Shown here: one piece after another, positions 1-64,000 of the stretch | How the letters are laid out: each line of letters starts with the position of its first letter | Numbering within the stretch: the stretch's first letter is position 1 | Source of the DNA: Oscillospiraceae bacterium | GTDB taxonomy: Bacteria; Bacillota; Clostridia; Oscillospirales; CAG-272 | Reading direction: 5' to 3' | Length of the DNA stretch: 64,000 nt | Assembly (NCBI GenBank): GCA_015063325.1 | Contig: SVUK01000006.1 | Location: 67,239-131,238, forward strand | Notes under the pieces: model-generated | Told to the model about the DNA's origin: nothing | What the model saw: only the letters and a program-made list of their open reading frames with translations | Database searches by the model: none | Program-made: the position numbers and the translations under genes

Positions 1-1
1 G

Positions 2-1234
2 GTGTTCGCCGATAAAATTCTGCACAAGGGGGAGCAGATCGGCTCTTGCTTCCAACTGAATTTCATTCAGCAGAAAAGTAAGCGTATCGACTTTTTGCAA
101 GAGGTCGATCAGTTCTTCTTTCCAAAGTTCAATTTCCTTTTTCTTTTCCGGATCTTCCAATCCGCCTCTGCGAATGGAACGTCGGATTAAACGGGTGTAA
201 CCGATAATCCGCGCCTTGTCTTCCACTGCGCGAATTGTTTGCTCGTCGGTTGTTCCAAGGTAAGCGGAAAGCGTTTTTTTCCAAAAAACGGTTGCGGTTT
301 CAAAATCGAATCCCTGGAATTTGATGATGTTCTTATGATTGTATTCAGAAAAACCGATATACGCATTGAACATACTGCCCAACTCAAAAATCGGGTGTCC
401 GACCGCAAGGGTATCCATGTCGATAATCAGCACTTCATCGCCTTGCAATTCCAAATTTTTGGTGTGATAGTCGCCGTGAATCATTGTATCGGTATGGGGA
501 ACTGTCTGCACCAATTTCACCAGCTTTTCGCCGAGATCAGCCGGTAGATAATCGCGCACGAATTTTGCCCAGTCAAGCGCGGTTTCTTTCATATCGGGCA
601 GTTTTCCTGCCGGAACGTTGGTTCCGTGTATTTTTTTGAGCATTTTTACGTATTCATCAACGCACCAGTCCATTTTATCCGGCTCGGTGGAGAGAATTTT
701 AGAGAAAGAGCGCGCGTTTAGCAGTTCAAAAACAGAGCCATAACTTTCGCCTACTTTAACAACGTCGTAGGAAATTGCAGTTGGAATTCCGAGAATCAAA
801 GCCAACTTGGCAACCTCGCGCTCATGTTGAATATCCGAAAGCGCGTCGGCGTTGTTGTAGACCTTTACCACGTTATCCTTATCAATGCGGTAAATAGTTC
901 CGTTTGCACCGCGACCGATTTCCTCGCACCCCTCCACCGAAACGGTACGGTATGCTTTTTCCACCGGCATCATTTCGGTAAAGCCTGTCATTTCCAAAAT
1001 GTCGTAAACGTCCGCGTTGACCTCTGTAATGCACAGAGACGGGTATGATTTTTTGACGCGCAAAATGACACGCAGACCGGCGCTGGAGATGTACTCCAGT
1101 TTTTTGGCATTCAGAACAATGCTGACGGAACGGTCTTCCGGCAGTTTTGCAACAATCTCCTGCTCCACTTGGGCTGCGTTGCCCGAATCAATTCTTCCGC
1201 AAAGTTCAATCGTCATTTTTTCTTCGTTTTGCAT
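2..1234 (-). CDS. STAS (anti-sigma-antagonist-like) domain fused to an APH/choline-kinase-fold phosphotransferase domain. The 3' end runs off the window, and the gene is absent from the supplied ORF track because it is open-ended.
   Basis: Hand translation of the minus strand. ATG at 1234-1232 is preceded by GGAGA. N-terminus reads MQNEEKMTIELCGRIDSGNAAQVEQEI...KKLEYISSAGLRVILRV (STAS, Ser50/51). It continues with GRGANGTIYRI, HGDYHTKN (res 253-260) and IIDMD (270-274), which match a kinase catalytic loop and metal-binding Asp. No stop codon down to position 2. Confidence 0.8.
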   Translation of the reverse strand, partial: MQNEEKMTIELCGRIDSGNAAQVEQEIVAKLPEDRSVSIVLNAKKLEYISSAGLRVILRVKKSYPSLCITEVNADVYDILEMTGFTEMMPVEKAYRTVSVEGCEEIGRGANGTIYRIDKDNVVKVYNNADALSDIQHEREVAKLALILGIPTAISYDVVKVGESYGSVFELLNARSFSKILSTEPDKMDWCVDEYVKMLKKIHGTNVPAGKLPDMKETALDWAKFVRDYLPADLGEKLVKLVQTVPHTDTMIHGDYHTKNLELQGDEVLIIDMDTLAVGHPIFELGSMFNAYIGFSEYNHKNIIKFQGFDFETATVFWKKTLSAYLGTTDEQTIRAVEDKARIIGYTRLIRRSIRRGGLEDPEKKKEIELWKEELIDLLQKVDTLTFLLNEIQLEARADLLPLVQNFIGEH

Positions 1235-1310
1235 AGCAATTCTCCATTTTTTGGATTTATATCTATTCTATCATATTTTTTTTGATTTTTCAACTTTTTC
1301 TGCTAAATTA

Positions 1311-1339
1311 TTGAAATGAAAAATAAAATATGCTATAAT
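1311..1339 (+). promoter_or_regulatory. Sigma-A-type promoter for the P-type ATPase gene
   Basis: TTGAAA (1311-1316), 17-nt spacer, TATAAT (1334-1339). Lies 45 nt upstream of the ATG at 1384. Confidence 0.5.
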
Positions 1340-1383
1340 GTGTAGGCTGCCTTAATTATTTGCTTCAAAAAAAGGAGGAAGAC

Positions 1384-4300
1384 ATGAAAAAAAGAAAACA
1401 GCGTGCGTCCATCGAGCGCATTTGTCCCGACTTTCAAAAGGGACTGACGCAGGAGCAGGTCAACGAGCGCGTTCAAAAAGGGTACACCAACGTTGCCGAC
1501 GATCCCAACGAGAAGGGACCGCTGAAGATTGTTGCCGGCAACCTGTTCACCTTTTTCAACGTGGTTTTGTTTTCCATTGCTCTGTTGTTTATCGTTTTTA
1601 TCATCTACCTGAAGGCGTCCGGGCATTCGGAAATTGCCGATAAGTATTTCGGGTTTACCAAGTTCGTATTCCTGATCCCGGCAATTATGAACGTTGGAAT
1701 GGGGACGTTTCAGGAGATCAAAAGTTTAAAAGTTATTAAAAAACTTCGTATTGTTACCGAATCCAAGGCAAAAGTTGTTCGCAACGGGGAAACGATCCGG
1801 ATCGACGCCAGCGGAATTGTGCTGGACGACATCGTTTCGGTTTCCGCAGGCGATCAGGCCTCCGCCGACCTGACGGTGCTGGACGGCGAAGTATTCGTGG
1901 ACGAATCCATGCTGACCGGTGAAGCAGACCATGTGAAAAAATGCGTCGGTGATCAGATTCTTTCCGGTTCTTCCATTATTGTTGGTTCGGCGCATTGCCG
2001 CGCCGTTGCCGTTGGTAACGATACATATGCCGCCGAATTGACCAAGAAGGTCAAGAGCGGTACGCGCCACAAATCCGAGCTGATGACTTCCATTATGAAG
2101 ATCATCAAAATCCTGACCGTTGGGTTGTGCATTGCGCAAATCACCGTACTGACGACCATGGCAATCAAAATTGTTGCCACCGGCGCCGATGCCGCAATTT
2201 GGGGCGAGCTTGCACCGTTGGATTTGAAAAATCCCGTATCGTGGGCGATTTTGGCGGTTACGGGCGGAACCTACGGAATCGGTATGATTCCTACCGGCTT
2301 GGTGCTGACGGCGTCGGTTACCATGATGGTTTCGATTGCACAGCTGACCAAAAAGCAAACGCTGATTCAAGAGCTGTATTCTTTGGAAAACCTTTCCCGT
2401 GTGGACGTGATTTGTCTGGATAAAACCGGAACGCTGACCGACGGTACCATGACAGTTGCCGATGTGAAGGCCTTCGTTCCCATGGAGGAGGTGGAGCGCC
2501 ACGCACGCGCGCTGATGGCGTCCCAGGGCGAACGCAACGCCACCGCCGAGGCGATTTACCAGCGGTTTGGTATTGACGAGAACGCTTCCTATAAAGAAAA
2601 GATTCCGTTTAACAGCGCGGTCAAGTATTCCGGCTTGGTTTATAACGACGGCAAGCGCCTTTTGATGGGTGCGCCGGAATATCTGCTTTCCAAGGACGAC
2701 GAGCGGCTCTCCTTTGCCGCCGATTGCGCCAAGGAAGGCAAGCGCGTGATCGCCCTGACGTTGGATGGCGAGCTGGTTGCCTTTTTCGTTATTGAAGACC
2801 ATATCCGCGATACCGCGCCGGATACCCTGAAATTCTTCCGTGAAAACGGCGTTACCGTGAAAGTCATTTCGGGTGATAACCCCCTTACCGTTTCCAAAAT
2901 TGCCGAGCAGTGCGGCATTAAGTTTGCAGATCGTTACATCTCGCTGGAGGGTGTTCCGCTGGAACAAATTCCCGAAATTTGCGAGGACTACACCGTATTC
3001 GCCCGTGTAACACCCGAGCAGAAGGAAGCGCTTGTTACTGCGTTGCAGGCGAAAGGACACAAGGTTGCCATGACCGGTGATGGTGTAAACGATATTCTTG
3101 CGCTTCGCAAATCGGATAGCTCCATTACCTTTGCAAAGGCGACCGAAGCGGCAAAATCCTGCTCCGATGTTGTTTTGCTGGATAATGATTTTTCTCACCT
3201 CAAAGAGGTGGTCGGCGAAGGTCGCCGCGTTATCAGCAACATTCAAAAAACCGCTGTTCTGTATTTGATGAAATCGATTGCAGTTTTCATCTTTGCCTTT
3301 GCGCTGATCCCGTTTGCAAGAGGGCAGATGAACCTTACGGTGGAAAACTTGTATATGCTGGAGGCCGCTGTCATCGGTACGGGCGGATTCCTGCTCTCGC
3401 TGGAGCCGATCCGCAAACCGATCGTTGGCTCGTTTATGAAGAATATTCTGACGCAGGCGGTTGCCGCAGGCGTTCTGGTTTCGGTCGGTATTTTGTTGCC
3501 GCTGTTGCTCTACGCTGTTCCGCAGGCACTCGGCGCGGCGCCGATCATCAGTGAAACGAGCGTTCGCACGATGATGACGATCCTCGTCAGCCTTGCAGGT
3601 TTTGTCGTTCTGTTTTCCATGTGCCTGCCGTTCAACAAATATCGTGCCATCACCGTTACGGCGTTGGTTGCCGTTGCCGCCATTCTCGGCTTTATGCTGC
3701 CGGCTTCCTATATCGGCGGTCAGACCATCGGCGTTGATATGGTGAAATTTGACGCCGCGGCAGGGCAAACCATTTTTGATTCCCAGCTGATGCACGAAAT
3801 GTTCCAGCCTTGGAACTCCGCCGCTGTCAAGGACCTGTTTTCGGATCAGGAGAACTTCGTCATTCTGCGGTTGTTCCTCTACGTTGCTGTTCCCGTCTTC
3901 ATTTTGATCCGCTTTGCCATTGAGAATGCCAACAGAAGAAATTACGGCAAAGACGTCAAAAAGAACCGTTCCTTCCGCATTGGCAGAAGATTGACGCTTG
4001 CCTCCGGTTTTGTGCTGATCCTGCACGCCGTCCTTTCGGCGGTGGAATTGACCTCCGCTTCTATGGCGGTTCCGATCAGTGCACGCTACCATATCGGCGA
4101 GGGCGTTTCTCTTGCTATCAACATTGCTTTCGTCGTCCTTCATCTTGCAATCGGTTATATCGGTTACAAGGTTTGGAAGGACCCGACCAAAAAGATGCTC
4201 CGCATCGCGTTCGGTGCGGCGATCGTTCTGTTGGTTATCACGATTGTCAGCATGGTCCTTTCCGGACAGATCATTACCAGAACGAACGACGTTTTAATGA

Positions 4301-4407
4301 TCATCGACAGTGTGCTGGTTTTGATTGCTTCGGCTGCGTATATCACCGGAGCTTCCATCATTCGTGCCCAGTACAATCTCGGACTTCTTAAACCGAGAGA
4401 CGCTTGA
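1384..4407 (+). CDS. Cation-translocating P-type ATPase of an atypical clade, with a C-terminal membrane extension (1007 aa)
   Basis: DKTGTLT phosphorylation motif and TGDGVNDILAL hinge. TGEA replaces TGES, and M4 reads IPTGL instead of PEGL. About 170 extra C-terminal residues form about 4 hydrophobic segments. Start at ATG 1384 after AAAGGAGGA; the track start at 1360 is an upstream TTG. Confidence 0.85.
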   Translation: MKKRKQRASIERICPDFQKGLTQEQVNERVQKGYTNVADDPNEKGPLKIVAGNLFTFFNVVLFSIALLFIVFIIYLKASGHSEIADKYFGFTKFVFLIPAIMNVGMGTFQEIKSLKVIKKLRIVTESKAKVVRNGETIRIDASGIVLDDIVSVSAGDQASADLTVLDGEVFVDESMLTGEADHVKKCVGDQILSGSSIIVGSAHCRAVAVGNDTYAAELTKKVKSGTRHKSELMTSIMKIIKILTVGLCIAQITVLTTMAIKIVATGADAAIWGELAPLDLKNPVSWAILAVTGGTYGIGMIPTGLVLTASVTMMVSIAQLTKKQTLIQELYSLENLSRVDVICLDKTGTLTDGTMTVADVKAFVPMEEVERHARALMASQGERNATAEAIYQRFGIDENASYKEKIPFNSAVKYSGLVYNDGKRLLMGAPEYLLSKDDERLSFAADCAKEGKRVIALTLDGELVAFFVIEDHIRDTAPDTLKFFRENGVTVKVISGDNPLTVSKIAEQCGIKFADRYISLEGVPLEQIPEICEDYTVFARVTPEQKEALVTALQAKGHKVAMTGDGVNDILALRKSDSSITFAKATEAAKSCSDVVLLDNDFSHLKEVVGEGRRVISNIQKTAVLYLMKSIAVFIFAFALIPFARGQMNLTVENLYMLEAAVIGTGGFLLSLEPIRKPIVGSFMKNILTQAVAAGVLVSVGILLPLLLYAVPQALGAAPIISETSVRTMMTILVSLAGFVVLFSMCLPFNKYRAITVTALVAVAAILGFMLPASYIGGQTIGVDMVKFDAAAGQTIFDSQLMHEMFQPWNSAAVKDLFSDQENFVILRLFLYVAVPVFILIRFAIENANRRNYGKDVKKNRSFRIGRRLTLASGFVLILHAVLSAVELTSASMAVPISARYHIGEGVSLAINIAFVVLHLAIGYIGYKVWKDPTKKMLRIAFGAAIVLLVITIVSMVLSGQIITRTNDVLMIIDSVLVLIASAAYITGASIIRAQYNLGLLKPRDA

Positions 4408-4420
4408 AAGTGATAACATA

Positions 4421-4467
4421 AAAAGGAACAGCCCAAAGCATTGCAATGCTTTGGGCTGTTCCTTTTT
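4421..4467. terminator. Bidirectional rho-independent terminator between the convergent ATPase and PP2C genes
   Basis: aaaaGGAACAGCCCAAAGCATTgcAATGCTTTGGGCTGTTCCtttttt: 18-bp perfect stem flanked by an A-run and a T-run. Confidence 0.8.
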
Positions 4468-4474
4468 TGTTTGG

Positions 4475-5938
4475 TTATTGCTTTCCTTTATATTCTAAGC
4501 AGAGCATGGTCAAATCGTCAAATTGCTCGGCATCTTTTACAAATGCGTCAACCGAAGAACGCAAATGGTTCAGGGTGTCTGCAGGTGACGCTTCACAGTT
4601 TTGATTGAGCGCGGCGAGCATACGGTCGGCGCCGAACAATTCGTTTTGCGCGTTGGTTGCTTCGGGGACCCCATCGGTATACAGGAGAAGCTTTGCGCCC
4701 GGTTCCAGCCGGAGCTCGTATTCTTTATATTTGACGCCGTCCATTCCGCCAATCACAAATCCGTGCTTATCCTTTACAAGCTCAAAGTTTCCGTTTGCCT
4801 GCTTGAGAACGGGGTATTCGTGCCCTGCGTTTGCGGCTGTCAGTTTTCCGGTAGAGATTTCCAAAATGCCGATCCAAACGGTAACAAACATTTCCTCGCG
4901 GTTGTTCGAGCAAATGGCGGCGTTGGTATCGGTCAGAATTTGCGCCGGGGATTTTCCCATCATGGCGTTGTTTGCCAAAATGATTTTGGAAGCCATCATA
5001 AAGAGTGCGGCGGGAACGCCCTTGCCCGAAACGTCGGCCATCACCATGCAAAGGTGATCGTCGTCAACGAGAAAGAAGTCGTAAAAGTCGCCGCCAACTT
5101 CTTTGGCAGGATTCATGGAAGCAAAAATGTCAAATTCCGATCTTTCGGGGAAGGGTGGGAAGATGTTCGGCAGCATACTGGACTGAATGCTGGACGCCAT
5201 GTTGAGTTCGTTTTCAATTCGGGAAGTTTCCAACTGTTGTTTTGCGTATTTGTCGTTTTGATTTTGAATAATGACCGAGAACATGTAAACCGATGACAGA
5301 ACGGTTGCAAAAATAAGAAATTGGAACTTACCCTTTCCCAGCGTTTGAAGAATAATTGCCGGAATCGGGGATATTAAATAGATCCAAAATGCCGAATTGA
5401 CGCGCTTGTCAATCTTTTTGCGACCCATAAACAGCAGAACAGCATCGGTAATCAACATGTTGACCGGGCAAACGTAGGAAAGGAAAATCAGTTTGCCGGC
5501 AACATACCGGTTTTCATCATTAAATTGATAAATCAAACCGTTCGGCGCGCAAGCGATTAAAATAACAATGTGTATGAAGAGAAATGCATATAAAAGAATT
5601 GCCGCTCGAATGGTTGCTTTCTTTTTCAGCTGCGCAACGGCAAGAACAAGAATCGACATCGTATGCGCCATAAATCCGGCGGAAAGAAATTCCGCAAACG
5701 TGATGATATAAAGCGCAATACGTGCGCCCTCGCCGGCGCGTCCGTTCAAAAGCTCCCGGGCAAGATGCGTGGAAATATAGAAAAGAATCAAAAGAAAGAA
5801 AAACTGAAAGTAACGCCGCACCTCTTTGCGCAAATGCACGGAGGAGGTGATGTGCATAAAGCAAAGACTGCAAATGCCGATACCGCCGGCAGTGAACAAC
5901 GCGTTTACAAGATGCGCCGATAGAATGAAATCTACCAT
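4475..5938 (-). CDS. Polytopic membrane protein with a C-terminal SpoIIE/RsbU-type PP2C serine phosphatase domain
   Basis: About 230 aa with about 7 hydrophobic helices, followed by the PP2C hallmarks GGDFYDFF, MADVSGKGVPAALFM, GHEYP and LYTDGVPEA. SD AGAGG lies upstream of the ATG at 5938. Confidence 0.9.
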   Translation of the reverse strand: MVDFILSAHLVNALFTAGGIGICSLCFMHITSSVHLRKEVRRYFQFFFLLILFYISTHLARELLNGRAGEGARIALYIITFAEFLSAGFMAHTMSILVLAVAQLKKKATIRAAILLYAFLFIHIVILIACAPNGLIYQFNDENRYVAGKLIFLSYVCPVNMLITDAVLLFMGRKKIDKRVNSAFWIYLISPIPAIILQTLGKGKFQFLIFATVLSSVYMFSVIIQNQNDKYAKQQLETSRIENELNMASSIQSSMLPNIFPPFPERSEFDIFASMNPAKEVGGDFYDFFLVDDDHLCMVMADVSGKGVPAALFMMASKIILANNAMMGKSPAQILTDTNAAICSNNREEMFVTVWIGILEISTGKLTAANAGHEYPVLKQANGNFELVKDKHGFVIGGMDGVKYKEYELRLEPGAKLLLYTDGVPEATNAQNELFGADRMLAALNQNCEASPADTLNHLRSSVDAFVKDAEQFDDLTMLCLEYKGKQ

Positions 5939-5974
5939 AGATAATTAACCTCTGTTTTTACTTTGCGCGGACGG

Positions 5975-6280
5975 TTATTCAATTGTAAGAATATCCGAAA
6001 ATCCGGTCACTTCAAAAATCTCCATGACGGTTGCGTTGACATGGCAAACCGTCATCTTGCCCTGTCCGTTCATCACTTTTTGGGCGGAGAGCAGAACGCG
6101 CAGTCCTGCCGAGGAGATGTATTCCAGTTTTTCAAAATCCAAAGCAAGTTCTTCCAGCCCGGGAAGAATGGATTGAATCTCTTTTTCCAAATCCGGTGCG
6201 GTCAGCGTATCCAAACGGCCTTCCGCAAAAAGAATTGCCTTTTTTCCTTCGATTGTCTTGTTAATGTTCAGCATGGTCAT
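5975..6280 (-). CDS. Single-domain STAS protein (anti-sigma-factor-antagonist family), 101 aa
   Basis: MTMLNINKTIEGKKAILFAEGRLDTLTAPDLEKEI...FEKLEYISSAGLRVLLSAQ...MEIFEVTGF. The phosphorylatable Ser position is conserved (Ser56/57). GGAGAAA SD lies before the ATG at 6280. The track start at 6442 would overlap the upstream permease gene. Confidence 0.85.
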   Translation of the reverse strand: MTMLNINKTIEGKKAILFAEGRLDTLTAPDLEKEIQSILPGLEELALDFEKLEYISSAGLRVLLSAQKVMNGQGKMTVCHVNATVMEIFEVTGFSDILTIE

Positions 6281-6342
6281 TTTCTCCTGTTTTTGTTTTA
6301 ATTTTTTAATATAATTTTTAGAACCCAAAATGAAAATCAATT

Positions 6343-9255
6343 TTATGCTACATCGGTCAAACGCAGGTTTTTCACCTTTCGCAAAGCGATTGCATTCACG
6401 ATTATGGTAAAGAGAACGGTGATTGCCGCGGCAATACCCCAAGCCAAAATGTCGGGACTGCGTTTGAGCTGCAGGAAGGATTGCTCCAGCGTTCGGACAA
6501 TGCTATAACCGGCGCCTGCGCCTGCGGCAATGCCAAGCAGAATGCCCAAAATGGTTGTGAGCACCGTTTCGCGCAGGATATACCCGATTACCTCTTTTAC
6601 GGTAAAGCCGTTGATGCGCATAACGGTCATTTCCCGTTTCTTTTGCAGGACGTACATATTGGTCAGATTGAGCTGTACCACACCAGCCATGACGCCGGCA
6701 ATAAAGATGAACAAGATCGTTACGATGGTGAGCATGGACATGGAGGTTTCAATCACCGATTTACTCGAATCGGCGTCAAAACTGGATTCAAATCCTTCCA
6801 GCCCACGGAGTTCTTCGCTCAATTTTTCACCGTCCGCTCCATTCAAGCGGATCATGTATGCATTTGCTGTGAAGGGAGTTCCGTACGCTTTTTCATAGTA
6901 GGTGCTGCTCATTGCAAAAGAGCGCCCGATATAACTTTCAAAAATTCCGGCAACACGAACGGTTGCAATGTTCGTTCCGCCCAGCGCAAGATCAAATTCA
7001 CTGCCAACCGAAAGATGACAGGTTTCGGCAATTCTGCGCGGAATCAGAATCCCCCGGTCGGTCGGACGAATGGGTTCTCCGGTTTTCCAGTCATATAAGT
7101 GGTAGTATTTTCCAATCTCTTCAAGATCACCGCAAAGCAGATCGGCAACCTGCAGATCGTCAATCCGGTAGGTTACGGTTGCATTGTAAATCTTTGCCGA
7201 TTCCGCATTTGCGCGGATGATCGCGTCTTGGTAATCGTTGCCGTCGTTTGCGGCGGTTTGGGGATCGTAGCTTACAAGATAGTCGTATTCAATGATTTCG
7301 CCGTACTGCTTATCAACCGAACCGGTCACCGCTGATTTCAGCGTCAGCCCGATGATGACCAATGCACAGCAACCGGCAACGCTGACGATGGTAACCATGA
7401 CGCGCTTGAGGTCGGTGCGCATATTCAAAAGGATCAAACGAGAATAAAGGGAGAGAACGCGTTTGCCTTTCCGTTTTCCAAACGTTTTTTTCTTAACGCC
7501 GGGAGCTTTCGGCTGCATCAGGCTGACGGCGGGCTCGCGCAACAGTTTGCTACAGGCAAACCAAACGGCAAGGACCGCCAAAAGGATTCCAAAGCAGAAA
7601 ACGATTGCCGTTGACCCGGCGACGAAACAGGGCTTGGAAACATCAAAATTATAATAATTGTTAAATCCGTTCAGCAAAAACGGTGCAATGGCGAATCGCG
7701 CTGTCAGAATTCCAAGAAGAATACCGATAGCGGTTGCCGAAACGCCGAAAAAGAGATATTTCGCAAAAATTTCACGGGTGAAAAAGCCGAGCGCTTTGGT
7801 TGTGCCAACCATACCGCGCTGTTCGTCCACCATTTTCCCAACGGTTGCGAAAATGACCAGTGCGCCAACCAAAACGAATAGCAGGGAGAAGGTCATTTTT
7901 AAGTTTGAGAAGTTTGAGCTTCCCACAATCAGTTGTGCGAAACTTGCATTGCCTTTTCCGTCAAACGAGATCCAACGGCAAGGGCGCAGTTCCGCCATTT
8001 TTTGCTTGTAGATTTCCAGCCCTTCGAGGTATTGCACGTGTCCTTCATCCCATTGGTTGCAACCGTCCGAAAGTTCCTGAAAATCTTTCGTATATCCAGC
8101 CGCATAGGTGACGAGCGCATCCCGAACGGCAACCATGTCGTAATCTCCCGTTTCGGTTTTCGGAGCGTCGACTTTTTGCGTGTATTCGTAAACGGCGACC
8201 AACAGTTTTTCCGAAATACTTTCCGAGGAAAGGATTGCTTGAATGATATCTTTTGGCGAGCGACTCAAATCAACGCGAAGATTTTGGGTGATCCAAAGAT
8301 ATTTTGCTGTTTCGTTGGGGTCATCGACATTTGCTTCCTTTTCGGTTGCCCAATGAAACAGTTTATGTTCTTCCGATTGCCTAAAAACGGTTTCAACGAT
8401 ATTTTTCAGCTGATTCCGAATCATTGCTTTAGCGGATTCCAGTTTGTCAAAACCTTCTTCCAGCTGCGCTTTGGAATCGTTGAGTTTCTGTTGCGCGCTC
8501 TCGGTTACTGCTTTATCCCGTTTTGCGGCTGCAGAAACGGCAAGCTCATCGATTTGCTCCTGAACGGCGGCAACCAAGTTTTCATATTTTTCGGAGAAAC
8601 GGTCAATGTTTTCCGGCTTTTCGATGGTGATTTCCGCTTTCATAAAGCAACCTTCCAACGCTTCGTCATCAAAAACGTCCCACATTGTAAGTACGTAGGG
8701 AGCTTCCTGAACGATATTGTTGGAATGATCGGGATGGTTGACAATACCGGTGACAGTGAATTCGGTTTTTTGAAGATAATTCACCTTTTGTCCGGCGGAG
8801 TCGACCAGGGAGATCTTGTCACCCACTTTTATACCGATTTTTTTAGCAAGCGTTTCTTCAAGAACGCATTCGTCAATCGCGGTCGGTAGTCGTCCGTCAT
8901 GGAGTTCAACCCGGTTGATGCGTTGCGTCAGCGAGACAACGCTGATACTTTCACTCGCATTTTGATAGTTGACAACCGCGGATACGGAGCGCACGGTTTC
9001 CACATCGGTTACGCCATTGATTTTCTTCAAATCCTGTACGTCTTCTTCGGAGAACAGCAAGGTGGAAATAATTTCAATATCCCGGAAATTAACGCGGTTG
9101 TAAATATCCGATCCATTCCGGCGCAAACCGGTTGCCGTATAATCAATGCCTAAAAAGGTGGTAACGCCGATCATGGCGATAATGATGATGGAGAGAAACG
9201 AAACTTTTTGTTTCCAAACGTTTCGCAAACAATCTTTTCGTTGTGTCTTTTTCAT
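6343..9255 (-). CDS. ABC transporter permease of MacB/FtsX type, with two FtsX 4-TM modules and a large extracytoplasmic domain (970 aa)
   Basis: N-terminal TM helix, then an extracytoplasmic region of about 430 aa that includes a coiled-coil-like stretch (AAKRDKAVTESAQQKLNDSKAQLEEGFDKLESAKAMIRNQL). FtsX-like TM blocks lie around res 470-590 and 850-970. The start lies 6 nt after the stop of the upstream ATPase gene. Confidence 0.85.
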   Translation of the reverse strand: MKKTQRKDCLRNVWKQKVSFLSIIIIAMIGVTTFLGIDYTATGLRRNGSDIYNRVNFRDIEIISTLLFSEEDVQDLKKINGVTDVETVRSVSAVVNYQNASESISVVSLTQRINRVELHDGRLPTAIDECVLEETLAKKIGIKVGDKISLVDSAGQKVNYLQKTEFTVTGIVNHPDHSNNIVQEAPYVLTMWDVFDDEALEGCFMKAEITIEKPENIDRFSEKYENLVAAVQEQIDELAVSAAAKRDKAVTESAQQKLNDSKAQLEEGFDKLESAKAMIRNQLKNIVETVFRQSEEHKLFHWATEKEANVDDPNETAKYLWITQNLRVDLSRSPKDIIQAILSSESISEKLLVAVYEYTQKVDAPKTETGDYDMVAVRDALVTYAAGYTKDFQELSDGCNQWDEGHVQYLEGLEIYKQKMAELRPCRWISFDGKGNASFAQLIVGSSNFSNLKMTFSLLFVLVGALVIFATVGKMVDEQRGMVGTTKALGFFTREIFAKYLFFGVSATAIGILLGILTARFAIAPFLLNGFNNYYNFDVSKPCFVAGSTAIVFCFGILLAVLAVWFACSKLLREPAVSLMQPKAPGVKKKTFGKRKGKRVLSLYSRLILLNMRTDLKRVMVTIVSVAGCCALVIIGLTLKSAVTGSVDKQYGEIIEYDYLVSYDPQTAANDGNDYQDAIIRANAESAKIYNATVTYRIDDLQVADLLCGDLEEIGKYYHLYDWKTGEPIRPTDRGILIPRRIAETCHLSVGSEFDLALGGTNIATVRVAGIFESYIGRSFAMSSTYYEKAYGTPFTANAYMIRLNGADGEKLSEELRGLEGFESSFDADSSKSVIETSMSMLTIVTILFIFIAGVMAGVVQLNLTNMYVLQKKREMTVMRINGFTVKEVIGYILRETVLTTILGILLGIAAGAGAGYSIVRTLEQSFLQLKRSPDILAWGIAAAITVLFTIIVNAIALRKVKNLRLTDVA

Positions 9256-9261
9256 ATCGCG

Positions 9262-10482
9262 TCACCAAACCAGCTCTTCGGCGTGAACGGGGTGCATATT
9301 TTTCTTGATGCTGGCAATTTTTCCGTTCCGAACCTTGACAACTCGGTCTGCCATTTTCGCAATTTCCGGGTTGTGCGTAACCATCATGACCGTGGTACCG
9401 TTGTTGCGGACGATCTCTTCAATGACTTTCAAAACCTCAATACTTGTGGTGTAGTCGAGCGCCGCAGTCGGTTCGTCGGCAAGGATCAGTTTGGGATTTT
9501 TTACAATGGCGCGCGCAATGGAAACGCGTTGCTGTTGTCCGCCGGACATTTGCCCGGGATAGTTACCTGCTCGCGATTTTAATCCGACTTTATCCAACGC
9601 TTCTTCCGGGGACATGGGGTTGTCGACGAGCTCGGCAATAAATTGTACGTTTTCCAGAGCGGTCAAGTTGGGCATTAAGTTGTAGGATTGGAAGATAAAT
9701 CCAACGTACTTTCTGCGGAAAGCAGTCAATTCTTTGTCGGTGGGGCGCGAAAAATCCTTCCCCTCGATCAAAAGCGTGCCTTCCGTTAAAAAGTCCATAC
9801 CTCCGATGATGTTCATCATGGTGGATTTTCCGCAACCGGATTCTCCCAGTACCACAACGAATTCATTCTTGTAAACTTCCAAATTGATTCCTTTGAGAAC
9901 GCGAGAAACGCCGTCGCCGGAAGGGAACTCTTTGACCACGTCTTTCAGGACAGCAAGAACTTCCTTTTTCTCGCCAAGATCAACCAGCAGTCCCTTTTCG
10001 TCAATGGTAATGGCGGCAAGGGAAGCCATACGTTCGCAGAGTTGAAGCTCTTCTTCATCGTAGGAGCTTTTGTCGGTTTTGTTGACGATTTGGACGCAGC
10101 CGATCACCTCGTGCAGATTGTTCAGCGGCACGCAGATCATGGTCTTCGTTGTCAGACCGTTGTCGTCGAAAACAGAACCGTCAAAACGCGGATCGTTGAG
10201 TGCGTCGGCAATGATGATCGATTTTCCGGTTTTGGTAACAACACCTTCCACGCCCAGTCCGTTCTCAACGGTAATATTGGAAATATCCGCCGGTCCGATA
10301 TGGAACAGGGGGCTGAGACGATCGGTCTTTTTGTCCAAAATCCAAATCGCTCCGGCAGCGCTTTTCAATGTTTTTACAATAATTTCCAAACTTCCGGAAA
10401 GGGCGTCTTCCAGGTTATCCACCTCCAAAAGCTGTTCCATAATTTTCCAGGTCGCTTGTGCAAATCGTTTTTCTTCCGGCAT
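9262..10482 (-). CDS. GAF domain fused to a MacB/LolD-type ABC ATP-binding domain (406 aa)
   Basis: Res about 15-160 look GAF-like ([10 protein letters not shown]...[24 protein letters not shown]...ICVPL...[10 protein letters not shown]). Walker A is GESGCGKST (213-221), the signature is [14 protein letters not shown], and Walker B is [17 protein letters not shown] lies before the ATG at 10482. Confidence 0.9.
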
Positions 10483-10567
10483 GATTTTCTCCTTTTTAGG
10501 TGTAAATAAAAAATAGAGAATATAGATGAGTGATTTGGGTCTATAAAATTTAAGAAAGTCGTTTTGG

Positions 10568-10790
10568 ATTATCTTAAATCTGTAATTTTGCTTTTCAGCA
10601 GATCGACTTGTTCATCGGTCATTCCCATACCAACCAACAGTTGGTGCGCATACGATGAAAGATCCACTTTTGTAAAGTCGCTTTTTGTGTTCATTCCGGT
10701 CATATAAGCGATCATTTCGTCAATGTTCTTTTCCTTGATGATCTGATAGCGCTCGGGATCAAACGTAAGAAAAAGGAACGAATATAAAAT
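10568..10790 (-). pseudogene. Possible 5'-truncated gene remnant or small ORF of unknown family
   Basis: An open frame of about 70 codons reads ...TFDPERYQIIKEKNIDEMIAYMTGMNTKSDFTKVDLSSYAHQLLVGMGMTDEQVDLLKSKITDLR*. There is no in-frame ATG/GTG/TTG before the internal EM(ATG), and no convincing SD. It is below the length cut-off of the ORF track. Confidence 0.25.
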
Positions 10791-10874
10791 TATTATAACA
10801 TAGACTTATTTATTTTTCAATGTTTTTCGGTCAAATTTTTTGCAAATCTAAATGTTGTTTTTTTGAAAAAAGTA

Positions 10875-10903
10875 TTGACAACGCCGACGGAATATGATAT
10901 GAT
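10875..10903 (+). promoter_or_regulatory. Sigma-A-type promoter for tRNA-Ser
   Basis: TTGACA (10875-10880), 17-nt spacer, TATGAT (10898-10903). Lies about 15 nt upstream of the tRNA 5' end. Confidence 0.6.
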
Positions 10904-10917
10904 ATACAAGTCGGCAC

Positions 10918-11010
10918 GGAGAGGTGGCTGAGCTGGTCTAAGGCGCACGACTGGAAATCGTGTGTTCGGCTAATAACCGACCGCGAGTTCGAATCTCGCC
11001 CTCTCCGCCA
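10918..11010 (+). tRNA. tRNA-Ser (anticodon GGA) with a long variable arm and encoded CCA
   Basis: Acceptor GGAGAGG/CCTCTCC. Anticodon stem CACGA/TCGTG with loop CTGGAAA. Variable arm TCGG-CTAATAA-CCGA. T-arm GCGAG-TTCGAAT-CTCGC. Discriminator G followed by CCA. Confidence 0.95.
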
Positions 11011-11011
11011 T

Positions 11012-11054
11012 GAAAGAAACCGCTTTTGTCCGGTAGACAAAAGCGGTTTCTTTC
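11012..11054 (+). terminator. Long perfect hairpin directly after the tRNA (terminator-like)
   Basis: GAAAGAAACCGCTTTTGTC-cggta-GACAAAAGCGGTTTCTTTC: 19-bp stem. The downstream T-tract is weak. Confidence 0.6.
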
Positions 11055-11055
11055 A

Positions 11056-11227
11056 GTTATATTCGCCTGCGGCGAGTGATATTGGGCTTTGCCCAGTTAT
11101 ATTCGCTTCGCGAGTGATATTGCGCTTCGCGCAGTTTAGAGGCGAATATAATATAACTTCTCGCGTCAGCGAGAAATATAACGGTCCCGAAGGGACAATA
11201 TCACTGCGCCGCAGGCGCAATATCACT
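11056..11227. repeat. Ordered array of eight G(T/G)(T/G)ATATT 8-mers (4 forward, 4 inverted), each followed by a GC-rich mini-hairpin
   Basis: Forward copies: GTTATATT 11056, GTGATATT 11076, GTTATATT 11096, GTGATATT 11114. Inverted copies: ATATAAC 11151, AATATAAC 11175, AATATCAC 11197, AATATCAC 11219. Spacing is 18-25 bp. The spacers are mini-palindromes (TCGCCtgcGGCGA, GGGCtttGCCC, TCGCttcGCGA, GCGCttcGCGC, TTCTCGCgtcaGCGAGAA, GTCCCgaaGGGAC, TGCGCCgcaGGCGCA). Confidence 0.8.
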
Positions 11228-11255
11228 TGATAATTTCACATTTTTATGTTATAAT
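11227..11255 (+). promoter_or_regulatory. Extended -10 sigma-A-type promoter for the HExxH gene
   Basis: TTGATA (11227-11232), 17-nt spacer ending in TGT, TATAAT (11250-11255). It abuts the last 8-mer of the repeat array. Confidence 0.55.
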
Positions 11256-11312
11256 GAACCGTGAAAAGAACTCAACAAATCGTCATTTGTGGAGATAAGG
11301 AGATTTCTAACT

Positions 11313-11774
11313 ATGGAACGAGCGGAAATAACTGCATTGTTTGACAAATACATCAAAAAGCTCCGAATCACACCGGGATGGGATGTTCGGTTAGAATTGG
11401 TTGAAGATCCCTCATGGCGAAAGACCGGCGATTTCAAGATTGATTGTGACGACAGAAAAGCGATCCTGATGCTGAACGTCGTGAACCCAACGCAGGAAAA
11501 CATGGAGGAGGTCATTGTCCATGAGTTGATGCATATCAAAATGTATCCGCTGGATCAGGTCACGGAATCGCTCATTACGAACTGCTTTGAAGAAGGTAGT
11601 GTGGCGAGCAACTTTGCTTATCAGCAGTTTTTCACCGCCCTTGAGCAGACTGTGGAGGAATTGGCAAAATGTTTTCTATATGAATTTGGTGAAGACAAAG
11701 AGTTATCCTATGGCAGATGTCGTAAGGGTAAATCATTCAACGACCTCTATGAGGGTTTGAACAGCATAGACTGA
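11313..11774 (+). CDS. Small HExxH-motif protein (putative minimal zinc metallopeptidase, family not recognised), 153 aa
   Basis: EEVIVHELMHIKMYPLD contains HExxH. GGAGA SD lies 9 nt before the ATG at 11313; the track start at 11289 is an upstream GTG inside the SD. I could not assign a family by eye. Confidence 0.65.
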   Translation: MERAEITALFDKYIKKLRITPGWDVRLELVEDPSWRKTGDFKIDCDDRKAILMLNVVNPTQENMEEVIVHELMHIKMYPLDQVTESLITNCFEEGSVASNFAYQQFFTALEQTVEELAKCFLYEFGEDKELSYGRCRKGKSFNDLYEGLNSID

Positions 11775-11807
11775 CTGACAAATTCAAATTTGTCGGGATG
11801 ACAAGCG

Positions 11808-11863
11808 TGTATCATTATGGCGCTTTTAATAAGGTTTACGTATCATTATGGCGCTCTTTCACA
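11808..11863 (+). repeat. Left copy of a 56-bp direct repeat, itself containing 2 copies of the 16-mer GTATCATTATGGCGCT
   Basis: tgtatcattatggcgcttttaataaggtttacgtatcattatggcgctctttcaca. 51/56 identical to 13373-13428. Internal 16-mers at 11809 and 11840 (31-bp period). Confidence 0.9.
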
Positions 11864-12140
11864 TAAAAGAAACGTCTTTTGTCTACCACGATAAAAGGCG
11901 TTTCTTTTCGCATTTTGGGCAAAAATCGGGCCAATATAGGCAAAACGGGCTTTCAGACGGTTGATCAGCCGCCCGGAAGCTCGATTTTTTCGTTTCAGGA
12001 CGCGGAAACGGTCAAAAAATGCTGTACTGCCCGCCACCGATTTGTCGAGGAACGCTTCTACAACGCACCAATCAACCGTTCGTTGAAAAAATCTACCGTT
12101 TTTCAACAGCGCGGTTATTGTATTGCGGCAGGAGAAGTGT

Positions 12141-12168
12141 TATAATAAACGCAGAACAAGCGCTTGTT
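12141..12168 (+). promoter_or_regulatory. Extended -10 element plus a perfect 14-bp palindrome (candidate operator) upstream of the HTH gene
   Basis: TGTTATAAT (-10 at 12141-12146), followed by AACAAGCGCTTGTT (12155-12168). This lies between the -10 and the ATG at 12194. Confidence 0.5.
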
Positions 12169-12193
12169 ACTTTCATTTTCGAGGGAGAAAACT

Positions 12194-13264
12194 ATGAACA
12201 TTTTATTGAGTGTGCAATTAAAAAAACTCCGCAAGGAAAGAGGCAATACGCAGGAGGATCTTGCGAACTATCTCGGCATTTCCACGCAGGCAGTTTCCAA
12301 ATGGGAGCGTGATGAAGGATACCCGGATATCACGCTCCTCCCGGCGATCGCGTCCTATTACAACATCAGTGTGGACGATCTACTCGGCGTGGGTGAAATC
12401 GAGAAAGAGAAAAAGTTGCTTGCATACCGTGAAAAAAACAATGAACTGTTCCGTGACGGAAAAAACTCAGATCGGGTGGCGCTATGGAGAGAAGCCCAAA
12501 AGGAGTTCCCGAACGATCTGTCCGTGCTTTACGATCTGATGTACGCTTTGTCCGCGGCGGATCAAAACGCAAACGCTGACGAGATCATTGCTTGCGGAGA
12601 GAGGATATTAGATGAATCCACGGATCAATCTTTGCGCGGCGGCGCGATCCAATGCTTATGCTACACCTATTACTATGCCAAAAAGGATGCGGAGTCGGCA
12701 AAGAAATACGCAAATATGGCGGACGGTTATTCGGTCACGGTCGATGAAATGATGCCGTGCATTCTGGAAGGAGAGGAAGCGGTCCGATATTGTCAGTTCA
12801 ACATACAACATCTTTTTGATATGGTCGGATTGAACGTGCGTATCATGTGTCAAAAGGGCGATTATTCGCCGGAGGAGCATATCAAAGCGCGCGAATTTCT
12901 TATTCATTGCTTCGATCTGCTTTATTCGGACGGAAACTGCGGTTTTTATCACTGCCGATATTCGGAGATCTATCAGGAAATGGCGGCAAACTTTTTAAAG
13001 CTTAACGACGCGGCAAATATGTTTGAGTATCTTGAAAAATCTGCTGAGCACGCGATCAGGTATGATACGCTGAAGGATGGACAGTTCACTTCTTTCTTCG
13101 TAAATCGGATCGACTTTTCTTCCATACATACGGTCAAGGATTATACTGAAAATCAATCGGGGTTGCTTTTGAAATCCTTGAAAGGAGAGAAGTTCAAACA
13201 GTTTGAAAAGGATCTCCGCATGGCGAAGATCGTTAATATGCTGACACCCGTGGCGATTTTCTGA
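12194..13264 (+). CDS. XRE-family HTH regulator with a long helical-repeat (TPR-like) C-terminal domain; RNPP-like architecture, 356 aa
   Basis: N-terminus [65 protein letters not shown] is a classic Cro/C1 HTH. The remaining about 290 aa are helical-repeat-like. GAGGGAGAA SD lies before the ATG at 12194. Confidence 0.85.
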
Positions 13265-13372
13265 CTTTCCCGTAATCTCTGTTTTCAAGTGGGCAAAAGG
13301 GCGTGCACCGTGCGTCCTTTTGCCTCATTCGTCATAAACAAAGATACGCTGTGGGGGAAGAATCTGACGGCA

Positions 13373-13428
13373 TGTATCATTATGGCGCTTTTAGTTGGGT
13401 TTATGTATCATTACGGCGCTCTTTCACA
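13373..13428 (+). repeat. Right copy of the 56-bp direct repeat
   Basis: tgtatcattatggcgcttttagttgggtttatgtatcattacggcgctctttcaca. 16-mers at 13374 and 13405. Lies 1565 bp from the left copy. Confidence 0.9.
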
Positions 13429-13430
13429 CG

Positions 13431-13461
13431 AAAAAAGCACTTGCCTCGGCAAGTGCTTTTT
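13431..13461. terminator. Bidirectional terminator between the HTH gene and the convergent Ca-ATPase gene
   Basis: aaaaaaGCACTTGCCtcGGCAAGTGCttttt. Confidence 0.8.
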
Positions 13462-13467
13462 GAATTT

Positions 13468-16179
13468 TTAATACCCGTTTTTTTTGCCTCGTGCGCGCCA
13501 AAGCAGTTTGCGAATGAAATCCGCCGGGAAGACCGAGAGCGAGAATAGCATGGTCAAACCCAGTTCGCGCGGTAACAACGGCGCCGTTCGCAAAACATTT
13601 CCGCCAAGATAAACAAACACAATCTGCAAGATCAATACTGCGAGCATGATGACGATGAAAACCGGATTTTTATGTAATCCGGCAAACAGTTTGATGCGGT
13701 CGGTGCGCGCGTTGAAACAGTTAAACACCGAGCAGAAGATAAAGAAAGCGAAAAACGCCGTTAACAGGTAGATGTTGTCGGGCGCATAGCGGAAAAGGGA
13801 AGTGACGAGCGGATTTTTTAGGAACAGCAAAGAGATTGCAACGGTAAAACCGCTTAACCAGGCAATTTGATTGACCATATATCGGTTCAAAATTCCTTCT
13901 TCCCGTTTCTTTGGCGGTTCTTTCATATAGTCGGCGCGCGGAGGCTCTCCGGCAAAGGCGAGTCCGCCCAACGTATCCATAATCAAATTGATCCAAAGCA
14001 TTTGCACCACCGTGACCGGGGAATCAATTCCGAGGAAGGGGCAAATCATGGTAACACCCACTGCCGAAAAGTTCATGGTCAATTGCAGAGTAATGAATTT
14101 GCGAATGCTTTTAAAAATTGTTCTTCCGTAAAGCACCGCTCGAACGATGGAGGCAAGATTGTTATCTAAGATAATAATATCGCCGGCATCCTTTGCCACC
14201 TGTGTTCCCGATCCCATAGCAAACCCAATGTCGGCGCGGCGCAAGGCCGGCGCGTCGTTGATCCCGTCACCGGTCATTCCGGTTACCAAACCGGCTTCCT
14301 GCGCCACGCGAACCAATCGGCTTTTATCGGTCGGAAGTGCTCGGGCAACCACTGCAAGACGCGGCAAAAGCTCGCGCAGGCGGACATCGGAAAGGTGCGA
14401 AAGCTCGGTGCTATCAAGAATCAGGTCATTTTTTTTGTTCAAGATGCCGCATGAGGACGCAATCGAGCCGGCGGTTTCGCGGTTGTCACCGGTAATCATC
14501 ACAACGTGAACACCTGCCTGCTGCAAAGACCGAACCGAGGATGCCGCCTCAATCCGGACTGGGTCGGAAAGGCGCAAAAGGCAGAGCAGGGTGAGGGAAC
14601 CGCGAATCCCCGAGGCGTGAGAGGGAGCCGGAGTATCCTCGTCGGAAATGGCAACGGCAAGAACACGTGCGCCGCTCTTTGTCCATTGATCCGCCTGCCG
14701 TTGTGCGGCATTTTTCTGGAAAGGGATTCGTTTTCCGTCAATTGTCATGGCGGCGTGCACAAAGGAGAGAATTTTTTCCGGCGCTCCGGTTAAAAAGGTT
14801 ATGTTCTGTTTGCCGCGATAGGTCACGGCAGCGTATTTGCGAGCACTGTCAAACGGGAGCCTTGATTTTACGACCGTATTCGGCGGCGCTTTTTCGCCCA
14901 AAACCGAGAGCAGCAAAGCGCGGTCGGTCGCGTTTCCGCCGAGCGGAACGGGAAGCCCTTTTTCATCGGTACCAATCGTACTTTCTCCGCCGCGCATGGC
15001 GAGCAAAAAGGGAAGATAGGCGCCCGTACGCCGATCGAGAAAAGTCATGGGCGGCATGGCTTCTCCGGGAGAAAACCAGATTTCACCCACACGCATTTTT
15101 CCTTCGGTCAGTGTTCCGGTTTTGTCGGTAAACAATAGATTCATGCTTCCTGCCGCTTCAATTCCCACCGGCCGACGAACGAGTACCTGATCCTTCACCA
15201 TACGCCGGATATTGGAGGAAAGTACCACGGCAACCATCATCGGCAGTCCTTCTGGAACAGCGGTAACTACCACCGTTAAGCCGAGTGTGAATGCGTGGAA
15301 GAGCTTGGAAAGAAGGTAGGGGGTGTCGGTAATCTTCATTAGAATAATTTCGCGGCGCATACCGCTGTCGATCAAAAAAACGTGGAAAAGATATGCCAGC
15401 GCAACCAGAACGGCGGCAATATAACCGAGTACGCTGATTTGACGGGCAAGTTTTGCAAGACGGAGTTTGAGAGGACTGTCGCGCTGCTCCAGCTGAACTT
15501 CTTTCGTGATTTCGCCGAGGAAGGTTTGGTCCCCCACCGAGAGAACGCCCATCTCTCCGCCGCCAGAGGTTACCGTCGATCCGCGAAATAGCGCGGAGGG
15601 GGAGTCAGGAAGAAGTTTTTCGCCGCGAACGGGAAACTTCGGAACGTCGTGACTTTCCCCGGTCATGGAGGATTGGTCGGCAGTCAGATTGCCGCGCAAA
15701 AGGAATCCGTCCGCAGGAATCAATTCACCCTGGGAAAGGAGAACGATATCTCCAACAACAATTTCGCCAAGCGGTATTTCCGAAACAACACCCGAGCGGC
15801 GTACGCGGCAACGTACGTTTGCGGTTTCTGCCGAAAGACGGGCAAACGCACGCTCCGAAGAGCGCTCGGAGAGGGTGGAAATCAGCGTTGCCAAAAAAAC
15901 GGCGGCGGCAATTCCGGCTGTTTCCACCCAGTCTGCCGTTTTGAAAAGTAAAATCAAGTTGACGGCAAGCGCGGCAAGAAGAATGCGGATGACGGGATCG
16001 GAGAGGTTTCCGAAGAACTGCCGTAAAAAGGATTTTTGGGGGCGGCGGGAAAGCAGATTGTCTCCGTGCTTTTCACGGGATACAAGAACCTCGCGCGCCG
16101 AAAGTCCGCTGTCGGCAAAATCGGAGGCGGAGCGAGGATCGGTTTTTGGTATGGTCGAATTCAAAGTAGCGTCCTCCAA
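13468..16179 (-). CDS. Calcium-translocating P-type ATPase (type IIA/IIB-like)
   Basis: TGES (SMTGESHDV), PEGLP in M4 (TAVPEGLPMMV), DKTGTLT, and TGDGINDAPALRRADIGFAMG. The true start is probably the TTG at 16164, 7 nt after GGAGG; the track start at 16179 lies inside the SD. Confidence 0.9.
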   Translation of the reverse strand: MEDATLNSTIPKTDPRSASDFADSGLSAREVLVSREKHGDNLLSRRPQKSFLRQFFGNLSDPVIRILLAALAVNLILLFKTADWVETAGIAAAVFLATLISTLSERSSERAFARLSAETANVRCRVRRSGVVSEIPLGEIVVGDIVLLSQGELIPADGFLLRGNLTADQSSMTGESHDVPKFPVRGEKLLPDSPSALFRGSTVTSGGGEMGVLSVGDQTFLGEITKEVQLEQRDSPLKLRLAKLARQISVLGYIAAVLVALAYLFHVFLIDSGMRREIILMKITDTPYLLSKLFHAFTLGLTVVVTAVPEGLPMMVAVVLSSNIRRMVKDQVLVRRPVGIEAAGSMNLLFTDKTGTLTEGKMRVGEIWFSPGEAMPPMTFLDRRTGAYLPFLLAMRGGESTIGTDEKGLPVPLGGNATDRALLLSVLGEKAPPNTVVKSRLPFDSARKYAAVTYRGKQNITFLTGAPEKILSFVHAAMTIDGKRIPFQKNAAQRQADQWTKSGARVLAVAISDEDTPAPSHASGIRGSLTLLCLLRLSDPVRIEAASSVRSLQQAGVHVVMITGDNRETAGSIASSCGILNKKNDLILDSTELSHLSDVRLRELLPRLAVVARALPTDKSRLVRVAQEAGLVTGMTGDGINDAPALRRADIGFAMGSGTQVAKDAGDIIILDNNLASIVRAVLYGRTIFKSIRKFITLQLTMNFSAVGVTMICPFLGIDSPVTVVQMLWINLIMDTLGGLAFAGEPPRADYMKEPPKKREEGILNRYMVNQIAWLSGFTVAISLLFLKNPLVTSLFRYAPDNIYLLTAFFAFFIFCSVFNCFNARTDRIKLFAGLHKNPVFIVIMLAVLILQIVFVYLGGNVLRTAPLLPRELGLTMLFSLSVFPADFIRKLLWRARGKKNGY

Positions 16180-16350
16180 AGAGATTTCGCACCAGTATAT
16201 GCCCGGGCAAAAGAAAAAAAGAACCGTGCAGAAAACGGATTGCTCAAAAAAACAAATCTACATTATATAAAAAGACGCGTCGTTTTATTCAGAAAAATAA
16301 AAAACAAGTGAAAAAGTTTGTTTTTTTGGAAAAAAATTGCAAAAACACTA

Positions 16351-16379
16351 TTGACAAATACCAAAAAAGGTGTTACAAT
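16351..16379 (+). promoter_or_regulatory. Consensus sigma-A-type promoter for rpoB
   Basis: TTGACA (16351-16356), 17-nt spacer, TACAAT (16374-16379). This implies a 5' leader of about 270 nt. Confidence 0.6.
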
Positions 16380-16504
16380 AATAAACTGCATTATAATCGC
16401 CTATCATAGCGTTTTCCATTCATTTTTCGGCATTTTTCACAGTGTTTCAACTCCGGAAAAACGAGAAAAAAGTCGAGAAAATTTCATGCTGAGTCAAACG
16501 GTTT

Positions 16505-16548
16505 AAACGGCTTTTCAAAAGGCTTTGAAAACGGCTTTTCAAAAGGCT
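16505..16548 (+). repeat. Two copies of a 20-mer in the rpoB leader
   Basis: AAACGGCTTTTCAAAAGGCT at 16505-16524 and 16529-16548. Each contains the inverted repeat CTTTTcAAAAG. Confidence 0.75.
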
Positions 16549-16643
16549 GGTCAGAAGGTGTTTGAAACATTTGTCAATGTGAATGAAAAAGAACGGAAAC
16601 GATATGCTTGGGCGAGTTGTGACGAAATTTTTGAATGGAGTGA

Positions 16644-19600
16644 TTGAATCAAATGATCAATGTGAAAGAGCAACGGCTTGGTCAGAATACCAGAATGAGC
16701 TTTTCCAGATCGCGTTTCGACTATCCGCTTCCCAATCTGGTCGAGGTGCAAACCAAATCCTACAAATGGTTTTTGGAGGAAGGGTTAAAAGAGGTTCTGC
16801 GTGACGTTTCTCCGATCACCGATTATTCGGGTAATCTGGTCATCGAATTTGTATCGTATTCGCTGGACAGCACCCCGAAATACCCGGTGGAGGAGTGCAA
16901 GGAGCGCGATGTTAACTTTGCCGCGCCGCTGAAGGTGAACGTCCGACTGACGAACAAGCAAACGGGGGAAGTCAAACAAGCGGATATCTTTATGGGAGAT
17001 TTCCCACTCATGACCGAAACCGGGACTTTCGTGATCAACGGTGCGGAACGTGTTATCGTTTCACAAATTATCCGTTCTCCCGGAATGTATTATTCCACCG
17101 AGATCGATAAAGCGGCAAAGCGTACCTTTGCGGCGCAGGTCATTCCTTACCGCGGCGCATGGCTGGAGTATGAGGTTGATACCAACGGCGTGCTCTATGT
17201 CCGGATTGACAAGACCCGTAAACTTCCGCTTACCATGTTTATCCGCGCGTTGGGGATTGAATCGCGCGAGGATATCTACGCAAAATTCGGAGACGACGAT
17301 CACCTGACGGTCACCTTTGATAAGGATGAATCCGAGGAGCTTGCGGCGCGTTCGCATCTTTCCATCGGCGTCGAAGCACTTAAGGAGATTTATAAGAAGC
17401 TCCGTCCGGGCGAACCGCCCACAGAGGATGCCGCAAGAACATTGCTTCATAACTCTTTCTTTGATCCGAAGCGGTATGATATCGCTCCGGTGGGTCGCTA
17501 TAAGTATAACAAAAAGGTGGCGATCAGTAGCCGTATTTCCGGACATCGCGCCGCCGAAATGGTGATTAGTCCCATTACCGGCGAGGTTGTGTGCGAGGAA
17601 AATGCCGTTATCACCAACGAGCTTGCGCTTGCCATTGAGCGCGCAGGTGTGAATGAGATTTCCATTCTTTTGGATAACGGTTCCAAGGTCCGCGTGATTG
17701 GTAACAATACGCTGGAACCCGAATATGTTCTCGGCTACGATCTGAAGGAGAGCGGTGTGCGTGAAAAAGCCTTCATTCCGGTGCTTTTAGAGATTCGCGA
17801 CGCCTGCGAGGGCGACGAAGCACGCATCCGTGAAATGGCAAAAGAACGTATCGACGAGCTCTGCCCCAGACACATTACGGTTGAGGATATCTTTGCCTCC
17901 ATCAGCTACCTGCTCGGATTGACGCATGACGTTGGAACGGTGGACGACATCGACCACTTGGGCAACCGTCGTATCCGTTCGGTCGGCGAGCAGTTGCAAA
18001 ACCAGCTCCGCATCGGCTTTACCCGTATGGATAAGATCATCAAGGAGCGTATGACCACACAGGATAACGAAAAGCTGACCGTTCAGGCACTCATCAATAT
18101 CCGCCCGGTCACCACCGCCATTCGCGAGTTCTTCGGCTCCAGCCAGCTCTCGCAGTTTATGGATCAGAACAACCCTCTTGCGGAATTGACGCATAAACGC
18201 CGTCTTTCCGCGCTCGGTCCCGGCGGTCTTTCCCGTGACCGCGCGTCCTTTGACGTTCGTGACGTTCACTATACGCAGTACGGCAGAATGTGTCCGATTG
18301 AAACGCCTGAAGGTCCGAACATCGGTCTGATTTCCTACCTGACCACCTATGCCAAGATTTCGGATTACGGATTCATTGAAGCGCCTTACCGCAAGGTGGA
18401 ACATATCCCGAACGGCGACGGTACCTTCCGCCATCGTGTTACCGATGAAGTTGAATATATGACCGCCGACGTTGAGGATCGATATATCGTGGCGCAGGCG
18501 AACGAGCCGCTTACAGAGGACAATTGCTTTGCCAATCCCAAAATCATCGGGCGCGATAAGACCGAGATTGTGGAAGTTGACGCTTCGCAGGTGGATTATA
18601 TGGACGTTGCGCCGAAGATGCTGGTTTCGGTTGCTTCCGCCATGATTCCGTTCCTGGAAAACGACGACAATACCCGTGCGCTCATGGGTTCTAACATGCA
18701 AAAGCAGGCGGTGCCGCTTATGGTCACCGATTCGCCGATCGTCGGAACCGGTATGGAATACAAAGCCGCTGTCGATTCCGGCGTTGTTGTCACTGCAAAC
18801 AGAGCCGGCGTTGTCGAACGCGTCCAGGCGGATCAGGTTGTAATCCTGCCGGATGACGGCTCCGGCGTGAAGGACGTTTACCAACTCATCAAATTCAAAC
18901 GAACCAACCAGGGTACCTGCTTCAATCAGCGTCCCATTGTTTCGCGCGGACAGCACGTGGAAGCAGGGCAGGTCATTGCCGATGGTCCCGCAACTTCAAA
19001 CGGCGAAATTTCGCTGGGCAAGAACGCGTTGATCGGCTTTATGACTTGGGAAGGTTACAACTACGAGGACGCCGTTCTTTTGAATGAGCGTTTGGTACGC
19101 GACGATGTTTATACATCGCTGCATATCGAGGAATATACCCACGAAGCAAGAGACACCAAGCTCGGACCGGAAGAAATTACCCGTGAGATTCCCAACGTCG
19201 GCGACGATGCTCTGCGCGATCTGAATGCGGAAGGTATTGTCAAACGGGGAACCGAAGTTCGCTCGGGCGATATCCTTATCGGTAAGATCACGCCGAAGGG
19301 AGAGACCGAGCTGACTGCCGAAGAGAGATTGCTTCGCGCCATTTTCGGTGAAAAGTCGCGCGAGGTGCGAGATACGTCGTTGCGCTTGGCACACGGCGAA
19401 TCCGGTATCGTGGTAGACGTTCGCGTGTTCTCGCACGAACAGGGCGACGATCTGCCTGCAGGCGTCAATAAGGTCGTAAAGGTTTATATTGCACAGAAGA
19501 GAAAGATTTCTGTCGGTGATAAAATGGCAGGTCGCCATGGTAACAAGGGCGTCGTTTCCCGTATTTTGCCGCCGGAAGATATGCCCTTCCTGCCGGACGG

Positions 19601-20576
19601 CACTCCGCTGGACATCGTGCTCAATCCGTTGGGCGTGCCTTCCCGTATGAATATCGGTCAGGTGCTGGAAGTTCACCTTGGTATTGCCGCAAAGAAACTC
19701 GGATGGAAGATTATGACCCCGGTTTTCGACGGCGCAAATGAAAAGGATATTTTGGAGTGCCTGAAAGCCGCCGGACTGCAACGGGATATCTTCCCGCTTG
19801 AAAATCCGGAAGGAAAAGAGCTTTATGAGGAGACCGTGAATGCGGAAACCGGGGAAAAATCCCTGCGCGTTCTCTCCGAACAGGAGCGTGCCGACGAGGA
19901 ATTGATGAACCGGTTGCGCGCCGAAAAGCGGCTGAAAATTTTGGACGGCAAAACCGTTCTGTATGACGGTCGTACCGGCGAGCCGTTTGATAACCCCGTA
20001 ACGGTCGGTATCATGTACTATCTGAAATTGCACCATTTGGTAGACGATAAGATTCACGCGCGTTCCAACGGTCCGTACTCTTTGGTCACGCAGCAACCGC
20101 TCGGCGGCAAAGCTCAGTTCGGCGGTCAGCGTTTCGGAGAAATGGAAGTTTGGGCTCTGGAAGCTTACGGCGCGGCATATACGCTTCAGGAACTGCTTAC
20201 CGTCAAGTCCGACGATATCAACGGTCGCCGTCGCGCTTATGAGGCGATTATCAAAGGTCAAAACATTCCAACGCCGGGTGTTCCCGAGTCGTTCAAGGTA
20301 CTTGTCAAAGAACTGCAGTCTTTGTGCCTGAATATCTGCGTACAGGATAAAGACGGAAACGATATTGAACTTTCCGAACTTTGCCGCGAGGAGGAAACGT
20401 CCTCGCCTCGCGACAGTTTTGGTGATTACGGTCGGCATTACACAGAGGAAGAGATCCGCAGATCCTTCCAGATCGAAAATGACGACGGAACCCCCGAAGA
20501 AGTTGCCGAAGAGGAAGAGGAATATTACGACGATTCCGCCGATGATTTCCAAACCGATGACGGCGACGAAGAATAA
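16644..20576 (+). CDS. rpoB: DNA-directed RNA polymerase subunit beta
   Basis: Unmistakable beta-subunit sequence throughout (e.g. [58 protein letters not shown]). The start is ambiguous: TTG 16644, ATG 16653 or GTG 16662 after GGAG at 16636. Confidence 0.97.
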
Positions 20577-20596
20577 GCGAGAACAGGAGAAAAACC

Positions 20597-23500
20597 GTGG
20601 AGAATAAGGATTTTTATTCAATCAGAATCGGATTGGCGTCTCCGGAAATGATCCGGGAGTGGTCCTACGGCGAAGTCACCAAGCCAGAAACCATCAACTA
20701 CAGAACGCTCAAACCCGAGCCGGGCGGACTGTTCTGCGAGCGTATCTTTGGTCCAACCAAAGACGGTGCTTGCGCCTGCGGAAAATACAAAAATTCTCAT
20801 AGCAAAGAAGTTCGCAAGTGCGAAAAGTGCGGTGTAGATGTTACCACCAAAAAGGTGCGCCGCGAGCGTATGGGACATATCGAACTGGCAACCCCCGTTT
20901 CGCATATTTGGTATTTCAAAGCCGTTCCTTCTCGGATGGCGCTGGTGCTGGATATGTCGCCCAAGGCACTGGAGCAGGTGCTCTATTTTGCCGACAATGT
21001 TGTGCTTGATCCGGGTATGACCGATTTGAAGCGCGGCGATGTTCTTCCCGAGAAACTCTATCAGGAATATCGGGAAAAATGGGGCGATGAATTCCGTACC
21101 GGAATGGGCGCCGAGGCGATTAAGGAGCTCTTGCAGGGAATCGATGTGGAAAAAACCTGCGAATCTCTGCGTGAGGAGCTGAAAACCGCCACCGGTCAAA
21201 AGAAAACGCGTATTATCAAACGGTTGGAGGTCATGGAATCCTTCCGCCGTTCGGGCAACCATTTGGACTGGATGATTTTGGATGTCATTCCCGTCACTCC
21301 GCCGGATATCCGCCCCATGACGCAGTTGGACGGCGGCAGATTCGCTTCCTCCGACCTCAACGAGCTTTATCGCCGCGTTATTACGCGTAATGCGCGCTTG
21401 AAAAAGCTGATGGAAAGCCGGATGCCGGAAATCGTCATCCGCAACGAAAAAAGAATGCTGCAGGAAGCAGTTGACGCGCTGATCGATAACGGCAAGCGCG
21501 GCAAACCGGTCACCGGTGCTTCCAACCGTCCGCTCAAATCGCTTTCCGAAATGTTGCGCGGTAAGCAGGGACGCTTCCGCCAAAACCTTTTGGGCAAACG
21601 CGTCGACTATTCCGGTCGTTCGGTTATCGTCGTCGGACCGAGTCTGAAAATTTATCAGTGCGGTCTGCCGAAGGAAATGGCAATCGAGCTGTTTAAGCCG
21701 TTTGTAATTAAGCGGTTGGTGGAAATGGGCAAGGCAACCAACGTCAAGGACGCGCAAAAGAAGATTGACCGTGCCTACGACGCCGCGAACGAATGCGTTT
21801 GGGACGCTTTGGAGAACGTGATTAAAGAGCACCCGGTGCTCCTCAACCGCGCGCCTACCTTGCACCGTCTGTCCATTCAGGCATTTGAGCCGATTTTGGT
21901 AGAAGGTCGTGCTATCAAACTGCATCCTCTGGTCTGCCCGGCGTTCAACGCAGACTTTGACGGCGACCAGATGCCGGTTCACGTTCCGCTCTCGGCGGAG
22001 GCGCAGGCAGAGGCAAGATTCCTCATGCTTTCGGCAAACAACCTGCTCAAGCCCATGGACGGTAAGGCGGTTACCGTTCCGTCGCAGGATATGATCCTCG
22101 GCGCATACTACCTGACCATGGAGAAAGACGGAGAGGCCGGTGAAAACGGGCGCTACCGCGATTTCAACGAGGCAATGTGCGCTTATCAGAACGGCGTTTT
22201 GGGACTTCACGCAAAGATTTGGGTGCGCGTGGAGAAAGAGATCGGCGGCGAAAAGAAGACCGCCGTTATCAACACTACGCTGGGCAGATTGATCTACAAC
22301 AACGTCATTCCGCAAAACCTCGGTTTTGTGGATCGTACCAACCCCGAAAACGAATTCAAGCTGGAAATCGAGTTCGTGGTCAAAAAGAAAGAACTCGGAC
22401 AGATCATCGACCGTTGCATTCGCAATAACGGTCCTGCCATCTGCGCCGATATGCTGGATGAGATTAAAGCGCTCGGCTATAAGTATTCCACTCGCGCGTC
22501 GCTTTCTATCTCGGTTTACGATATGACCATTCCGAAAGAGAAGACGCCGCTCATCGAGGCTGCGCAAAAACAGGTGGACGTCCTCAACGAGTACTACAAA
22601 CGCGGTCTGTTTTCAGATGAAGAACGTTATAACGCCGTGATCAAACTTTGGAACAAGACAACCGACGATGTGACTGAAAAATTGCAGGAAAGCTTCAGCC
22701 GCTATAACCCGATCAAGATCATGTCGGATTCGGGTGCCCGTGGTTCGGTTGCGCAAATGCGTCAGCTCGCCGGTATGCGCGGATTGATGTTTGCAACAAA
22801 CGGTCGTACCATCGAAATCCCGATCAAATCCAACTTCCGCGAAGGTCTGAATATCCTGGAGTATTTCATGGGTGCAAAGGGTTCGCGTAAATCTCTGTCG
22901 GATACGGCGCTCCGTACCGCCGACTCCGGTTACCTGACCCGTCGTTTGGTTGACGTTTCGCAGGATGTGATCGTTCGCGAAATCAAGTGCGATACCAAAG
23001 AGGGCGCATGGGTCACCGATATTATGGATGATAAAAACGTTCTGGAATCGCTCTCCGAGCGCATTTTGGGCAGATTCACCATGGGTCCTGTCGTGCATCC
23101 CGAAACCGGCGAAGTGCTGGTGGAGGACGATACCATGATCACCGAGGAAATGACCAAGGCGATCGAGGCGGCAGGAATCAAGAGCGTCTGCATCCGTACG
23201 GCAATTCAGTGCCATGCGCGCCATGGTATTTGCGCGCACTGCTACGGAGCTGACCTTGCAAACGGTAAACTCGTCAATGTCGGCGAGGCTGTCGGTATCA
23301 TTGCGGCACAGTCCATCGGTGAACCGGGTACACAGCTGACTATGAGAACTTTCCACTCCGGCGGCGTTGCAGGATCGGATATTACACAAGGTCTGCCTCG
23401 TGTCGAAGAGCTGTTTGAGGCGCGTCAACCCAAAAAGCCGGCGGTTGTTACCGAGATCGACGGTACCGCGCATATCAATATCGGCGAGAATATGATTCAC

Positions 23501-24148
23501 TACGTCACCATCAATCCCGATGCAAGCGACGTTTCGCCGCGCGAATATCAGATTCCGTACGGCACAAAACTTGCCATTATCGAAGGACAGCACTTGGAAA
23601 AGGGTGAGTCTATCACCGAGGGTAGCAAGGCGCCTGCCGACGTTATGAAAGTACTCGGTTTGGATGCCGTTTACGAATACCTGATCAAAGAAATTCAAAA
23701 GGTTTACCGTTCGCAGTCTTGTAACGTCAACGATAAACACGTCGAGATCATTGCCCGTCAAATGACGCGCAAGATTCAAATCGATGACGCAGGAGATGCC
23801 GATCTGCTTACCGGTTCGCGCGTGGACAAAACCACGTTTGAGGACGCAAACAGAGCGGTACAGGAGCGGATTGACGCCGGCGAAGAGGGACTTCGTTTTG
23901 CAACCGGAACGGTCGTTCTGCTGGGTATTACCAAGGCGGCGTTGAATACCGAATCCTTCCTCTCGGCAGCTTCCTTCCAGGAGACCACCAAAGTGCTTAC
24001 CGAAGCGGCGATCGACGGTAAGGTCGACCACCTGATCGGTTTGAAGGAGAACGTGATTATCGGTAAACTGATTCCTGCCGGAACCGGTATGGAATGCTAC
24101 AAGAACATCGGCGTTCATCGTACGGAAGACGATGATTCGATTGCTTGA
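20597..24148 (+). CDS. rpoC: DNA-directed RNA polymerase subunit beta'
   Basis: NADFDGDQM catalytic motif, a Zn-finger CxCGK...C..C near the N-terminus, and full-length conservation. GTG start lies 7 nt after AGGAGA. Confidence 0.97.
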
Positions 24149-24177
24149 TGATCAAAAATTACAATTATAAACTAATC

Positions 24178-24212
24178 AAAAGAGCCATCTGCAGGTCGGA
24201 TGGCTCTTTGCA
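24178..24212 (+). terminator. Hairpin after rpoC (terminator-like)
   Basis: aaaAGAGCCATCtgcaggtcgGATGGCTCTttg. The T-tract is short. Confidence 0.55.
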
Positions 24213-24340
24213 TATTTTCGGACAAAACGGGAAATATTACATAAAAAAGGTAAATATTGATAATTTCATGAAAAATAAAACTATTTAGCACATGGAAATT
24301 GTGCATAATGTAGAAAAATTTTTGGCAGAATTTGTTTTTC

Positions 24341-24369
24341 TTGACAAACGACCAAAGGAATGCTATAAT
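24341..24369 (+). promoter_or_regulatory. Consensus sigma-A-type promoter for the str operon
   Basis: TTGACA (24341-24346), 17-nt spacer, TATAAT (24364-24369). Confidence 0.6.
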
Positions 24370-24505
24370 AATACGTAATCTGATTTACTATGCCCGAACT
24401 ATGCAATTTTGAAGGACACAGGGCATGATTATGAGGCAGTTACACGCGGCGAAAACCGAGTGTCTGTAAGATAAACATTAAATTTTGGAAGAAGGAGGAA
24501 AAAGA

Positions 24506-24925
24506 ATGCCAACATTTAACCAACTTGTCAAACAAGGTCGCGGCGAAAAGGTGTACAAGTCTAAGGCACCGGTTCTGCAGAAGGGATTCAACTCTTTGAA
24601 GAACAGCGCGATCGACCAGTCGGCACCGCAGAAAAGAGGCGTTTGCACCAAGGTTTCCACAACCAGCCCGAAGAAACCGAACTCTGCAATGCGTAAAATC
24701 GCAAGAGTTCGTTTGACCAACGGTCTGGAAGCAACGGTCTATATTCCCGGTATCGGACACAACCTGCAAGAGCACTCGGTTGTCCTGATCCGCGGCGGTA
24801 GAGTCCGTGACCTGCCTGGTGTACGTTACCATATCATCCGCGGAACGCTGGATGCACAGGGCGTTGCCAACCGGCAGCAAGCTCGCTCCAAGTACGGAGC
24901 AAAAGCCGCTAAAAAGAAGAAGTAA
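24506..24925 (+). CDS. rpsL: 30S ribosomal protein S12
   Basis: [12 protein letters not shown]...[19 protein letters not shown]...[20 protein letters not shown] at 24506 follows GAAGGAGG. Confidence 0.97.
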
Positions 24926-25092
24926 TTCCGAGGTTTAGCAAAACAAACAACCGAAAGCATCATTTCCGAAAAAGCCCGTTTGTTGTGAATTCCATAATTT
25001 AATGTTTATGTTTCACCTCGGACGCGGCGCCAACAGAAGATTTGCTTTTGAGTACCAATGATCTCATATTTTTCATGAAGGAGGGAAGTACA

Positions 25093-25563
25093 GTGCCGAG
25101 AAGAGGTCGTATTGCCAAAAGAGATGTATTGCCGGATCCGTTGTATGGTTCCAAACTGGTAACCAAACTCATCAACAACGTAATGTATGACGGCAAAAAG
25201 GGCGTAGCCCAGACAATCGTTTACGACGCTTTCAAGCTCATTGAGGAAAAGCAGGGAAAGAATCCGTTGGAACTTTTCCAGGAAGCGCTTGAAAACGTTA
25301 TGCCTGTTTTGGAGGTTAAGGCTCGCCGCGTCGGCGGATCTACCTACCAGGTTCCGATGGAAGTCAGAGCTGACAGACGTCAAACGCTTGGCTTGCGCTG
25401 GATGATCCAGTTTGCAAGAAAACGCGGCGAAAAGACGATGGCGGAAAGACTTGCCGGAGAAATTATTGACGCAAAGAACAGCACAGGCGGAGCATTCAAG
25501 AAAAAAGAAGAAACCCACCGTATGGCAGAAGCAAACAAAGCGTTTGCACACTACAGATATTAA
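25093..25563 (+). CDS. rpsG: 30S ribosomal protein S7
   Basis: (V)[36 protein letters not shown]...AHYRY. GTG at 25093 follows GAAGGAGGGA. Confidence 0.95.
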
Positions 25564-25599
25564 TATCTGCCTTTGCGAAAATCAAGGAGATAAGCATTC

Positions 25600-27684
25600 A
25601 TGCCAAGAGAGTATTCACTTGAAAATACCAGAAACATCGGTATCATGGCGCATATCGACGCAGGAAAAACCACAACCACCGAGCGAATCCTGTTCTATAC
25701 GGGAAAAACGCATAAGTTGGGTGAAACCCATGACGGTAGCGCAACCATGGACTGGATGGCACAGGAGCAAGAGCGCGGAATCACCATCACTTCTGCGGCA
25801 ACAACCTGTTTCTGGAAGGGAAATCGTATCAATATCATTGATACCCCCGGCCACGTAGACTTCACCGTAGAGGTGGAGCGCTCCCTTCGCGTGTTGGACG
25901 GCGCAGTTACCGTTCTGTGCGCAAAAGGAGGCGTAGAGCCGCAGTCTGAAACCGTTTGGCGTCAGGCTGACAAATACAAGGTACCCCGTATGGTATATGT
26001 CAATAAAATGGATATTACCGGCGCGGATTTTTATCGCGTTGTGGATATGATCCATACAAGATTGCATGCCAACGGTGTTCCGATTCAATTGCCGATCGGT
26101 AAGGATATGACTTTCCGCGGCATCATCGATTTGATGACCATGGAAGCCGACGTCTATTATGACGATCTCGGTAAGGACATGCGTGTAGAAGCAATCCCGG
26201 AGGATATGCAGGAGCAGGCACAGACCTACCGTGAGCAAATGGTGGAAGCCATTGCGTCTACCGACGACACGCTGATGGAAAAATATCTGGAAGGGGAAGA
26301 GATTTCCATTCCGGAATTGAAGGCTGCATTGCGCAAGGCTTGTATCGCAAATGAGATCGTTCCGATCGTTTGCGGAACATCCTATCGTAATAAGGGCGTT
26401 CAAAAACTGCTTGATGCGGTTGTGGACTTTATGCCCAACCCGACCGATATTCCCGCTATTCGCGGAACCAACCCGGAAACCGGTGAGGAAGAGGATAGAC
26501 ACTCTTCGGATACCGAGCCGTTCTCCGCGCTGGCATTCAAAATTATGACCGATCCGTTTGTGGGCAAGCTTTGCTATTTCCGCGTTTATTCCGGCTCGGT
26601 AAAAGCAGGTGACACCGTTTATAACTCCACAAAGGGGAAAAGCGAGCGCTTGGGACGTATTCTGCAAATGCACGCCAACGAGCGCAAAGATATTGATTGC
26701 TGCTATGCAGGTGATATTGCCGCTGCTATCGGTGTCAAGAACACCACCACCGGCGACACCTTCTGCGATGAAAAGCACCCGGTTATTCTTGAGTCGATGG
26801 AATTCCCGGAACCGGTTATCCGCGTAGCAATCGAGCCGAAAACGCGCGCAGGTCAGGAGAAGATGGGTATTGCATTGGCAAAACTTGCCGAGGAAGATCC
26901 GACTTTCCGGACTTACACGGATGAAGAAACCGGTCAGACCATCATTGCAGGTATGGGTGAGTTGCACTTGGAGATTATCGTTGACCGTATGCTCCGCGAA
27001 TTCAAAGTGGAAGCAAACATCGGTAAACCTCAGGTTGCATACAAAGAGACCATTCGCAAAAAGGTCGACCACGAATGCAAGTACAAGAAACAGTCCGGCG
27101 GTTCCGGTCAGTATGCTCACGTTAAGATCATTCTGGAGCCGAACGAACCCGGCAAGGGTTACGAGTTTATCAATGCCGTTACCGGCGGCGCAATCCCGAA
27201 GGAATTCATTCCTGCGGTCGATGCCGGTATCCAGGGCGCAATGCAATGCGGCGTTTTGGCAGGCTATAACGTTGTTGACGTGAAGGTCACGCTTTACGAT
27301 GGCTCGTATCACGAAGTCGACTCTTCTGAAATGGCATTCAAAATTGCAGGTTCCATGGCATTCAAGGAAGCAATGCGCAAAGCCGATCCGGTTCTTACCG
27401 AGCCGATGATGAAGGTGACTACCATTGTTCCCGAGGATTATATGGGCGCCGTGATCGGCGATTTCAACAGCCGCCGCGGTCAGATTCTTTCGCAGGAATC
27501 CACCCAGAGCGGTATACAGGAAATCATCGCTTATGTACCGCTTTCCAACATGTTCGGTTATGCAACCGATCTTCGTTCCAAAACGCAGGGACGCGGACTC
27601 TATACTATGGAGCCGAGCCACTTCGCCGAGGTTCCGAAGTCGATTCAGGAAACCATCATCAAGGAACGCAGTAATAGAAACTAA
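25600..27684 (+). CDS. fusA: Elongation factor G
   Basis: [31 protein letters not shown], and full-length EF-G similarity. Confidence 0.97.
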
Positions 27685-27750
27685 TATTTAAAAAAACAAA
27701 AATAAAAAACAAAAATTTAAAAGAAATTTATTAAACGGAGGAAATTCAAA

Positions 27751-28956
27751 ATGGCAAAGGCTACATTTGAACGCACCAAACCGCACGTAAACATTGGTAC
27801 CATTGGTCACGTTGACCATGGTAAAACCACTCTGACCGCCGCGATCACCAAGACCCTGGCGCTCAAAAACGGCAACGTTGAATTCCTGGCTTATGACCAG
27901 ATCGACAATGCACCCGAAGAAAAGGCAAGAGGTATCACAATCAACACCAGACACGTTGAGTACGAGACCGACAAGCGCCACTATGCACACGTTGACTGCC
28001 CCGGTCACGCTGACTATGTTAAAAACATGATCACCGGTGCCGCTCAGATGGACGGTGCAATCCTCGTCGTTGCTGGTACCGACGGCCCTCTGCAGCAGAC
28101 CCGTGAGCACGTTCTGCTCGCTCGTCAGGTCGGCGTTCCTGCAATCGTCGTATTCCTGAACAAGACTGACCTGGTTGACGACCCCGAACTGCTTGACCTG
28201 GTTGAAATGGAAGTTCGCGACCTGCTTTCTTCCTACGATTTCCCGGGCGACGATATTCCGATCATCCGCGGCTCCGCTCGTGAAGCTTTGGAATCCACCA
28301 GCACCGATCCTTCCGCTCCCGAATACGCTTGCATTTGGGAACTGATGGATGCTGTTGACAGCTATATCCCCACTCCTGAGCGTCAGTCCGATCTGCCTTT
28401 CCTGATGCCCGTCGAGGACGTGTTCTCCATTTCCGGTCGTGGCACCGTTGCTACCGGTCGTGTGGAGCGCGGAACCGTTAAGGTATCTGATGTGGTTGAA
28501 ATCGTCGGTCTGTCCGAAGAGAAGAAGTCCACCACCGTTACCGGTGTAGAAATGTTCCACAAACTCCTGCCGCAGGCAGAAGCCGGCGATAACATCGGCG
28601 CTCTGCTCCGTGGTATTGCAAAGGACGAGATCGAAAGAGGTCAGGTTCTTGCAAAACCCGGTTCGGTTCATCCGCACACCAAATTCGTTGGCCACGTTTA
28701 CGTTCTGACCGAGAAAGAAGGCGGCCGTAAAAAGCCCTTCTTCGCTGGCTATCGTCCTCAGTTCTATTTCAGAACCACCGACGTTACCGGTACCATCGAG
28801 CTGCCTGACGGCGTTGAGATGTGCCGCCCCGGCGACAACGTAGATATGACCGTTGAACTCATCACCCCCATCGCTTGCGAAGAGGGTCTGCGCTTCGCTA
28901 TCCGTGAAGGCGGCAGAACGGTTGGATCCGGCGTCGTTTCCAAGATCATTAAATAA
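27751..28956 (+). CDS. tuf: Elongation factor Tu
   Basis: [66 protein letters not shown]. Confidence 0.97.
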
Positions 28957-28979
28957 TTTCGGATAAAACCGAAAAAGCA

Positions 28980-29005
28980 GGGACGGGGGAGCAATCCCCC
29001 GTCCC
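28980..29005 (+). terminator. GC-rich hairpin after tuf that lacks a 3' U-tract (possible leaky terminator or 3' stabiliser)
   Basis: GGGACGGGGGA-gcaa-TCCCCCGTCCC, followed by GAAAAACAG. The A/T runs are on the wrong side for a plus-strand intrinsic terminator. Confidence 0.4.
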
Positions 29006-29029
29006 GAAAAACAGAATAGTAAGTTCAAA

Positions 29030-29246
29030 ATTCTTTGGGGAATGGTGAAATTCCATACCGGCAGTATAGTCTGCGAACGGAGGTTCGGTATAATCGAACC
29101 GACGCCGATCGGGTGCAACTCCCGAACCGACGGTAACGGCAACTTCCACAAAACGGGAAATGCCTGAAAGTCCGGATGAGAAAAGAAAGAACAAACGACC
29201 GTAGTTTGCGCCCCGGGGTAGTTTTATGCCACGGGATTTTTCTTTT
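29030..29246 (+). promoter_or_regulatory. FMN riboswitch (RFN element) with a putative terminator expression platform
   Basis: TTCTTTGGGGAATGGTGAAATTCCATACCGGCAGTATAGTCTGCGA...GGGTGCAACTCCCGAACCGACGGTAA...AAAGTCCGGATGAGAAAAGAA matches the RFN core. P1 pairs 29031-29036 with 29182-29187. An imperfect stem (29212-29235) is followed by ATTTTTCTTTT. Confidence 0.85.
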
Positions 29247-29289
29247 CTCCGATTCAAATCCAAAACGTGATTTTAAGAGGAGATTTAAT

Positions 29290-29973
29290 ATGGAAACCAC
29301 GAATCAAAAAATGAGAATGCGCCTGCTTCGGTTGATCGGCGTGGCACTTTTTACGGCTTTGGCGTATGTTATTATGTTGCTCATTCATTTTCCGGTGTCG
29401 TTTTTGACGTTGGATTTGAAGGATGCGGTTATTACTCTTTGCGGACTCTGTTTCGGACCGATTTCGGCGCTCGTCTCGTCGGTGACCGTCGCGCTTGTGG
29501 AGATGGTTACAGTCAGTTCCACGGGCGTTTACGGATTTGTTATGAACGCATTGAGCACCGCCGCCTTCTCGGTGACCGTTAGCTTGATCTATAAGTACAA
29601 AAAAAACTTTTTGGGAGCCATTATCGGACTTCTTTCGGGCGTTTTTGCTGTAACGGCTGTCATGATGATTTTCAACTTGATCGTAACGCCTTATTATATG
29701 CATGTAGAGGTCGCGCAGGTGGCAAATATGATTCCAACGCTGCTGTTGCCGTTTAATTTGGTCAAGGCAACCTTCAATGCCGCAGTTGTTTTGTTGCTTT
29801 ATAAACCGATTTCCACCGTTTTGCAGAAAATCGGCTTTTTGCCAAAATCAAACGCCGCATTCAAGTTCGATCGGCGAACAATTCTTGTCAGCCTTGCGGC
29901 AATATTGCTTATCGCCGCGTCGCTGGTCGTCGTTTTCTGCGTTTTGCACGGATCGTTTCGCTTCGGCGTGTAA
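29290..29973 (+). CDS. ribU: ECF-type riboflavin transporter S component (RibU-like), 227 aa
   Basis: Six-TM small membrane protein directly downstream of the FMN riboswitch. ATG at 29290 follows AAGAGGAG. The track start at 29176 would run through the riboswitch. Confidence 0.8.
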   Translation: METTNQKMRMRLLRLIGVALFTALAYVIMLLIHFPVSFLTLDLKDAVITLCGLCFGPISALVSSVTVALVEMVTVSSTGVYGFVMNALSTAAFSVTVSLIYKYKKNFLGAIIGLLSGVFAVTAVMMIFNLIVTPYYMHVEVAQVANMIPTLLLPFNLVKATFNAAVVLLLYKPISTVLQKIGFLPKSNAAFKFDRRTILVSLAAILLIAASLVVVFCVLHGSFRFGV

Positions 29974-29974
29974 G

Positions 29975-30015
29975 AAAAAAAGAACATTCCGCGATGGGCG
30001 GAATGTTCTTTTTTC
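29975..30015 (+). terminator. Rho-independent terminator after ribU
   Basis: aaaaaAGAACATTCCGCgatggGCGGAATGTTCTttttt. Confidence 0.85.
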
Positions 30016-30017
30016 TC

Positions 30018-30046
30018 TTGACAAATCCAACCAAATCCGTTACAAT
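30018..30046 (+). promoter_or_regulatory. Consensus sigma-A-type promoter
   Basis: TTGACA (30018-30023), 17-nt spacer, TACAAT (30041-30046). Confidence 0.6.
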
Positions 30047-30083
30047 AAAAAGGAAGAAAAACGAAACGAGAGGAGCCGAAGAA

Positions 30084-30575
30084 ATGCGCGAGGCCATTGC
30101 AGATTTCTTTTTGAATAAAGTCGGGCGCGAGCTGTGCGTGTTTTTCTGCTCGATCATTCCTGTCATTGAGTGCCGCGGCGCCGTTCCGCTGGGATGCGGA
30201 ATGGGACTTCCTTGGTGGCAGACTTTTTTGCTTGCCGTTGCCGGAAATTTGTTGCCGGTACCGTTTATTCTCTTGTTGATTCGCGCCGTCATCAAATGGA
30301 TGACAAATAGCAAGATCAAGTTTTTCAATCGATTTGCCGGGTGGCTGAATCGAAAGGTGGAAAAGCACAAAGGGAAGATTGAGAAATATTCCTATTGGGG
30401 CGTGGTGCTGTTTGTTGCCATTCCCATTCCGGGAACCGGCGCGTGGACGGGCTCGCTCATCGCCGGGGTATTGGAGTTGGATTTCAAAAAATCCATGCTG
30501 GCGGCAACGCTTGGCGTGCTGATTGCAACAACCATTATGACCATCATTTCCTACGCCGTGAAAGCGGTTGTATAA
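30084..30575 (+). CDS. Small membrane protein, COG2426 / small multidrug export (Sm_multidrug_ex)-like, 163 aa
   Basis: IIPVIECRGAVPLG...AVAGNLLPVPFILL...VAIPIPGTGAWTGSLIAG pattern. ATG at 30084 follows GAGAGGAG. Confidence 0.65.
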   Translation: MREAIADFFLNKVGRELCVFFCSIIPVIECRGAVPLGCGMGLPWWQTFLLAVAGNLLPVPFILLLIRAVIKWMTNSKIKFFNRFAGWLNRKVEKHKGKIEKYSYWGVVLFVAIPIPGTGAWTGSLIAGVLELDFKKSMLAATLGVLIATTIMTIISYAVKAVV

Positions 30576-30576
30576 C

Positions 30577-30617
30577 AAAAAACCGGGATTTGAATTTTTC
30601 AAATCCCGGTTTTTTTT
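30577..30617. terminator. Bidirectional terminator
   Basis: aaaaaaCCGGGATTTGAatttTTCAAATCCCGGtttttttt. Confidence 0.85.
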
Positions 30618-30625
30618 GGGGGGTG

Positions 30626-31843
30626 TCATTCAGTCATTTTTTCAATGGGATAGTATTTTGCAAGACCGCCGGTGGAGGTTTCTCTATAGCCAAGCGGAAG
30701 ATCCATGCCTGTGTTGTACATTGTTTTCACAATCAGGTCAAAACTGATCTTGCGCGAATCGGCAAGAAAATTGGCAATCGAAAGCGCGTTGATGGCGCGC
30801 ATTGCCGCAACGGCGTTCCGCTCAATGCAGGGGATTTGTACCAAACCGCCGATCGGGTCGCAGGTCAAGCCCAAATGATGTTCCATGGCAACCTCGGCGG
30901 CGTAGTCAATTTGGTCAAAACCCATTTCAAACAGTTCGGCAAGCGCAACCGCCGCCATCGAGCAGGCAGAGCCGATCTCCGCCTGACAGCCGCATTCCGC
31001 ACCGCTGATCGAGGCGTTCGTTTTGATCACGTTGCCGGCAATGCCTGCGCTGGCGAGCGCATGAACAATTTGCAAATCGGAAAATCCGCGCGCCTCCTGC
31101 ATATACCGAAGTACGGCAGGGACAACGCCCGAAGCGCCGCAGGTCGGAGCAGTCACAATCACGCCACCGGCGGCATTTTCCTCACCAACGGCAAACGCAT
31201 AGGCGGAAACCAGGCGATTTTCTTTTGTTTGCGGCGATTCGTCAATATGCCGCCCTTGGTAAATAATCCGGGCGCGCCGCTGGGTGTCCAAACCGCCGGG
31301 CAAAATTCCGGTTGCGGAAATGCCGCGGTTGACGGCGGCTTTCATAGTCTCCCAAACCTCGGTAAGGTAGTCGATGATTTCAACCCCTTCTTTTTCAACA
31401 ACATATTGCCAAAGCCGGATATTCCGGCGCGCACATTCGGCGGTAATATCGGCAAAGGTGGAAAGATCATAAACATCCGGCGCTTGTTCTTCCGGTTCCT
31501 CCCCGTCCCAAACGATTGCTCCGCCGCCAACGCTCCAAACGCGCTTTTGGCAAAGCTCTTTTTCGCCGGCAAACAGAGTAATATCCATCATATTCGGGTG
31601 GCGAATGGTAGGCGTTTCGCGGTCGAAAATCACCTCTCCCACAAGCGGCTCCAACGTTTCGCGAATCACGCGATCGGTGCCATGACCCTCGCCGGTCTTG
31701 GCGAGTGAACCGTACAAAACGACCCGATAGCGGTCGGCAGAGGGGAAGCATGCTTTGATTTGTTTGCAGGCGCGTTCGGGACCCATGGTGTGGGAGCTGG
31801 AAGGTCCGCGCCCGATGCGGTAAATTTCACGAATGGATTGCAT
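30626..31843 (-). CDS. sdaA: L-serine ammonia-lyase (iron-sulfur dependent, single-chain form)
   Basis: MQSIREIYRIGRGPSSSHTMGP, TAPTCGASG, GAECGCQAEIGSA, LTCDPIGGLVQIPCIERNA. Confidence 0.9.
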   Translation of the reverse strand: MQSIREIYRIGRGPSSSHTMGPERACKQIKACFPSADRYRVVLYGSLAKTGEGHGTDRVIRETLEPLVGEVIFDRETPTIRHPNMMDITLFAGEKELCQKRVWSVGGGAIVWDGEEPEEQAPDVYDLSTFADITAECARRNIRLWQYVVEKEGVEIIDYLTEVWETMKAAVNRGISATGILPGGLDTQRRARIIYQGRHIDESPQTKENRLVSAYAFAVGEENAAGGVIVTAPTCGASGVVPAVLRYMQEARGFSDLQIVHALASAGIAGNVIKTNASISGAECGCQAEIGSACSMAAVALAELFEMGFDQIDYAAEVAMEHHLGLTCDPIGGLVQIPCIERNAVAAMRAINALSIANFLADSRKISFDLIVKTMYNTGMDLPLGYRETSTGGLAKYYPIEKMTE

Positions 31844-32012
31844 GGCAAAAATCCTTTCCGAAAGATTTCTGTTTTTTATTTGTTTTACGTTCCTATTTTA
31901 TTATTTTTCCAAACATCTGTCAATTTTTTTGTGGAAAAACACAAAAAAATGATAAGAGAATTCAAACTCTTTGTATTTAATCAAGACAAATCGACAAAAA
32001 TTCCAAAACCCC

Positions 32013-32041
32013 TTGCAATTTCTTCCTATCTATGCTATAAT
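32013..32041 (+). promoter_or_regulatory. Sigma-A-type promoter for the SAM riboswitch and metK
   Basis: TTGCAA (32013-32018), 17-nt spacer, TATAAT (32036-32041). Confidence 0.65.
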
Positions 32042-32060
32042 ATAACAGTAAATTGAATCA

Positions 32061-32180
32061 TTCTTATCAAGAGTAACGGAGTGACCGGCACGATGATGTT
32101 ACAGCAACCTGCCCACGCGGTAAGGTGCTAAATCCGAGGAGATGAGAGCAAAAAGGCTCCGTCTGCGGAGCCTTTTTTAT
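32061..32180 (+). promoter_or_regulatory. SAM-I riboswitch (S-box) with an intrinsic terminator
   Basis: TTCTTATCAAGAGTAACGGAGTGACCGGCACGATGA...GCAACC...AAGGTGCTAAATCCGAGGAGATGAGAG, followed by AAAAAGGCTCCGtctgCGGAGCCTTTTTT (32150-32178). Confidence 0.9.
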
Positions 32181-32234
32181 GTCCGAAAGTAGGGAAGAAT
32201 GATCCATACCCGAGCCGAACCTGACCGGGGAAAC

Positions 32235-32265
32235 AGAAAGGGATAGAGAAAGGGATAGAGAAAGA
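32235..32265 (+). repeat. 12-bp tandem repeat (2.6 copies) abutting the metK start codon
   Basis: AGAAAGGGATAG AGAAAGGGATAG AGAAAGA, followed by cc and ATG (32268). Confidence 0.85.
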
Positions 32266-32267
32266 CC

Positions 32268-33452
32268 ATGAAGACAAAACTTTTTACCAGCGAATCGGTT
32301 ACCGAGGGACATCCCGATAAGATTTGCGACAAGATCTCGGATGCGATCCTGGACGAAATGCTCCGGCAGGACCCTATGTCGCGCGTTGCCTGCGAAACCT
32401 TCGTTACCACGGGTATGGTCTGCGTGATGGGCGAGGTGACCACCCACGCCGACGTGGATATTCAGGCGGTGGTGCGCGAAACGATTCGCAGCATCGGTTA
32501 TGACCGAGCCAAATACGGCTTTGACTGTGACAGTTGCGCCGTCATCACCTCGTTGCACGAGCAGTCGGCAGATATTGCTTTGGGCGTGGACAAGTCGTTG
32601 GAAGCGAAAAACGGCGAAAGCGACGGTATGGATACCGGAGCCGGCGACCAGGGGTTGATGTTCGGTTATGCCTGCAACGAAACGCCGGAGCTGATGCCTC
32701 TGCCCATTTCGCTTGCACATCGGCTTGCCAAACGGCTGACCGAAGTCCGCAAGAACGGAACGCTCTCCTATCTGCGCCCGGACGGCAAAACGCAGGTGAC
32801 CATTGAATATGACGAAAACAATATCCCTCTGCGCGTGGATACCGTTGTCATTTCCTCCCAGCATAGCGACAAAGTCGAGCTTGCCACCATTCGGGAAGAT
32901 ATTATCCGCGAGGTGATCGCCCCCGTCATTCCCAAAGAGATGATGGATGAGAAAACCAAAATTTTCGTCAACCCCACCGGGCGGTTCGTCATCGGCGGAC
33001 CTGCCGGAGATACGGGTCTGACCGGCAGAAAGATCATTGTGGACACCTACGGCGGCTATGCTCGCCACGGCGGCGGCGCTTTCTCTGGCAAAGACCCGAC
33101 CAAGGTAGACCGCTCTGCTTGCTATGCCGCACGGTATATTGCTAAAAATGTAGTTAAGGCAGGGCTTGCCGACCGGTGCGAAGTTCAGGTGGCGTATGCT
33201 ATTGGCGTTGCAAAGCCGGTTTCTCTGCGTATCGATACCTTTGGAACGGCGACCGTACCCGAAGAGAAAATCGAAAAAGCAATTTCCGAGCTGGTCGATC
33301 TGCGCCCGGCGGCGATTATTCAAAAATTTGATCTGCGCCGTCCCATCTATTGCAATCTTGCCGCCTATGGGCATATGGGACGTGAGGATCTCGGCGCGCC
33401 GTGGGAGAACTGTGATCTCGTTGATGCGCTCAAAAAGGTGGTTCGTACATAA
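32268..33452 (+). CDS. metK: S-adenosylmethionine synthetase
   Basis: [53 protein letters not shown]. Confidence 0.97.
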
Positions 33453-33468
33453 CAGGTATAAAAAAGCA

Positions 33469-33526
33469 AAGCATAAATATAAAAGTATAAGTATAAATAT
33501 AAGCGAAAGTATAAATATAAGCAAAA
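33469..33526 (+). repeat. Imperfect AT-rich tandem repeat of about 18 bp (about 3 copies) between metK and recD2
   Basis: aaGCATAAATATAAAAgtataa GTATAAATATAAGCGAAA GTATAAATATAAGCAAAA. Confidence 0.75.
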
Positions 33527-33546
33527 TAGAAGGGAAGGACGGAACA

Positions 33547-35805
33547 ATGCCATTTGATGAATCGTTTATGCAGTCTCCGATAGACGAAAACGATCAGGAC
33601 GGCTTGCTCCGTCTTTTCGGTTCCGTGGAACATGTGATCTATCAAAACGAAGAGAACGGCTACAGTATTTGCGATTTCAGCACCGATCGGGGCGAGTTGT
33701 TCACCATCGTTGGTATCATGCCGGATGTTGGAGAGGGCGATTCGCTTTCCATTTCGGGAAAATGGGTCAACAACTCCAAATACGGAAGACAGTTTCGCGT
33801 GGAAAGTTGCGAAAAAAAGATGCCGGTTGGCAGTGTTGCCATTCTGCGCTATCTTTCCTCGGGCGCCATTCGCGGCATCGGTCCCAAAACCGCGCGCCGA
33901 ATTGTCGATCTTTACGGCGACGAAACTTTTGAGGTCATGGAGAAACATCCCGAATGGCTTGCCGAAATTCCGGGAATTACACGCAAACGCGCACGGGAGA
34001 TTGCCGAAGATTTTCGCAAAAAAGCCGGTATCCGCGCGGCAATGCTCTTTTTCCGTGATTTTTTCGGTCCGACCGCAACGGTCCGCATCTATAAAAAATG
34101 GGGCAGTGCCGCCATTGATATTGCCAAGCGTAACCCCTATCGGCTTTGCGAGGAGATCGACGGTATCGGATTTGAACGCGTCGACAAAATGGCGTTTCAA
34201 CTCGGACTGCAACCCGATTCTCCCGAGCGCCTTTCCAGCGGAATCTGTTATTTGCTCGGCGTAAACGCTCGTCAAAATGGGCATGTCTGCCTGCCGCGAG
34301 AAGTTGCCGAGGAAAGCGCCGCGGCGCTGTTGGGCGTTTTGATCGAGCAAACGCATCAAACAATCGACGAATTGCTTGCCGTCGGAAAATTGCGGCAGGT
34401 GCTTCTTTCTGATCATCCGTTTCTGTACGATCCAAAACAATACGAAGAGGAGCTATACGTTGCAAAAAAGATGATTCTTTTGGATCAGGTTTGCCCGGCA
34501 ATGGATACGGCAAATATCGGCGCCGTATTGCGCCGCGAGGAAGCCGAGAGCGGAATTGAATACGCCGCCCAACAGCGAAAGGCAATTAAGGGAGCCTTGG
34601 AAAACGGCGTGCTGGTTCTGACCGGCGGTCCCGGAACCGGAAAAACGACAGTTGTTCGCGCATTGTTGCATATTTTTCAGAGTATGGGGGAACACCCGGT
34701 GCTCACAGCTCCTACCGGACGCGCCGCAAAACGGTTATCCGAAGCCACGTCTTGCGAGGCAAAGACCATTCATCGCCTGTTGGAATACGGCGGCGAGGAG
34801 GGGAATCGTCCAACCTTTCATCGCAACGAGTTTGCCCTTTTGGAGGAAACGGCGATTATCGTGGACGAAGCGTCCATGGTGGATAATGCACTGATGTGTG
34901 CGCTACTCAAAGCGATCAAACCCGGTGCGCGATTGATTTTGATCGGGGACAGCGATCAACTCCCTTCGGTTGGCGCAGGAAACGTTTTGCATGATATTAT
35001 TGAAAGCGAACGCTTTTTTACAGTTCGGCTGGAAGAAATTTTTCGGCAGGCGCAAAAAAGCCTGATCGTCACCAATGCCCATGCCGTCAACCGCGGTGAA
35101 ATGCCTGATTTGAAAACGAAGGATAACGATTTCTTTTTCCTTCCGCGCCCCGGCGATGCCGCCATTGCCGCAACCATATCCGAACTTTGCGCAACCCGAC
35201 TGCCCAAAAGCTACGGCGAGGTGGGCGTTGCCGGCGTGCAGGTGATTGCGCCATCGCGCAAAGGGGAAGTGGGAACCGAGGCGCTCAACCGCCGATTGCA
35301 GGAAGTTCTGAATCCGCCCGAGAGCGGAAAGGCAGAATTCCGTTTCCGGGAAATTGTTTTTCGCGAGGGCGACCGGGTCATGCAGATTCGCAACGATTAT
35401 GATTTGGAATGGGTGCAAACCAACGGAGTCGAGGGGGCAGGCGTTTTTAACGGCGATGTGGGCGTCGTTGCCGAAATTCGCGCGCAGGATTCCTGTATGG
35501 TCGTCCGTTTTGACGATAAGACCGTACGATATGACCTGAATATGTTGGAAGATTTAGAGCCAGCTTATGCGGTAACCGTGCATAAAAGTCAGGGTAGCGA
35601 GTACCCCATCGTTGTCATGCCGGTCAGCGACCGAACACCGCCCATGCTCCTATCGCGAAACCTGCTCTACACGGCTGTCACGCGCGCACAGACCATGGTG
35701 ATTTTGGTGGGCAGTGAAACGGCAATCGGGCGCATGGTGGCGAATAACCGACAAACCAGACGCTATACCGGACTTGCACAGAATTTACGGGAGATCGGAA
35801 TATGA
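33547..35805 (+). CDS. recD2: RecD2-type (RecD/TraA family) ATP-dependent DNA helicase, 752 aa
   Basis: Walker A GGPGTGKTT, IVDEASMVD, LILIGDSDQLPSVGAGNVL, and C-terminal AYAVTVHKSQGSEYP...LLYTAVTRA. ATG at 33547. The track start at 33166 overlaps metK. Confidence 0.9.
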   Translation: MPFDESFMQSPIDENDQDGLLRLFGSVEHVIYQNEENGYSICDFSTDRGELFTIVGIMPDVGEGDSLSISGKWVNNSKYGRQFRVESCEKKMPVGSVAILRYLSSGAIRGIGPKTARRIVDLYGDETFEVMEKHPEWLAEIPGITRKRAREIAEDFRKKAGIRAAMLFFRDFFGPTATVRIYKKWGSAAIDIAKRNPYRLCEEIDGIGFERVDKMAFQLGLQPDSPERLSSGICYLLGVNARQNGHVCLPREVAEESAAALLGVLIEQTHQTIDELLAVGKLRQVLLSDHPFLYDPKQYEEELYVAKKMILLDQVCPAMDTANIGAVLRREEAESGIEYAAQQRKAIKGALENGVLVLTGGPGTGKTTVVRALLHIFQSMGEHPVLTAPTGRAAKRLSEATSCEAKTIHRLLEYGGEEGNRPTFHRNEFALLEETAIIVDEASMVDNALMCALLKAIKPGARLILIGDSDQLPSVGAGNVLHDIIESERFFTVRLEEIFRQAQKSLIVTNAHAVNRGEMPDLKTKDNDFFFLPRPGDAAIAATISELCATRLPKSYGEVGVAGVQVIAPSRKGEVGTEALNRRLQEVLNPPESGKAEFRFREIVFREGDRVMQIRNDYDLEWVQTNGVEGAGVFNGDVGVVAEIRAQDSCMVVRFDDKTVRYDLNMLEDLEPAYAVTVHKSQGSEYPIVVMPVSDRTPPMLLSRNLLYTAVTRAQTMVILVGSETAIGRMVANNRQTRRYTGLAQNLREIGI

Positions 35806-36638
35806 GAATTCTTGCCGATCTGCTTTTTCCGCCAAAGTGTCCGGCTTGCGGAGAATTGCTTCCTTACCGCGGATTCTTCGGCGCAAAAGAGGAGAAATCG
35901 AGTGCTCTTTGCGCGGAGTGTACATCCCTTTGGAAAAAAGAAAAAGAGGAATTGTGCGGCATTTGCGGCGAATCGGTTGCAAATTGCCTGTGCGCCACGA
36001 AAACAATGCAGTCTGCCGGGTGCAACTGCTTTTGCAAACTGGTCTATTATCGCCCAGGCAATAAAGAAGAGGTCGGAAATCGCATCGTTTACAGAATTAA
36101 GGATCATAATGAACGTGCCGCCGTTCTGTTTCTCGCACAGGAACTTTCCCGGGAGATTCGGAAGTGTATGGGCAGAGAGACGTGGAAGGGAAAATCCTTT
36201 TTCCTTTGCTATTTGCCGCGCCGGTCGCGCGCCGTTTTAGAGGGCGGAAGCGACCAGGCAAAAGAACTTGCCGTCGAGCTTGCAAAACGGTTGGAACTTC
36301 CGTTTCTACCGCTGATCGGCAGAAGGCAGAAAAGCCAAACGCCGCAAAAGTTTTTAACCGTCAGCGGTCGCCTTTCCAATGCGACGGAGGCGTTTTATTT
36401 GGTGGAAAAGCGCAAGGATGAAGCCGCCGGAAAAGTTGCAATTTTGGTGGATGATATCGTAACCAGCGGTGCCAGTATGACGGCAGGCATTCGTCTTTTG
36501 CGCCGCGCAGGAGCCAGCGATTTTTTGGCGGTTGCCGTGGCAAGCGACGAATGCAACAAAAATCCGAAAATCAAAGCGCCGGAAACGAGAAGCGAGTACG
36601 ATCGAATATACGAGCGATTGATTCACATGAGAAAATAA
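35802..36638 (+). CDS. comFC: ComF family protein (ComFC-like phosphoribosyltransferase-fold protein with an N-terminal Cys-rich motif)
   Basis: PPKCPACGE...CAEC...CGICGE cysteine clusters. PRTase motif ILVDDIVTSGASM. The ATG overlaps the recD2 stop (ATGA). Confidence 0.8.
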   Translation: MRILADLLFPPKCPACGELLPYRGFFGAKEEKSSALCAECTSLWKKEKEELCGICGESVANCLCATKTMQSAGCNCFCKLVYYRPGNKEEVGNRIVYRIKDHNERAAVLFLAQELSREIRKCMGRETWKGKSFFLCYLPRRSRAVLEGGSDQAKELAVELAKRLELPFLPLIGRRQKSQTPQKFLTVSGRLSNATEAFYLVEKRKDEAAGKVAILVDDIVTSGASMTAGIRLLRRAGASDFLAVAVASDECNKNPKIKAPETRSEYDRIYERLIHMRK

Positions 36639-36656
36639 CAGGGAGGAACAAACCTG

Positions 36657-38096
36657 ATGAATTATCTGATTCAAAACAGAGAGCCGATATCGGTTTTTCA
36701 CTATTTCGAGGAAATCTGCGCGATTCCGCACGGATCGTACCACGAAGAAAAGCTTGCCGATTATCTTGTGCGTTTTGCCGCCGATCGGGGACTTTTCTGC
36801 ACCCGTGACAAAATGAATAACGTGTTTATAAAACTTCCGGCGTCGTCCGACCGTGCCGGAGAAGCGCCGATCTTGTTTCAGGGGCATATCGATATGGTAT
36901 GTGAAAAGGACGGCGATGTGGAACATGATTTTTTAACCGATCCGCTCTCACTTTATTTGGAAAAAGATCTGCTCCGTGCGCGCGGAACCACGCTGGGCGG
37001 CGACGATGGAATTGCCGTTGCCATGATGCTCGCCCTGTTGGATGGCGCAATTCCGTCTCATCCGGCTTTTGAATGTTTGTTTACCACTGCCGAGGAAGTC
37101 GGCTTGGACGGCGCAAAAGCGTTCGATTATTCACAAATTGCGGCAACGAGAATGCTTAATTTGGATAGCGAGGATCTTGGAATTGTAACGGCAGGGTGCG
37201 CCGGCGGCGTTCGTACCGATCTTTCGCTCTCCTATTCTACCGTTCCCTGCAAAGGTAGCGGCTTGAATGTCCGCATTTGCGGACTTGCGGGGGGGCATTC
37301 CGGCGCCGATATTACGCGCGGACGTGCTAACGCCAACCGGCTGATGGGGCGGTTACTGACCGGGCTTGCCAAAAAGCAGGAGATTCACTTGATTTCCATA
37401 GAGGGCGGCTCCAAAGACAATGCTATTCCGCGCGAATGCGGTGCGAAAATCGCAGTTACTAATTTGAAAAAAGCCATCGCGTTCTTGCAAAAAGCCGGGA
37501 AGGAAATCTTCCGGGAACTTTCCGCAGAAGATTCCGGATTCCGCCTGTTGATCGATCCCATCCAATCTCCCAAAGAAACGCTTTCAAGGAGCGATACCGA
37601 CCGCGCGCTTGCCGTTCTGACCTGCTCGCAGATCGGCGTAATGGAAATGAGCAAACAGATTCCCGGACTTGTTGAATCCTCGCGCAACCTCGGCGTTGTT
37701 CGCAGCACGAGCAAAAAATTGACCTTCATCTTTTCCGGGCGTTCCTCGGTGGAAGCACAGCTGGACGCCATGCAAAACGAATTGGACCTATTTGCCCAAA
37801 TGACGGGGTGCACCGCGCGCCACCACAGCCGTTATCCCGGTTGGGATTATGCGCCAGAGTCGGCAATCCGCACCGCGTATTGCAAAGCATACGAAAAGGT
37901 AACGGGAAGGAAAGCCGTGGTCAACGTTATCCATGCCGGATTGGAGTGCGGAATCATTCGTTCCCATCTTCCCGAATTAGATATGATCTCCATCGGACCC
38001 GATCTGCGCGATATCCATTCCCCCAACGAGGCGCTGGTGCTCCCTTCGGTAACCACTTTTTGGAAGGTTTTGGAAGAATTGATTCAAAACCTATAG
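36657..38096 (+). CDS. pepD: Aminoacyl-histidine (Xaa-His) dipeptidase, M20 family
   Basis: FEEICAIPHGSYHEEKLADYL..., QGHIDMVCEK, GTTLGGDDGIAVA, TTAEEVGLDGA, and IHAGLECG near the C-terminus. Confidence 0.85.
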   Translation: MNYLIQNREPISVFHYFEEICAIPHGSYHEEKLADYLVRFAADRGLFCTRDKMNNVFIKLPASSDRAGEAPILFQGHIDMVCEKDGDVEHDFLTDPLSLYLEKDLLRARGTTLGGDDGIAVAMMLALLDGAIPSHPAFECLFTTAEEVGLDGAKAFDYSQIAATRMLNLDSEDLGIVTAGCAGGVRTDLSLSYSTVPCKGSGLNVRICGLAGGHSGADITRGRANANRLMGRLLTGLAKKQEIHLISIEGGSKDNAIPRECGAKIAVTNLKKAIAFLQKAGKEIFRELSAEDSGFRLLIDPIQSPKETLSRSDTDRALAVLTCSQIGVMEMSKQIPGLVESSRNLGVVRSTSKKLTFIFSGRSSVEAQLDAMQNELDLFAQMTGCTARHHSRYPGWDYAPESAIRTAYCKAYEKVTGRKAVVNVIHAGLECGIIRSHLPELDMISIGPDLRDIHSPNEALVLPSVTTFWKVLEELIQNL

Positions 38097-38177
38097 AATG
38101 AAATTGTCATAAGATAGAATGAAATTGTCATAAGGTGGAATAAAATTGTCATAAGGTAGAATAAAAATGCCATAAGG
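38094..38177 (+). repeat. 21-bp tandem repeat in 4 copies, starting on the pepD stop codon
   Basis: TAGAATGAAATTGTCATAAGA / TAGAATGAAATTGTCATAAGG / TGGAATAAAATTGTCATAAGG / TAGAATAAAAATGCCATAAGG. Confidence 0.92.
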
Positions 38178-38180
38178 CAT

Positions 38181-38225
38181 AAAAAACTCCGCAAATCCTT
38201 CCGATCGGATTTGCGGAGCTTTTTT
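38181..38225. terminator. Bidirectional terminator between the convergent pepD and tmk genes
   Basis: aaaaaaCTCCGCAAATCCttccgatcGGATTTGCGGAGctttttt. Confidence 0.88.
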
Positions 38226-38233
38226 CAATTTCT

Positions 38234-38860
38234 TCAAAGGATGGGATCAATGATTTTGCAAATTTCGGTATGTACTTCTTCAATGGTACCGGATGCGTCG
38301 ACAATTCGAATCGTGCGCGGATCAAACGTTTGCAAAACCGAGTGGAATTTTGCCCGAATGAGTGCTAAACGCTCGGGCGTTTCATAAATTTCGTGCGCCT
38401 CGTGCCGACTGTTGATGCGCGCCATACTTTCTTCAGGGGAAAGATCAAGAAAAATGCAAAGGTTGGGGTGGCGGATCTCGGGGCAGTTCAAATTCATACC
38501 GCGTACCCAGTCTGCATCGGTCTCCGAACCTTGATAAGCAAGCGTGGAGTAAAAGTATCGGTCGCAAATGATATCGTTTCCGTTTTCCAAAAGCGCATGT
38601 ATCCCGGTTTCCGGCTGCATATTGTGGGAAATACGATCCAGGGTAAAGAGTGCGGCAAGTTCACAAGGCGTTTTCGGATCCTCCCCCGAAAGCGCGCGCC
38701 GCAGTTGCTTGCCAAATGGGAGTTCGGTCGGTTCGGCAGTGCAAACGACCTTGCGACCCTTTTTGACGAGATAATCTTGCAAAAGACGGATTTGCGTTGT
38801 CTTACCGGCTCCGTCAATTCCTTCAAAAACAATCAATTTTCCGGTTGTTTCGTTTTTCAT
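38234..38860 (-). CDS. tmk: Thymidylate kinase
   Basis: KLIVFEGIDGAGKTTQ P-loop, and DRYFYSTLAYQG. The preferred start is the ATG at 38860, 1 nt after the cysE stop. Alternative ATGs at 38869 and 38914 overlap cysE. Confidence 0.9.
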   Translation of the reverse strand: MKNETTGKLIVFEGIDGAGKTTQIRLLQDYLVKKGRKVVCTAEPTELPFGKQLRRALSGEDPKTPCELAALFTLDRISHNMQPETGIHALLENGNDIICDRYFYSTLAYQGSETDADWVRGMNLNCPEIRHPNLCIFLDLSPEESMARINSRHEAHEIYETPERLALIRAKFHSVLQTFDPRTIRIVDASGTIEEVHTEICKIIDPIL

Positions 38861-38861
38861 T

Positions 38862-39560
38862 TCATTCATCGTCCTTTTGTTGCAGGGCGGCAAGCTGTTT
38901 TTCCAGTTCTTCAATGCGATGCTTCAGGTGTGTCATTTCCAGTTTTGTCGGGTCGGGCAGGTGGCACTGATCCATCTGATCGTAAACGCGAACGCCGCCG
39001 CGGCGAACCACTTTTGCCGGAATCCCTACCGCCGTGCAATCCTCGGGAACTTCGTGAATCACAACGGCGTTGGAAGCAATTTTGCTGTTGGAACCGATTT
39101 TCACAGGACCCAACACTTTTGCCCCTGCACCAATCATCACGTTGTCGCCGATGGTCGGGTGACGCTTCCCAATATCTTTTCCGGTGCCGCCCAAAGTCAC
39201 ACCTTGGTAAATGGTGCAATTATCGCCGATTTCGGTCGTTTCGCCGATCACAACACCCATACCGTGGTCAATAAAAAGTCCTTTGCCGATCTGCGCACCG
39301 GGGTGAATTTCAATGCCGGTCAAAAAACGGGAGAGCTGACTGATTGCGCGTGCCGGGAAATAGCGTTCTTTTTCATAAAAACGGTGCGCGATTCGATGCG
39401 CAAAAATAGCATGAACGCCGGAGTAAAGCAAAAGAATTTCCGCATTGCTCCGTGCGGCAGGGTCGCGGCTTTTCACGGTTTGAACCGAATCCAAAAGCTC
39501 CTCGCGCAACTCGGCAAGAAGTGAAAAAAACGAATCTGGAGTTTTGTTTTGCTGATCCAT
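38862..39560 (-). CDS. cysE: Serine O-acetyltransferase with a helical C-terminal extension of about 40 aa
   Basis: [27 protein letters not shown], and hexapeptide repeats [47 protein letters not shown] at 39560 follows GGGGAGG. Confidence 0.9.
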
Positions 39561-39701
39561 ATCGGTGCCTCCCCATGTGTTTGGGATATAAACTCTACTA
39601 ATCATTATACAGGGAAATTACGGATTTGTAAATAGTTTTTTCGTTTTTTGAAGGAAGGAATTGAAGAGAAATAAAAAAATTTATCTTTTTTTAAAAAAGT
39701 C

Positions 39702-39730
39702 TTGCAATTTGAAAAGAGATATGCTATAAT
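39702..39730 (+). promoter_or_regulatory. Sigma-A-type promoter for rpmE
   Basis: TTGCAA (39702-39707), 17-nt spacer, TATAAT (39725-39730). Confidence 0.6.
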
Positions 39731-39814
39731 AATTTCATCTGTCGTGCAGAGCCGAAAATCGGCTTTGTGACCTGATGTCAAAGAACATCAAATTTAAGAA
39801 ACGAGGGTAAAAAA

Positions 39815-40024
39815 ATGAAAGAAGGAATCCATCCGAATTACGAAAAGTGCACGATTCGGTGCGCTTGCGGCGAGGTCGTTGAGACCATGTCCACCAAGGG
39901 CGGCGATTTGAGAGTTGATATCTGCTCCAAATGTCATCCGTTCTTTACCGGAAAGCAGAAATTTGTTGACGCGGGCGGTCGCGTTGATAAATTCAAGAAG
40001 AGAATGGCAAATTTCCAAAAGTAA
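39815..40024 (+). CDS. rpmE: 50S ribosomal protein L31 (Zn-ribbon type A)
   Basis: [63 protein letters not shown]. Confidence 0.95.
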
Positions 40025-40039
40025 TTTTCGGGGACAAAG

Positions 40040-40076
40040 TAAGCAAGCGCGTGCAGTTACTGCCGCGCTTGCTTTT
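40040..40076 (+). terminator. Rho-independent terminator after rpmE
   Basis: AAGCAAGCGCGtgcagttactgcCGCGCTTGCTTttt. Confidence 0.8.
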
Positions 40077-40108
40077 TCCGTCCTGTCGAAGCGGAAAGGG
40101 GGATTTTT

Positions 40109-41422
40109 ATGGCAGAACCCAATCAATTATTTTATCAAGACGGGGAAGAACCCCCCCGTGCGGTTTTGGTAGGGCTTTGCATTGACGAAGAACCGGAAGA
40201 GACCGAAAAAAGCCTTGCCGAGTTGGAGTCTCTTTTGGAAACTGCAGGCGGCGAATGCGTCGTCAAAGTCGTGCAAACCAAGGCGCATCCCGATCCGCGC
40301 ACCTGCATCGGTTCAGGCAAGGTCGCCGAAGTTGCTTATTGGTGCCGGGAATACGAAGCCGGATTGGTTATTTTTGATTTGGAACTTTCCCCGGCGCAAA
40401 TCCGCAATTTAGAGGACGCGATCGGCGACGACGTTCGTGTAATCGATCGTTCCATGCTGATTTTGGATATTTTTGCGCTCCACGCGGTGACCGGAGAGGG
40501 GAAATTGCAGGTCGAGCTGGCACAGCTCAAGTATACTGCGCCGCGATTGATCGGAAAGGGAACCGAACTTTCCAGGCTGGGCGGCGGAATCGGAACACGC
40601 GGTCCGGGTGAGAGCAAACTGGAAATCGACCGCCGGCATTTGAAGCGCCGCGTTGCGGCACTGGAGGCGGAATTGGAATCGCTTGACCGCACGCGTCGAA
40701 CCATGCGCGCCGCACGCGACCGCAGTCAAACGCCAAAGGTTGCTATCGTCGGTTATACCAACGCCGGAAAATCCACGCTGTTCAATTATTTGACGGATGC
40801 AGGTATTCTTGCCGAGAATAAACTGTTTGCAACATTGGATCCCACCACACGCAAATTGACATTGCCTGATGGGAGTACGGTACTTTTAACCGATACCGTC
40901 GGCTTTATCCGCAAACTGCCGCACCACCTGATCCGCGCGTTTCGCTCCACCTTGGACGAGGTGGTATATGCCGACGTGCTGATTCTGTTGGTCGATGCGT
41001 CCGACCCCGAACATCAGGCGCAGCTCGAAACCACGCAAAATCTTTTGGAAGAACTCGGCGCCGCCGAAAAGCCGACGCTATGCGTTTACAATAAATGCGA
41101 TCTTGGTGCAAACCGATCCTTTCGTGCCATCGGAACGGTGGCGCCAAACCGCCGAACGGTCTCTATCTCGGCGCAAACGGGGCAGGGAGTCGACCTTTTG
41201 CTTGCCGAACTGCAGAATCTGTTGCAGGACGGCAAACGCCGCGTCACCTTCCATATTCCCAATGCCGAGGCAGGTGCGCTCAATCGCCTGTATCAGAATG
41301 CCGTCGTGGAAAAAATTGACTACGGCGCGGACGCAATCGAAGTCGTAGCAACAGTGGATGCAAAAACCTACGGAATGTTGCGAGCCTACGATCCGAATTG
41401 GAAGGAGCCGACCGATGAATGA
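40109..41422 (+). CDS. hflX: GTPase HflX
   Basis: VAIVGYTNAGKSTLFN (G1), DTVGFI (G3), NKCD (G4), and the N-terminal HflX domain. Confidence 0.93.
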   Translation: MAEPNQLFYQDGEEPPRAVLVGLCIDEEPEETEKSLAELESLLETAGGECVVKVVQTKAHPDPRTCIGSGKVAEVAYWCREYEAGLVIFDLELSPAQIRNLEDAIGDDVRVIDRSMLILDIFALHAVTGEGKLQVELAQLKYTAPRLIGKGTELSRLGGGIGTRGPGESKLEIDRRHLKRRVAALEAELESLDRTRRTMRAARDRSQTPKVAIVGYTNAGKSTLFNYLTDAGILAENKLFATLDPTTRKLTLPDGSTVLLTDTVGFIRKLPHHLIRAFRSTLDEVVYADVLILLVDASDPEHQAQLETTQNLLEELGAAEKPTLCVYNKCDLGANRSFRAIGTVAPNRRTVSISAQTGQGVDLLLAELQNLLQDGKRRVTFHIPNAEAGALNRLYQNAVVEKIDYGADAIEVVATVDAKTYGMLRAYDPNWKEPTDE

Positions 41423-42059
41423 GCAAACGGAGCGCCGCGTAACGTTGGAAAAAGAGGGAATTGCCGAGCTGGAAGAAAAAAAGTCGATTTTTATCGGAAG
41501 AGCCAAACCGGTTGCCAATGAGGAAGAGGCGCAGAGTTATATCAAAGAGATCCGCGCAAAGTTTCCGGATGCGCGTCATCATGTTTGGGCATACCGCCTG
41601 CAGGGCGACGTTGTTATGCGCTGTTCGGATGACGGGGAACCGCAGGGCACGGGAGGCGTTCCAACGCTTGACGTACTGAAAAAATCGGGCGTGAGTAACG
41701 CTGTCGTCGTGGTCACACGCTATTTCGGGGGGATTTTGCTTGGTGCCGGGGGACTTGTCCGGTGCTATTCCAAAGCGGCAATGCTCGCCGTGCGCGAGGC
41801 CGGCGTTGTGACCATGGAAAAATGCCGCTGTTGGAGGTTGACCTGTTCCTATTCCGAACATCCGCGCATTCTTGCCGAATTGCCCAAATTCGGCGCCGAG
41901 ATCGGCGAGACGACCTTTGCCGAACGGGTGGCGCTTTTCTTCACCGTCCGCGCGAACGCCGAGCAAAACCTGCTGATCCGTCTGCGCGAAATGAGCGGCG
42001 GAACGGTAGAGCCCGAGCAAATCGGCGAAATTTTTCTGCCGGTCAGGGAAGAAAACTGA
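41415..42059 (+). CDS. yigZ: YigZ/IMPACT family (UPF0029) protein
   Basis: EEKKSIFIGRAKPVANEEEAQSYIKEIRAKFPDARHHVWAYRL...DDGEPQGTGGVP...VVVVTRYFGGILLGAGGL. The ATG at 41415 overlaps the hflX stop. Confidence 0.8.
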   Translation: MNEQTERRVTLEKEGIAELEEKKSIFIGRAKPVANEEEAQSYIKEIRAKFPDARHHVWAYRLQGDVVMRCSDDGEPQGTGGVPTLDVLKKSGVSNAVVVVTRYFGGILLGAGGLVRCYSKAAMLAVREAGVVTMEKCRCWRLTCSYSEHPRILAELPKFGAEIGETTFAERVALFFTVRANAEQNLLIRLREMSGGTVEPEQIGEIFLPVREEN

Positions 42060-42094
42060 AATATGATAAAAAAGTATAAAAAATAATATAAGAA

Positions 42095-42134
42095 ATACGC
42101 GAAAAAAAGAGTGTTTTGCATTTTTTTCGCGTAT
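42095..42134 (+). terminator. AT-rich hairpin after yigZ (terminator-like)
   Basis: ATACGCGAAAAAAAgagtgttttgcaTTTTTTTCGCGTAT, followed by cttattttt. Confidence 0.55.
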
Positions 42135-42166
42135 CTTATTTTTGATTATAACAAAAGGAGCGAAAG

Positions 42167-43180
42167 ATGTCGACAACAACCAGAGATTTTTTCTTGGAAC
42201 TTGAAAAAGATACCCTTTCTCCTTATGCGTTTTTAACGTCGCAAACAAGGGGCAGAGACTACCCGTATGTTCCCTGCGAGGTACGCACCGAATTTCAGCG
42301 AGACCGCGACCGCATCATTCACAGCCAGTCTTTCCGACGGCTGATGAACAAAACGCAGGTTTTTTTGGCGCCGGTGGGCGACCATTACCGCACGCGGCTG
42401 ACGCATACGCTGGAGGTTACACAAATTGCGCGTATTATCGCTCGCGGTTTGCGATTGAACGAAGATTTGACCGAGGCGGCGGCACTGGGACATGACTTGG
42501 GACACACACCGTTCGGACACGCCGGAGAAATGGAAATGCAACGGCTGTATTCCAAGGACTTTACCCATTATCGTCAAAGTCTGCGCGTGGTGGAAAAGCT
42601 GGAGAACAACGGCAAAGGGCTTAATCTGACGTGGGAGGTCCGCGACGGAATCGTCAATCATACCGGAAATCACATGGCGTCCACATTGGAGGGCGTCATC
42701 GTCAAGTATGCCGACCGCATTGCCTACATCAACCATGATATCGACGACGCCTGCCGCGCCGGCATTTTAAAGCCGACCGATATTCCTGAGGATTTGCGTA
42801 AAATTTTGGGCGAAACGCATGGTCAGCGAATCAACAACATGGTCAATTCGGTCATCAAGGCAAGTACCGATCGTTCCGAAATCAAAATGGAACCCGAGAT
42901 CGGCGAGGCAACCAACCGCCTGCGCGCGTTCCTGTTTGAGTCGGTCTATACCAATCCGATCGCAAAATCCGAGGAGGGAAAGGCAAGGGGCGTGATTGCC
43001 GCACTGTACGAATACTATTGTGACCATCCCGACCAACTGCCCGAATTCTATCAGACCATTGCCGAGGAGGAAGGTGTCGGCAGGAGCGTTTGCGATTTCA
43101 TCTCCTGCATGACCGACCGTTTCGCCATTGAAACGTATAAAGAGCTGTTTATTCCCAAATTTTGGCGCGATAAGGTATAA
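42167..43180 (+). CDS. dgt: dGTP triphosphohydrolase-like HD-domain protein
   Basis: FQRDRDRIIHSQSFRRLMNKTQVF...HYRTRLTHTLEVTQIAR...ALGHDLGHTPFGHAGE. Confidence 0.88.
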   Translation: MSTTTRDFFLELEKDTLSPYAFLTSQTRGRDYPYVPCEVRTEFQRDRDRIIHSQSFRRLMNKTQVFLAPVGDHYRTRLTHTLEVTQIARIIARGLRLNEDLTEAAALGHDLGHTPFGHAGEMEMQRLYSKDFTHYRQSLRVVEKLENNGKGLNLTWEVRDGIVNHTGNHMASTLEGVIVKYADRIAYINHDIDDACRAGILKPTDIPEDLRKILGETHGQRINNMVNSVIKASTDRSEIKMEPEIGEATNRLRAFLFESVYTNPIAKSEEGKARGVIAALYEYYCDHPDQLPEFYQTIAEEEGVGRSVCDFISCMTDRFAIETYKELFIPKFWRDKV

Positions 43181-43225
43181 AAAAACGAAAAACAGAGAAG
43201 ATACAGGAAAGGAGGGGAAAAGAGC

Positions 43226-45016
43226 TTGCGATTGCCGGAAAACTTTGTGCAGGAGGTGCTTGACCGCACCAACATTGAAGAACTTGTCGGGCGTTATGTC
43301 AATCTGAAACGTACCGGTTCCAATCTTGTGGGACTTTGTCCCTTTCATAGCGAAAAGACCCCGTCCTTTACCGTTTCTCCCGATAAACGAATGTTTTTCT
43401 GTTTTGGCTGTCATGCCGGGGGAAGCGCCATCACCTTTGTTCAAAAGGCGGAGAATATGGAATTTGTGGACGCCGTTGCATTTCTTGCAGAACGTGCCGG
43501 ACTTCCCATGCCGCGCGAGAGCGAGGAGAGAGCAACCGGCGAGAGCGTCAGCCGCAAACGAGTGCTGGAAGCCAATCTGGAGGCGGCAAAATTTTTCCGC
43601 GCTTGCCTGTTCGATCCTGCTATCGGCGCGCCGGGAATGGAATATTTTAAACAAAAACGCGGATTGTCGGATGCAACCATTAAGCATTTCGGGCTGGGGT
43701 ATGCGCCCGATACCTTTGGTAGCCTGACCGAGTATTTGCACGGGAAAGGATTTACCGACAAGGAATTGCAGGTCGCTTTCCTTTGCGGCAAGAGCAGCAA
43801 GACCGGGCGTTCCTACGACTATTTTCGCGGCAGAGTCATGTTTCCTATTTTGGATACGTCGGGCAACGTCGTCGCTTTCGGCGGCAGAGTTCTGGACGAC
43901 AGCAAACCCAAATATTTGAACACGTCGGATACCCCGGCATTTAAAAAAAGCAACCATTTGTTTGCGCTCAACTTCGCGCGGCATAGCGGAGCCGAGCGCA
44001 TGATCCTTTGCGAAGGGTATATGGATGTCATCGCCATGCACGCAGCAGGCTTTGAAAACGCGGTCGCAACGCTTGGAACCGCCATTACACCAAATCACGC
44101 GCGCATTTTCTCAAAATATACCAAGCAGGTTATCATCTCCTATGATGCCGACGAAGCCGGACAAGCCGCCGCAAAAAAAGCAATGCAGATTTTGAGCGAG
44201 GTCGGTGTCGAGGTGCGCGTCCTCCGGGTGGAAGGAGCCAAAGACCCCGACGAATACATCCGCAAATACGGCGCCGAGCGGTTTTCGCGCCTGTTGGACG
44301 GTAGCCGGACGGGATTTGAATATCAGCTGGATACCATTCTTGCGCGGCACGATCTTTCGATCGGGCAGGAAAAAATCAAAGCCTCTTCCGAGCTTTGCGC
44401 CGCCATTGCTGAGTATTCTTCGGCTGTGGAACGCGAGGTCTATTTGGATGCGGCGTCCAAACGGTTGGAATTGCCAATTGAAGCGTTGCGCAACAGCGTC
44501 GAAAAAATCCGGCGCAAAAAATATGAAGATTATAAAGCGCGCGAAAGCCGCGAGGTGCGCGCGTCTATCAAAAATTTCGGTGATCGGATCAACCCCGATT
44601 CGGCAAAAGACCCGAAAGCCGCGGCAACTGAGGAAGCCGTTATCGGTCTGCTTCTCATGTTCGAGGAATACCGAAGGGAAGTCGTCTCGGGAAGAATCCA
44701 ATTGGAAGCGACAGATTTTGTTACCGACTTTTACCGTCGCGTATTCGAATCCATTCTGAAATTGCAAAACAGCGAATCGGGATTTCAGTTCGCACTTTTG
44801 GGCGAGGATTTTTCACCCGATGAAATGGGCAGGATTCAAAAAGCCGAAATGACGCGAAGGGAGCTTACCCAAAACGGACCCGATGTGTTTCGGAATACCG
44901 TGAAAAATTTGCGTGCCATTTCCGAACAGTCGCGCAGTAAAAATACCGATCTGCAAACAAAATTGGAAAATATCAGAAAGTTAAAATTACATAAAAGGAA
45001 GGATCCGAACGAATGA
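43226..45016 (+). CDS. dnaG: DNA primase
   Basis: Zn-finger [31 protein letters not shown], and Toprim [10 protein letters not shown]...[14 protein letters not shown] start follows AGGAGGGG. Confidence 0.95.
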
Positions 45017-46188
45017 GCAAGAAACAAGCACAAAAAACAGCGTTGGCGGAAGAGGAATTGATCGAGGGAAAAGCGGCTCCCACTGAGGAAACCGAACCCG
45101 TAAAGGAGAAAATTGACGTCGATCAACTCATTGAAAAAGGGAAAAAAGGAAAACTTTCCGCAAGCGATTTGGACGATGTCATGGAGGAAATGGACTTTGA
45201 CGTAGACAGCATCGACCAGCTTTATGAAAAGTTGGAGGATAGCGGCGTCGCGTTTGAGGACGAAGATTTCTCCAAAGACGAAATGAACGAGATTGAGAAT
45301 GAGGTTGCCTCGTTCGGCTCCGGCGAAGGAATTGATAACTTTTTGGAGCAGGAGGGAATCGGTACCGATGACCCTGTCCGTCTTTATCTGAAAGAGATCG
45401 GCAAAGTTCCGCTGGTCACCGGCGAGCAGGAAAAAGAACTTGCCGAAAAGATGATGGCAGGCGACGAGGAAGCAAAAACCAAATTGGTGGAAGCAAACCT
45501 GCGGTTGGTTGTCAGTATTGCAAAGCGCTATGTCGGACGCGGAATGTATTTTTTGGATTTGATTCAGGAAGGCAACCTGGGATTGATGAAAGCCGTCGAA
45601 AAATTTGATTATACCAAAGGCTTCAAATTCTCCACCTATGCCACCTGGTGGATTCGGCAGGCGATCACAAGAGCCATTGCCGACCAGGCAAGAACCATTC
45701 GCATTCCGGTGCACATGGTAGAAACCATTCATAAAGTTTCGCGTTATTCCCGGCAGATGATGCAGGAAATGGGACGCGAACCCACCCCCGAAGAGATTGC
45801 CGAAAAGCTCGGGATGTCGGCGGATAAAGTGCGCGAGATTATTAAGGTCGGTCAGGATCCCGTTTCGCTGGAAACCCCGATCGGCGAGGAAGAGGATAGC
45901 CACCTCGGCGATTTCATTCCGGACGACGATACCCCGTCCCCTGCCGAAGCGACTTCAGCGAACATTTTGCGCGAAGAACTGGAGCGCCAGTTGCATACGC
46001 TCACACCGCGCGAGCGGCATGTCATCAAGCTCCGTTTCGGGCTTTATGACGGCAGAACGCGCACGCTGGAGGAAGTCGGTAAGGAGTTTGACATCACTCG
46101 TGAGCGCATTCGTCAAATTGAGGCAAAAGCGCTGCGCAAATTGCGCCATCCAAGCCGCGCGCGTCATCTCAAAGGATTCATGGAATAA
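45013..46188 (+). CDS. sigA: Primary RNA polymerase sigma factor (sigma-70/SigA)
   Basis: [91 protein letters not shown]. The ATG overlaps the dnaG stop. Confidence 0.96.
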
Positions 46189-46365
46189 GAACCGTCGCGT
46201 TCTACAAATTCGCGCCCGAAAAATTGTGAAAAAGGACCGAAAAAATCGGCGTACTGATTGAAGCAAATCAAATGATTTTGTGCAACAAGCCGATGGGATC
46301 AAAACAAAATCTATAAAAAGGTATTTTCAAATGCTTTTCTTCACGCGTGCGCGCGAAAAAAGAGC

Positions 46366-46394
46366 TTGACAGAATGTGATAAAAGTTGTAAAAT
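46366..46394 (+). promoter_or_regulatory. Sigma-A-type promoter for the large lipoprotein gene
   Basis: TTGACA (46366-46371), 17-nt spacer, TAAAAT (46389-46394). Confidence 0.55.
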
Positions 46395-46502
46395 AGAAAA
46401 ATAGAATAACTGGTATGCGAAAGTTTTACTGATATGCGGTTGTTTTGCGTGTATAATAAAACATTTTGCATAAAACCCCCACCCCGAAACGGAGGAATCT
46501 GT

Positions 46503-48881
46503 ATGAAAAGAAGAATGTTGTGCCTCGCGCTCTGTTTGGTGCTGTTGCTTCCGGCTGTTCTTGCCGGTTGTAAAAAGGAATCCAGCATCGAGGATAAATT
46601 TCAGCAAACGGCAACCACCCTTACCATGTGGGTGGTAACCGAGGATGAGAACAGTGTCAGCGAGGAAGCGAAAAAGATTGTCAGCGCCAAACTGGACGAG
46701 ATCACCAAGGATCGTTTCAAAGTCCATTTGGTCGTCAACTATATTCCCGAAAGCGTTTACCGCGAAACGATAGATAACGAGATTCGCGGATTTTACGAAA
46801 CACGTTCCCATATCACGCCTAAGGGCGAAGAGGAAGAGAACAAGCCTGCCGAAACCGAGGTCAACGAATGGGGCATCACCGTCATTAAATATCCGGCGCT
46901 TCTTGACCATCAGGTTGATATCGTTTATTTGCAGGGAGAGGAAATGTTCAAAACCTATGCGAAAAACGGTTGGCTTTCTTCTTTGAACGTTGAATTGAAC
47001 GGTAATTCCAAGGCAATCCGTTCCAATATCAACGGGCATCTGTTGAGCGCCGCTTCCTACGAAGGTGAAATTTACGCAATTCCAAACAACCATGCGCTCG
47101 GCGAATATACCGTCATGCTTCTGAATAAAGAACTTATGGCGCAAACCGATACCGACGGCGTACTCTCCCAAATTGACGGGCTGTTCAACAAATATGTCTA
47201 CAACTATTTGGAAGAAGTCAAATCAAAGGGCGACGAGAACATTCTGCCCATCAACGCAAGTTATTCCGAATGTTTGGATCTGCTTGCATACTTTTGGAAT
47301 ATCAATCCCGATACGCTGGAAAACGAGGGGGGACTTTCGGTTATCGGTTATCGCTATGAAGATTTGAGCGAGATTTCTCGCAGTGTTCCGCTGGAGTTCA
47401 ACAGCCTGTTTACCGATCCCGAGTTTACAAAGGCATTCCTGAAACTCAAGGAGTATCAGTTTGAGGGCGGTTATTTCGGCGAGACCGAGGGTGAAAAAAT
47501 AGCCGCGCTTTCCATCGCCACCATGGGATATGAGGAATTGACAGCCTATCGTGCCGCCGATTCGGAGTATTATCCTGTTGTTCTCAAAAATCCGACTCTT
47601 ACGGAAGAAGACGTTTACGGCAGTATGTTTGGCGTTTGCTCGCAAACCGATAGCTTAGAGCATTGCATGAAGGTGCTTACCCTTCTCAATACCAATGCCG
47701 AGTTTCGCAACATTCTGCAGTACGGCGTTGAAAACAAGACCTATCAGCTCGTTCCGGATCCCAACGATAACCAAAAACGAATTGTTTCTTATTCCGAGGA
47801 ATATCCGTATCACATGAATATTTTCAAAACCGGAAACGCATTTCTCACCTATCCGGAACCCGGAATGGATGAGAACGTGTGGGAAATCGGTAAGGCGCAG
47901 AACCGTGACGTTACCGGAGCCGATCCAACCATGGATCTGAATTTCCGCTCAATTGCAATCTCCGGAATGGAAGAGAATACAATCGAAAACACCGCAACCT
48001 ATCAAGTCCGCTTGAACCAAGAAATCGCGCTGTCTACCATTTCCTCCAATCCCGTTCTTTGGCAATGGTACAGCGAAAACTGCGCGGCGGCGGAAGCCGG
48101 CTCTTTGCAGGTATTGCAATCGCAAAAGGAAATTGCAAACGGTAAAACCAAATATACCTATTTGGTCTATGCCCCCGGTTTGGAGTACTTTACCGATGTC
48201 TCAATCGGTTATCAAGGCAGTGCAGCCGCGCCGGAGCTGGAGCTGAACTTTGATGATACCGGAGCGACGATCGATTCTGAATTCGATCGTACCTATGCGC
48301 TTTGGCTGGTCACAGTGGAAGCTGAAGCAAGCGTGGAAAGCGTCAAATTCAACCTTTTCCGCAACGGCGAGGCCGCCGAGGCAAATATCGTCGTGCCGGA
48401 AACCGATCCCGATTTCACCTATTGCGGAACATTGAATTCCGAGCTGATCCGGTATCTCTATGAACTCAATGGAAAATTGGTTGTAAAAATCGAAGAATGC
48501 ACCACAATGGAAGAGCTTAAGGCGCTTCTTGTTGAGATCAAACGTCTCTTAACACCGCAAACCGAAAATGAATGGTATCTCCGCATCAATCAGCGTGACA
48601 ATCAGGAAAATCCGATCGGATATGAAGCCGAGGTTGCACAATATACGCTTTTGAGCGACGTTATTGCAACGCTGGATTTGGAAGAGGTCAATTATGCTGT
48701 TGTCAGCGCCACTTCCGAAAAATATGTTGCGCGTAAGGATGCCGTTCTCAATCCGAGCAATGACAAGTACGAAGTATCCGATGTCTATACCGATTCCAAA
48801 TCGGGCGAGGATTACGATCAGTTGGATTCCCCCTATGCGCTCTATACCGCATGGCTGAAGTTCAACGGATATACGAAATAA
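46503..48881 (+). CDS. Large (792 aa) predicted lipoprotein with an N-terminal region resembling extracellular solute-binding proteins; function unknown
   Basis: Signal peptide with lipobox MKRRMLCLALCLVLLLPAVLAGC. ATG at 46503 follows GGAGGA. I saw no catalytic motif. The SBP resemblance is a weak impression by eye. Confidence 0.7.
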   Translation: MKRRMLCLALCLVLLLPAVLAGCKKESSIEDKFQQTATTLTMWVVTEDENSVSEEAKKIVSAKLDEITKDRFKVHLVVNYIPESVYRETIDNEIRGFYETRSHITPKGEEEENKPAETEVNEWGITVIKYPALLDHQVDIVYLQGEEMFKTYAKNGWLSSLNVELNGNSKAIRSNINGHLLSAASYEGEIYAIPNNHALGEYTVMLLNKELMAQTDTDGVLSQIDGLFNKYVYNYLEEVKSKGDENILPINASYSECLDLLAYFWNINPDTLENEGGLSVIGYRYEDLSEISRSVPLEFNSLFTDPEFTKAFLKLKEYQFEGGYFGETEGEKIAALSIATMGYEELTAYRAADSEYYPVVLKNPTLTEEDVYGSMFGVCSQTDSLEHCMKVLTLLNTNAEFRNILQYGVENKTYQLVPDPNDNQKRIVSYSEEYPYHMNIFKTGNAFLTYPEPGMDENVWEIGKAQNRDVTGADPTMDLNFRSIAISGMEENTIENTATYQVRLNQEIALSTISSNPVLWQWYSENCAAAEAGSLQVLQSQKEIANGKTKYTYLVYAPGLEYFTDVSIGYQGSAAAPELELNFDDTGATIDSEFDRTYALWLVTVEAEASVESVKFNLFRNGEAAEANIVVPETDPDFTYCGTLNSELIRYLYELNGKLVVKIEECTTMEELKALLVEIKRLLTPQTENEWYLRINQRDNQENPIGYEAEVAQYTLLSDVIATLDLEEVNYAVVSATSEKYVARKDAVLNPSNDKYEVSDVYTDSKSGEDYDQLDSPYALYTAWLKFNGYTK

Positions 48882-48903
48882 CAAACAAATAAAAAAGCTT
48901 TTT

Positions 48904-48934
48904 TCCGACGGCGGAAAACCGCCGTCGGATTTTC
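48904..48934 (+). terminator. Rho-independent terminator
   Basis: TCCGACGGCGGaaaaCCGCCGTCGGAttttc. Confidence 0.85.
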
Positions 48935-48962
48935 ATTATTGAACCCAAAGGAGAAAAACAAA

Positions 48963-49964
48963 ATGTTTGGGGAACAAAAAGTATCCTTTTCCGGCGTTCA
49001 GCCGAGCGGCAATCTGACCATCGGCAACTATTTGGGCGCCATTCGCAATTTCAAGGAATACAGCGAGCAGTATAAAACCTTTTATTGCGTGGTAGACGAG
49101 CATGCGATTACCGTTCGGCAGGTGCCGGCGGATTTGCGCCGCCGGACCTATGAAACGCTTGCACTTTATCTTGCCTGCGGTCTGGATCCGCAAAAAAATA
49201 CGCTGTATGTGCAGTCCATGGTGCATGAACATGCCGAGCTTGGATGGATTCTGAATTGCTTTACCATGTTCGGCGAGCTTTCCAGAATGACGCAATTTAA
49301 GGATAAAAGCGCACGTCATGCGGATAATATCAATGCCGGATTGTTCACCTATCCTGTGCTGATGGCGGCGGATATTCTACTGTATCAAACCGACGTTGTC
49401 CCGGTGGGGATCGATCAGGTTCAGCACGTCGAACTTTGCCGCGATATTGCAAACCGTTTCAATCAAATTTATCCCGATACGTTCACGATCCCAACCGCCA
49501 TGCTTGCGAAAAACGGCAAAAAAATCATGTCGCTTGCGGATCCCGAAAAGAAAATGAGTAAATCGGACGAAAACCAGAACGCCGTCGTATATATTTTGGA
49601 TGATCGGGATACAATTATCCGTAAGTTCAAACGCGCGGTCACCGATTCGGGCAGTGAAATTCGTTTTGATCCGCAAAAGCCGGGCGTTAGTAACTTGATC
49701 ACAATTTATTCCTGCTTTACCGGAAAAAGCATTGAGGAGATTGAGCGCGAGTTTGAAGGAAAGGGCTACGGCGATTTCAAACTTGCCGTGGGAGAGGTCA
49801 CGGCAGACGCACTTGCCGATGTGCAAAGCCGCTATCGTGAATTTTTGAGCGACAAAGCACAGCTTGAAGCGCAAATGAAACGGGGAGCCGAGGAAGCCTC
49901 CTATTATGCGCGCCGCACACTTTCCAAAGTGCAAAAGAAGCTTGGATTCGTACAAATCCATTGA
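48963..49964 (+). CDS. trpS: Tryptophan--tRNA ligase
   Basis: SGVQPSGNLTIGNYLGAI (HIGH-region equivalent), the KMSKS motif, and VPVGIDQVQHVELCRDIANRFN. ATG at 48963 follows AAAGGAGA. Confidence 0.95.
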   Translation: MFGEQKVSFSGVQPSGNLTIGNYLGAIRNFKEYSEQYKTFYCVVDEHAITVRQVPADLRRRTYETLALYLACGLDPQKNTLYVQSMVHEHAELGWILNCFTMFGELSRMTQFKDKSARHADNINAGLFTYPVLMAADILLYQTDVVPVGIDQVQHVELCRDIANRFNQIYPDTFTIPTAMLAKNGKKIMSLADPEKKMSKSDENQNAVVYILDDRDTIIRKFKRAVTDSGSEIRFDPQKPGVSNLITIYSCFTGKSIEEIEREFEGKGYGDFKLAVGEVTADALADVQSRYREFLSDKAQLEAQMKRGAEEASYYARRTLSKVQKKLGFVQIH

Positions 49965-50060
49965 AATTGGCTTGCATTTATACAAAACCATTGAAAATGA
50001 ATCAGAAAAGCTACATCTTCGTTTTTCCCAATGGGAAGGACGGAATTGTAGCTTTTTTCT

Positions 50061-51083
50061 TTGGAGGTGGAGGGGGTGCAAATTCTTTTGTGGGTAATTG
50101 CTGCATGGGCGGCAACGGTTGCGCTTTTACCGATTGTCATCCGGTTTGCGTGGCGGATCGGCGCGCTGGATGTCCCGGGTGAAGCGCGCAGAATTCATCA
50201 AACAAGCGTACCGCGCGTCGGTGGGTTAGCTTTTTTTATTGTTTTCGTCGCCGTATCTTTCTTGTGCGGCGCTGTCAGCGGTTGGCTTCGCTTTGCAATC
50301 GCCGGCGCGGCAATTGTCTTCACCATTGGGTTTGCCGATGATCTTGTCGGACTTCCTGCGTGGCTCAAATTCTTTTTTCAGGCAGTTGCAGCGGCGTTCA
50401 GCGTGGGCGGAATGCAAAGCGGAACATGGATCGGCGCGTTTGCGGCTTTTTTTTGGATTCTGCTTTTAACAAATGCCCATAATTTGATTGACGGCATGGA
50501 CGGATTGTTCGCAGGAACCGCGATTGCAGAGAGTTTGGCACTTGCTATTTCCTATGTATTCCTCGGGCTTTCTCCTTTTCTTCCTCTTTTGTTGGCGGCA
50601 ACTTGCGCCGGATTTTACCATTACAATCGTTCCCCGGCGCGTATTTTCGCCGGCGATTGCGGATCCGGCAGCGTCGGATTCCTCTTGGGAACGCTTTCGA
50701 TACCGCTTTTTACGGGGCAGAGTTGGGGATTCAGTTTCCTTGCGCCGATTTTTATCATGGCATATCCGATTGCCGATGTTGCAACCACAATTCTGCGCCG
50801 CAGTATTCGTCGCCATCCGCTCTTCCTTGCTGATCGCGGACATTTACACCACTTGCTGTTTGATCTTGGATTATCAAGTCGGGTTGCCGGCAGAATTTTA
50901 ATTGGCGTCAGCGCGTCGTTTTCTATGCTCGGAGTGCTTTTCTTGCGCTTGGAATTCGCACCGTATGCGGCGGTTGTATGCCTGCTGTGTATTGCGGTTT
51001 TGCTTTTTGCGCGCCATGCGGTTATGGCTTGGTCGTGGCGCGGAAAAGTTGGAAAAAGAGTTGATTTTTATAGAAAAATATGA
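50061..51083 (+). CDS. Glycosyltransferase family 4 polyprenyl-phosphate sugar-1-phosphate transferase (WecA/TagO/MraY-like)
   Basis: About 10 TM helices, PRVGGLAFF, and NAHNLIDGMDGL. The start is uncertain: TTG 50061, or GTG 50076 after GGAGGTGGAGGG. Confidence 0.85.
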   Translation: MEVEGVQILLWVIAAWAATVALLPIVIRFAWRIGALDVPGEARRIHQTSVPRVGGLAFFIVFVAVSFLCGAVSGWLRFAIAGAAIVFTIGFADDLVGLPAWLKFFFQAVAAAFSVGGMQSGTWIGAFAAFFWILLLTNAHNLIDGMDGLFAGTAIAESLALAISYVFLGLSPFLPLLLAATCAGFYHYNRSPARIFAGDCGSGSVGFLLGTLSIPLFTGQSWGFSFLAPIFIMAYPIADVATTILRRSIRRHPLFLADRGHLHHLLFDLGLSSRVAGRILIGVSASFSMLGVLFLRLEFAPYAAVVCLLCIAVLLFARHAVMAWSWRGKVGKRVDFYRKI

Positions 51084-51096
51084 TAAAATAGTAATG

Positions 51097-51180
51097 TAAT
51101 AATATAACAGTAGCAATATATCGGTAGCAATATATCGGTAGCAATATATCGGTAGTAACGTATCGGTAATAATATAACAG
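51097..51180 (+). repeat. 14-bp tandem repeat in 6 units, bracketed by identical end units
   Basis: TAATAATATAACAG / TAGCAATATATCGG x3 (perfect) / TAGTAACGTATCGG / TAATAATATAACAG. The array ends 18 nt before the next start codon. Confidence 0.92.
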
Positions 51181-51197
51181 AAAAAGGAGATGGGAAA

Positions 51198-52850
51198 ATG
51201 CGCGCGTTAAGAAGAATCCTGCTCCTTTTTTGCGTTTTGGCAATTCTGCTTTCTTCGTTTACTTCCTGCACCGGAATTTTCCTGCTTTCCACCGCGCTTT
51301 TACAAAAAACAGAACAAATACCGGAGCAAAAAACGGAAATTCCGGCAAACGAAAAACTTGCCTATACGCTTAACGATTCCGATCGAAAGAGTTTTTTTAC
51401 TTGTTTGGACGAGCTGGAAAATCTGCTTTTGGAGAAGCGTTCGTCGGATGAAAAAAAGATTTCGGAGGCAAACGAGCGGCTGGAAGATTCTTACTACCAT
51501 ATTGCAACCCAAACCGAACTTGCCTACATCTACCACTGTCTGAATCAGGCGGATGCAGGGAAGAGCCAAGCGTATCTATATGCGCGTACCATGAGATCCG
51601 ACGTTTATGACGCATATCAAACGTTTTGCAAAAAGCTGGACGCTTCGGATGCTCCCGGTAAAAGCGTTTTCTTTGCCGATTGGAGCGAGGAAGATTTTGA
51701 GGAAATGCGCGGATATTCCGAGGAACATACTGCGCTGACGAACGCAAACGACCGGATCGAGGTCGAATATCGCGCTCTTTCTCAAGCCGAACGCACCGAA
51801 AAAGCGCCGGAGTTGTATCTGCAAATCATTCGGAACAACAATCGGCTTGCCGAACTTTACGGATATGAAAATTATGCCGATTACGCATATGAAAAAATTT
51901 ACGGACGAGATTATACACCCGATGATGCGTGCCAAATTCATTATTACGTTAAGACGATCCTGTTGCCCGCCTGCCAATCGGCGCTTGCAAAGTTTCAAGC
52001 AAAGGATTCCGAGCTGAATACCGAGGAACGGTGGGTCGTTCGTGCACTGTTAAAGGGAGAATACGACGGCGCATGGGAGTTGATGAGCGGCTATTTTTCC
52101 TCTTTTCCGGCAAAAGAGGAAAGGGATTTGAGAAGTTTATTTGATTCCGAGAACCATTTTATGACAAATTCACAATCTGCAGATGCCGGCGCGTTTACCA
52201 CTTATCTTTACGAGTACGAACAGCCGGTTTGCTATTTTGGACCGGGATATCACGACGGATATACGGTTATACACGAGCTGGGACATTATTTCAGCGCGCT
52301 CTCTTCGAAAGACGAATTTCGGCTGGACGTTGCCGAAACGCAGTCGCAGGCGAACGAATGGCTGTTCACAGCCTATTTGCAAAATGCCAATGTCAGCCGT
52401 GCGCTTGCCGAAACAATTCTGTATTACCAGCTTCGGTCTGCGTTGCAAACCATTGTTTTGGCGTCGCTGATCGATGAATTTGAGCAAAGTATCTATCAGA
52501 ATCCGCCCGAAAGCGCAGAGGAGATCGACCTGCGCATGAAAGCGGTTTGCGAAAGCTATGGGGGCATTGAATGGTTCAAAAAGCAATTTGCCGATCCCAT
52601 GCTCTATTGGAGGAGCGTGGTGTTGGAAAACCCTTGCTACTATATCAGTTATGCGTTTTCCATGTTGGTATCCATCAGCTTTTATGAATTGGCAGCAAAC
52701 GATTATGCGGCGGCGCAAAGCGCGTATATCGACCTTGCAGCATTGCAGCTGGAAGAGGGAACAACCTATTGTCAATGGTTGGAAATCCAAACTATGGATA
52801 CTCCGTTTGAAGAGTCCTATTATCAAACCATTGCTGCACTTGCCGCCTGA
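51198..52850 (+). CDS. Predicted lipoprotein with an M3 (oligoendopeptidase F-like) HExxH zinc-peptidase domain
   Basis: Lipobox LLSSFTSC after MRALRRILLLFCVLAI. TVIHELGHYF plus downstream AETQSQANEW (third ligand Glu) fit the M3B pattern. Confidence 0.72.
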   Translation: MRALRRILLLFCVLAILLSSFTSCTGIFLLSTALLQKTEQIPEQKTEIPANEKLAYTLNDSDRKSFFTCLDELENLLLEKRSSDEKKISEANERLEDSYYHIATQTELAYIYHCLNQADAGKSQAYLYARTMRSDVYDAYQTFCKKLDASDAPGKSVFFADWSEEDFEEMRGYSEEHTALTNANDRIEVEYRALSQAERTEKAPELYLQIIRNNNRLAELYGYENYADYAYEKIYGRDYTPDDACQIHYYVKTILLPACQSALAKFQAKDSELNTEERWVVRALLKGEYDGAWELMSGYFSSFPAKEERDLRSLFDSENHFMTNSQSADAGAFTTYLYEYEQPVCYFGPGYHDGYTVIHELGHYFSALSSKDEFRLDVAETQSQANEWLFTAYLQNANVSRALAETILYYQLRSALQTIVLASLIDEFEQSIYQNPPESAEEIDLRMKAVCESYGGIEWFKKQFADPMLYWRSVVLENPCYYISYAFSMLVSISFYELAANDYAAAQSAYIDLAALQLEEGTTYCQWLEIQTMDTPFEESYYQTIAALAA

Positions 52851-52869
52851 AAAGGAGAAAGGAGAAGCC

Positions 52870-53632
52870 GTGTATCCCGATAAACTTTTTTGGAATTTAG
52901 ACCTCTATACCATTTTTCTCGGCGTCGGTTTTTTTGCCGCAGTTGTTCTTTTCCGCATTTTAGCCGATCGAGCCAAACTACCTGCAAAGGTGCAGAATCT
53001 TTGTCTGGGCGCCGGCGTTGCGTCCATGGTGGGGGGATATCTTTTTGCCGTCCTGTTTCAAGGAATCTATAATGCCGCCGCAACCGGAATTTTTTCGATT
53101 TCCGGTGAGACGGGAGCCACCTTTTACGGCGGATTGATCGGCGGTGTGGTAACTTTCCTTGCCGTTTATCTGATCGTGGGAAGATGGACGATTCCGGGAA
53201 AGGGAGAAGCCGGAAAACAGCTTTCGCAGGTACTGAATCTCGGAGTTTGCTCGGTGGTCATCGCCCATGCGTTCGGCAGGATCGGTTGTCTGTTTGCCGG
53301 ATGCTGTCACGGAGCGATTACTTCCGCGTGGTACGGCGTTTGGAATGCACACCTTGGCGCAAAAACGGTGCCAACACAACTGTTTGAGGCGTTGTTTCTG
53401 TTTGCACTCTGCACTTTTTTGTGTATCATGGCATTGCACGCAAAGAAATGTCTGAATCTGTCTTTGTATTTGATCTTATATGGAATTTGGCGTTTCGGAA
53501 TTGAATTTTTCCGAGCCGACGAACGCGGTAAAACGCTGATTCCGTGGTTGACGCCTTCGCAATTCATTGCAGTTGTTTTTGTCGTTTTCGGTATTGTGTT
53601 GTTTGTTTGGACCCTTCGGAGAAAACCGAAAA

Positions 53633-53649
<17 letters not shown>
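52870..53649 (+). CDS. lgt: Prolipoprotein diacylglyceryl transferase
   Basis: HAFGRIGCLFAGCCHG, VPTQLFEA, GIWRFGIEFFRAD. GTG at 52870 follows AAAGGAGAAAGGAGAA. The track start at 52558 overlaps the upstream gene. Confidence 0.9.
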
Positions 53650-56429
<2,780 letters not shown>

Positions 56430-56433
56430 AACA

Positions 56434-56469
56434 AAAAAAGAAGGGAGCCGCGGCTCTCTTCTTTTTTTG
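56434..56469. terminator. Bidirectional terminator
   Basis: aaaaaaAGAAGGGAGCCgcGGCTCTCTTCTtttttt. Confidence 0.8.
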
Positions 56470-56487
56470 TTTCGTTTTTATTTCATG

Positions 56488-56907
56488 TCAGGAAGCGGCT
56501 TTAATCCCTGCGGCTGTGCCCCAGTAAATCATTTTGCCGGATTTTTTCACCTGCCAGTCGGAGTTTTGATCTTTGTTTTGCTCATTGGCATATTCTCTCA
56601 TTTTGTCCCAAGCGTTGTTCGCGTCCTCGCTTGTGGCAAAGTAAACGATCCCGACTGATTCGACCTTTCTGTTTCCGTCCTGATCTTTCACAACCTTCGA
56701 ACCGGAAACCACAGTGTCTATGTTTTTGCCGGTCAGGAGTTTGAGCGTTGCCGGAATGATGGTCGTATCCTGCACGGCTTCATATCCGTTTTTCTTCAGG
56801 GCGTCAACCGCTTTGTCCGGATCACTTTTAGGAGCGCAGGCAACCATTGCAAGCGCAAGCAAAATTGCAGAAAGGACACTGGCAAGAATTTTCACCGTTT
56901 TTTTCAT
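56488..56907 (-). CDS. Small predicted lipoprotein, function unknown (139 aa)
   Basis: MKKTVKILASVLSAILLALAMVAC lipobox. AAGGAGA SD lies before the ATG at 56907. Confidence 0.7.
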   Translation of the reverse strand: MKKTVKILASVLSAILLALAMVACAPKSDPDKAVDALKKNGYEAVQDTTIIPATLKLLTGKNIDTVVSGSKVVKDQDGNRKVESVGIVYFATSEDANNAWDKMREYANEQNKDQNSDWQVKKSGKMIYWGTAAGIKAAS

Positions 56908-57015
56908 GTTTATCTCCTTTTCAAAATGGTATTTCTGATGATTCTATTATAGACCATTTTGAGTGGAAATTCAAGCGGTTCGGAAAAAAAGAGTGATAGA
57001 TAAAAGCAGCTTTTG

Positions 57016-57044
57016 GTATAATGCAGGGAAAATCGTGCAGAATA
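57016..57044 (+). promoter_or_regulatory. Candidate forespore (sigma-G/sigma-F-like) promoter upstream of spoVAD
   Basis: GTATA (57016-57020), 17-nt spacer, CAGAATA (57038-57044). It only loosely fits GHATR-N17/18-CATNHTA. An overlapping TGgTATAAT could instead be a sigma-A extended -10. Confidence 0.3.
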
Positions 57045-57074
57045 AAGAAAAAAGAGGAAGGCGGAAAACGAACA

Positions 57075-58088
57075 ATGGCTCAAGGAATCATTCGCCTGCA
57101 GGCAAAGATTTGCGCATGGGCAACGGCGGTTGGCAAAAAAGAATCGGAAGGACCGCTCGGCAGTTGCTTTGATTTGAAAGACCCGACCGATCAATTCGGG
57201 CAAAAGACTTGGGAAGCGGCGGAAAGCGAAATGCAGCGCCGCACGCTTGCGCTGGCAATTCAGCGCAGGGAGCTCAAAGCGGAGGAAATCGACTTTTTGT
57301 TTGCCGGCGACCTGCTCAATCAGTGCGTCGCTTCGGCATACGGGCTTTTGGAGTATCCGATTCCGTATTGCGGCATTTACGGCGCCTGTTCCACCTCTGC
57401 CGAGGGGTTGTTGCTTGCCGGTATCGCCGTCAGTGGGGGCATGGCAAATTGGGCGAGCGTTGTCACTTCTTCGCATAATTCTGCCGCCGAGCGGCAATAC
57501 CGAACGCCGCTGGAATACGGCGCACAGCGCAGTCCGACCGCCCAATGGACGGTGACGGGCGCCGGGGCGTTTTTGGTTGGAAAAGAGAGGGAGGAAGGCG
57601 TTTCGATTTCGCGTGGAATGGTTGGGATCCCAAGGGATAGCGGCGTCAAGGATACCGCCAATATGGGAGGTGCCATGGCGATTGCGGCGGCAGATACGCT
57701 CAAACGCTTTTTTGATGCTTCCGGCGCGTCTCCGGCAGATTATGACCGCATCATATCCGGCGATCTCGGCTATGAGGGCGGCAGCATTCTTTGCGATTTG
57801 ATGAAGTCGGAGGGAATTGACATTCAAGAGCAGTATTCCGATTGTGGGCAACTCATTTTCGACCGCGAACGTCAGGATGTTCATTCCGGCGGCTCGGGGT
57901 GCGGTTGCGCGGCGGTCACTCTCGGGGGATATTTGCTTCCTCGCCTTTGGGACGGCATTGAAAAAAAGATATTATTCTTGCCAACCGGCGCCCTGATGAG
58001 TCCGGATAGTATCAAACAGGGAAGAACCATTCCGGCTGTTGCACATCTTGTGGAACTGGAAAGCAGAACCCCAAGGGAAAACGAATAG
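57075..58088 (+). CDS. spoVAD: Stage V sporulation protein AD
   Basis: Thiolase-fold SpoVAD pattern: AVGKKESEGPLGSCFD, AGDLLNQC, YGACST, and C-terminal SGGSGCGC. Confidence 0.9.
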   Translation: MAQGIIRLQAKICAWATAVGKKESEGPLGSCFDLKDPTDQFGQKTWEAAESEMQRRTLALAIQRRELKAEEIDFLFAGDLLNQCVASAYGLLEYPIPYCGIYGACSTSAEGLLLAGIAVSGGMANWASVVTSSHNSAAERQYRTPLEYGAQRSPTAQWTVTGAGAFLVGKEREEGVSISRGMVGIPRDSGVKDTANMGGAMAIAAADTLKRFFDASGASPADYDRIISGDLGYEGGSILCDLMKSEGIDIQEQYSDCGQLIFDRERQDVHSGGSGCGCAAVTLGGYLLPRLWDGIEKKILFLPTGALMSPDSIKQGRTIPAVAHLVELESRTPRENE

Positions 58089-58101
58089 AAAGGAAGAAGA
58101 G

Positions 58102-58470
58102 ATGGATATTTTCATTGCCTGCTTGCGCGCCTTTCTCATCGGCGGCGCATTCTGCGTCATCGCGCAAATTTTGATTGATAAAACAAATTTGACCCCGGCG
58201 CGAATTTTGGTCATTTACGTGGTTGCCGGCGTCATCCTCGGCGCTGTCGGCGTTTATCAAACGCTTGTGGAATTTGCCGGAGCCGGCGCTACCGTACCGT
58301 TGACGGGATTTGGATTTCTCATTTCCAAAGGGGTCAAGCAAGCCGTCGAGGAGCAGGGAGTACTCGGGGCGTTGACCGGCGCGCTCGCAACAACCTCGGG
58401 GGGCATCTCCGCGGCGCTGATCTTCGGATATCTTGCCTGCTTGTGTTTCCGAGGAAAACCAAAAGCATAA
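58102..58470 (+). CDS. spoVAE: Stage V sporulation protein AE (SpoVAEB-type small membrane protein)
   Basis: AFLIGGAFCVIAQILIDKTNLTPARILVIYVVAGVILGAVGVYQTLVEFAGAGATVPLTGFG. Confidence 0.85.
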   Translation: MDIFIACLRAFLIGGAFCVIAQILIDKTNLTPARILVIYVVAGVILGAVGVYQTLVEFAGAGATVPLTGFGFLISKGVKQAVEEQGVLGALTGALATTSGGISAALIFGYLACLCFRGKPKA

Positions 58471-58540
58471 AAGCATAAAAGCATAAAAGCATAAAAGCAT
58501 AAAAGCATAAAAGCATAAAAGCATAAAAGCATAAAAGCAT
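58461..58540 (+). repeat. Perfect 8-bp tandem repeat (AAAAGCAT) in 10 copies, beginning inside the last codons of spoVAE
   Basis: Ten uninterrupted AAAAGCAT units, counted directly. The spoVAE stop TAA (58468-58470) spans the junction of units 1 and 2. Confidence 0.97.
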
Positions 58541-58548
58541 AAAAAGGA

Positions 58549-58588
58549 AACGGTGTATGCAAATCGGCGCATACACCGTTTTCATTTT
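58549..58588. terminator. Bidirectional terminator between spoVAE and the convergent gene
   Basis: AACGGTGTATGCaaatcggcGCATACACCGTTttcatttt, preceded by aaaaagg. Confidence 0.8.
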
Positions 58589-59241
58589 CCAAACAAATCT
58601 TTCGGATCAATCAGCGAGTGCCCGCAGTTTTCGCAACGGGTCGGAGTTGGATAAAAATGACCGCAAACAGCGCAAAGATAGGATTTTTGAGGATTGGAAA
58701 CAACATCTCCGGTGGAATCCTCGTCGGCTCTCCATTTCTGACGGGGCGGCGCGGTCATGCGCGAAGGATCGGCAATTGGGAAAGGTAAACCGGAAAAATA
58801 TCGAATATAGTTTCCCTCGTGGTAGTAAAAATAGAATCCTTGCTTTTGCTCAAATTTAAGCTTGCGGAGCTTTCCGTCCGGCGTTTGGATTCGAAGAACC
58901 GTGTTCAGGCGGAATTGGTAGGCGGCGGAAACGTTTGCGCCTGCGGCGGCGGAATAGGAATGCGAAAGGGAAGAGCGAACAATTTCTCCCTCAAAGGAGC
59001 GGTCCAAAAAAAGGGAGGGGATCCGAAACAAAAAGAAACCAATCACAACCGCGCCGGCAATCCAAACCCAAAGCCGCCAGCCGACAAGCCGAGGAATGAT
59101 CGAAAAACGGTGCGTCCGGTTGAAATAGAGCGCGGCAAGAGCAAAAAAAGCAGTCCAAAGGAATAAAAGCAAAAAGCGAAGGGCGCGGCGACGGCGAACA
59201 TAGCGCAAAAGATCAGCGTTTCGATTCGGCAAACGAACCAT
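58582..59241 (-). CDS. Membrane protein (2 TM) with a C-terminal CxxC...CxxC zinc-ribbon; function unknown
   Basis: RFLLLFLWTAFFALAALYF and LWVWIAGAVVIGFFLF are hydrophobic segments. The C-terminus reads CAVCGHFYPTPTRCENCGH. AGGAGG SD lies before the ATG at 59241. Confidence 0.65.
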   Translation of the reverse strand: MVRLPNRNADLLRYVRRRRALRFLLLFLWTAFFALAALYFNRTHRFSIIPRLVGWRLWVWIAGAVVIGFFLFRIPSLFLDRSFEGEIVRSSLSHSYSAAAGANVSAAYQFRLNTVLRIQTPDGKLRKLKFEQKQGFYFYYHEGNYIRYFSGLPFPIADPSRMTAPPRQKWRADEDSTGDVVSNPQKSYLCAVCGHFYPTPTRCENCGHSLIDPKDLFGK

Positions 59242-59368
59242 ATCGCACTCCTCCTTTTCCTTGAATTGCTTTTATTCTATCATAGAACGGAAAGAAAATC
59301 AAGAAAAATAAAAAAATTGCAAACCGATTTGTAAATATATGCGAAAAAACAAACCAAGTGAAAAATGC

Positions 59369-59397
59369 TTGACTTTTTTTTTGAAATATGATAGAAT
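59369..59397 (+). promoter_or_regulatory. Extended -10 sigma-A-type promoter for glyA
   Basis: TTGACT (59369-59374), 17-nt spacer containing TGa, TAGAAT (59392-59397). Confidence 0.6.
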
Positions 59398-59435
59398 AAG
59401 AAAAACAAATTGCAAACAGTACGGAGGACAGAAAA

Positions 59436-60674
59436 ATGTATTTTTTTGACGAACTTGCAAATTTTGATCCCGAGGTTGCCGCCGCGTGTTCCGAGGAACT
59501 TGCCCGGCAGAGAAGAAATATCGAGCTGATCGCCTCCGAAAACATCGTTTCCAAGGCCGTTTTGCTGGCGGCAGGAACTGTGCTGACCAATAAATATGCC
59601 GAGGGATTCCCCGGGAAACGCTACTACGGCGGCTGCCAGTGCGTGGACGTCGTCGAAAACATCGCCCGTGATCGTGCCAAGGCGCTCTTTGGCGCAGAGC
59701 ATGCGAACGTACAGCCGCACTGCGGCGCTTCGGCAAACCTTGCCGTTTTCTATGCCTTTCTGCAACCGGGAGATACCGTTATGGGCATGAACCTCGCCCA
59801 CGGCGGACACCTTTCCCACGGCTCCCCCGTCAACATTTCGGGCAAATACTTCAACGTCGTGCCCTACAGCCTCTCGCCTGAAACCGAAATGCTGGATTAC
59901 GACGAAATCCGCCGCATCGCACGCGAATGCAAACCCAAACTCATCGTGGCAGGCGCCAGCGCCTATTCGCGCGTCATTGATTTTGCTAAATTCCGCGAGA
60001 TTGCCGATGAAGTCGGCGCAATTCTCATGGTCGACATGGCGCATATCGCAGGACTTGTCGCCGCAGGTGTTCATCCGAGCCCCGTACCTTATGCCGACGT
60101 CGTCACAACCACCACGCATAAAACCCTGCGCGGACCGCGCGGCGGACTTATCCTTTGCAAGGAACAGTATGCCCAGCAGATCGACAAAGCAGTCTTCCCG
60201 GGCACACAAGGGGGACCGCTGGAGCATATCATTGCCGCAAAAGCCGTCGCTTTCGGCGAGGCGATGACCGAGGACTTTAAAAATTACCAAAAGCAGATCG
60301 TCAAAAACGCAAAGGTACTCTGCGAGGCACTGCAAAAAGAGGGCTTCCGCATCGTTTCGGGCGGCACCGATAACCACCTTATGCTCATCGACCTGCGTCC
60401 CTTCGGCGTGACCGGCAAGGAGATGGAGAAGCGGCTTGACGAGGTGCATATCACCGTCAATAAGAACGCCATCCCCAACGATCCCGAAAAGCCGTTCGTC
60501 ACCAGCGGCATCCGCGTCGGAACCCCGGCGGTCACCACGCGCGGTTTCGGTGAAGCCGAAATGCAAATGATTGCAAAATGGATGAAGGCAGTTGCTACCG
60601 ATTTTGAAGCTTCGCGCGAGACCATCCTCTCCGAGGTCGATGCCCTCTGCAAACAATACCCGATTTACGAATAA
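59436..60674 (+). CDS. glyA: Serine hydroxymethyltransferase
   Basis: [42 protein letters not shown] (PLP Lys). Confidence 0.97.
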
Positions 60675-60713
60675 TTTGAAAAAATACGAAGCATAAGAAA
60701 AATAGCGAAAAAA

Positions 60714-60755
60714 GCGAGCCGGCAACGGGAACTTCCCATTGCCGGCTCGCTTTCT
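60714..60755 (+). terminator. Rho-independent terminator after glyA
   Basis: GCGAGCCGGCAAcgggaacttcccaTTGCCGGCTCGCtttct. Confidence 0.8.
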
Positions 60756-60812
60756 CAATCTCTTTTATCAATCGAAAAAGCAAAAAAATCGAAAAATTTT
60801 TTCAAAAACCCC

Positions 60813-60841
60813 TTGCAATTTTGAAATCAATGGTTTATAAT
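60813..60841 (+). promoter_or_regulatory. Sigma-A-type promoter of the dcw cluster (Pmra)
   Basis: TTGCAA (60813-60818), 17-nt spacer, TATAAT (60836-60841). Confidence 0.65.
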
Positions 60842-60848
60842 ATAGTCA

Positions 60849-60880
60849 AGGTGGCGGAAAAAGGTGGAAAAAGGGTGAAA
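60849..60880 (+). promoter_or_regulatory. Three direct GTG(G/A) boxes just downstream of the -10 (candidate MraZ operator)
   Basis: aGGTGGcggaaaaaGGTGGaaaaaGGGTGAaaa. Boxes at 60851, 60864 and 60875, with spacing of 13 and 11 nt. Confidence 0.45.
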
Positions 60881-60935
60881 ATCCCATGATTTTCCATTCA
60901 AAATCCGCAAATGTAAAGAAGGGGGGACGAATCTC

Positions 60936-61358
60936 ATGCTGGGCGGAACGTTTCAACATAACGTCGATGCGAAAAATCGTTTTTTCGTACCTGCCAAAAT
61001 GCGCGATGATCTCGGAACAACCTTCATTGTTGCAAAATCCTTCCGCGACCCCTGCCTCAAGGTCTATTCGCTTTCCGGCTGGGATGCATATCTGGAGCTG
61101 ATTCGCCACCAAAACCGCAACCTTTCGGAACGCGCCATGCGCTTTCTCAATGAATCCATGACGCAGGCGGAGCCGGACGCGCAGGGAAGAATCGTTCTTC
61201 CGCAGGCGCTCATTGACTACGCCGGCATTGAGAAGAGCGCGCTCATCATCGGGTGCGGCGACTACGCCGAAATTTGGAACGAGGAAACCTACCGCAAGCA
61301 ATCCGAGTCGGTCGATCTTGCCGCAATGATTGCCGAGCTGGAAGCTCTCGGACTTTAA
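60936..61358 (+). CDS. mraZ: Transcriptional regulator MraZ
   Basis: Two SpoVT/AbrB-like halves: HNVDAKNRFFVPAKMRDDL and PDAQGRIVLPQALIDYAGI. Confidence 0.92.
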   Translation: MLGGTFQHNVDAKNRFFVPAKMRDDLGTTFIVAKSFRDPCLKVYSLSGWDAYLELIRHQNRNLSERAMRFLNESMTQAEPDAQGRIVLPQALIDYAGIEKSALIIGCGDYAEIWNEETYRKQSESVDLAAMIAELEALGL

Positions 61359-61392
61359 TATTTGAATAATAAGGAAGGGAAAGGGACAGAAT

Positions 61393-62343
61393 ATGGAAGA
61401 AAAGATCATCTTTTCGCACCGTCCCGTCCTTTTGGAAGAATGTTTACAGGGGCTTGCCGTCAACCCCGACGGAATCTATGTGGACGGCACCGCAGGAGGC
61501 GCGGGGCACAGTTTTGAAATTGCCTCCCGACTTTCAGATCATGGGAGATTGATCGCCCTGGATCAGGATGAAACCGCCGTTAAAGTCGCGTCGGAAAGAT
61601 TATCGGTTTTTGGAGCGCGCGCCTGCGTGGTGCACAGCAACTTCCGGGAGCTGGATAACGTATGCCGTATGCTCGGCGTTGAGAGGATCAACGGGCTTTT
61701 GCTCGACCTCGGAGTTTCTTCCTATCAACTGGATACCGCCGAGCGAGGATTTTCCTACCAGGCGGACGCTCCACTGGATATGCGGATGGATGAGAACGGT
61801 CCGCTGACAGCCCGGGACGTAGTCAATCAATATTCAGAGGAACGGCTTAGAAACATCCTCTGGCAATACGGAGAGGAGCGGTTTGCTCCTCGCATCGCCT
61901 CCGCGATCGTGCGAGCGCGGGAGTCGGCGCCGATTTTGACGACAGGGGAACTCGTCAAAATCATCAAAGGTGCCATTCCTGTCGCCGCACGAGAAGGGGG
62001 GCATCATCCGGCAAAACGATCCTTTCAGGCGATTCGCATCGAGGTGAACGCCGAACTGGATGTGATAGAACCTGCCATTCGTGCCGCCGCGGCAAAACTC
62101 GTCCCCGGCGGCAGAATTGCCATTATCACTTTCCATTCACTGGAGGATCGTATTGTCAAACAAACTTTTGCAAACCTTGCTTCGGGTTGTACCTGCCCGC
62201 CCGGTTTTCCGGTTTGCGTTTGCGGAAAGAAACCGATTTTGAAACTTGTCAACCATAAACCCATCACAGCGTCCCCGGAAGAATTGGAAGCCAATCCCCG
62301 TTCACGGAGCGCCAAACTCCGTGTTGCCGAAAAAATCGGGTAA
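61393..62343 (+). CDS. rsmH: 16S rRNA (cytosine1402-N4)-methyltransferase
   Basis: HRPVLLEE, YVDGTAGGAGHS, DLGVSSYQLD, ITFHSLEDRIVK, NPRSRSAKLRVAEK. Confidence 0.95.
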   Translation: MEEKIIFSHRPVLLEECLQGLAVNPDGIYVDGTAGGAGHSFEIASRLSDHGRLIALDQDETAVKVASERLSVFGARACVVHSNFRELDNVCRMLGVERINGLLLDLGVSSYQLDTAERGFSYQADAPLDMRMDENGPLTARDVVNQYSEERLRNILWQYGEERFAPRIASAIVRARESAPILTTGELVKIIKGAIPVAAREGGHHPAKRSFQAIRIEVNAELDVIEPAIRAAAAKLVPGGRIAIITFHSLEDRIVKQTFANLASGCTCPPGFPVCVCGKKPILKLVNHKPITASPEELEANPRSRSAKLRVAEKIG

Positions 62344-62436
62344 CATCGTTCCATTTCTCCGCTTTCGCGGTCATAACTTTTCTGCACCTCCCATAGAATA
62401 AAAAAGACGGAATCGCCGCTTTGGGAGGGCAGAAAA

Positions 62437-64000
62437 ATGGGAAAAACAAAATCGAAAAGCGCGCCGGGGGAACCTGTCGCACCGCAAATTGTAAAACGGT
62501 CGCTGATATTATTATCGGTAGCCGTTCTCTTATTTGTAGGGCTTGCTTCCCGAATTTTGATTTTGCAAACGGCAGGCTACAGCAAATATGAACAAAAGGT
62601 AATCGAGCAGATTACAACCGAGAGTCGTGTGAGTGCCACACGAGGAAGAATTTATGATGCAAACGGCAATCTGCTTGCCGATCATGTCACTTCTTATCGC
62701 ATTTTTTTAGCGCCCCACCGCATCGCCTACGCGCAAAGCGAGGCAAACCGAAACGGGGAAGGAATTGATTATGGCGAAATCATCGCGTTGCATCTTTCCG
62801 AGGTTTTAGAGGTCAGCCGCGACCGGTTGCGCGAGGAGATTTCAAAAACACATTATTTGGATCGAACGATAGCGCGGAATGTGAACGAAGAGACCGCTGA
62901 TCGGGTGCGTGAACTCATTCGCGATTACAGTTTGCAAAGCATGGTCGGCGTGGAAGCCGTCAATACGAGGTATTATCCCTACGGTTCGCTTGCCGCACAG
63001 ACAATCGGATTTACGGGAAGCGACGGCGCCGGACTTTACGGATTAGAATACGCCTATAACGAACAGCTTTCCGGTGAAAATGGGCGCTACGTCACAGCAA
63101 GAGACGCGCGCGGAAACGCCATGCCGGACGAATACGAGGAATACATAGCTGCAAGACCGGGCAACGATTTGCATACAACATTGGATGTTTTTGTGCAGTC
63201 GGCGCTCGACGAACAAGTCCGTACAGCCTATATTGAGGCAGGTGGAAAAAATCGTGCCGCCGGGATCGTGATGAATGTGAAAACGGGAGCGATTTTGGGA
63301 ATGTCCACCTATCCCGATTTTGATTTGAATGATCCTTGGACGTTGGATGAACAATCCATGCAAATTCTATCCGAGAGCGGACTTTCCCGGGAGAGCGAAG
63401 AATATGCCGCCATGCGCCGGGAACTGCTTCTCTCCATGTGGTCGAATAAAACCATAACCGAGTCCTATATTCCCGGATCTACATTTAAAATTATAACAGC
63501 CGCCATGGCGCTGGAAAGCGATGTGGTAGGGTTGGAGGAAACCTTTCAGTGCTCCGGCTCAAAAAATGTCCTTGGGTTTAACATTCATTGCCATAAAAGA
63601 AAGGGGCATGGAACATTAACCTTCGTGCAGGGAATTCAACAGTCCTGCAACCCCGTGCTGATGACGGTGGGATTGCGGCTGGGCGGCGACCGGTTTTACG
63701 ATTATTTGGAACAATTTGGCTTTCTCGGAAAGACCGCCGTCGATTTGCCCGGCGAGGGCGGAAGTGTGCTGATTTCAAAAGAGAATTTTACCGATCTTGA
63801 CCTTGCCATTTATTCTTTCGGGCAAAATTTTAACGTTACGCTCTTGCAGCAAATCACGGCGGTTTCTTCGGTCGCAAACGGGGGGTATTTGGTCACACCG
63901 CATTTGGTGGATTCCATTACCGATCCCGATGGAAACGTCGTATGGAAATTTGAGCTGTCCGAAGAACGAAAGACGGTCAGCACCGAAACTTGCCAAACCG
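62437..64000 (+). CDS. Class B penicillin-binding protein (FtsI/SpoVD-like transpeptidase). The 3' end runs off the window, and the gene is absent from the ORF track because it is open-ended.
   Basis: Hand translation: MGKTKSKSAPGEPVAPQIVKRSLILLSVAVLLFVGLASRILILQ (TM), RGRIYDANGNLLA, YYPYGSLAAQTIGFTG, SxxK as PGSTFKIITAAMALE, and SxN as QQSCNP. GGGAGGG SD lies 7 nt before the ATG at 62437. The frame is open to the window end. Confidence 0.9.
   Translation, partial: MGKTKSKSAPGEPVAPQIVKRSLILLSVAVLLFVGLASRILILQTAGYSKYEQKVIEQITTESRVSATRGRIYDANGNLLADHVTSYRIFLAPHRIAYAQSEANRNGEGIDYGEIIALHLSEVLEVSRDRLREEISKTHYLDRTIARNVNEETADRVRELIRDYSLQSMVGVEAVNTRYYPYGSLAAQTIGFTGSDGAGLYGLEYAYNEQLSGENGRYVTARDARGNAMPDEYEEYIAARPGNDLHTTLDVFVQSALDEQVRTAYIEAGGKNRAAGIVMNVKTGAILGMSTYPDFDLNDPWTLDEQSMQILSESGLSRESEEYAAMRRELLLSMWSNKTITESYIPGSTFKIITAAMALESDVVGLEETFQCSGSKNVLGFNIHCHKRKGHGTLTFVQGIQQSCNPVLMTVGLRLGGDRFYDYLEQFGFLGKTAVDLPGEGGSVLISKENFTDLDLAIYSFGQNFNVTLLQQITAVSSVANGGYLVTPHLVDSITDPDGNVVWKFELSEERKTVSTETCQT

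Follow-up and report, generated by a model that had tools for sequence, protein, structure and literature searches.

A three-domain protein of STAS, APH-fold kinase and GHKL kinase from rumen and gut Clostridia, probably a small-molecule kinase under the control of a phospho-switch

The stretch of DNA analysed here (the window) comprises 64,000 nucleotides of contig SVUK01000006.1 from an Oscillospiraceae bacterium and begins inside a gene that is open on the minus strand from an ATG at 1234-1232 through 411 stop-free codons up to the window edge. An open reading frame had been placed there by an initial annotation made from the sequence alone, which left the strand unstated, and its presence was confirmed; a plus-strand frame was rejected, having stops throughout. 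The 3' end of the gene lies beyond window position 1 and could be obtained from a 205-kb contig (L001) that agrees fully with the window across 9,000 compared bases and has the gene intact at 10001-11572. The full-length product has 523 amino acids (P0001, 100% identical to the window translation), of which the window encodes the first 411. A predicted promoter in front of the gene matches the consensus at 10 of 12 positions and is likely the gene's own, in a scan that returned two sites versus 0.7 expected. Further genes at the locus encode a free-standing STAS protein, a membrane-bound PP2C phosphatase with about six to seven hydrophobic segments in residues 1-226 and a catalytic domain at residues 292-483, a P-type ATPase and a transporter pair (Table 1). 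Directly downstream of the fusion gene, outside the window, a PHP phosphoesterase of the TrpH/YciV type is encoded at 11591-12454 of L001.

Table 1. Positions of genes, domains and predicted sites at the locus (window coordinates)
Feature	Position	Strand	Basis or remark
Three-domain fusion gene, STAS - APH-fold kinase - GHKL kinase	2..1234	-	translation; P0001; L001
GHKL domain start, aa 395-411 (17 residues)	2..52	-	HATPase_c_2 at aa 395-521 of P0001; rest outside the window
APH/choline-kinase-fold domain, aa 103 to ~390	65..928	-	Pfam APH PF01636, aa 103-291, E 1.4e-14
D255 codon of the APH-fold domain	470-472	-	translation
STAS domain, aa 7-93	956..1216	-	Pfam STAS, E 2.3e-11; NCBIfam anti-sigma factor antagonist, E 2.6e-15
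Predicted phospho-acceptor Ser51 codon	1082-1084	-	alignment with SpoIIAA Ser58
Predicted ribosome-binding site GGAG of the fusion gene	1245->1242	-	sequence reading, consensus match only
Predicted promoter TTGAAA-17-TAGAAT with upstream TG	1293->1265, within 1242..1293	-	promoter scan, consensus matches only
P-type ATPase gene	1360-4407	+	inserted into the module in this genome
Membrane PP2C, SpoIIE family, presumed STAS-P phosphatase	4475..5938	-	Pfam SpoIIE, E 2.4e-49; hydropathy
Free STAS protein, 101 aa, predicted acceptor Ser57	5975..6280	-	Pfam STAS, E 1.3e-12
GAF-ABC ATPase and 970-aa FtsX/MacB permease	6343-10482	-	directly upstream of the free STAS gene

Profile searches bore out the N-terminal STAS domain that had been annotated initially, with 43.8 bits for Pfam STAS (cut-off 22.6) and 56.2 bits for NCBIfam TIGR00377 (cut-off 53.45). 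Residue S51 aligns with Ser58 of SpoIIAA, the serine that follows the aspartate in the 'DSSGLG' loop (1auz, 1th8). Neither S50 nor S51 varies among 81 orthologues of the fusion, and S51 was found in 120 of 120 distant relatives; likewise, the SSAGLR loop of the free STAS protein is invariant in 63 orthologues. The annotation had numbered these serine pairs correctly (S50/S51 and S56/S57) and had noted that LEYISSAGLRV is identical over 11 residues in the two STAS domains. The identity is real, but its length is 12 residues, KLEYISSAGLRV, encoded by stretches that agree at 28 of 36 nucleotides and that differ, as had been described, in the codons of the serine pair (TCC AGC versus TCC TCG). Since the block is the phospho-acceptor loop conserved throughout the family, with L-x-Y-x-S-S-A-G-L-R invariant or nearly so in the 81 fusion orthologues, the 63 free-STAS orthologues and the 120 distant relatives, the identity is unremarkable. 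A recent duplication as its origin was rejected, as the annotation had also concluded, because the two domains share 41% identity over their length and fall into different orthologous groups.

The central part of the protein exceeds the Pfam APH cut-off (54.9 versus 23.2 bits), and the motifs reported for it, GRGANGTIYRI at 107-117, HGDYHTKN at 253-260 and IIDMD at 270-274, were found exactly at these residues. The catalytic set of this fold is present, consisting of the glycine loop 107-112, K124, E138, H253-G-D255-x4-N260 and D272-M-D274. Among the 81 orthologues G107, G109, G112, K124, H253, D255, N260, D272 and D274 are invariant, and across the 120 distant relatives the catalytic residues are conserved together with S51. 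The nearest named family, NCBIfam TIGR02172, scored 108.4 bits, below its cut-off of 228.2, so that the protein is not a member. Weak NCBIfam matches were obtained to the spore-coat kinases CotS and CotI, the members of whose family may act on proteins, to Bud32 and to the serine/threonine protein kinase model PRK11768; a Pfam search of the fusion protein at E <= 0.01 returned no match to Hanks-type Pkinase. An AlphaFold2 model of residues 94-392, calculated for the domain alone with a deeper alignment, reached a pLDDT of 93.2 and is bilobal, with the helical C-terminal substrate-binding subdomain kept. Its best Foldseek matches in the PDB are small-molecule kinases, namely capreomycin kinase Cph001, APH(2''), APH(3'), the choline-kinase-family protein 3dxq and methylthioribose (MTR) kinase, all at a Foldseek probability of 1.00, with TM-scores of 0.45-0.60, that is, a moderate similarity of fold, and with only 11-17% identity to the solved members. 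A sequence search of the PDB with this domain gave no meaningful match, and none of its close homologues has been characterised. In a full-length model built from 24 close homologues (pLDDT 73), the N-lobe of the kinase domain (residues 95-176) fell below 50, and therefore contacts and packing between the domains cannot be read from this model.

Beyond the window edge the protein continues into a GHKL domain of the HATPase_c_2 type (PF13581; E 9.2e-23, 81.1 bits versus a cut-off of 27.4). This domain matched the NCBIfam RsbW model with E 2.4e-8, and because the score of 33.5 bits stays under the equivalog cut-off of 145, we regard it as a relative of RsbW and not as RsbW itself. It also matched RsbW in the PDB (6m36, E 2.3e-5), the N-box, G1 and G2 motifs being aligned. 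The corresponding residues, E430-E431...N435, D467-x-G469 and G492-G-L-G495, are invariant in 24 full-length homologues and highly conserved in the 81 orthologues. The initial annotation had stated that the window is devoid of GHKL kinase genes and had built on this a circuit with a kinase of another fold. It is correct that HMMs built from relatives detected no complete GHKL gene in the window, and neither a second GHKL gene nor a PHP or HD_4 gene; however, the fusion gene itself encodes HATPase_c_2, and the premise that a GHKL kinase is missing is an artefact, as the gene is truncated at the window edge. The proposed circuit is not supported: the gene ends in an RsbW-like domain with intact motifs, relatives carry GHKL domains in several forms, and the fold between the two ends is nearest to small-molecule kinases. 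The case illustrates that a domain architecture cut at the edge of a window can reverse the interpretation, the 'absent' kinase being the truncated tail of the very same gene.

At E <= 1e-5 at least 8,000 relatives were scored, and at least 822 clusters (50% identity) lie under E 1e-30. The family is large and typical of mostly uncultured rumen and gut Clostridia. The pair of STAS and APH-fold domains is its ancient and widespread core: most relatives have about 390 amino acids and consist of these two domains only, and GHKL is missing from the majority of the 150 best cluster representatives. Five GHKL forms were encountered among the relatives: a C-terminal fusion as in P0001, an N-terminal fusion (P0125), a domain split off as the next open reading frame (L066, L074), a stand-alone gene for a protein of 141-146 amino acids (L089, L140) and a fusion to PP2C in the same operon (L086, L088, L091, L111). 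In the close relatives L075-L079 and L081-L083 the GHKL domain has been cleanly lost. Long tblastn spans at some loci were examined as possible insertions within the fusion gene, which was rejected since the added length is the adjacent gene for free STAS.

Loci from rumen and gut Clostridia show a recurring gene order of free STAS, membrane PP2C, fusion and PHP phosphoesterase. Among 80 genome loci of other species the orthologous free STAS gene was present in 58 and the PP2C gene in 39, at least one of them in 66 and almost always on the same strand. The association of the fusion with the free STAS protein and the membrane phosphatase, which the initial annotation had proposed, holds beyond this genome. 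The annotation had named as refuting evidence a fusion that never lies near STAS/PP2C genes in other genomes, and this is clearly not what the loci show. When genes within 4 kb of the fusion were compared with those beyond 5 kb on the same contigs, the near/far counts were 103/0 for STAS, 58/2 for PP2C (a 20-fold enrichment), 34/4 for GHKL, 71/3 for PHP and 30/0 for HD_4, a contrast that is inflated because the neighbour HMMs were trained on the very loci counted. A further census of neighbours by longest open reading frames held spurious antisense frames and was used qualitatively only. Three-domain loci (n = 57) had PHP in 77%, free STAS in 79% and PP2C in 53% of cases, and two-domain loci (n = 28) had a separate GHKL gene in 39% and HD_4 in 43%. 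No GHKL gene occurred within 4 kb in 17 of the 28 two-domain loci (about 60%), six of which 28 were without any partner. Two-domain relatives are often found in operons of STAS, GHKL (or PP2C-GHKL), HD_4 hydrolase and STAS-APH; one with STAS, HATPase_c_2, HD_4 (7400-7966) and STAS-APH was verified with Pfam (L140, 6639-9149). No gene that recurs beside the fusion in the 80 loci encodes a sigma factor, although one may be encoded elsewhere. No riboswitch that could point to a ligand was found ahead of the operons, either in the window or in nine related loci. A known anti-phage defence system was rejected, since the PADLOC-DB 2.0 models gave no match for the fusion, PHP, PP2C, free STAS, HD_4 or a two-domain relative.

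Two kinds of phosphohydrolase accompany the family. Proteins similar to the PHP neighbour are 3e0f, 2yb1 and 7ug9, a 5'-3' exoribonuclease, and NCBIfam matches under the cut-off name it a 3',5'-nucleoside bisphosphate phosphatase or an RNase RNM. Those similar to the HD_4 neighbour are Lmo0812, the hydrolase domains of Rel, MESH1 and a (p)ppApp hydrolase. In P0126 the PHP domain is fused to STAS-APH, and other fusions join STAS-APH to HD-CE and to the head domain of a PolyA_pol (CCA-adding-type) nucleotidyltransferase. Repeated and independent events of fusion and fission have linked GHKL, STAS-APH and phosphohydrolase. In L086 a STAS-HAD hydrolase shares the operon, which shows that STAS serves as a regulatory module on enzymes.

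Fusion, free STAS, membrane PP2C and PHP phosphoesterase form a conserved unit in which STAS, GHKL kinase and PP2C are encoded together and co-conserved, and the catalytic and acceptor residues are intact in all three domains of the fusion. Judging from these sequences, we think it probable that the fusion is a three-domain signalling enzyme in which a switch of GHKL, STAS and PP2C would gate a small-molecule kinase of the APH fold opposed by a phosphohydrolase. The switch is most likely a classical phospho-switch placed over a small-molecule-type kinase, and not one that relies on a novel kinase fold. From the behaviour of the respective families, the GHKL domain, and not the APH-fold domain, would phosphorylate Ser51 of the fused STAS domain and/or Ser57 of the free STAS protein. 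The membrane PP2C, responding to a signal from the envelope or membrane, would strip the phosphate from STAS, and the two STAS modules would compete for the GHKL domain as in a partner switch. In this conserved module without a sigma factor, the outcome of the competition would set how active the APH-fold domain is; this domain, probably a small-molecule kinase, would be the regulated output of the module.

The output domain would phosphorylate a small molecule, for which a nucleotide or a related ribose hydroxyl is the likeliest candidate, and the hydrolase would erase the product. The constant companion of this domain is either the PHP protein, of the family of 3',5'-nucleoside-bisphosphate phosphatase and RNase AM, or the HD_4 homologue of small alarmone hydrolases, and since both act on 3' (or 2') phosphates of ribose, a nucleotide or ribose hydroxyl is suggested as substrate. 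The APH kinase fold is not known to act on nucleotides; that it possibly does so here is drawn from the association with neighbours alone, and this is the weakest of the three inferred steps. A more specific proposal, which we regard as rather doubtful, is that STAS-APH proteins, with or without GHKL, 'write' a phosphorylated nucleotide signal (or, in a variant, modify the 3' end of RNA or tRNA) by placing a phosphate on a 2' or 3' ribose hydroxyl under membrane-sensing PP2C/GHKL control, and that PHP or HD_4 'erase' it. The clues are that two unrelated families of 3'-phosphoesterases alternate as constant neighbours and that fusions to PHP, HD-CE and PolyA_pol exist. If true, rumen and gut Clostridia would commonly possess a new messenger or growth-control pathway.

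The model put forward initially, in which the APH-fold domain is the serine kinase for the fused and/or the free STAS domain, PP2C the opposing phosphatase and GHKL an accessory binder or second kinase, now appears unlikely. STAS-APH as the conserved core, with GHKL missing from the majority of the 150 best cluster representatives, speaks for it, as does the joint conservation of S51 and the APH catalytic residues in the 120 distant relatives. S51 is invariant though GHKL is often absent, as in the 17 two-domain loci mentioned above, which leaves room for another STAS kinase, the APH-fold domain included. The weak matches to CotS/CotI, Bud32 and PRK11768 point in the same direction, and a precedent outside the GHKL family exists in PknD, which acts on an anti-anti-sigma factor homolog (PMC1847690). 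However, the same polypeptide carries an RsbW-like GHKL domain that is catalytically intact by its motifs, GHKL recurs with two-domain relatives in five arrangements, the APH fold is nearest to small-molecule kinases with their helical substrate-binding subdomain kept, and the model gives no account of why PHP or HD_4 is a constant companion. The same weak matches to CotS, CotI and Bud32 would suit a protein kinase for a third target, such as the neighbouring hydrolase or a protein of translation or metabolism, with PHP/HD_4 as protein phosphatase or target and STAS, GHKL and PP2C still as the switch, for which the evidence is equal to that for a switch-controlled small-molecule kinase. Some enzymes of the PHP family (CpsB/YwqE) are protein tyrosine phosphatases, which favours this possibility. 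We nevertheless consider it improbable, because the matches of the PHP neighbour lie in the nucleotide-directed branch of TrpH/YciV (pAp phosphatase, RNase AM) and not with CpsB, the HD_4 neighbour matches alarmone hydrolases, a Hanks-type Pkinase match in Pfam is missing and small-molecule kinases come out as nearest in fold.

Very unlikely, in our view, is an arrangement in which the APH-fold domain is an input sensor for a ligand or ATP/GTP that tunes the fused GHKL domain, the output being the free STAS protein, for example on the GAF-ABC/FtsX transporter in the style of MlaB and MlaF. The free STAS gene indeed directly follows those for the GAF-ABC ATPase and the FtsX/MacB permease on the same strand, its product weakly matches MlaB (E 0.0054), and regulation of an ABC ATPase by a STAS protein, MlaB, is known (PMC7367683). 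Yet other loci do not keep the transporter pair next to the module and gave only generic ABC matches of low identity, and a MlaB-like link between transporter and STAS was rejected on this ground. Moreover, the catalytic residues of the APH-fold domain are all invariant over a wide divergence, which favours catalysis over mere binding, and the fusion of a hydrolase to STAS-APH in P0126 suits a pair of enzymes better than a sensor.

Under the preferred reading of a switch-controlled small-molecule kinase, a partner switch, best known for sigma factors, would here be covalently wired to an enzyme with the aminoglycoside/choline-kinase fold, and the repeated occurrence of nucleotide 3'-phosphohydrolases beside it suggests that nucleotide kinase and eraser form a regulated pair. 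In the searchable literature we found neither a published description of the STAS-APH(-GHKL) architecture nor a paper describing an APH-fold kinase fused to STAS as the output of a partner switch, and no solved or described member of the APH family fused to STAS or GHKL was found. Searches for TIGR02172 or for STAS together with alarmone hydrolase gave nothing relevant, and a STAS-associated RNA motif (PMC11109978) proved unrelated to the family.

Compared with APH/choline-kinase-like kinases (PF01636, TIGR02172), the central domain shares the bilobal fold, the helical substrate subdomain, the glycine loop, the lysine, the H-x-D-x4-N loop and the metal-binding aspartate; it differs by the low identity, the moderate TM-scores and the TIGR02172 score under the cut-off given above. 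Like pairs of alarmone synthetase and small alarmone hydrolase, the two-domain loci place a putative nucleotide-modifying enzyme beside an HD_4 protein of the Rel/MESH1/SAH family. In contrast to RelA-SpoT homologue systems, the 'writer' would be an APH-fold kinase and not an RSH synthetase, and we offer this analogy as a hypothesis only.

With RsbV-RsbW-RsbU/P and SpoIIAA-SpoIIAB-SpoIIE the module has in common the acceptor-serine loop, an RsbW-type HATPase_c_2 kinase and, as for SpoIIE, a membrane-anchored PP2C of the SpoIIE family. The known gene order rsbV-rsbW-sigB is matched in relatives (L140) by STAS, GHKL and a third gene, with enzymes in place of the sigma factor. Unlike these systems, the module here has no sigma factor and possesses a second, free STAS protein, STAS and GHKL are fused to either side of an APH-fold kinase, and a phosphohydrolase (PHP or HD_4) is the constant companion.

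Rv1364c of Mycobacterium tuberculosis sets a precedent for the preferred reading, since its STAS domain is phosphorylated by a GHKL kinase domain fused into the same chain (PMC9138534). This PAS-PP2C-GHKL-STAS protein resembles the fusion in having GHKL kinase and STAS in one chain. It regulates SigF and is without an enzyme output domain, whereas the fusion described here has an APH-fold kinase between STAS and GHKL; its PP2C domain is part of the same chain, whereas here PP2C is a separate membrane protein. HsbR and SypE are PP2C-GHKL fusion proteins, and similar fusions adjoin the two-domain STAS-APH relatives. SiaC activates the diguanylate cyclase SiaD (PMC8457831), and CapK, which is similar to anti-sigma kinases, phosphorylates the STAS-like repressor CapS (PMC13373217). 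Together, SiaABCD and HsbR-HsbA from Pseudomonas, SypE-SypA from Vibrio and CapK-CapS are systems in which a STAS protein controlled by GHKL and PP2C has an output other than a sigma factor, an enzyme or a repressor, as would be the case here. In contrast to all of them, the putative output of the present module, an APH-fold kinase, is covalently fused to its STAS domain.

Translation of window positions 2-1234 gave stops on the plus strand and an open frame on the minus strand, which continues for 411 codons until it runs off the start of the window. In agreement with the initial annotation, which had described this ORF as a fusion of a STAS domain with a phosphotransferase, Pfam recognized a STAS and an APH domain, and the reported motifs were located at the residues assigned to them. 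The NCBIfam model nearest to the kinase part, TIGR02172, scored 108 bits, below its cut-off of 228. The missing 3' end, which the annotation had proposed to obtain, was recovered from P0001, a 523-aa protein found by protein search to be 100% identical to the window product, and from L001, a 205-kb metagenome assembly contig that is identical to the window across the 9,000 bases compared and carries the intact fusion gene, followed after 19 bp by a gene for a 287-aa PHP-domain protein. P0001 ends in HATPase_c_2, the domain of RsbW/SpoIIAB anti-sigma serine kinases, and the best named matches of this part were NCBIfam RsbW models and the RsbW structure 6m36. Given this Pfam placement and the intact gene on the identical contig, window positions 2-52 code for the N-terminal 17 residues of a GHKL kinase domain. 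STAS, APH and HATPase_c_2 were present together in nearly all of the best 120 matches of the same search. The window had been thought to lack GHKL genes, and no separate one was found within it, but the fusion gene itself supplies such a domain.

Features of the fusion gene and of the surrounding window
Feature	Position	Strand	Evidence or remark
Fusion gene start, ATG	1234-1232	minus	translation
Ribosome-binding-type GGAG	7 nt upstream of fusion ATG	minus	sequence
Promoter-like TTGAAA-17-TAGAAT	1293->1265	minus	consensus match
STAS domain of fusion	aa 7-93		Pfam E 2.3e-11
APH domain of fusion	aa 103-291		Pfam E 1.4e-14
HATPase_c_2 of P0001	aa 395-521		Pfam E 9.2e-23
Basic helix YTRLIRRSIRR	P0001 aa 346-356; window ~167-199	minus	C-terminal helical subdomain of APH fold
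P-type cation ATPase	1360-4407	plus	1015 aa from listed TTG start
PP2C, SpoIIE-family	4475-5938		487 aa, hydrophobic N-terminal half
Free STAS	5975-6280		101 aa
GAF-ABC ATPase (406 aa) and FtsX/MacB-type permease (970 aa)	6343-10482	minus	
tRNA	10918-11007	plus	pair with Gut-1 RNA spans 10918-11125
P-type ATPase-like ORF	13468-16179	minus	
FMN riboswitch	29027-29191	plus	86 bits
SAM-I riboswitch	32061-32148	plus	70 bits

Judged from sequence, all three domains of the fusion look active. S50 and S51, the latter aligning with Ser58 of SpoIIAA, as well as the APH residues G107, G109, G112, K124, H253, D255, N260, D272 and D274 are invariant in 81 orthologues, and an alignment of 24 full-length homologues shows no variation in the N-box, G1 and G2 motifs of the GHKL domain. 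S51, K124, H253, D255, N260 and D272 are also conserved in 120 representatives of a two-domain form (~390 aa) that lacks GHKL. The identity between the fusion STAS and the free STAS noted initially is real and extends over 12 residues, not 11 (28 of 36 bases identical). Because the same SSAGLR loop is invariant in free STAS orthologues too (n = 63), this block corresponds to the acceptor loop of the family and gives no sign of special kinship.

For the APH-fold domain (aa 94-392) a deeper alignment led to a predicted fold with a pLDDT of 93.2, whose top PDB matches in Foldseek were capreomycin, aminoglycoside 2''/3'/4, choline-family and methylthioribose kinases (probability 1.00, TM-scores of 0.45-0.60, identities of 11-17%). 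Pfam detected no Hanks-type kinase in the fusion or P0001. The modelled domain thus falls among small-molecule kinases, though it is fairly remote from each of them. Its basic helix is strongly conserved: close homologues all have R348, R351, R352, R355 and R356, three of which persist at 50-59% identity. Aminoglycoside kinases have acidic pockets; a basic patch might accommodate an anionic substrate or phospho-Ser.

The neighbours are as initially described, a membrane-type SpoIIE-family PP2C and a small STAS protein. The proposed association with such genes was borne out in 80 loci collected from species-representative genomes, all from uncultured rumen or gut Bacillota (Oscillospiraceae, Ruminococcaceae, Lachnospiraceae, Erysipelotrichaceae, Anaerovoracaceae and Mogibacterium), where 58 loci had a free STAS orthologue near the fusion, 55 the PHP gene and 39 a PP2C gene, almost invariably in the same orientation. 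The usual orders were STAS-fusion-PHP and STAS-PP2C-fusion-PHP, and no recurrent sigma factor gene was found in this census. The P-type ATPase gene between PP2C and fusion, divergent from the latter, is an insertion found otherwise only in the closest relative (L004); its product is extended at the C terminus by ~250 aa, which contain additional hydrophobic segments and match Chs7 weakly. The GAF-ABC/FtsX pair, with an unusual fusion of a GAF domain to an ABC ATPase, immediately precedes the free STAS gene in the same orientation and is not conserved beside the module in other loci. In 7 of the 80 loci a conserved protein of ~200 aa without Pfam match (e.g. L067, 11592-12191) follows the fusion gene, replacing or preceding the PHP gene. 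Beyond the window edge, L001 encodes two large secreted-type proteins of the phosphodiesterase/sulfatase superfamily (12544-16817), one also with Laminin_G_3 and a clostridial-neurotoxin-receptor-binding-like lectin domain, a match to a carbohydrate-binding fold and not to a toxin. Gut-1 RNA (RF01706), of a small RNA family known from gut metagenomes, begins 47 nt after the tRNA (60.8 bits; gathering score 50). The FMN and SAM-I riboswitches are ordinary and unconnected with the fusion, and no Rfam element hinting at a ligand was found in the window or in 9 related loci.

An exhaustive profile search yielded 822 clusters (50% identity) below E 1e-30, and the majority of the best 150 cluster representatives were of the two-domain type. 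Rarer architectures were HATPase_c_2-STAS-APH, STAS-APH-PHP, HD-CE-STAS-APH, Na/H exchanger-STAS-APH, STAS-APH-PolyA_pol head and STAS-APH-YezG-like. Two close relatives (L066 and L074) encode the GHKL domain in an ORF of its own immediately downstream, and several others have cleanly lost it. A metagenome scan added 80 further loci, to which HMMs refined iteratively on the collected loci were applied. Partners at distances of up to 4 kb were then counted where both flanks extended at least 2.5 kb. Three-domain loci (n = 57) had free STAS in 79%, PP2C in 53% and PHP in 77%, and two-domain loci (n = 28) free STAS in 43%, PP2C in 21%, a separate GHKL in 39%, HD_4 in 43% and no partner in 21%. 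On the same contigs, occurrences up to 4 kb away and those more than 5 kb away numbered 103/0 for STAS, 58/2 for PP2C, 34/4 for GHKL, 71/3 for PHP and 30/0 for HD_4, a contrast somewhat inflated by HMMs trained on these loci.

Individual two-domain loci had the orders STAS / STAS-HAD / SpoIIE-HATPase_c_2 / STAS-APH (L086), 5TM-LYT-SpoIIE-HATPase_c_2 ... HD_4 / STAS-APH / STAS (L088), HATPase_c_2 / HD_4 / STAS-APH (L089) and STAS / SpoIIE-HATPase_c_2 / weak HD_4 / STAS-APH (L091), and L084 had no partner within 7 kb. According to Pfam, L140 has a tightly packed operon STAS / HATPase_c_2 / HD_4 / STAS-APH, matching the order rsbV-rsbW-sigB. In L150 (6674-11700) the same four genes are followed ~1.2 kb on by a second STAS / HATPase_c_2 / HD_4, which suggests that the switch part was duplicated in tandem. 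The 360-aa STAS-HAD protein of the L086 operon (3784-4866; Hydrolase_3/S6PP) is a second example of a STAS-enzyme fusion under one kinase/phosphatase.

The PHP neighbour resembles the TrpH/YciV branch, with PDB matches to 3e0f, 2yb1 and the 5'-3' exoribonuclease 7ug9 and with NCBIfam matches, both below cut-off, to 3',5'-nucleoside bisphosphate phosphatase and RNase RNM. The HD_4 neighbour matched Lmo0812, Rel hydrolase domains, MESH1 and a (p)ppApp hydrolase. Known members of both families remove phosphate at the ribose 3' (or 2') of nucleotides. Because these unrelated hydrolases alternate as constant neighbour of the STAS-APH kinase, with PHP sometimes fused to it, we propose, from guilt by association only, a nucleotide-type substrate for the APH-fold kinase.

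Thousands of database entries have this architecture and are annotated only as 'anti-sigma factor antagonist', 'STAS domain-containing protein', 'phosphotransferase' or 'ATP-binding protein'; a literature search found no published description of it, and no PADLOC defence model matched. The finding draws its interest from the size of the family and from a testable kinase/eraser hypothesis.

The locus is read most economically as a partner switch that has an enzyme as its output. The GHKL domain would phosphorylate Ser51 of the fused STAS and/or Ser57 of the free STAS, the membrane PP2C would undo this on a membrane or envelope cue, the two STAS modules would compete for the GHKL domain and so gate the APH-fold kinase, and the kinase product would be cleared by PHP (in the two-domain branch by HD_4). 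The initial annotation had instead tentatively assigned STAS phosphorylation to the APH-fold domain, opposed by PP2C. This is less likely with a canonical STAS kinase in the same polypeptide, even if S51 is kept in many two-domain genes without a nearby GHKL and an anti-anti-sigma factor homolog is reportedly phosphorylated by a Hanks-type kinase (PMC1847690). A switch built on a non-GHKL kinase is unsupported.

A partner switch driven by the GHKL domain has parallels in known systems. Like the fusion, Rv1364c combines a GHKL kinase and STAS in one chain, within which the former phosphorylates the latter (PMC9138534), and STAS-type control of an enzyme or repressor rather than a sigma factor is represented by SiaC-SiaD, where the output is an enzyme (PMC8457831), and by CapK-CapS, where it is a repressor (PMC13373217).

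Follow-up and report, generated by a model that had tools for sequence, protein, structure and literature searches.

A partner-switching module encoded with a GAF-tagged MacB-type ABC transporter in a rumen lineage of Clostridia

Many bacteria carry genes for STAS, RsbW-like and PP2C proteins without a sigma factor, and the targets of these proteins are mostly obscure. A locus within a stretch of 64,000 nucleotides from an Oscillospiraceae bacterium (contig SVUK01000006.1; this whole stretch is called the window here) raises the question of whether an ABC exporter, a concrete candidate for such a target, is controlled by the STAS/PP2C pair encoded with it.

Four genes on the minus strand of the window encode, in the direction of reading, a GAF::ABC ATPase (9262-10482, 406 aa), an FtsX/MacB-type permease (6343-9255, 970 aa), a single-domain STAS protein (5975-6280, 101 aa, or 99 aa from an ATG at 6274) and a membrane PP2C of the SpoIIE/RsbU type (4475-5938, 487 aa). 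All four open reading frames lie where the earlier note had placed them. In L099, an identical locus which is the same one on a 205-kb contig, gene callers take the second ATG, at 6274, as start of the STAS gene (99 aa). The gaps between the genes measure 6, 62 and 36 nt. A candidate sigma-70-type promoter (TTGAAA, 17 nt, TATAAT, with an upstream TG; 11/12 consensus) is located at 10792-10820 on the minus strand, about 310 nt 5' of the first start codon, and is the top minus-strand site in 1-11300. The operon leader contains no Rfam riboswitch, and the small ORF present there is not conserved. The terminator described earlier behind the last gene was found again as a bidirectional intrinsic terminator at 4420-4467 (20-pair stem with 9 G-C pairs, T-runs on either side), which scores on both strands and is shared with a convergent P-type ATPase gene (1360-4407, plus strand). 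No comparable terminator occurs inside the four-gene cluster. Common orientation, gaps, promoter and terminator fit a single operon and thus the predicted layout as one transcript.

Profile searches with Pfam and NCBIfam models bore out the proposed domains of all four proteins. In the ATPase, a Pfam GAF domain (23-161) precedes the ABC_tran match (PF00005, E 6e-34, 196-340); the nucleotide-binding domain (NBD) spans about 178-394 and is followed by a conserved C-terminal tail. The motifs GESGCGKST (213-221), ILADEPT (333-339) and THN (369-371) are present. An ABC signature beginning with LSGG, as previously reported, was not found; residues 312-325 read [14 protein letters not shown] instead. 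DevA, MacB and LolD are the top NCBIfam models for the NBD, every score being under the equivalog cut-off. The permease contains two MacB_PCD and two FtsX domains according to Pfam, in agreement with the two FtsX-type modules recognised before. Hydropathy analysis gave 8 TM segments and extracytoplasmic regions at 38-453 and 638-841 (about 200 aa), the former with a coiled-coil-like stretch and with a length of about 415 aa, where about 430 aa had been estimated. Judged by the NBD motifs, the FtsX modules and the MacB_PCD domains, ATPase and permease are predicted to be a MacB-type (type VII) ABC transporter. It shares with MacB, LolCDE, FtsEX and DevCA the DevA/MacB/LolD-like NBD, the four-helix FtsX modules and the MacB_PCD domains. 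Unlike these systems it has both FtsX modules in one 970-aa chain, a first extracytoplasmic domain of 415 aa, an N-terminal GAF domain on the NBD and no MacA/HlyD-type adaptor among the conserved neighbours; none was detected in the window flanks or in the Pfam-scanned recurrent neighbour clusters.

BceAB-BceRS is alike in combining a Bacillota FtsX-type transporter with a membrane-bound signalling enzyme nearly devoid of extracytoplasmic loops. A BceAB-type module was rejected: BceB has 10 TM segments and one large extracytoplasmic domain, compared to 8 TM segments and two such domains here, and PP2C and STAS are encoded instead of BceRS. Neither a histidine kinase nor a response regulator gene is located next to the window cluster.

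GAF domain and NBD are about equally conserved (80.5% and 83.3%, respectively), and the family of GAF::ABC ATPase fusions reaches down to 35% identity. Among solved structures, cNMP-binding GAFs come closest to the GAF domain (E 6e-14 to 1e-8). Among the top 21 solved matches (E 6e-14 to 2e-4), most are PDE or cyclase GAFs (5w10, PDE5, CyaB2, PDE10, PDE2), while 4mcw, a phosphohydrolase of the HD type, and 3e0y are exceptions. GAFs of the heme type and of other types match with E >0.005 only. The family consensus is NK-x5-F-x3-D, which in the window takes the form [11 protein letters not shown]. The domain is most similar to cNMP-binding GAFs, known from CyaB2, PDE2/5/10 and Lcd1, and keeps an NK...F/Y...D/E motif; by this affinity and the NKFDE-type motif it is classified, on sequence grounds, as a GAF of the cNMP type. 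ABC ATPases with ligand-binding regulatory domains are known, e.g. OpuCA (CBS, c-di-AMP), MetN and MalK. These too have a sensor domain fused to the NBD; here it is N-terminal, of the GAF type and belongs to a MacB-type exporter. We found no paper on a GAF domain fused to a MacB-type ABC ATPase. The window contains no nucleotide cyclase gene, which we count against the reading preferred below, in which a cyclic-nucleotide signal enters through the GAF domain.

The STAS protein matches the Pfam STAS family and reaches 68.8 bits with the anti-sigma antagonist model TIGR00377 (cut-off 53.45). Within its motif LEYISSAGLRV (52-62), Ser57 aligns with the phospho-serine of SpoIIAA ('yiSSaGL' versus 'fmDSSGL'), so that the phosphorylatable serine ascribed to this protein is indeed kept. 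SpoIIAA and RsbV are the nearest solved structures. The PP2C carries a SpoIIE/PP2C domain (PF07228, E 2e-49) at 292-483 with the motifs GGDFYDFF (282-289), ADVSGKG (301-307), YTDG (420-423) and also FDDLT; the metal-binding Asp motifs are present. Hydropathy analysis places about 6-7 TM segments with short loops between them in residues 1-224. This N-terminal sensor part varies even among close relatives, and elsewhere it consists of dCache_1 plus HAMP or of HAMP.

The earlier note had described the locus as free of sigma and anti-sigma factors. The former is correct for the 10 kb that flank the cluster in each direction, where no sigma factor gene was detected; the sole sigma gene in the window encodes a 391-aa primary-sigma-like protein, 35 kb off. 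The latter does not hold, and with it falls the premise of a missing GHKL kinase. A STAS::APH::HATPase_c_2 gene, also on the minus strand, starts 3.2 kb from the operon and is cut by the window edge: its 5' part (<1-1234) covers 411 of 523 aa, and the rest lies beyond the window start. The fragment comprises STAS and APH and is 100% identical to the corresponding part of P0388 (523 aa, PF13581). The C-terminal domain of this fusion best matches RsbW models, and the RsbW-like kinase domains retain the N-box, G1 and G2 motifs. The predicted protein is a candidate STAS kinase of the source genome. Its gene has its own promoter-like site (1293-1265, minus strand), and as a separate transcription unit with its own STAS domain this nearest kinase may be a self-contained switch. 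In relatives, the operon itself includes an RsbW-like kinase, either as a separate protein of 143 aa or fused to the phosphatase (PP2C::kinase). A sigF-like gene was seen among the related loci only in L067, next to a separate spoIIAB-like gene.

Co-occurrence of these genes was analysed in 80 species-level loci, and neighbours were counted in those 44 that extend by at least 3 kb to either side. The GAF-ATPase gene is paired with a permease gene in 79 of the 80 loci, the exception being L020, which yielded no permease ORF. Twenty-three of the 44 loci have a STAS gene near the pair, 14 a PP2C gene and 12 a kinase gene. STAS is therefore the most constant neighbour of the pair and the kinase the least. 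The density of single-domain STAS genes amounts to 3.4 per 10 kb at less than 500 nt from the pair, compared to 0-0.3 per 10 kb at 4-10 kb, an enrichment of at least 10-fold. Nearly all STAS genes within 3 kb (47 of 48) have the orientation of the pair, and in 22 loci STAS directly adjoins it with gaps of 9-220 nt. The test for co-occurrence suggested earlier thereby gave a positive result within the lineage. One locus, L014, contains four STAS genes in tandem. A pair of histidine kinase and response regulator genes occurs near the core only in L037.

Three architectures were found, which map to three subclades and are built from different STAS lineages. The first, STAS-kinase-PP2C-[ATPase]-permease, has stop codons that overlap with the next start codons; the second is [ATPase]-permease-STAS(-PP2C)(-STAS::APH::kinase) and the third STAS(-PP2C::kinase)-[ATPase]-permease. 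The STAS of the window belongs to the lineage located after the permease. All three subclades are part of one rumen lineage with GAF-ATPases at least 75% identical to that of the window, and the STAS link is limited to them. The linkage is thus conserved in rearranged form and phylogenetically structured, and corresponds to about three events with variations, far from dozens that would be independent of each other. Partner-switch genes are missing from the vicinity in about 17 of the 80 loci and in every clade sampled at 50-63% identity, indicating that STAS is not an obligatory subunit. The more distant clades possess the bare two-gene core or the core with a CHASE2 nucleotide cyclase beside it. 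In a clade at 51-55% identity, CHASE2::Guanylate_cyc adjoins the core in all five distinct places sampled. This adjacent cyclase together with the cNMP-type GAF makes it likely that the transporter of that clade receives the signal of the neighbouring membrane sensor. In the lineage of the window, the fusions MatE::HATPase_c_2, AMP-binding::HATPase_c_2 and STAS::AMP-binding occur as well; evidently, partner-switch domains are coupled to non-sigma proteins elsewhere in this lineage, too.

The module resembles RsbV-RsbW-RsbU and SpoIIAA-SpoIIAB-SpoIIE in its phosphorylatable STAS, its SpoIIE/RsbU-type PP2C and the RsbW-like GHKL domain, the scores with the SpoIIAA, RsbW and SpoIIE equivalog models being under their cut-offs. 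It differs from these systems in that no sigma gene is linked and genes of an ABC transporter accompany the module. Depending on the species, the kinase is fused to STAS::APH or to PP2C, or stands alone. The conserved link suggests that the partner-switching module may control the transporter rather than a sigma factor. Partner switches without a sigma factor include SiaABCD and HsbR-HsbA of Pseudomonas and SypE-SypA of Vibrio, and the targets of such switches comprise diguanylate cyclases, FlgM, a biofilm factor and a glycosyltransferase. In these, as is predicted here, a kinase and a PP2C set the phosphorylation of a STAS-type protein with a non-sigma target; the PP2C::kinase fusions of the relatives recall SypE. 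To our knowledge, MlaB-MlaF (MlaFEDB) is the only established case of a STAS protein acting as accessory subunit of an ABC nucleotide-binding domain. The Mla system likewise encodes a small STAS protein with an ABC ATPase. Here, in contrast, the permease is of the FtsX/MacB type and not MlaE, a phosphatase and kinases are present, and the host belongs to the Gram-positive-type Clostridia. The STAS protein was ruled out as an MlaB orthologue (17.1 bits with the mlaB_1 model, cut-off 90). A partner switch that acts directly on an enzyme has been reported with HenR-All4160 of Anabaena (preprint 10.64898/2026.04.08.717354). No transporter target of a partner switch is described in the literature searched, nor did we find a published description of a GAF-ABC/STAS/PP2C system.

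Tentatively, we favour a reading in which the transporter is the regulated output and responds to a cyclic nucleotide at the GAF domain as well as to dephosphorylated STAS. The small molecule sensed by the GAF domain of the ATPase would most likely be a cyclic nucleotide. Upon a membrane or envelope cue, the membrane PP2C would strip the phosphate from Ser57 of STAS, which an RsbW-like GHKL kinase, in the source genome presumably the STAS::APH::kinase fusion, would have phosphorylated. Dephosphorylated STAS could then bind the GAF-ATPase and alter transport activity in one direction or the other. Such an action would resemble that of SiaC, HsbA and All4160 on non-sigma targets and that of MlaB on MlaF. 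The cyclase-linked sister clade lends indirect support to the transporter as output. In favour also count the intact domains and catalytic motifs of all four proteins, the N-box, G1 and G2 motifs of the kinase domains, the dense and co-oriented STAS genes beside the pair, the absence of a linked sigma gene, the fusions of partner-switch domains to non-sigma proteins, and the precedent of HenR-All4160. Against it stand the small number of events behind the linkage, the loci and clades devoid of partner-switch genes, the dissimilarity of the STAS protein to MlaB, and the position of the nearest kinase in its own transcription unit. A more specific version, which we hold with greater doubt, would make the phospho-switched STAS a regulatory subunit that acts reversibly on a MacB-type exporter, with an ATPase that in addition senses a cyclic nucleotide by its GAF domain.

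Alternatively, neighbourhood might reflect shared regulation only, with STAS, PP2C and kinase serving another target, for example a sigma factor encoded elsewhere or a kinase-fusion enzyme, and the genes forming one stress or envelope regulon or a synteny inherited in a narrow lineage. The restriction to three subclades of one rumen lineage and the absence from distant GAF-ATPase clades would agree with this, as would the many STAS, kinase and PP2C paralogues per genome (up to the STAS tandem of L014) and the canonical spoIIAB-sigF-like pair found elsewhere in at least one relative, L067. We nevertheless regard it as unlikely, because the STAS enrichment is steep and local (at least 10-fold between <500 nt and 4-10 kb), 47 of 48 STAS genes are co-oriented, the genes of the five-gene operons overlap at their stop and start codons, different STAS lineages came to adjoin the core on three occasions and from both sides, and no sigma gene accompanies the module. 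Quite unlikely, too, is a reversal of roles by which the transporter would be the sensor. By analogy to BceAB-BceS, where an FtsX-type transporter of Firmicutes senses for a kinase without sensor domain, the PP2C would read, inside the membrane, the conformational cycle of the permease and dephosphorylate STAS, which would signal to other targets, possibly proteins with RsbW-like domains (STAS::APH::kinase, MatE::kinase). Many such proteins are encoded nearby in relatives, the PP2C shares an operon with the permease, and its short inter-TM loops are like those of an intramembrane sensor. However, PP2C is less constant than STAS (14 versus 23 of 44 loci), STAS stands alone beside the transporter genes in many loci, other PP2Cs possess their own dCache_1/HAMP sensor, the permease is not BceB-like (8 TM segments, two extracytoplasmic domains), and a transporter that receives signals is suggested both by its GAF domain and by the sister clade with the cyclase.

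Least probable appears a canonical topology with the transporter in place of the sigma factor, where the kinase would bind and inhibit the GAF-ATPase and dephosphorylated STAS would capture the kinase and so free the transporter without contacting it. One subclade would suit such a circuit, as its tight STAS-kinase-PP2C-[GAF-ATPase]-permease operon encodes a separate RsbW-like protein of 143 aa and is not accompanied by a sigma gene, and the fusions to MatE and AMP-binding domains indicate that an RsbW-like domain can sit on non-sigma proteins. Yet no stand-alone kinase is encoded in the window operon or in those of its subclade, and the kinase domain closest to the window operon is fused to STAS and APH in another unit; of the neighbours, the kinase is the least constant with 12 of 44 loci; and in the described non-sigma systems the STAS-type protein is the effector (SiaC, HsbA, SypA, All4160).

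The locus and its relatives define a family of GAF-tagged MacB-type ATPases. Their differing neighbours, by clade a CHASE2 cyclase or partner-switch genes, suggest a post-translational gating of transport by second messengers and phosphorylation. Experiments are feasible since the tight five-gene STAS-kinase-PP2C-GAF-ATPase-permease operon is present in Ruminococcus sp. JL13D9 (L080), a relative available in culture. If the transporter is indeed the output, partner-switching systems would gain a new output class, with a transporter in the sigma factor's stead, and the role of STAS as accessory subunit of an ABC transporter, known from MlaB, would be extended to a phospho-regulated form and to Gram-positive-type bacteria. 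The lineage would then reuse partner-switch domains on both enzymes and transporters, MatE::kinase, AMP-binding::kinase and STAS::AMP-binding being examples. Together with the cyclase-linked sister clade, these transporters would form the first bacterial family of cyclic-nucleotide-gated ABC transporters.

The four minus-strand genes described in the earlier note were found at the positions it gave, and Pfam and NCBIfam agreed with its domain assignments for all four proteins. The first gene encodes a 406-aa GAF-ATPase (9262-10482; GAF domain 23-161, ABC nucleotide-binding domain 196-340), for which DevA, MacB and LolD were the nearest NCBIfam models, every score being under the equivalog cut-off. 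It is followed by the genes for a 970-aa permease with two MacB_PCD and two FtsX domains (6343-9255), a single-domain STAS protein above the cut-off of the anti-sigma-antagonist superfamily model (5975-6280; in the identical locus L099 the start is called at 6274) and a 487-aa membrane PP2C phosphatase (4475-5938; SpoIIE/PP2C domain, E 2e-49). All motifs quoted before were present; the one textual error concerns the ABC signature, whose correct sequence is [14 protein letters not shown]. The intergenic gaps of 6 nt (GAF-ATPase to permease), 62 nt (permease to STAS) and 36 nt (STAS to PP2C) were as reported. The bidirectional terminator after the last gene was recovered, too, as a 20-pair hairpin (4420-4467) with a terminator score on either strand. 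The best minus-strand promoter sequence match lies at 10820-10792, and the terminator scan detected no second terminator of comparable strength within the cluster. Because of these gaps, the promoter match and the position of the terminator, the four genes are likely to form one transcript.

A search of the operon and its leader against Rfam revealed neither riboswitches nor leader RNAs. The leader contains an open frame (10572-10763, minus strand; FDPERYQ...TDLR, 48 aa from ATG) that resembles a protein fragment, was matched solely in L099 and in no other relative, and may be a gene remnant. Small leader ORFs such as this one and a 53-aa gene in L001, the locus of a relative, were rejected as a precursor peptide or part of the system, as the loci do not share them. 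The possibility of a known defence system was discarded as well: PADLOC gave generic ABC-ATPase matches alone, and the other cluster proteins had no match.

The earlier note had considered both an anti-sigma-type kinase and a sigma factor to be missing. The former is in fact encoded, as an RsbW-like domain, 3.2 kb away from the PP2C gene. A minus-strand ORF from 1234 runs past the window start and encodes a STAS and an APH-type phosphotransferase domain; its product matches, with 100% identity, residues 1-411 of the 523-aa database protein P0388, whose C-terminal domain is HATPase_c_2 (RsbW/SpoIIAB-type kinase fold; RsbW models match best). In L099, where this region lies within a 205-kb contig, the order is GAF-ATPase, permease, STAS, PP2C, a convergent P-type ATPase, STAS::APH::HATPase_c_2 and a PHP protein. 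The identity with P0388 and this gene order place the kinase domain in this genome. The fusion (window 1-1234, minus strand; L099 10001-11572) comprises about 520 aa, has more than 8000 database relatives, and its middle domain resembles TIGR02172; it appears to be a partner switch with a small-molecule or protein kinase domain at its centre. The absence of a sigma factor was borne out: there are no sigma genes within 10 kb on each side, and the only one in the window is primary-sigma-like (391 aa, 45013-46188). In the relative L067, a sigF-like gene adjoins a spoIIAB-like kinase gene (6555-7668, minus strand) about 2 kb from the GAF-ATPase. This pair appears to be an ordinary sporulation operon positioned by chance, and it shows that the canonical switch also exists in the rumen lineage.

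The cluster is flanked by two P-type cation ATPases (1360-4407, plus strand; 13468-16179, minus strand), and an HTH_3 (XRE-type) regulator of 366 aa (12164-13264) and a 161-aa ORF that matches no Pfam family (11289-11774) lie upstream. None of these recurs beside the transporter in relatives. Upstream there is also a tRNA-Ser(GGA) (10918-11010) with a Gut-1 RNA (RF01706) just 3' of it (11054-11125, plus strand; 60.8 bits, gathering score 50) and a weaker inverted second copy (11146-11228, minus strand; 37.7 bits), a stretch rich in short repeats, both direct and inverted.

Metagenomic relatives of the GAF-ATPase number in the thousands, chiefly from uncultured rumen Clostridia. Linkage was analysed in 80 loci from one scan of species-representative genomes, with 75-93% identity to the GAF-ATPase of the window and including one complete genome, that of the cultured isolate Ruminococcus sp. 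JL13D9 (L080); the queries against their ORFs were the window proteins, plus domains encountered in the course of the analysis. GAF-ATPase and permease genes were adjacent in 79 of the 80 loci, two permease genes being common; the exception was L020, where no permease ORF was detected. The neighbour families ranking next were STAS, PP2C and RsbW-like kinase domains. Single-domain STAS genes reached a density of 3.4 per 10 kb at less than 500 nt from this two-gene core, compared with 0-0.3 at distances of 4-10 kb, and 47 of the 48 located within 3 kb were co-oriented with it. In 22 species STAS was directly adjacent to the core (12 upstream, 10 downstream; gaps of 9-220 nt). In 44 loci, the sequence on either side of the core extended for 3 kb or more; 27 of these had a partner-switch gene no further than 3 kb from the core (STAS 23, PP2C 14, kinase 12). 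L014 contains a tandem array of four single-domain STAS genes (14742-19419) between a permease gene and a PP2C gene.

Three architectures were observed, corresponding to three subclades on the GAF-ATPase tree. In one, seen in L080, the genes for STAS, a 143-aa stand-alone RsbW-like kinase and PP2C, with overlapping stop and start codons, precede the core. In the second, that of the window, the core is followed by STAS and usually PP2C; in L006 and L048, STAS::APH::kinase comes directly after PP2C. In the third, STAS comes before the core, in some loci with a PP2C::kinase fusion between the two. On a STAS tree, separate lineages occupy the three contexts, so that proximity was reached or kept via at least three separate rearrangements. 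As evidence, this falls short of dozens of independent events and goes beyond simple inherited synteny. The proposed co-occurrence of STAS/PP2C and GAF-ABC genes holds within the rumen lineage, where STAS genes are enriched beside the core and co-oriented with it. No partner-switch genes lie near the core in the basal subclades (about 17 loci) or in the sampled clades of 50-63% identity, which, apart from the cyclase-linked clade described below, have the bare core.

Among representatives of 50%-identity clusters, the GAF-ATPase fusions make up one coherent family, which extends to 35% identity and has a conserved C-terminal tail in common. A profile search revealed a second large clade at 51-55% identity, including Pseudoflavonifractor phocaeensis and Acetatifactor. 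In all five distinct places from this clade a CHASE2::Guanylate_cyc gene lies 1-4 genes from the GAF-ATPase (L084 16100-17911; L087 14368-16143; L096 10527-12362; L097 5115-6938; L098 14360-16195), mostly downstream and in one case divergent upstream. A FecR-domain gene is often alongside, sometimes a metallo-beta-lactamase-fold gene, and none of the five places has a STAS gene. When cyclases were sought in the window and in the 80 loci, the only match was a weak one (L082). Among solved structures, those nearest to the window GAF domain are of the cNMP type (5w10, PDE5, CyaB2, PDE10, PDE2; E 6e-14 to 1e-8), heme-type and other GAF domains scoring far more poorly. The family retains the NK-x5-F/Y-x3-D/E motif, and conservation of the GAF domain within the rumen lineage is about the same as that of the nucleotide-binding domain (80.5% vs 83.3%). 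This likeness, motif and conservation, together with the adjoining cyclases, indicate that the GAF domain is probably a cyclic-nucleotide receiver. In the 51-55% clade the transporter is likely the target of the neighbouring membrane cyclase, which suggests a cyclic-nucleotide-gated exporter.

Within the same nucleotide-binding-domain subfamily, no 'Rosetta stone' fusion to STAS or kinase was found; response-regulator receiver, amidohydrolase and family 8 glycosyltransferase domains (P0259, P0231, P0237) and unassigned N-terminal domains occur instead. When metagenomic contigs were compared with the distant GAF-ATPase alignment, 80 loci were among the matches listed, all through generic nucleotide-binding-domain patterns alone. 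MATE transporters with a C-terminal RsbW-like HATPase_c_2 domain were present in 11 related loci (e.g. L034 11-1564; L010, L026, L047-L049, L055, L060, L080), often with adjoining STAS and PP2C genes. These fusions represent another kind of transporter linked to partner-switch domains. Directly after the permease gene, L001 (14903-17904) and L007 (8958-11959) encode a STAS::AMP-binding enzyme, then an Acyl_transf_3 protein. In L051 an AMP-binding enzyme (16072-18090) has a weak C-terminal HATPase_c_2 match (17 bits, Pfam cut-off 27.4). From the recurrent AMP-binding/NRPS-like, Acyl_transf_3 and MatE neighbours one may speculate that the substrate is an acylated small molecule or envelope component.

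The cluster is real and conserved within one lineage, and none of its parts is of a new kind: it combines a type VII ABC transporter and a cNMP-type GAF domain with a partner-switch trio. With the nearby kinase domain counted in, it has the STAS, PP2C and kinase of partner-switching systems but no linked sigma factor, and by the features compared it belongs to none of MlaFB, BceAB and tripartite MacAB. MlaB-MlaF is a structural precedent for STAS with an ABC ATPase, although the STAS protein of the window is not an MlaB orthologue. In open-access text we found no account of GAF-fused MacB/FtsX-type ATPases, or of a STAS protein or partner switch coupled to an ABC transporter.

Several arrangements could account for the linkage. 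The PP2C of the window has about 6-7 transmembrane segments joined by short loops, with the phosphatase domain C-terminal of them, and the permease is predicted to have 8 transmembrane helices and extracytoplasmic stretches at 38-453 and 638-841. The transporter might be the sensor for a loop-less PP2C, in a Bce-like manner. The PP2C sensor part is variable, though, being dCache_1 plus HAMP in L006 and HAMP elsewhere, and we consider this reading unlikely. Co-regulation of the genes with no physical contact is rather improbable, too, given the repeated rearrangements. An RsbW-like kinase holding the transporter in place of sigma appears the most doubtful: stand-alone kinases do precede the core in some relatives; in the window, the STAS::APH::kinase gene is a separate transcription unit with a promoter-like site at 1293-1265.

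That the transporter is the output of the partner switch, as the earlier note proposed, is plausible, and its interpretation as a whole is partly supported. SiaC, HsbA and SypA are reportedly cases in which the STAS protein acts on the target of a switch without sigma. The STAS protein All4160 acts on a non-sigma target as well (preprint 10.64898/2026.04.08.717354). As STAS is more constant than any other neighbour, no sigma factor is linked and STAS is the acting component in such switches, we tentatively prefer the exporter as receiver, with dephosphorylated STAS as the effector that would bind the GAF-ATPase. In view of the parallel with the cyclase-linked clade, the simplest reading of the partner-switch genes is as a second input to the transporter. 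The core is a two-gene MacB-type exporter carrying a probably regulatory GAF domain, beside which different lineages have placed different membrane-sensor enzymes, a cyclase in one and PP2C with STAS and kinases in another.
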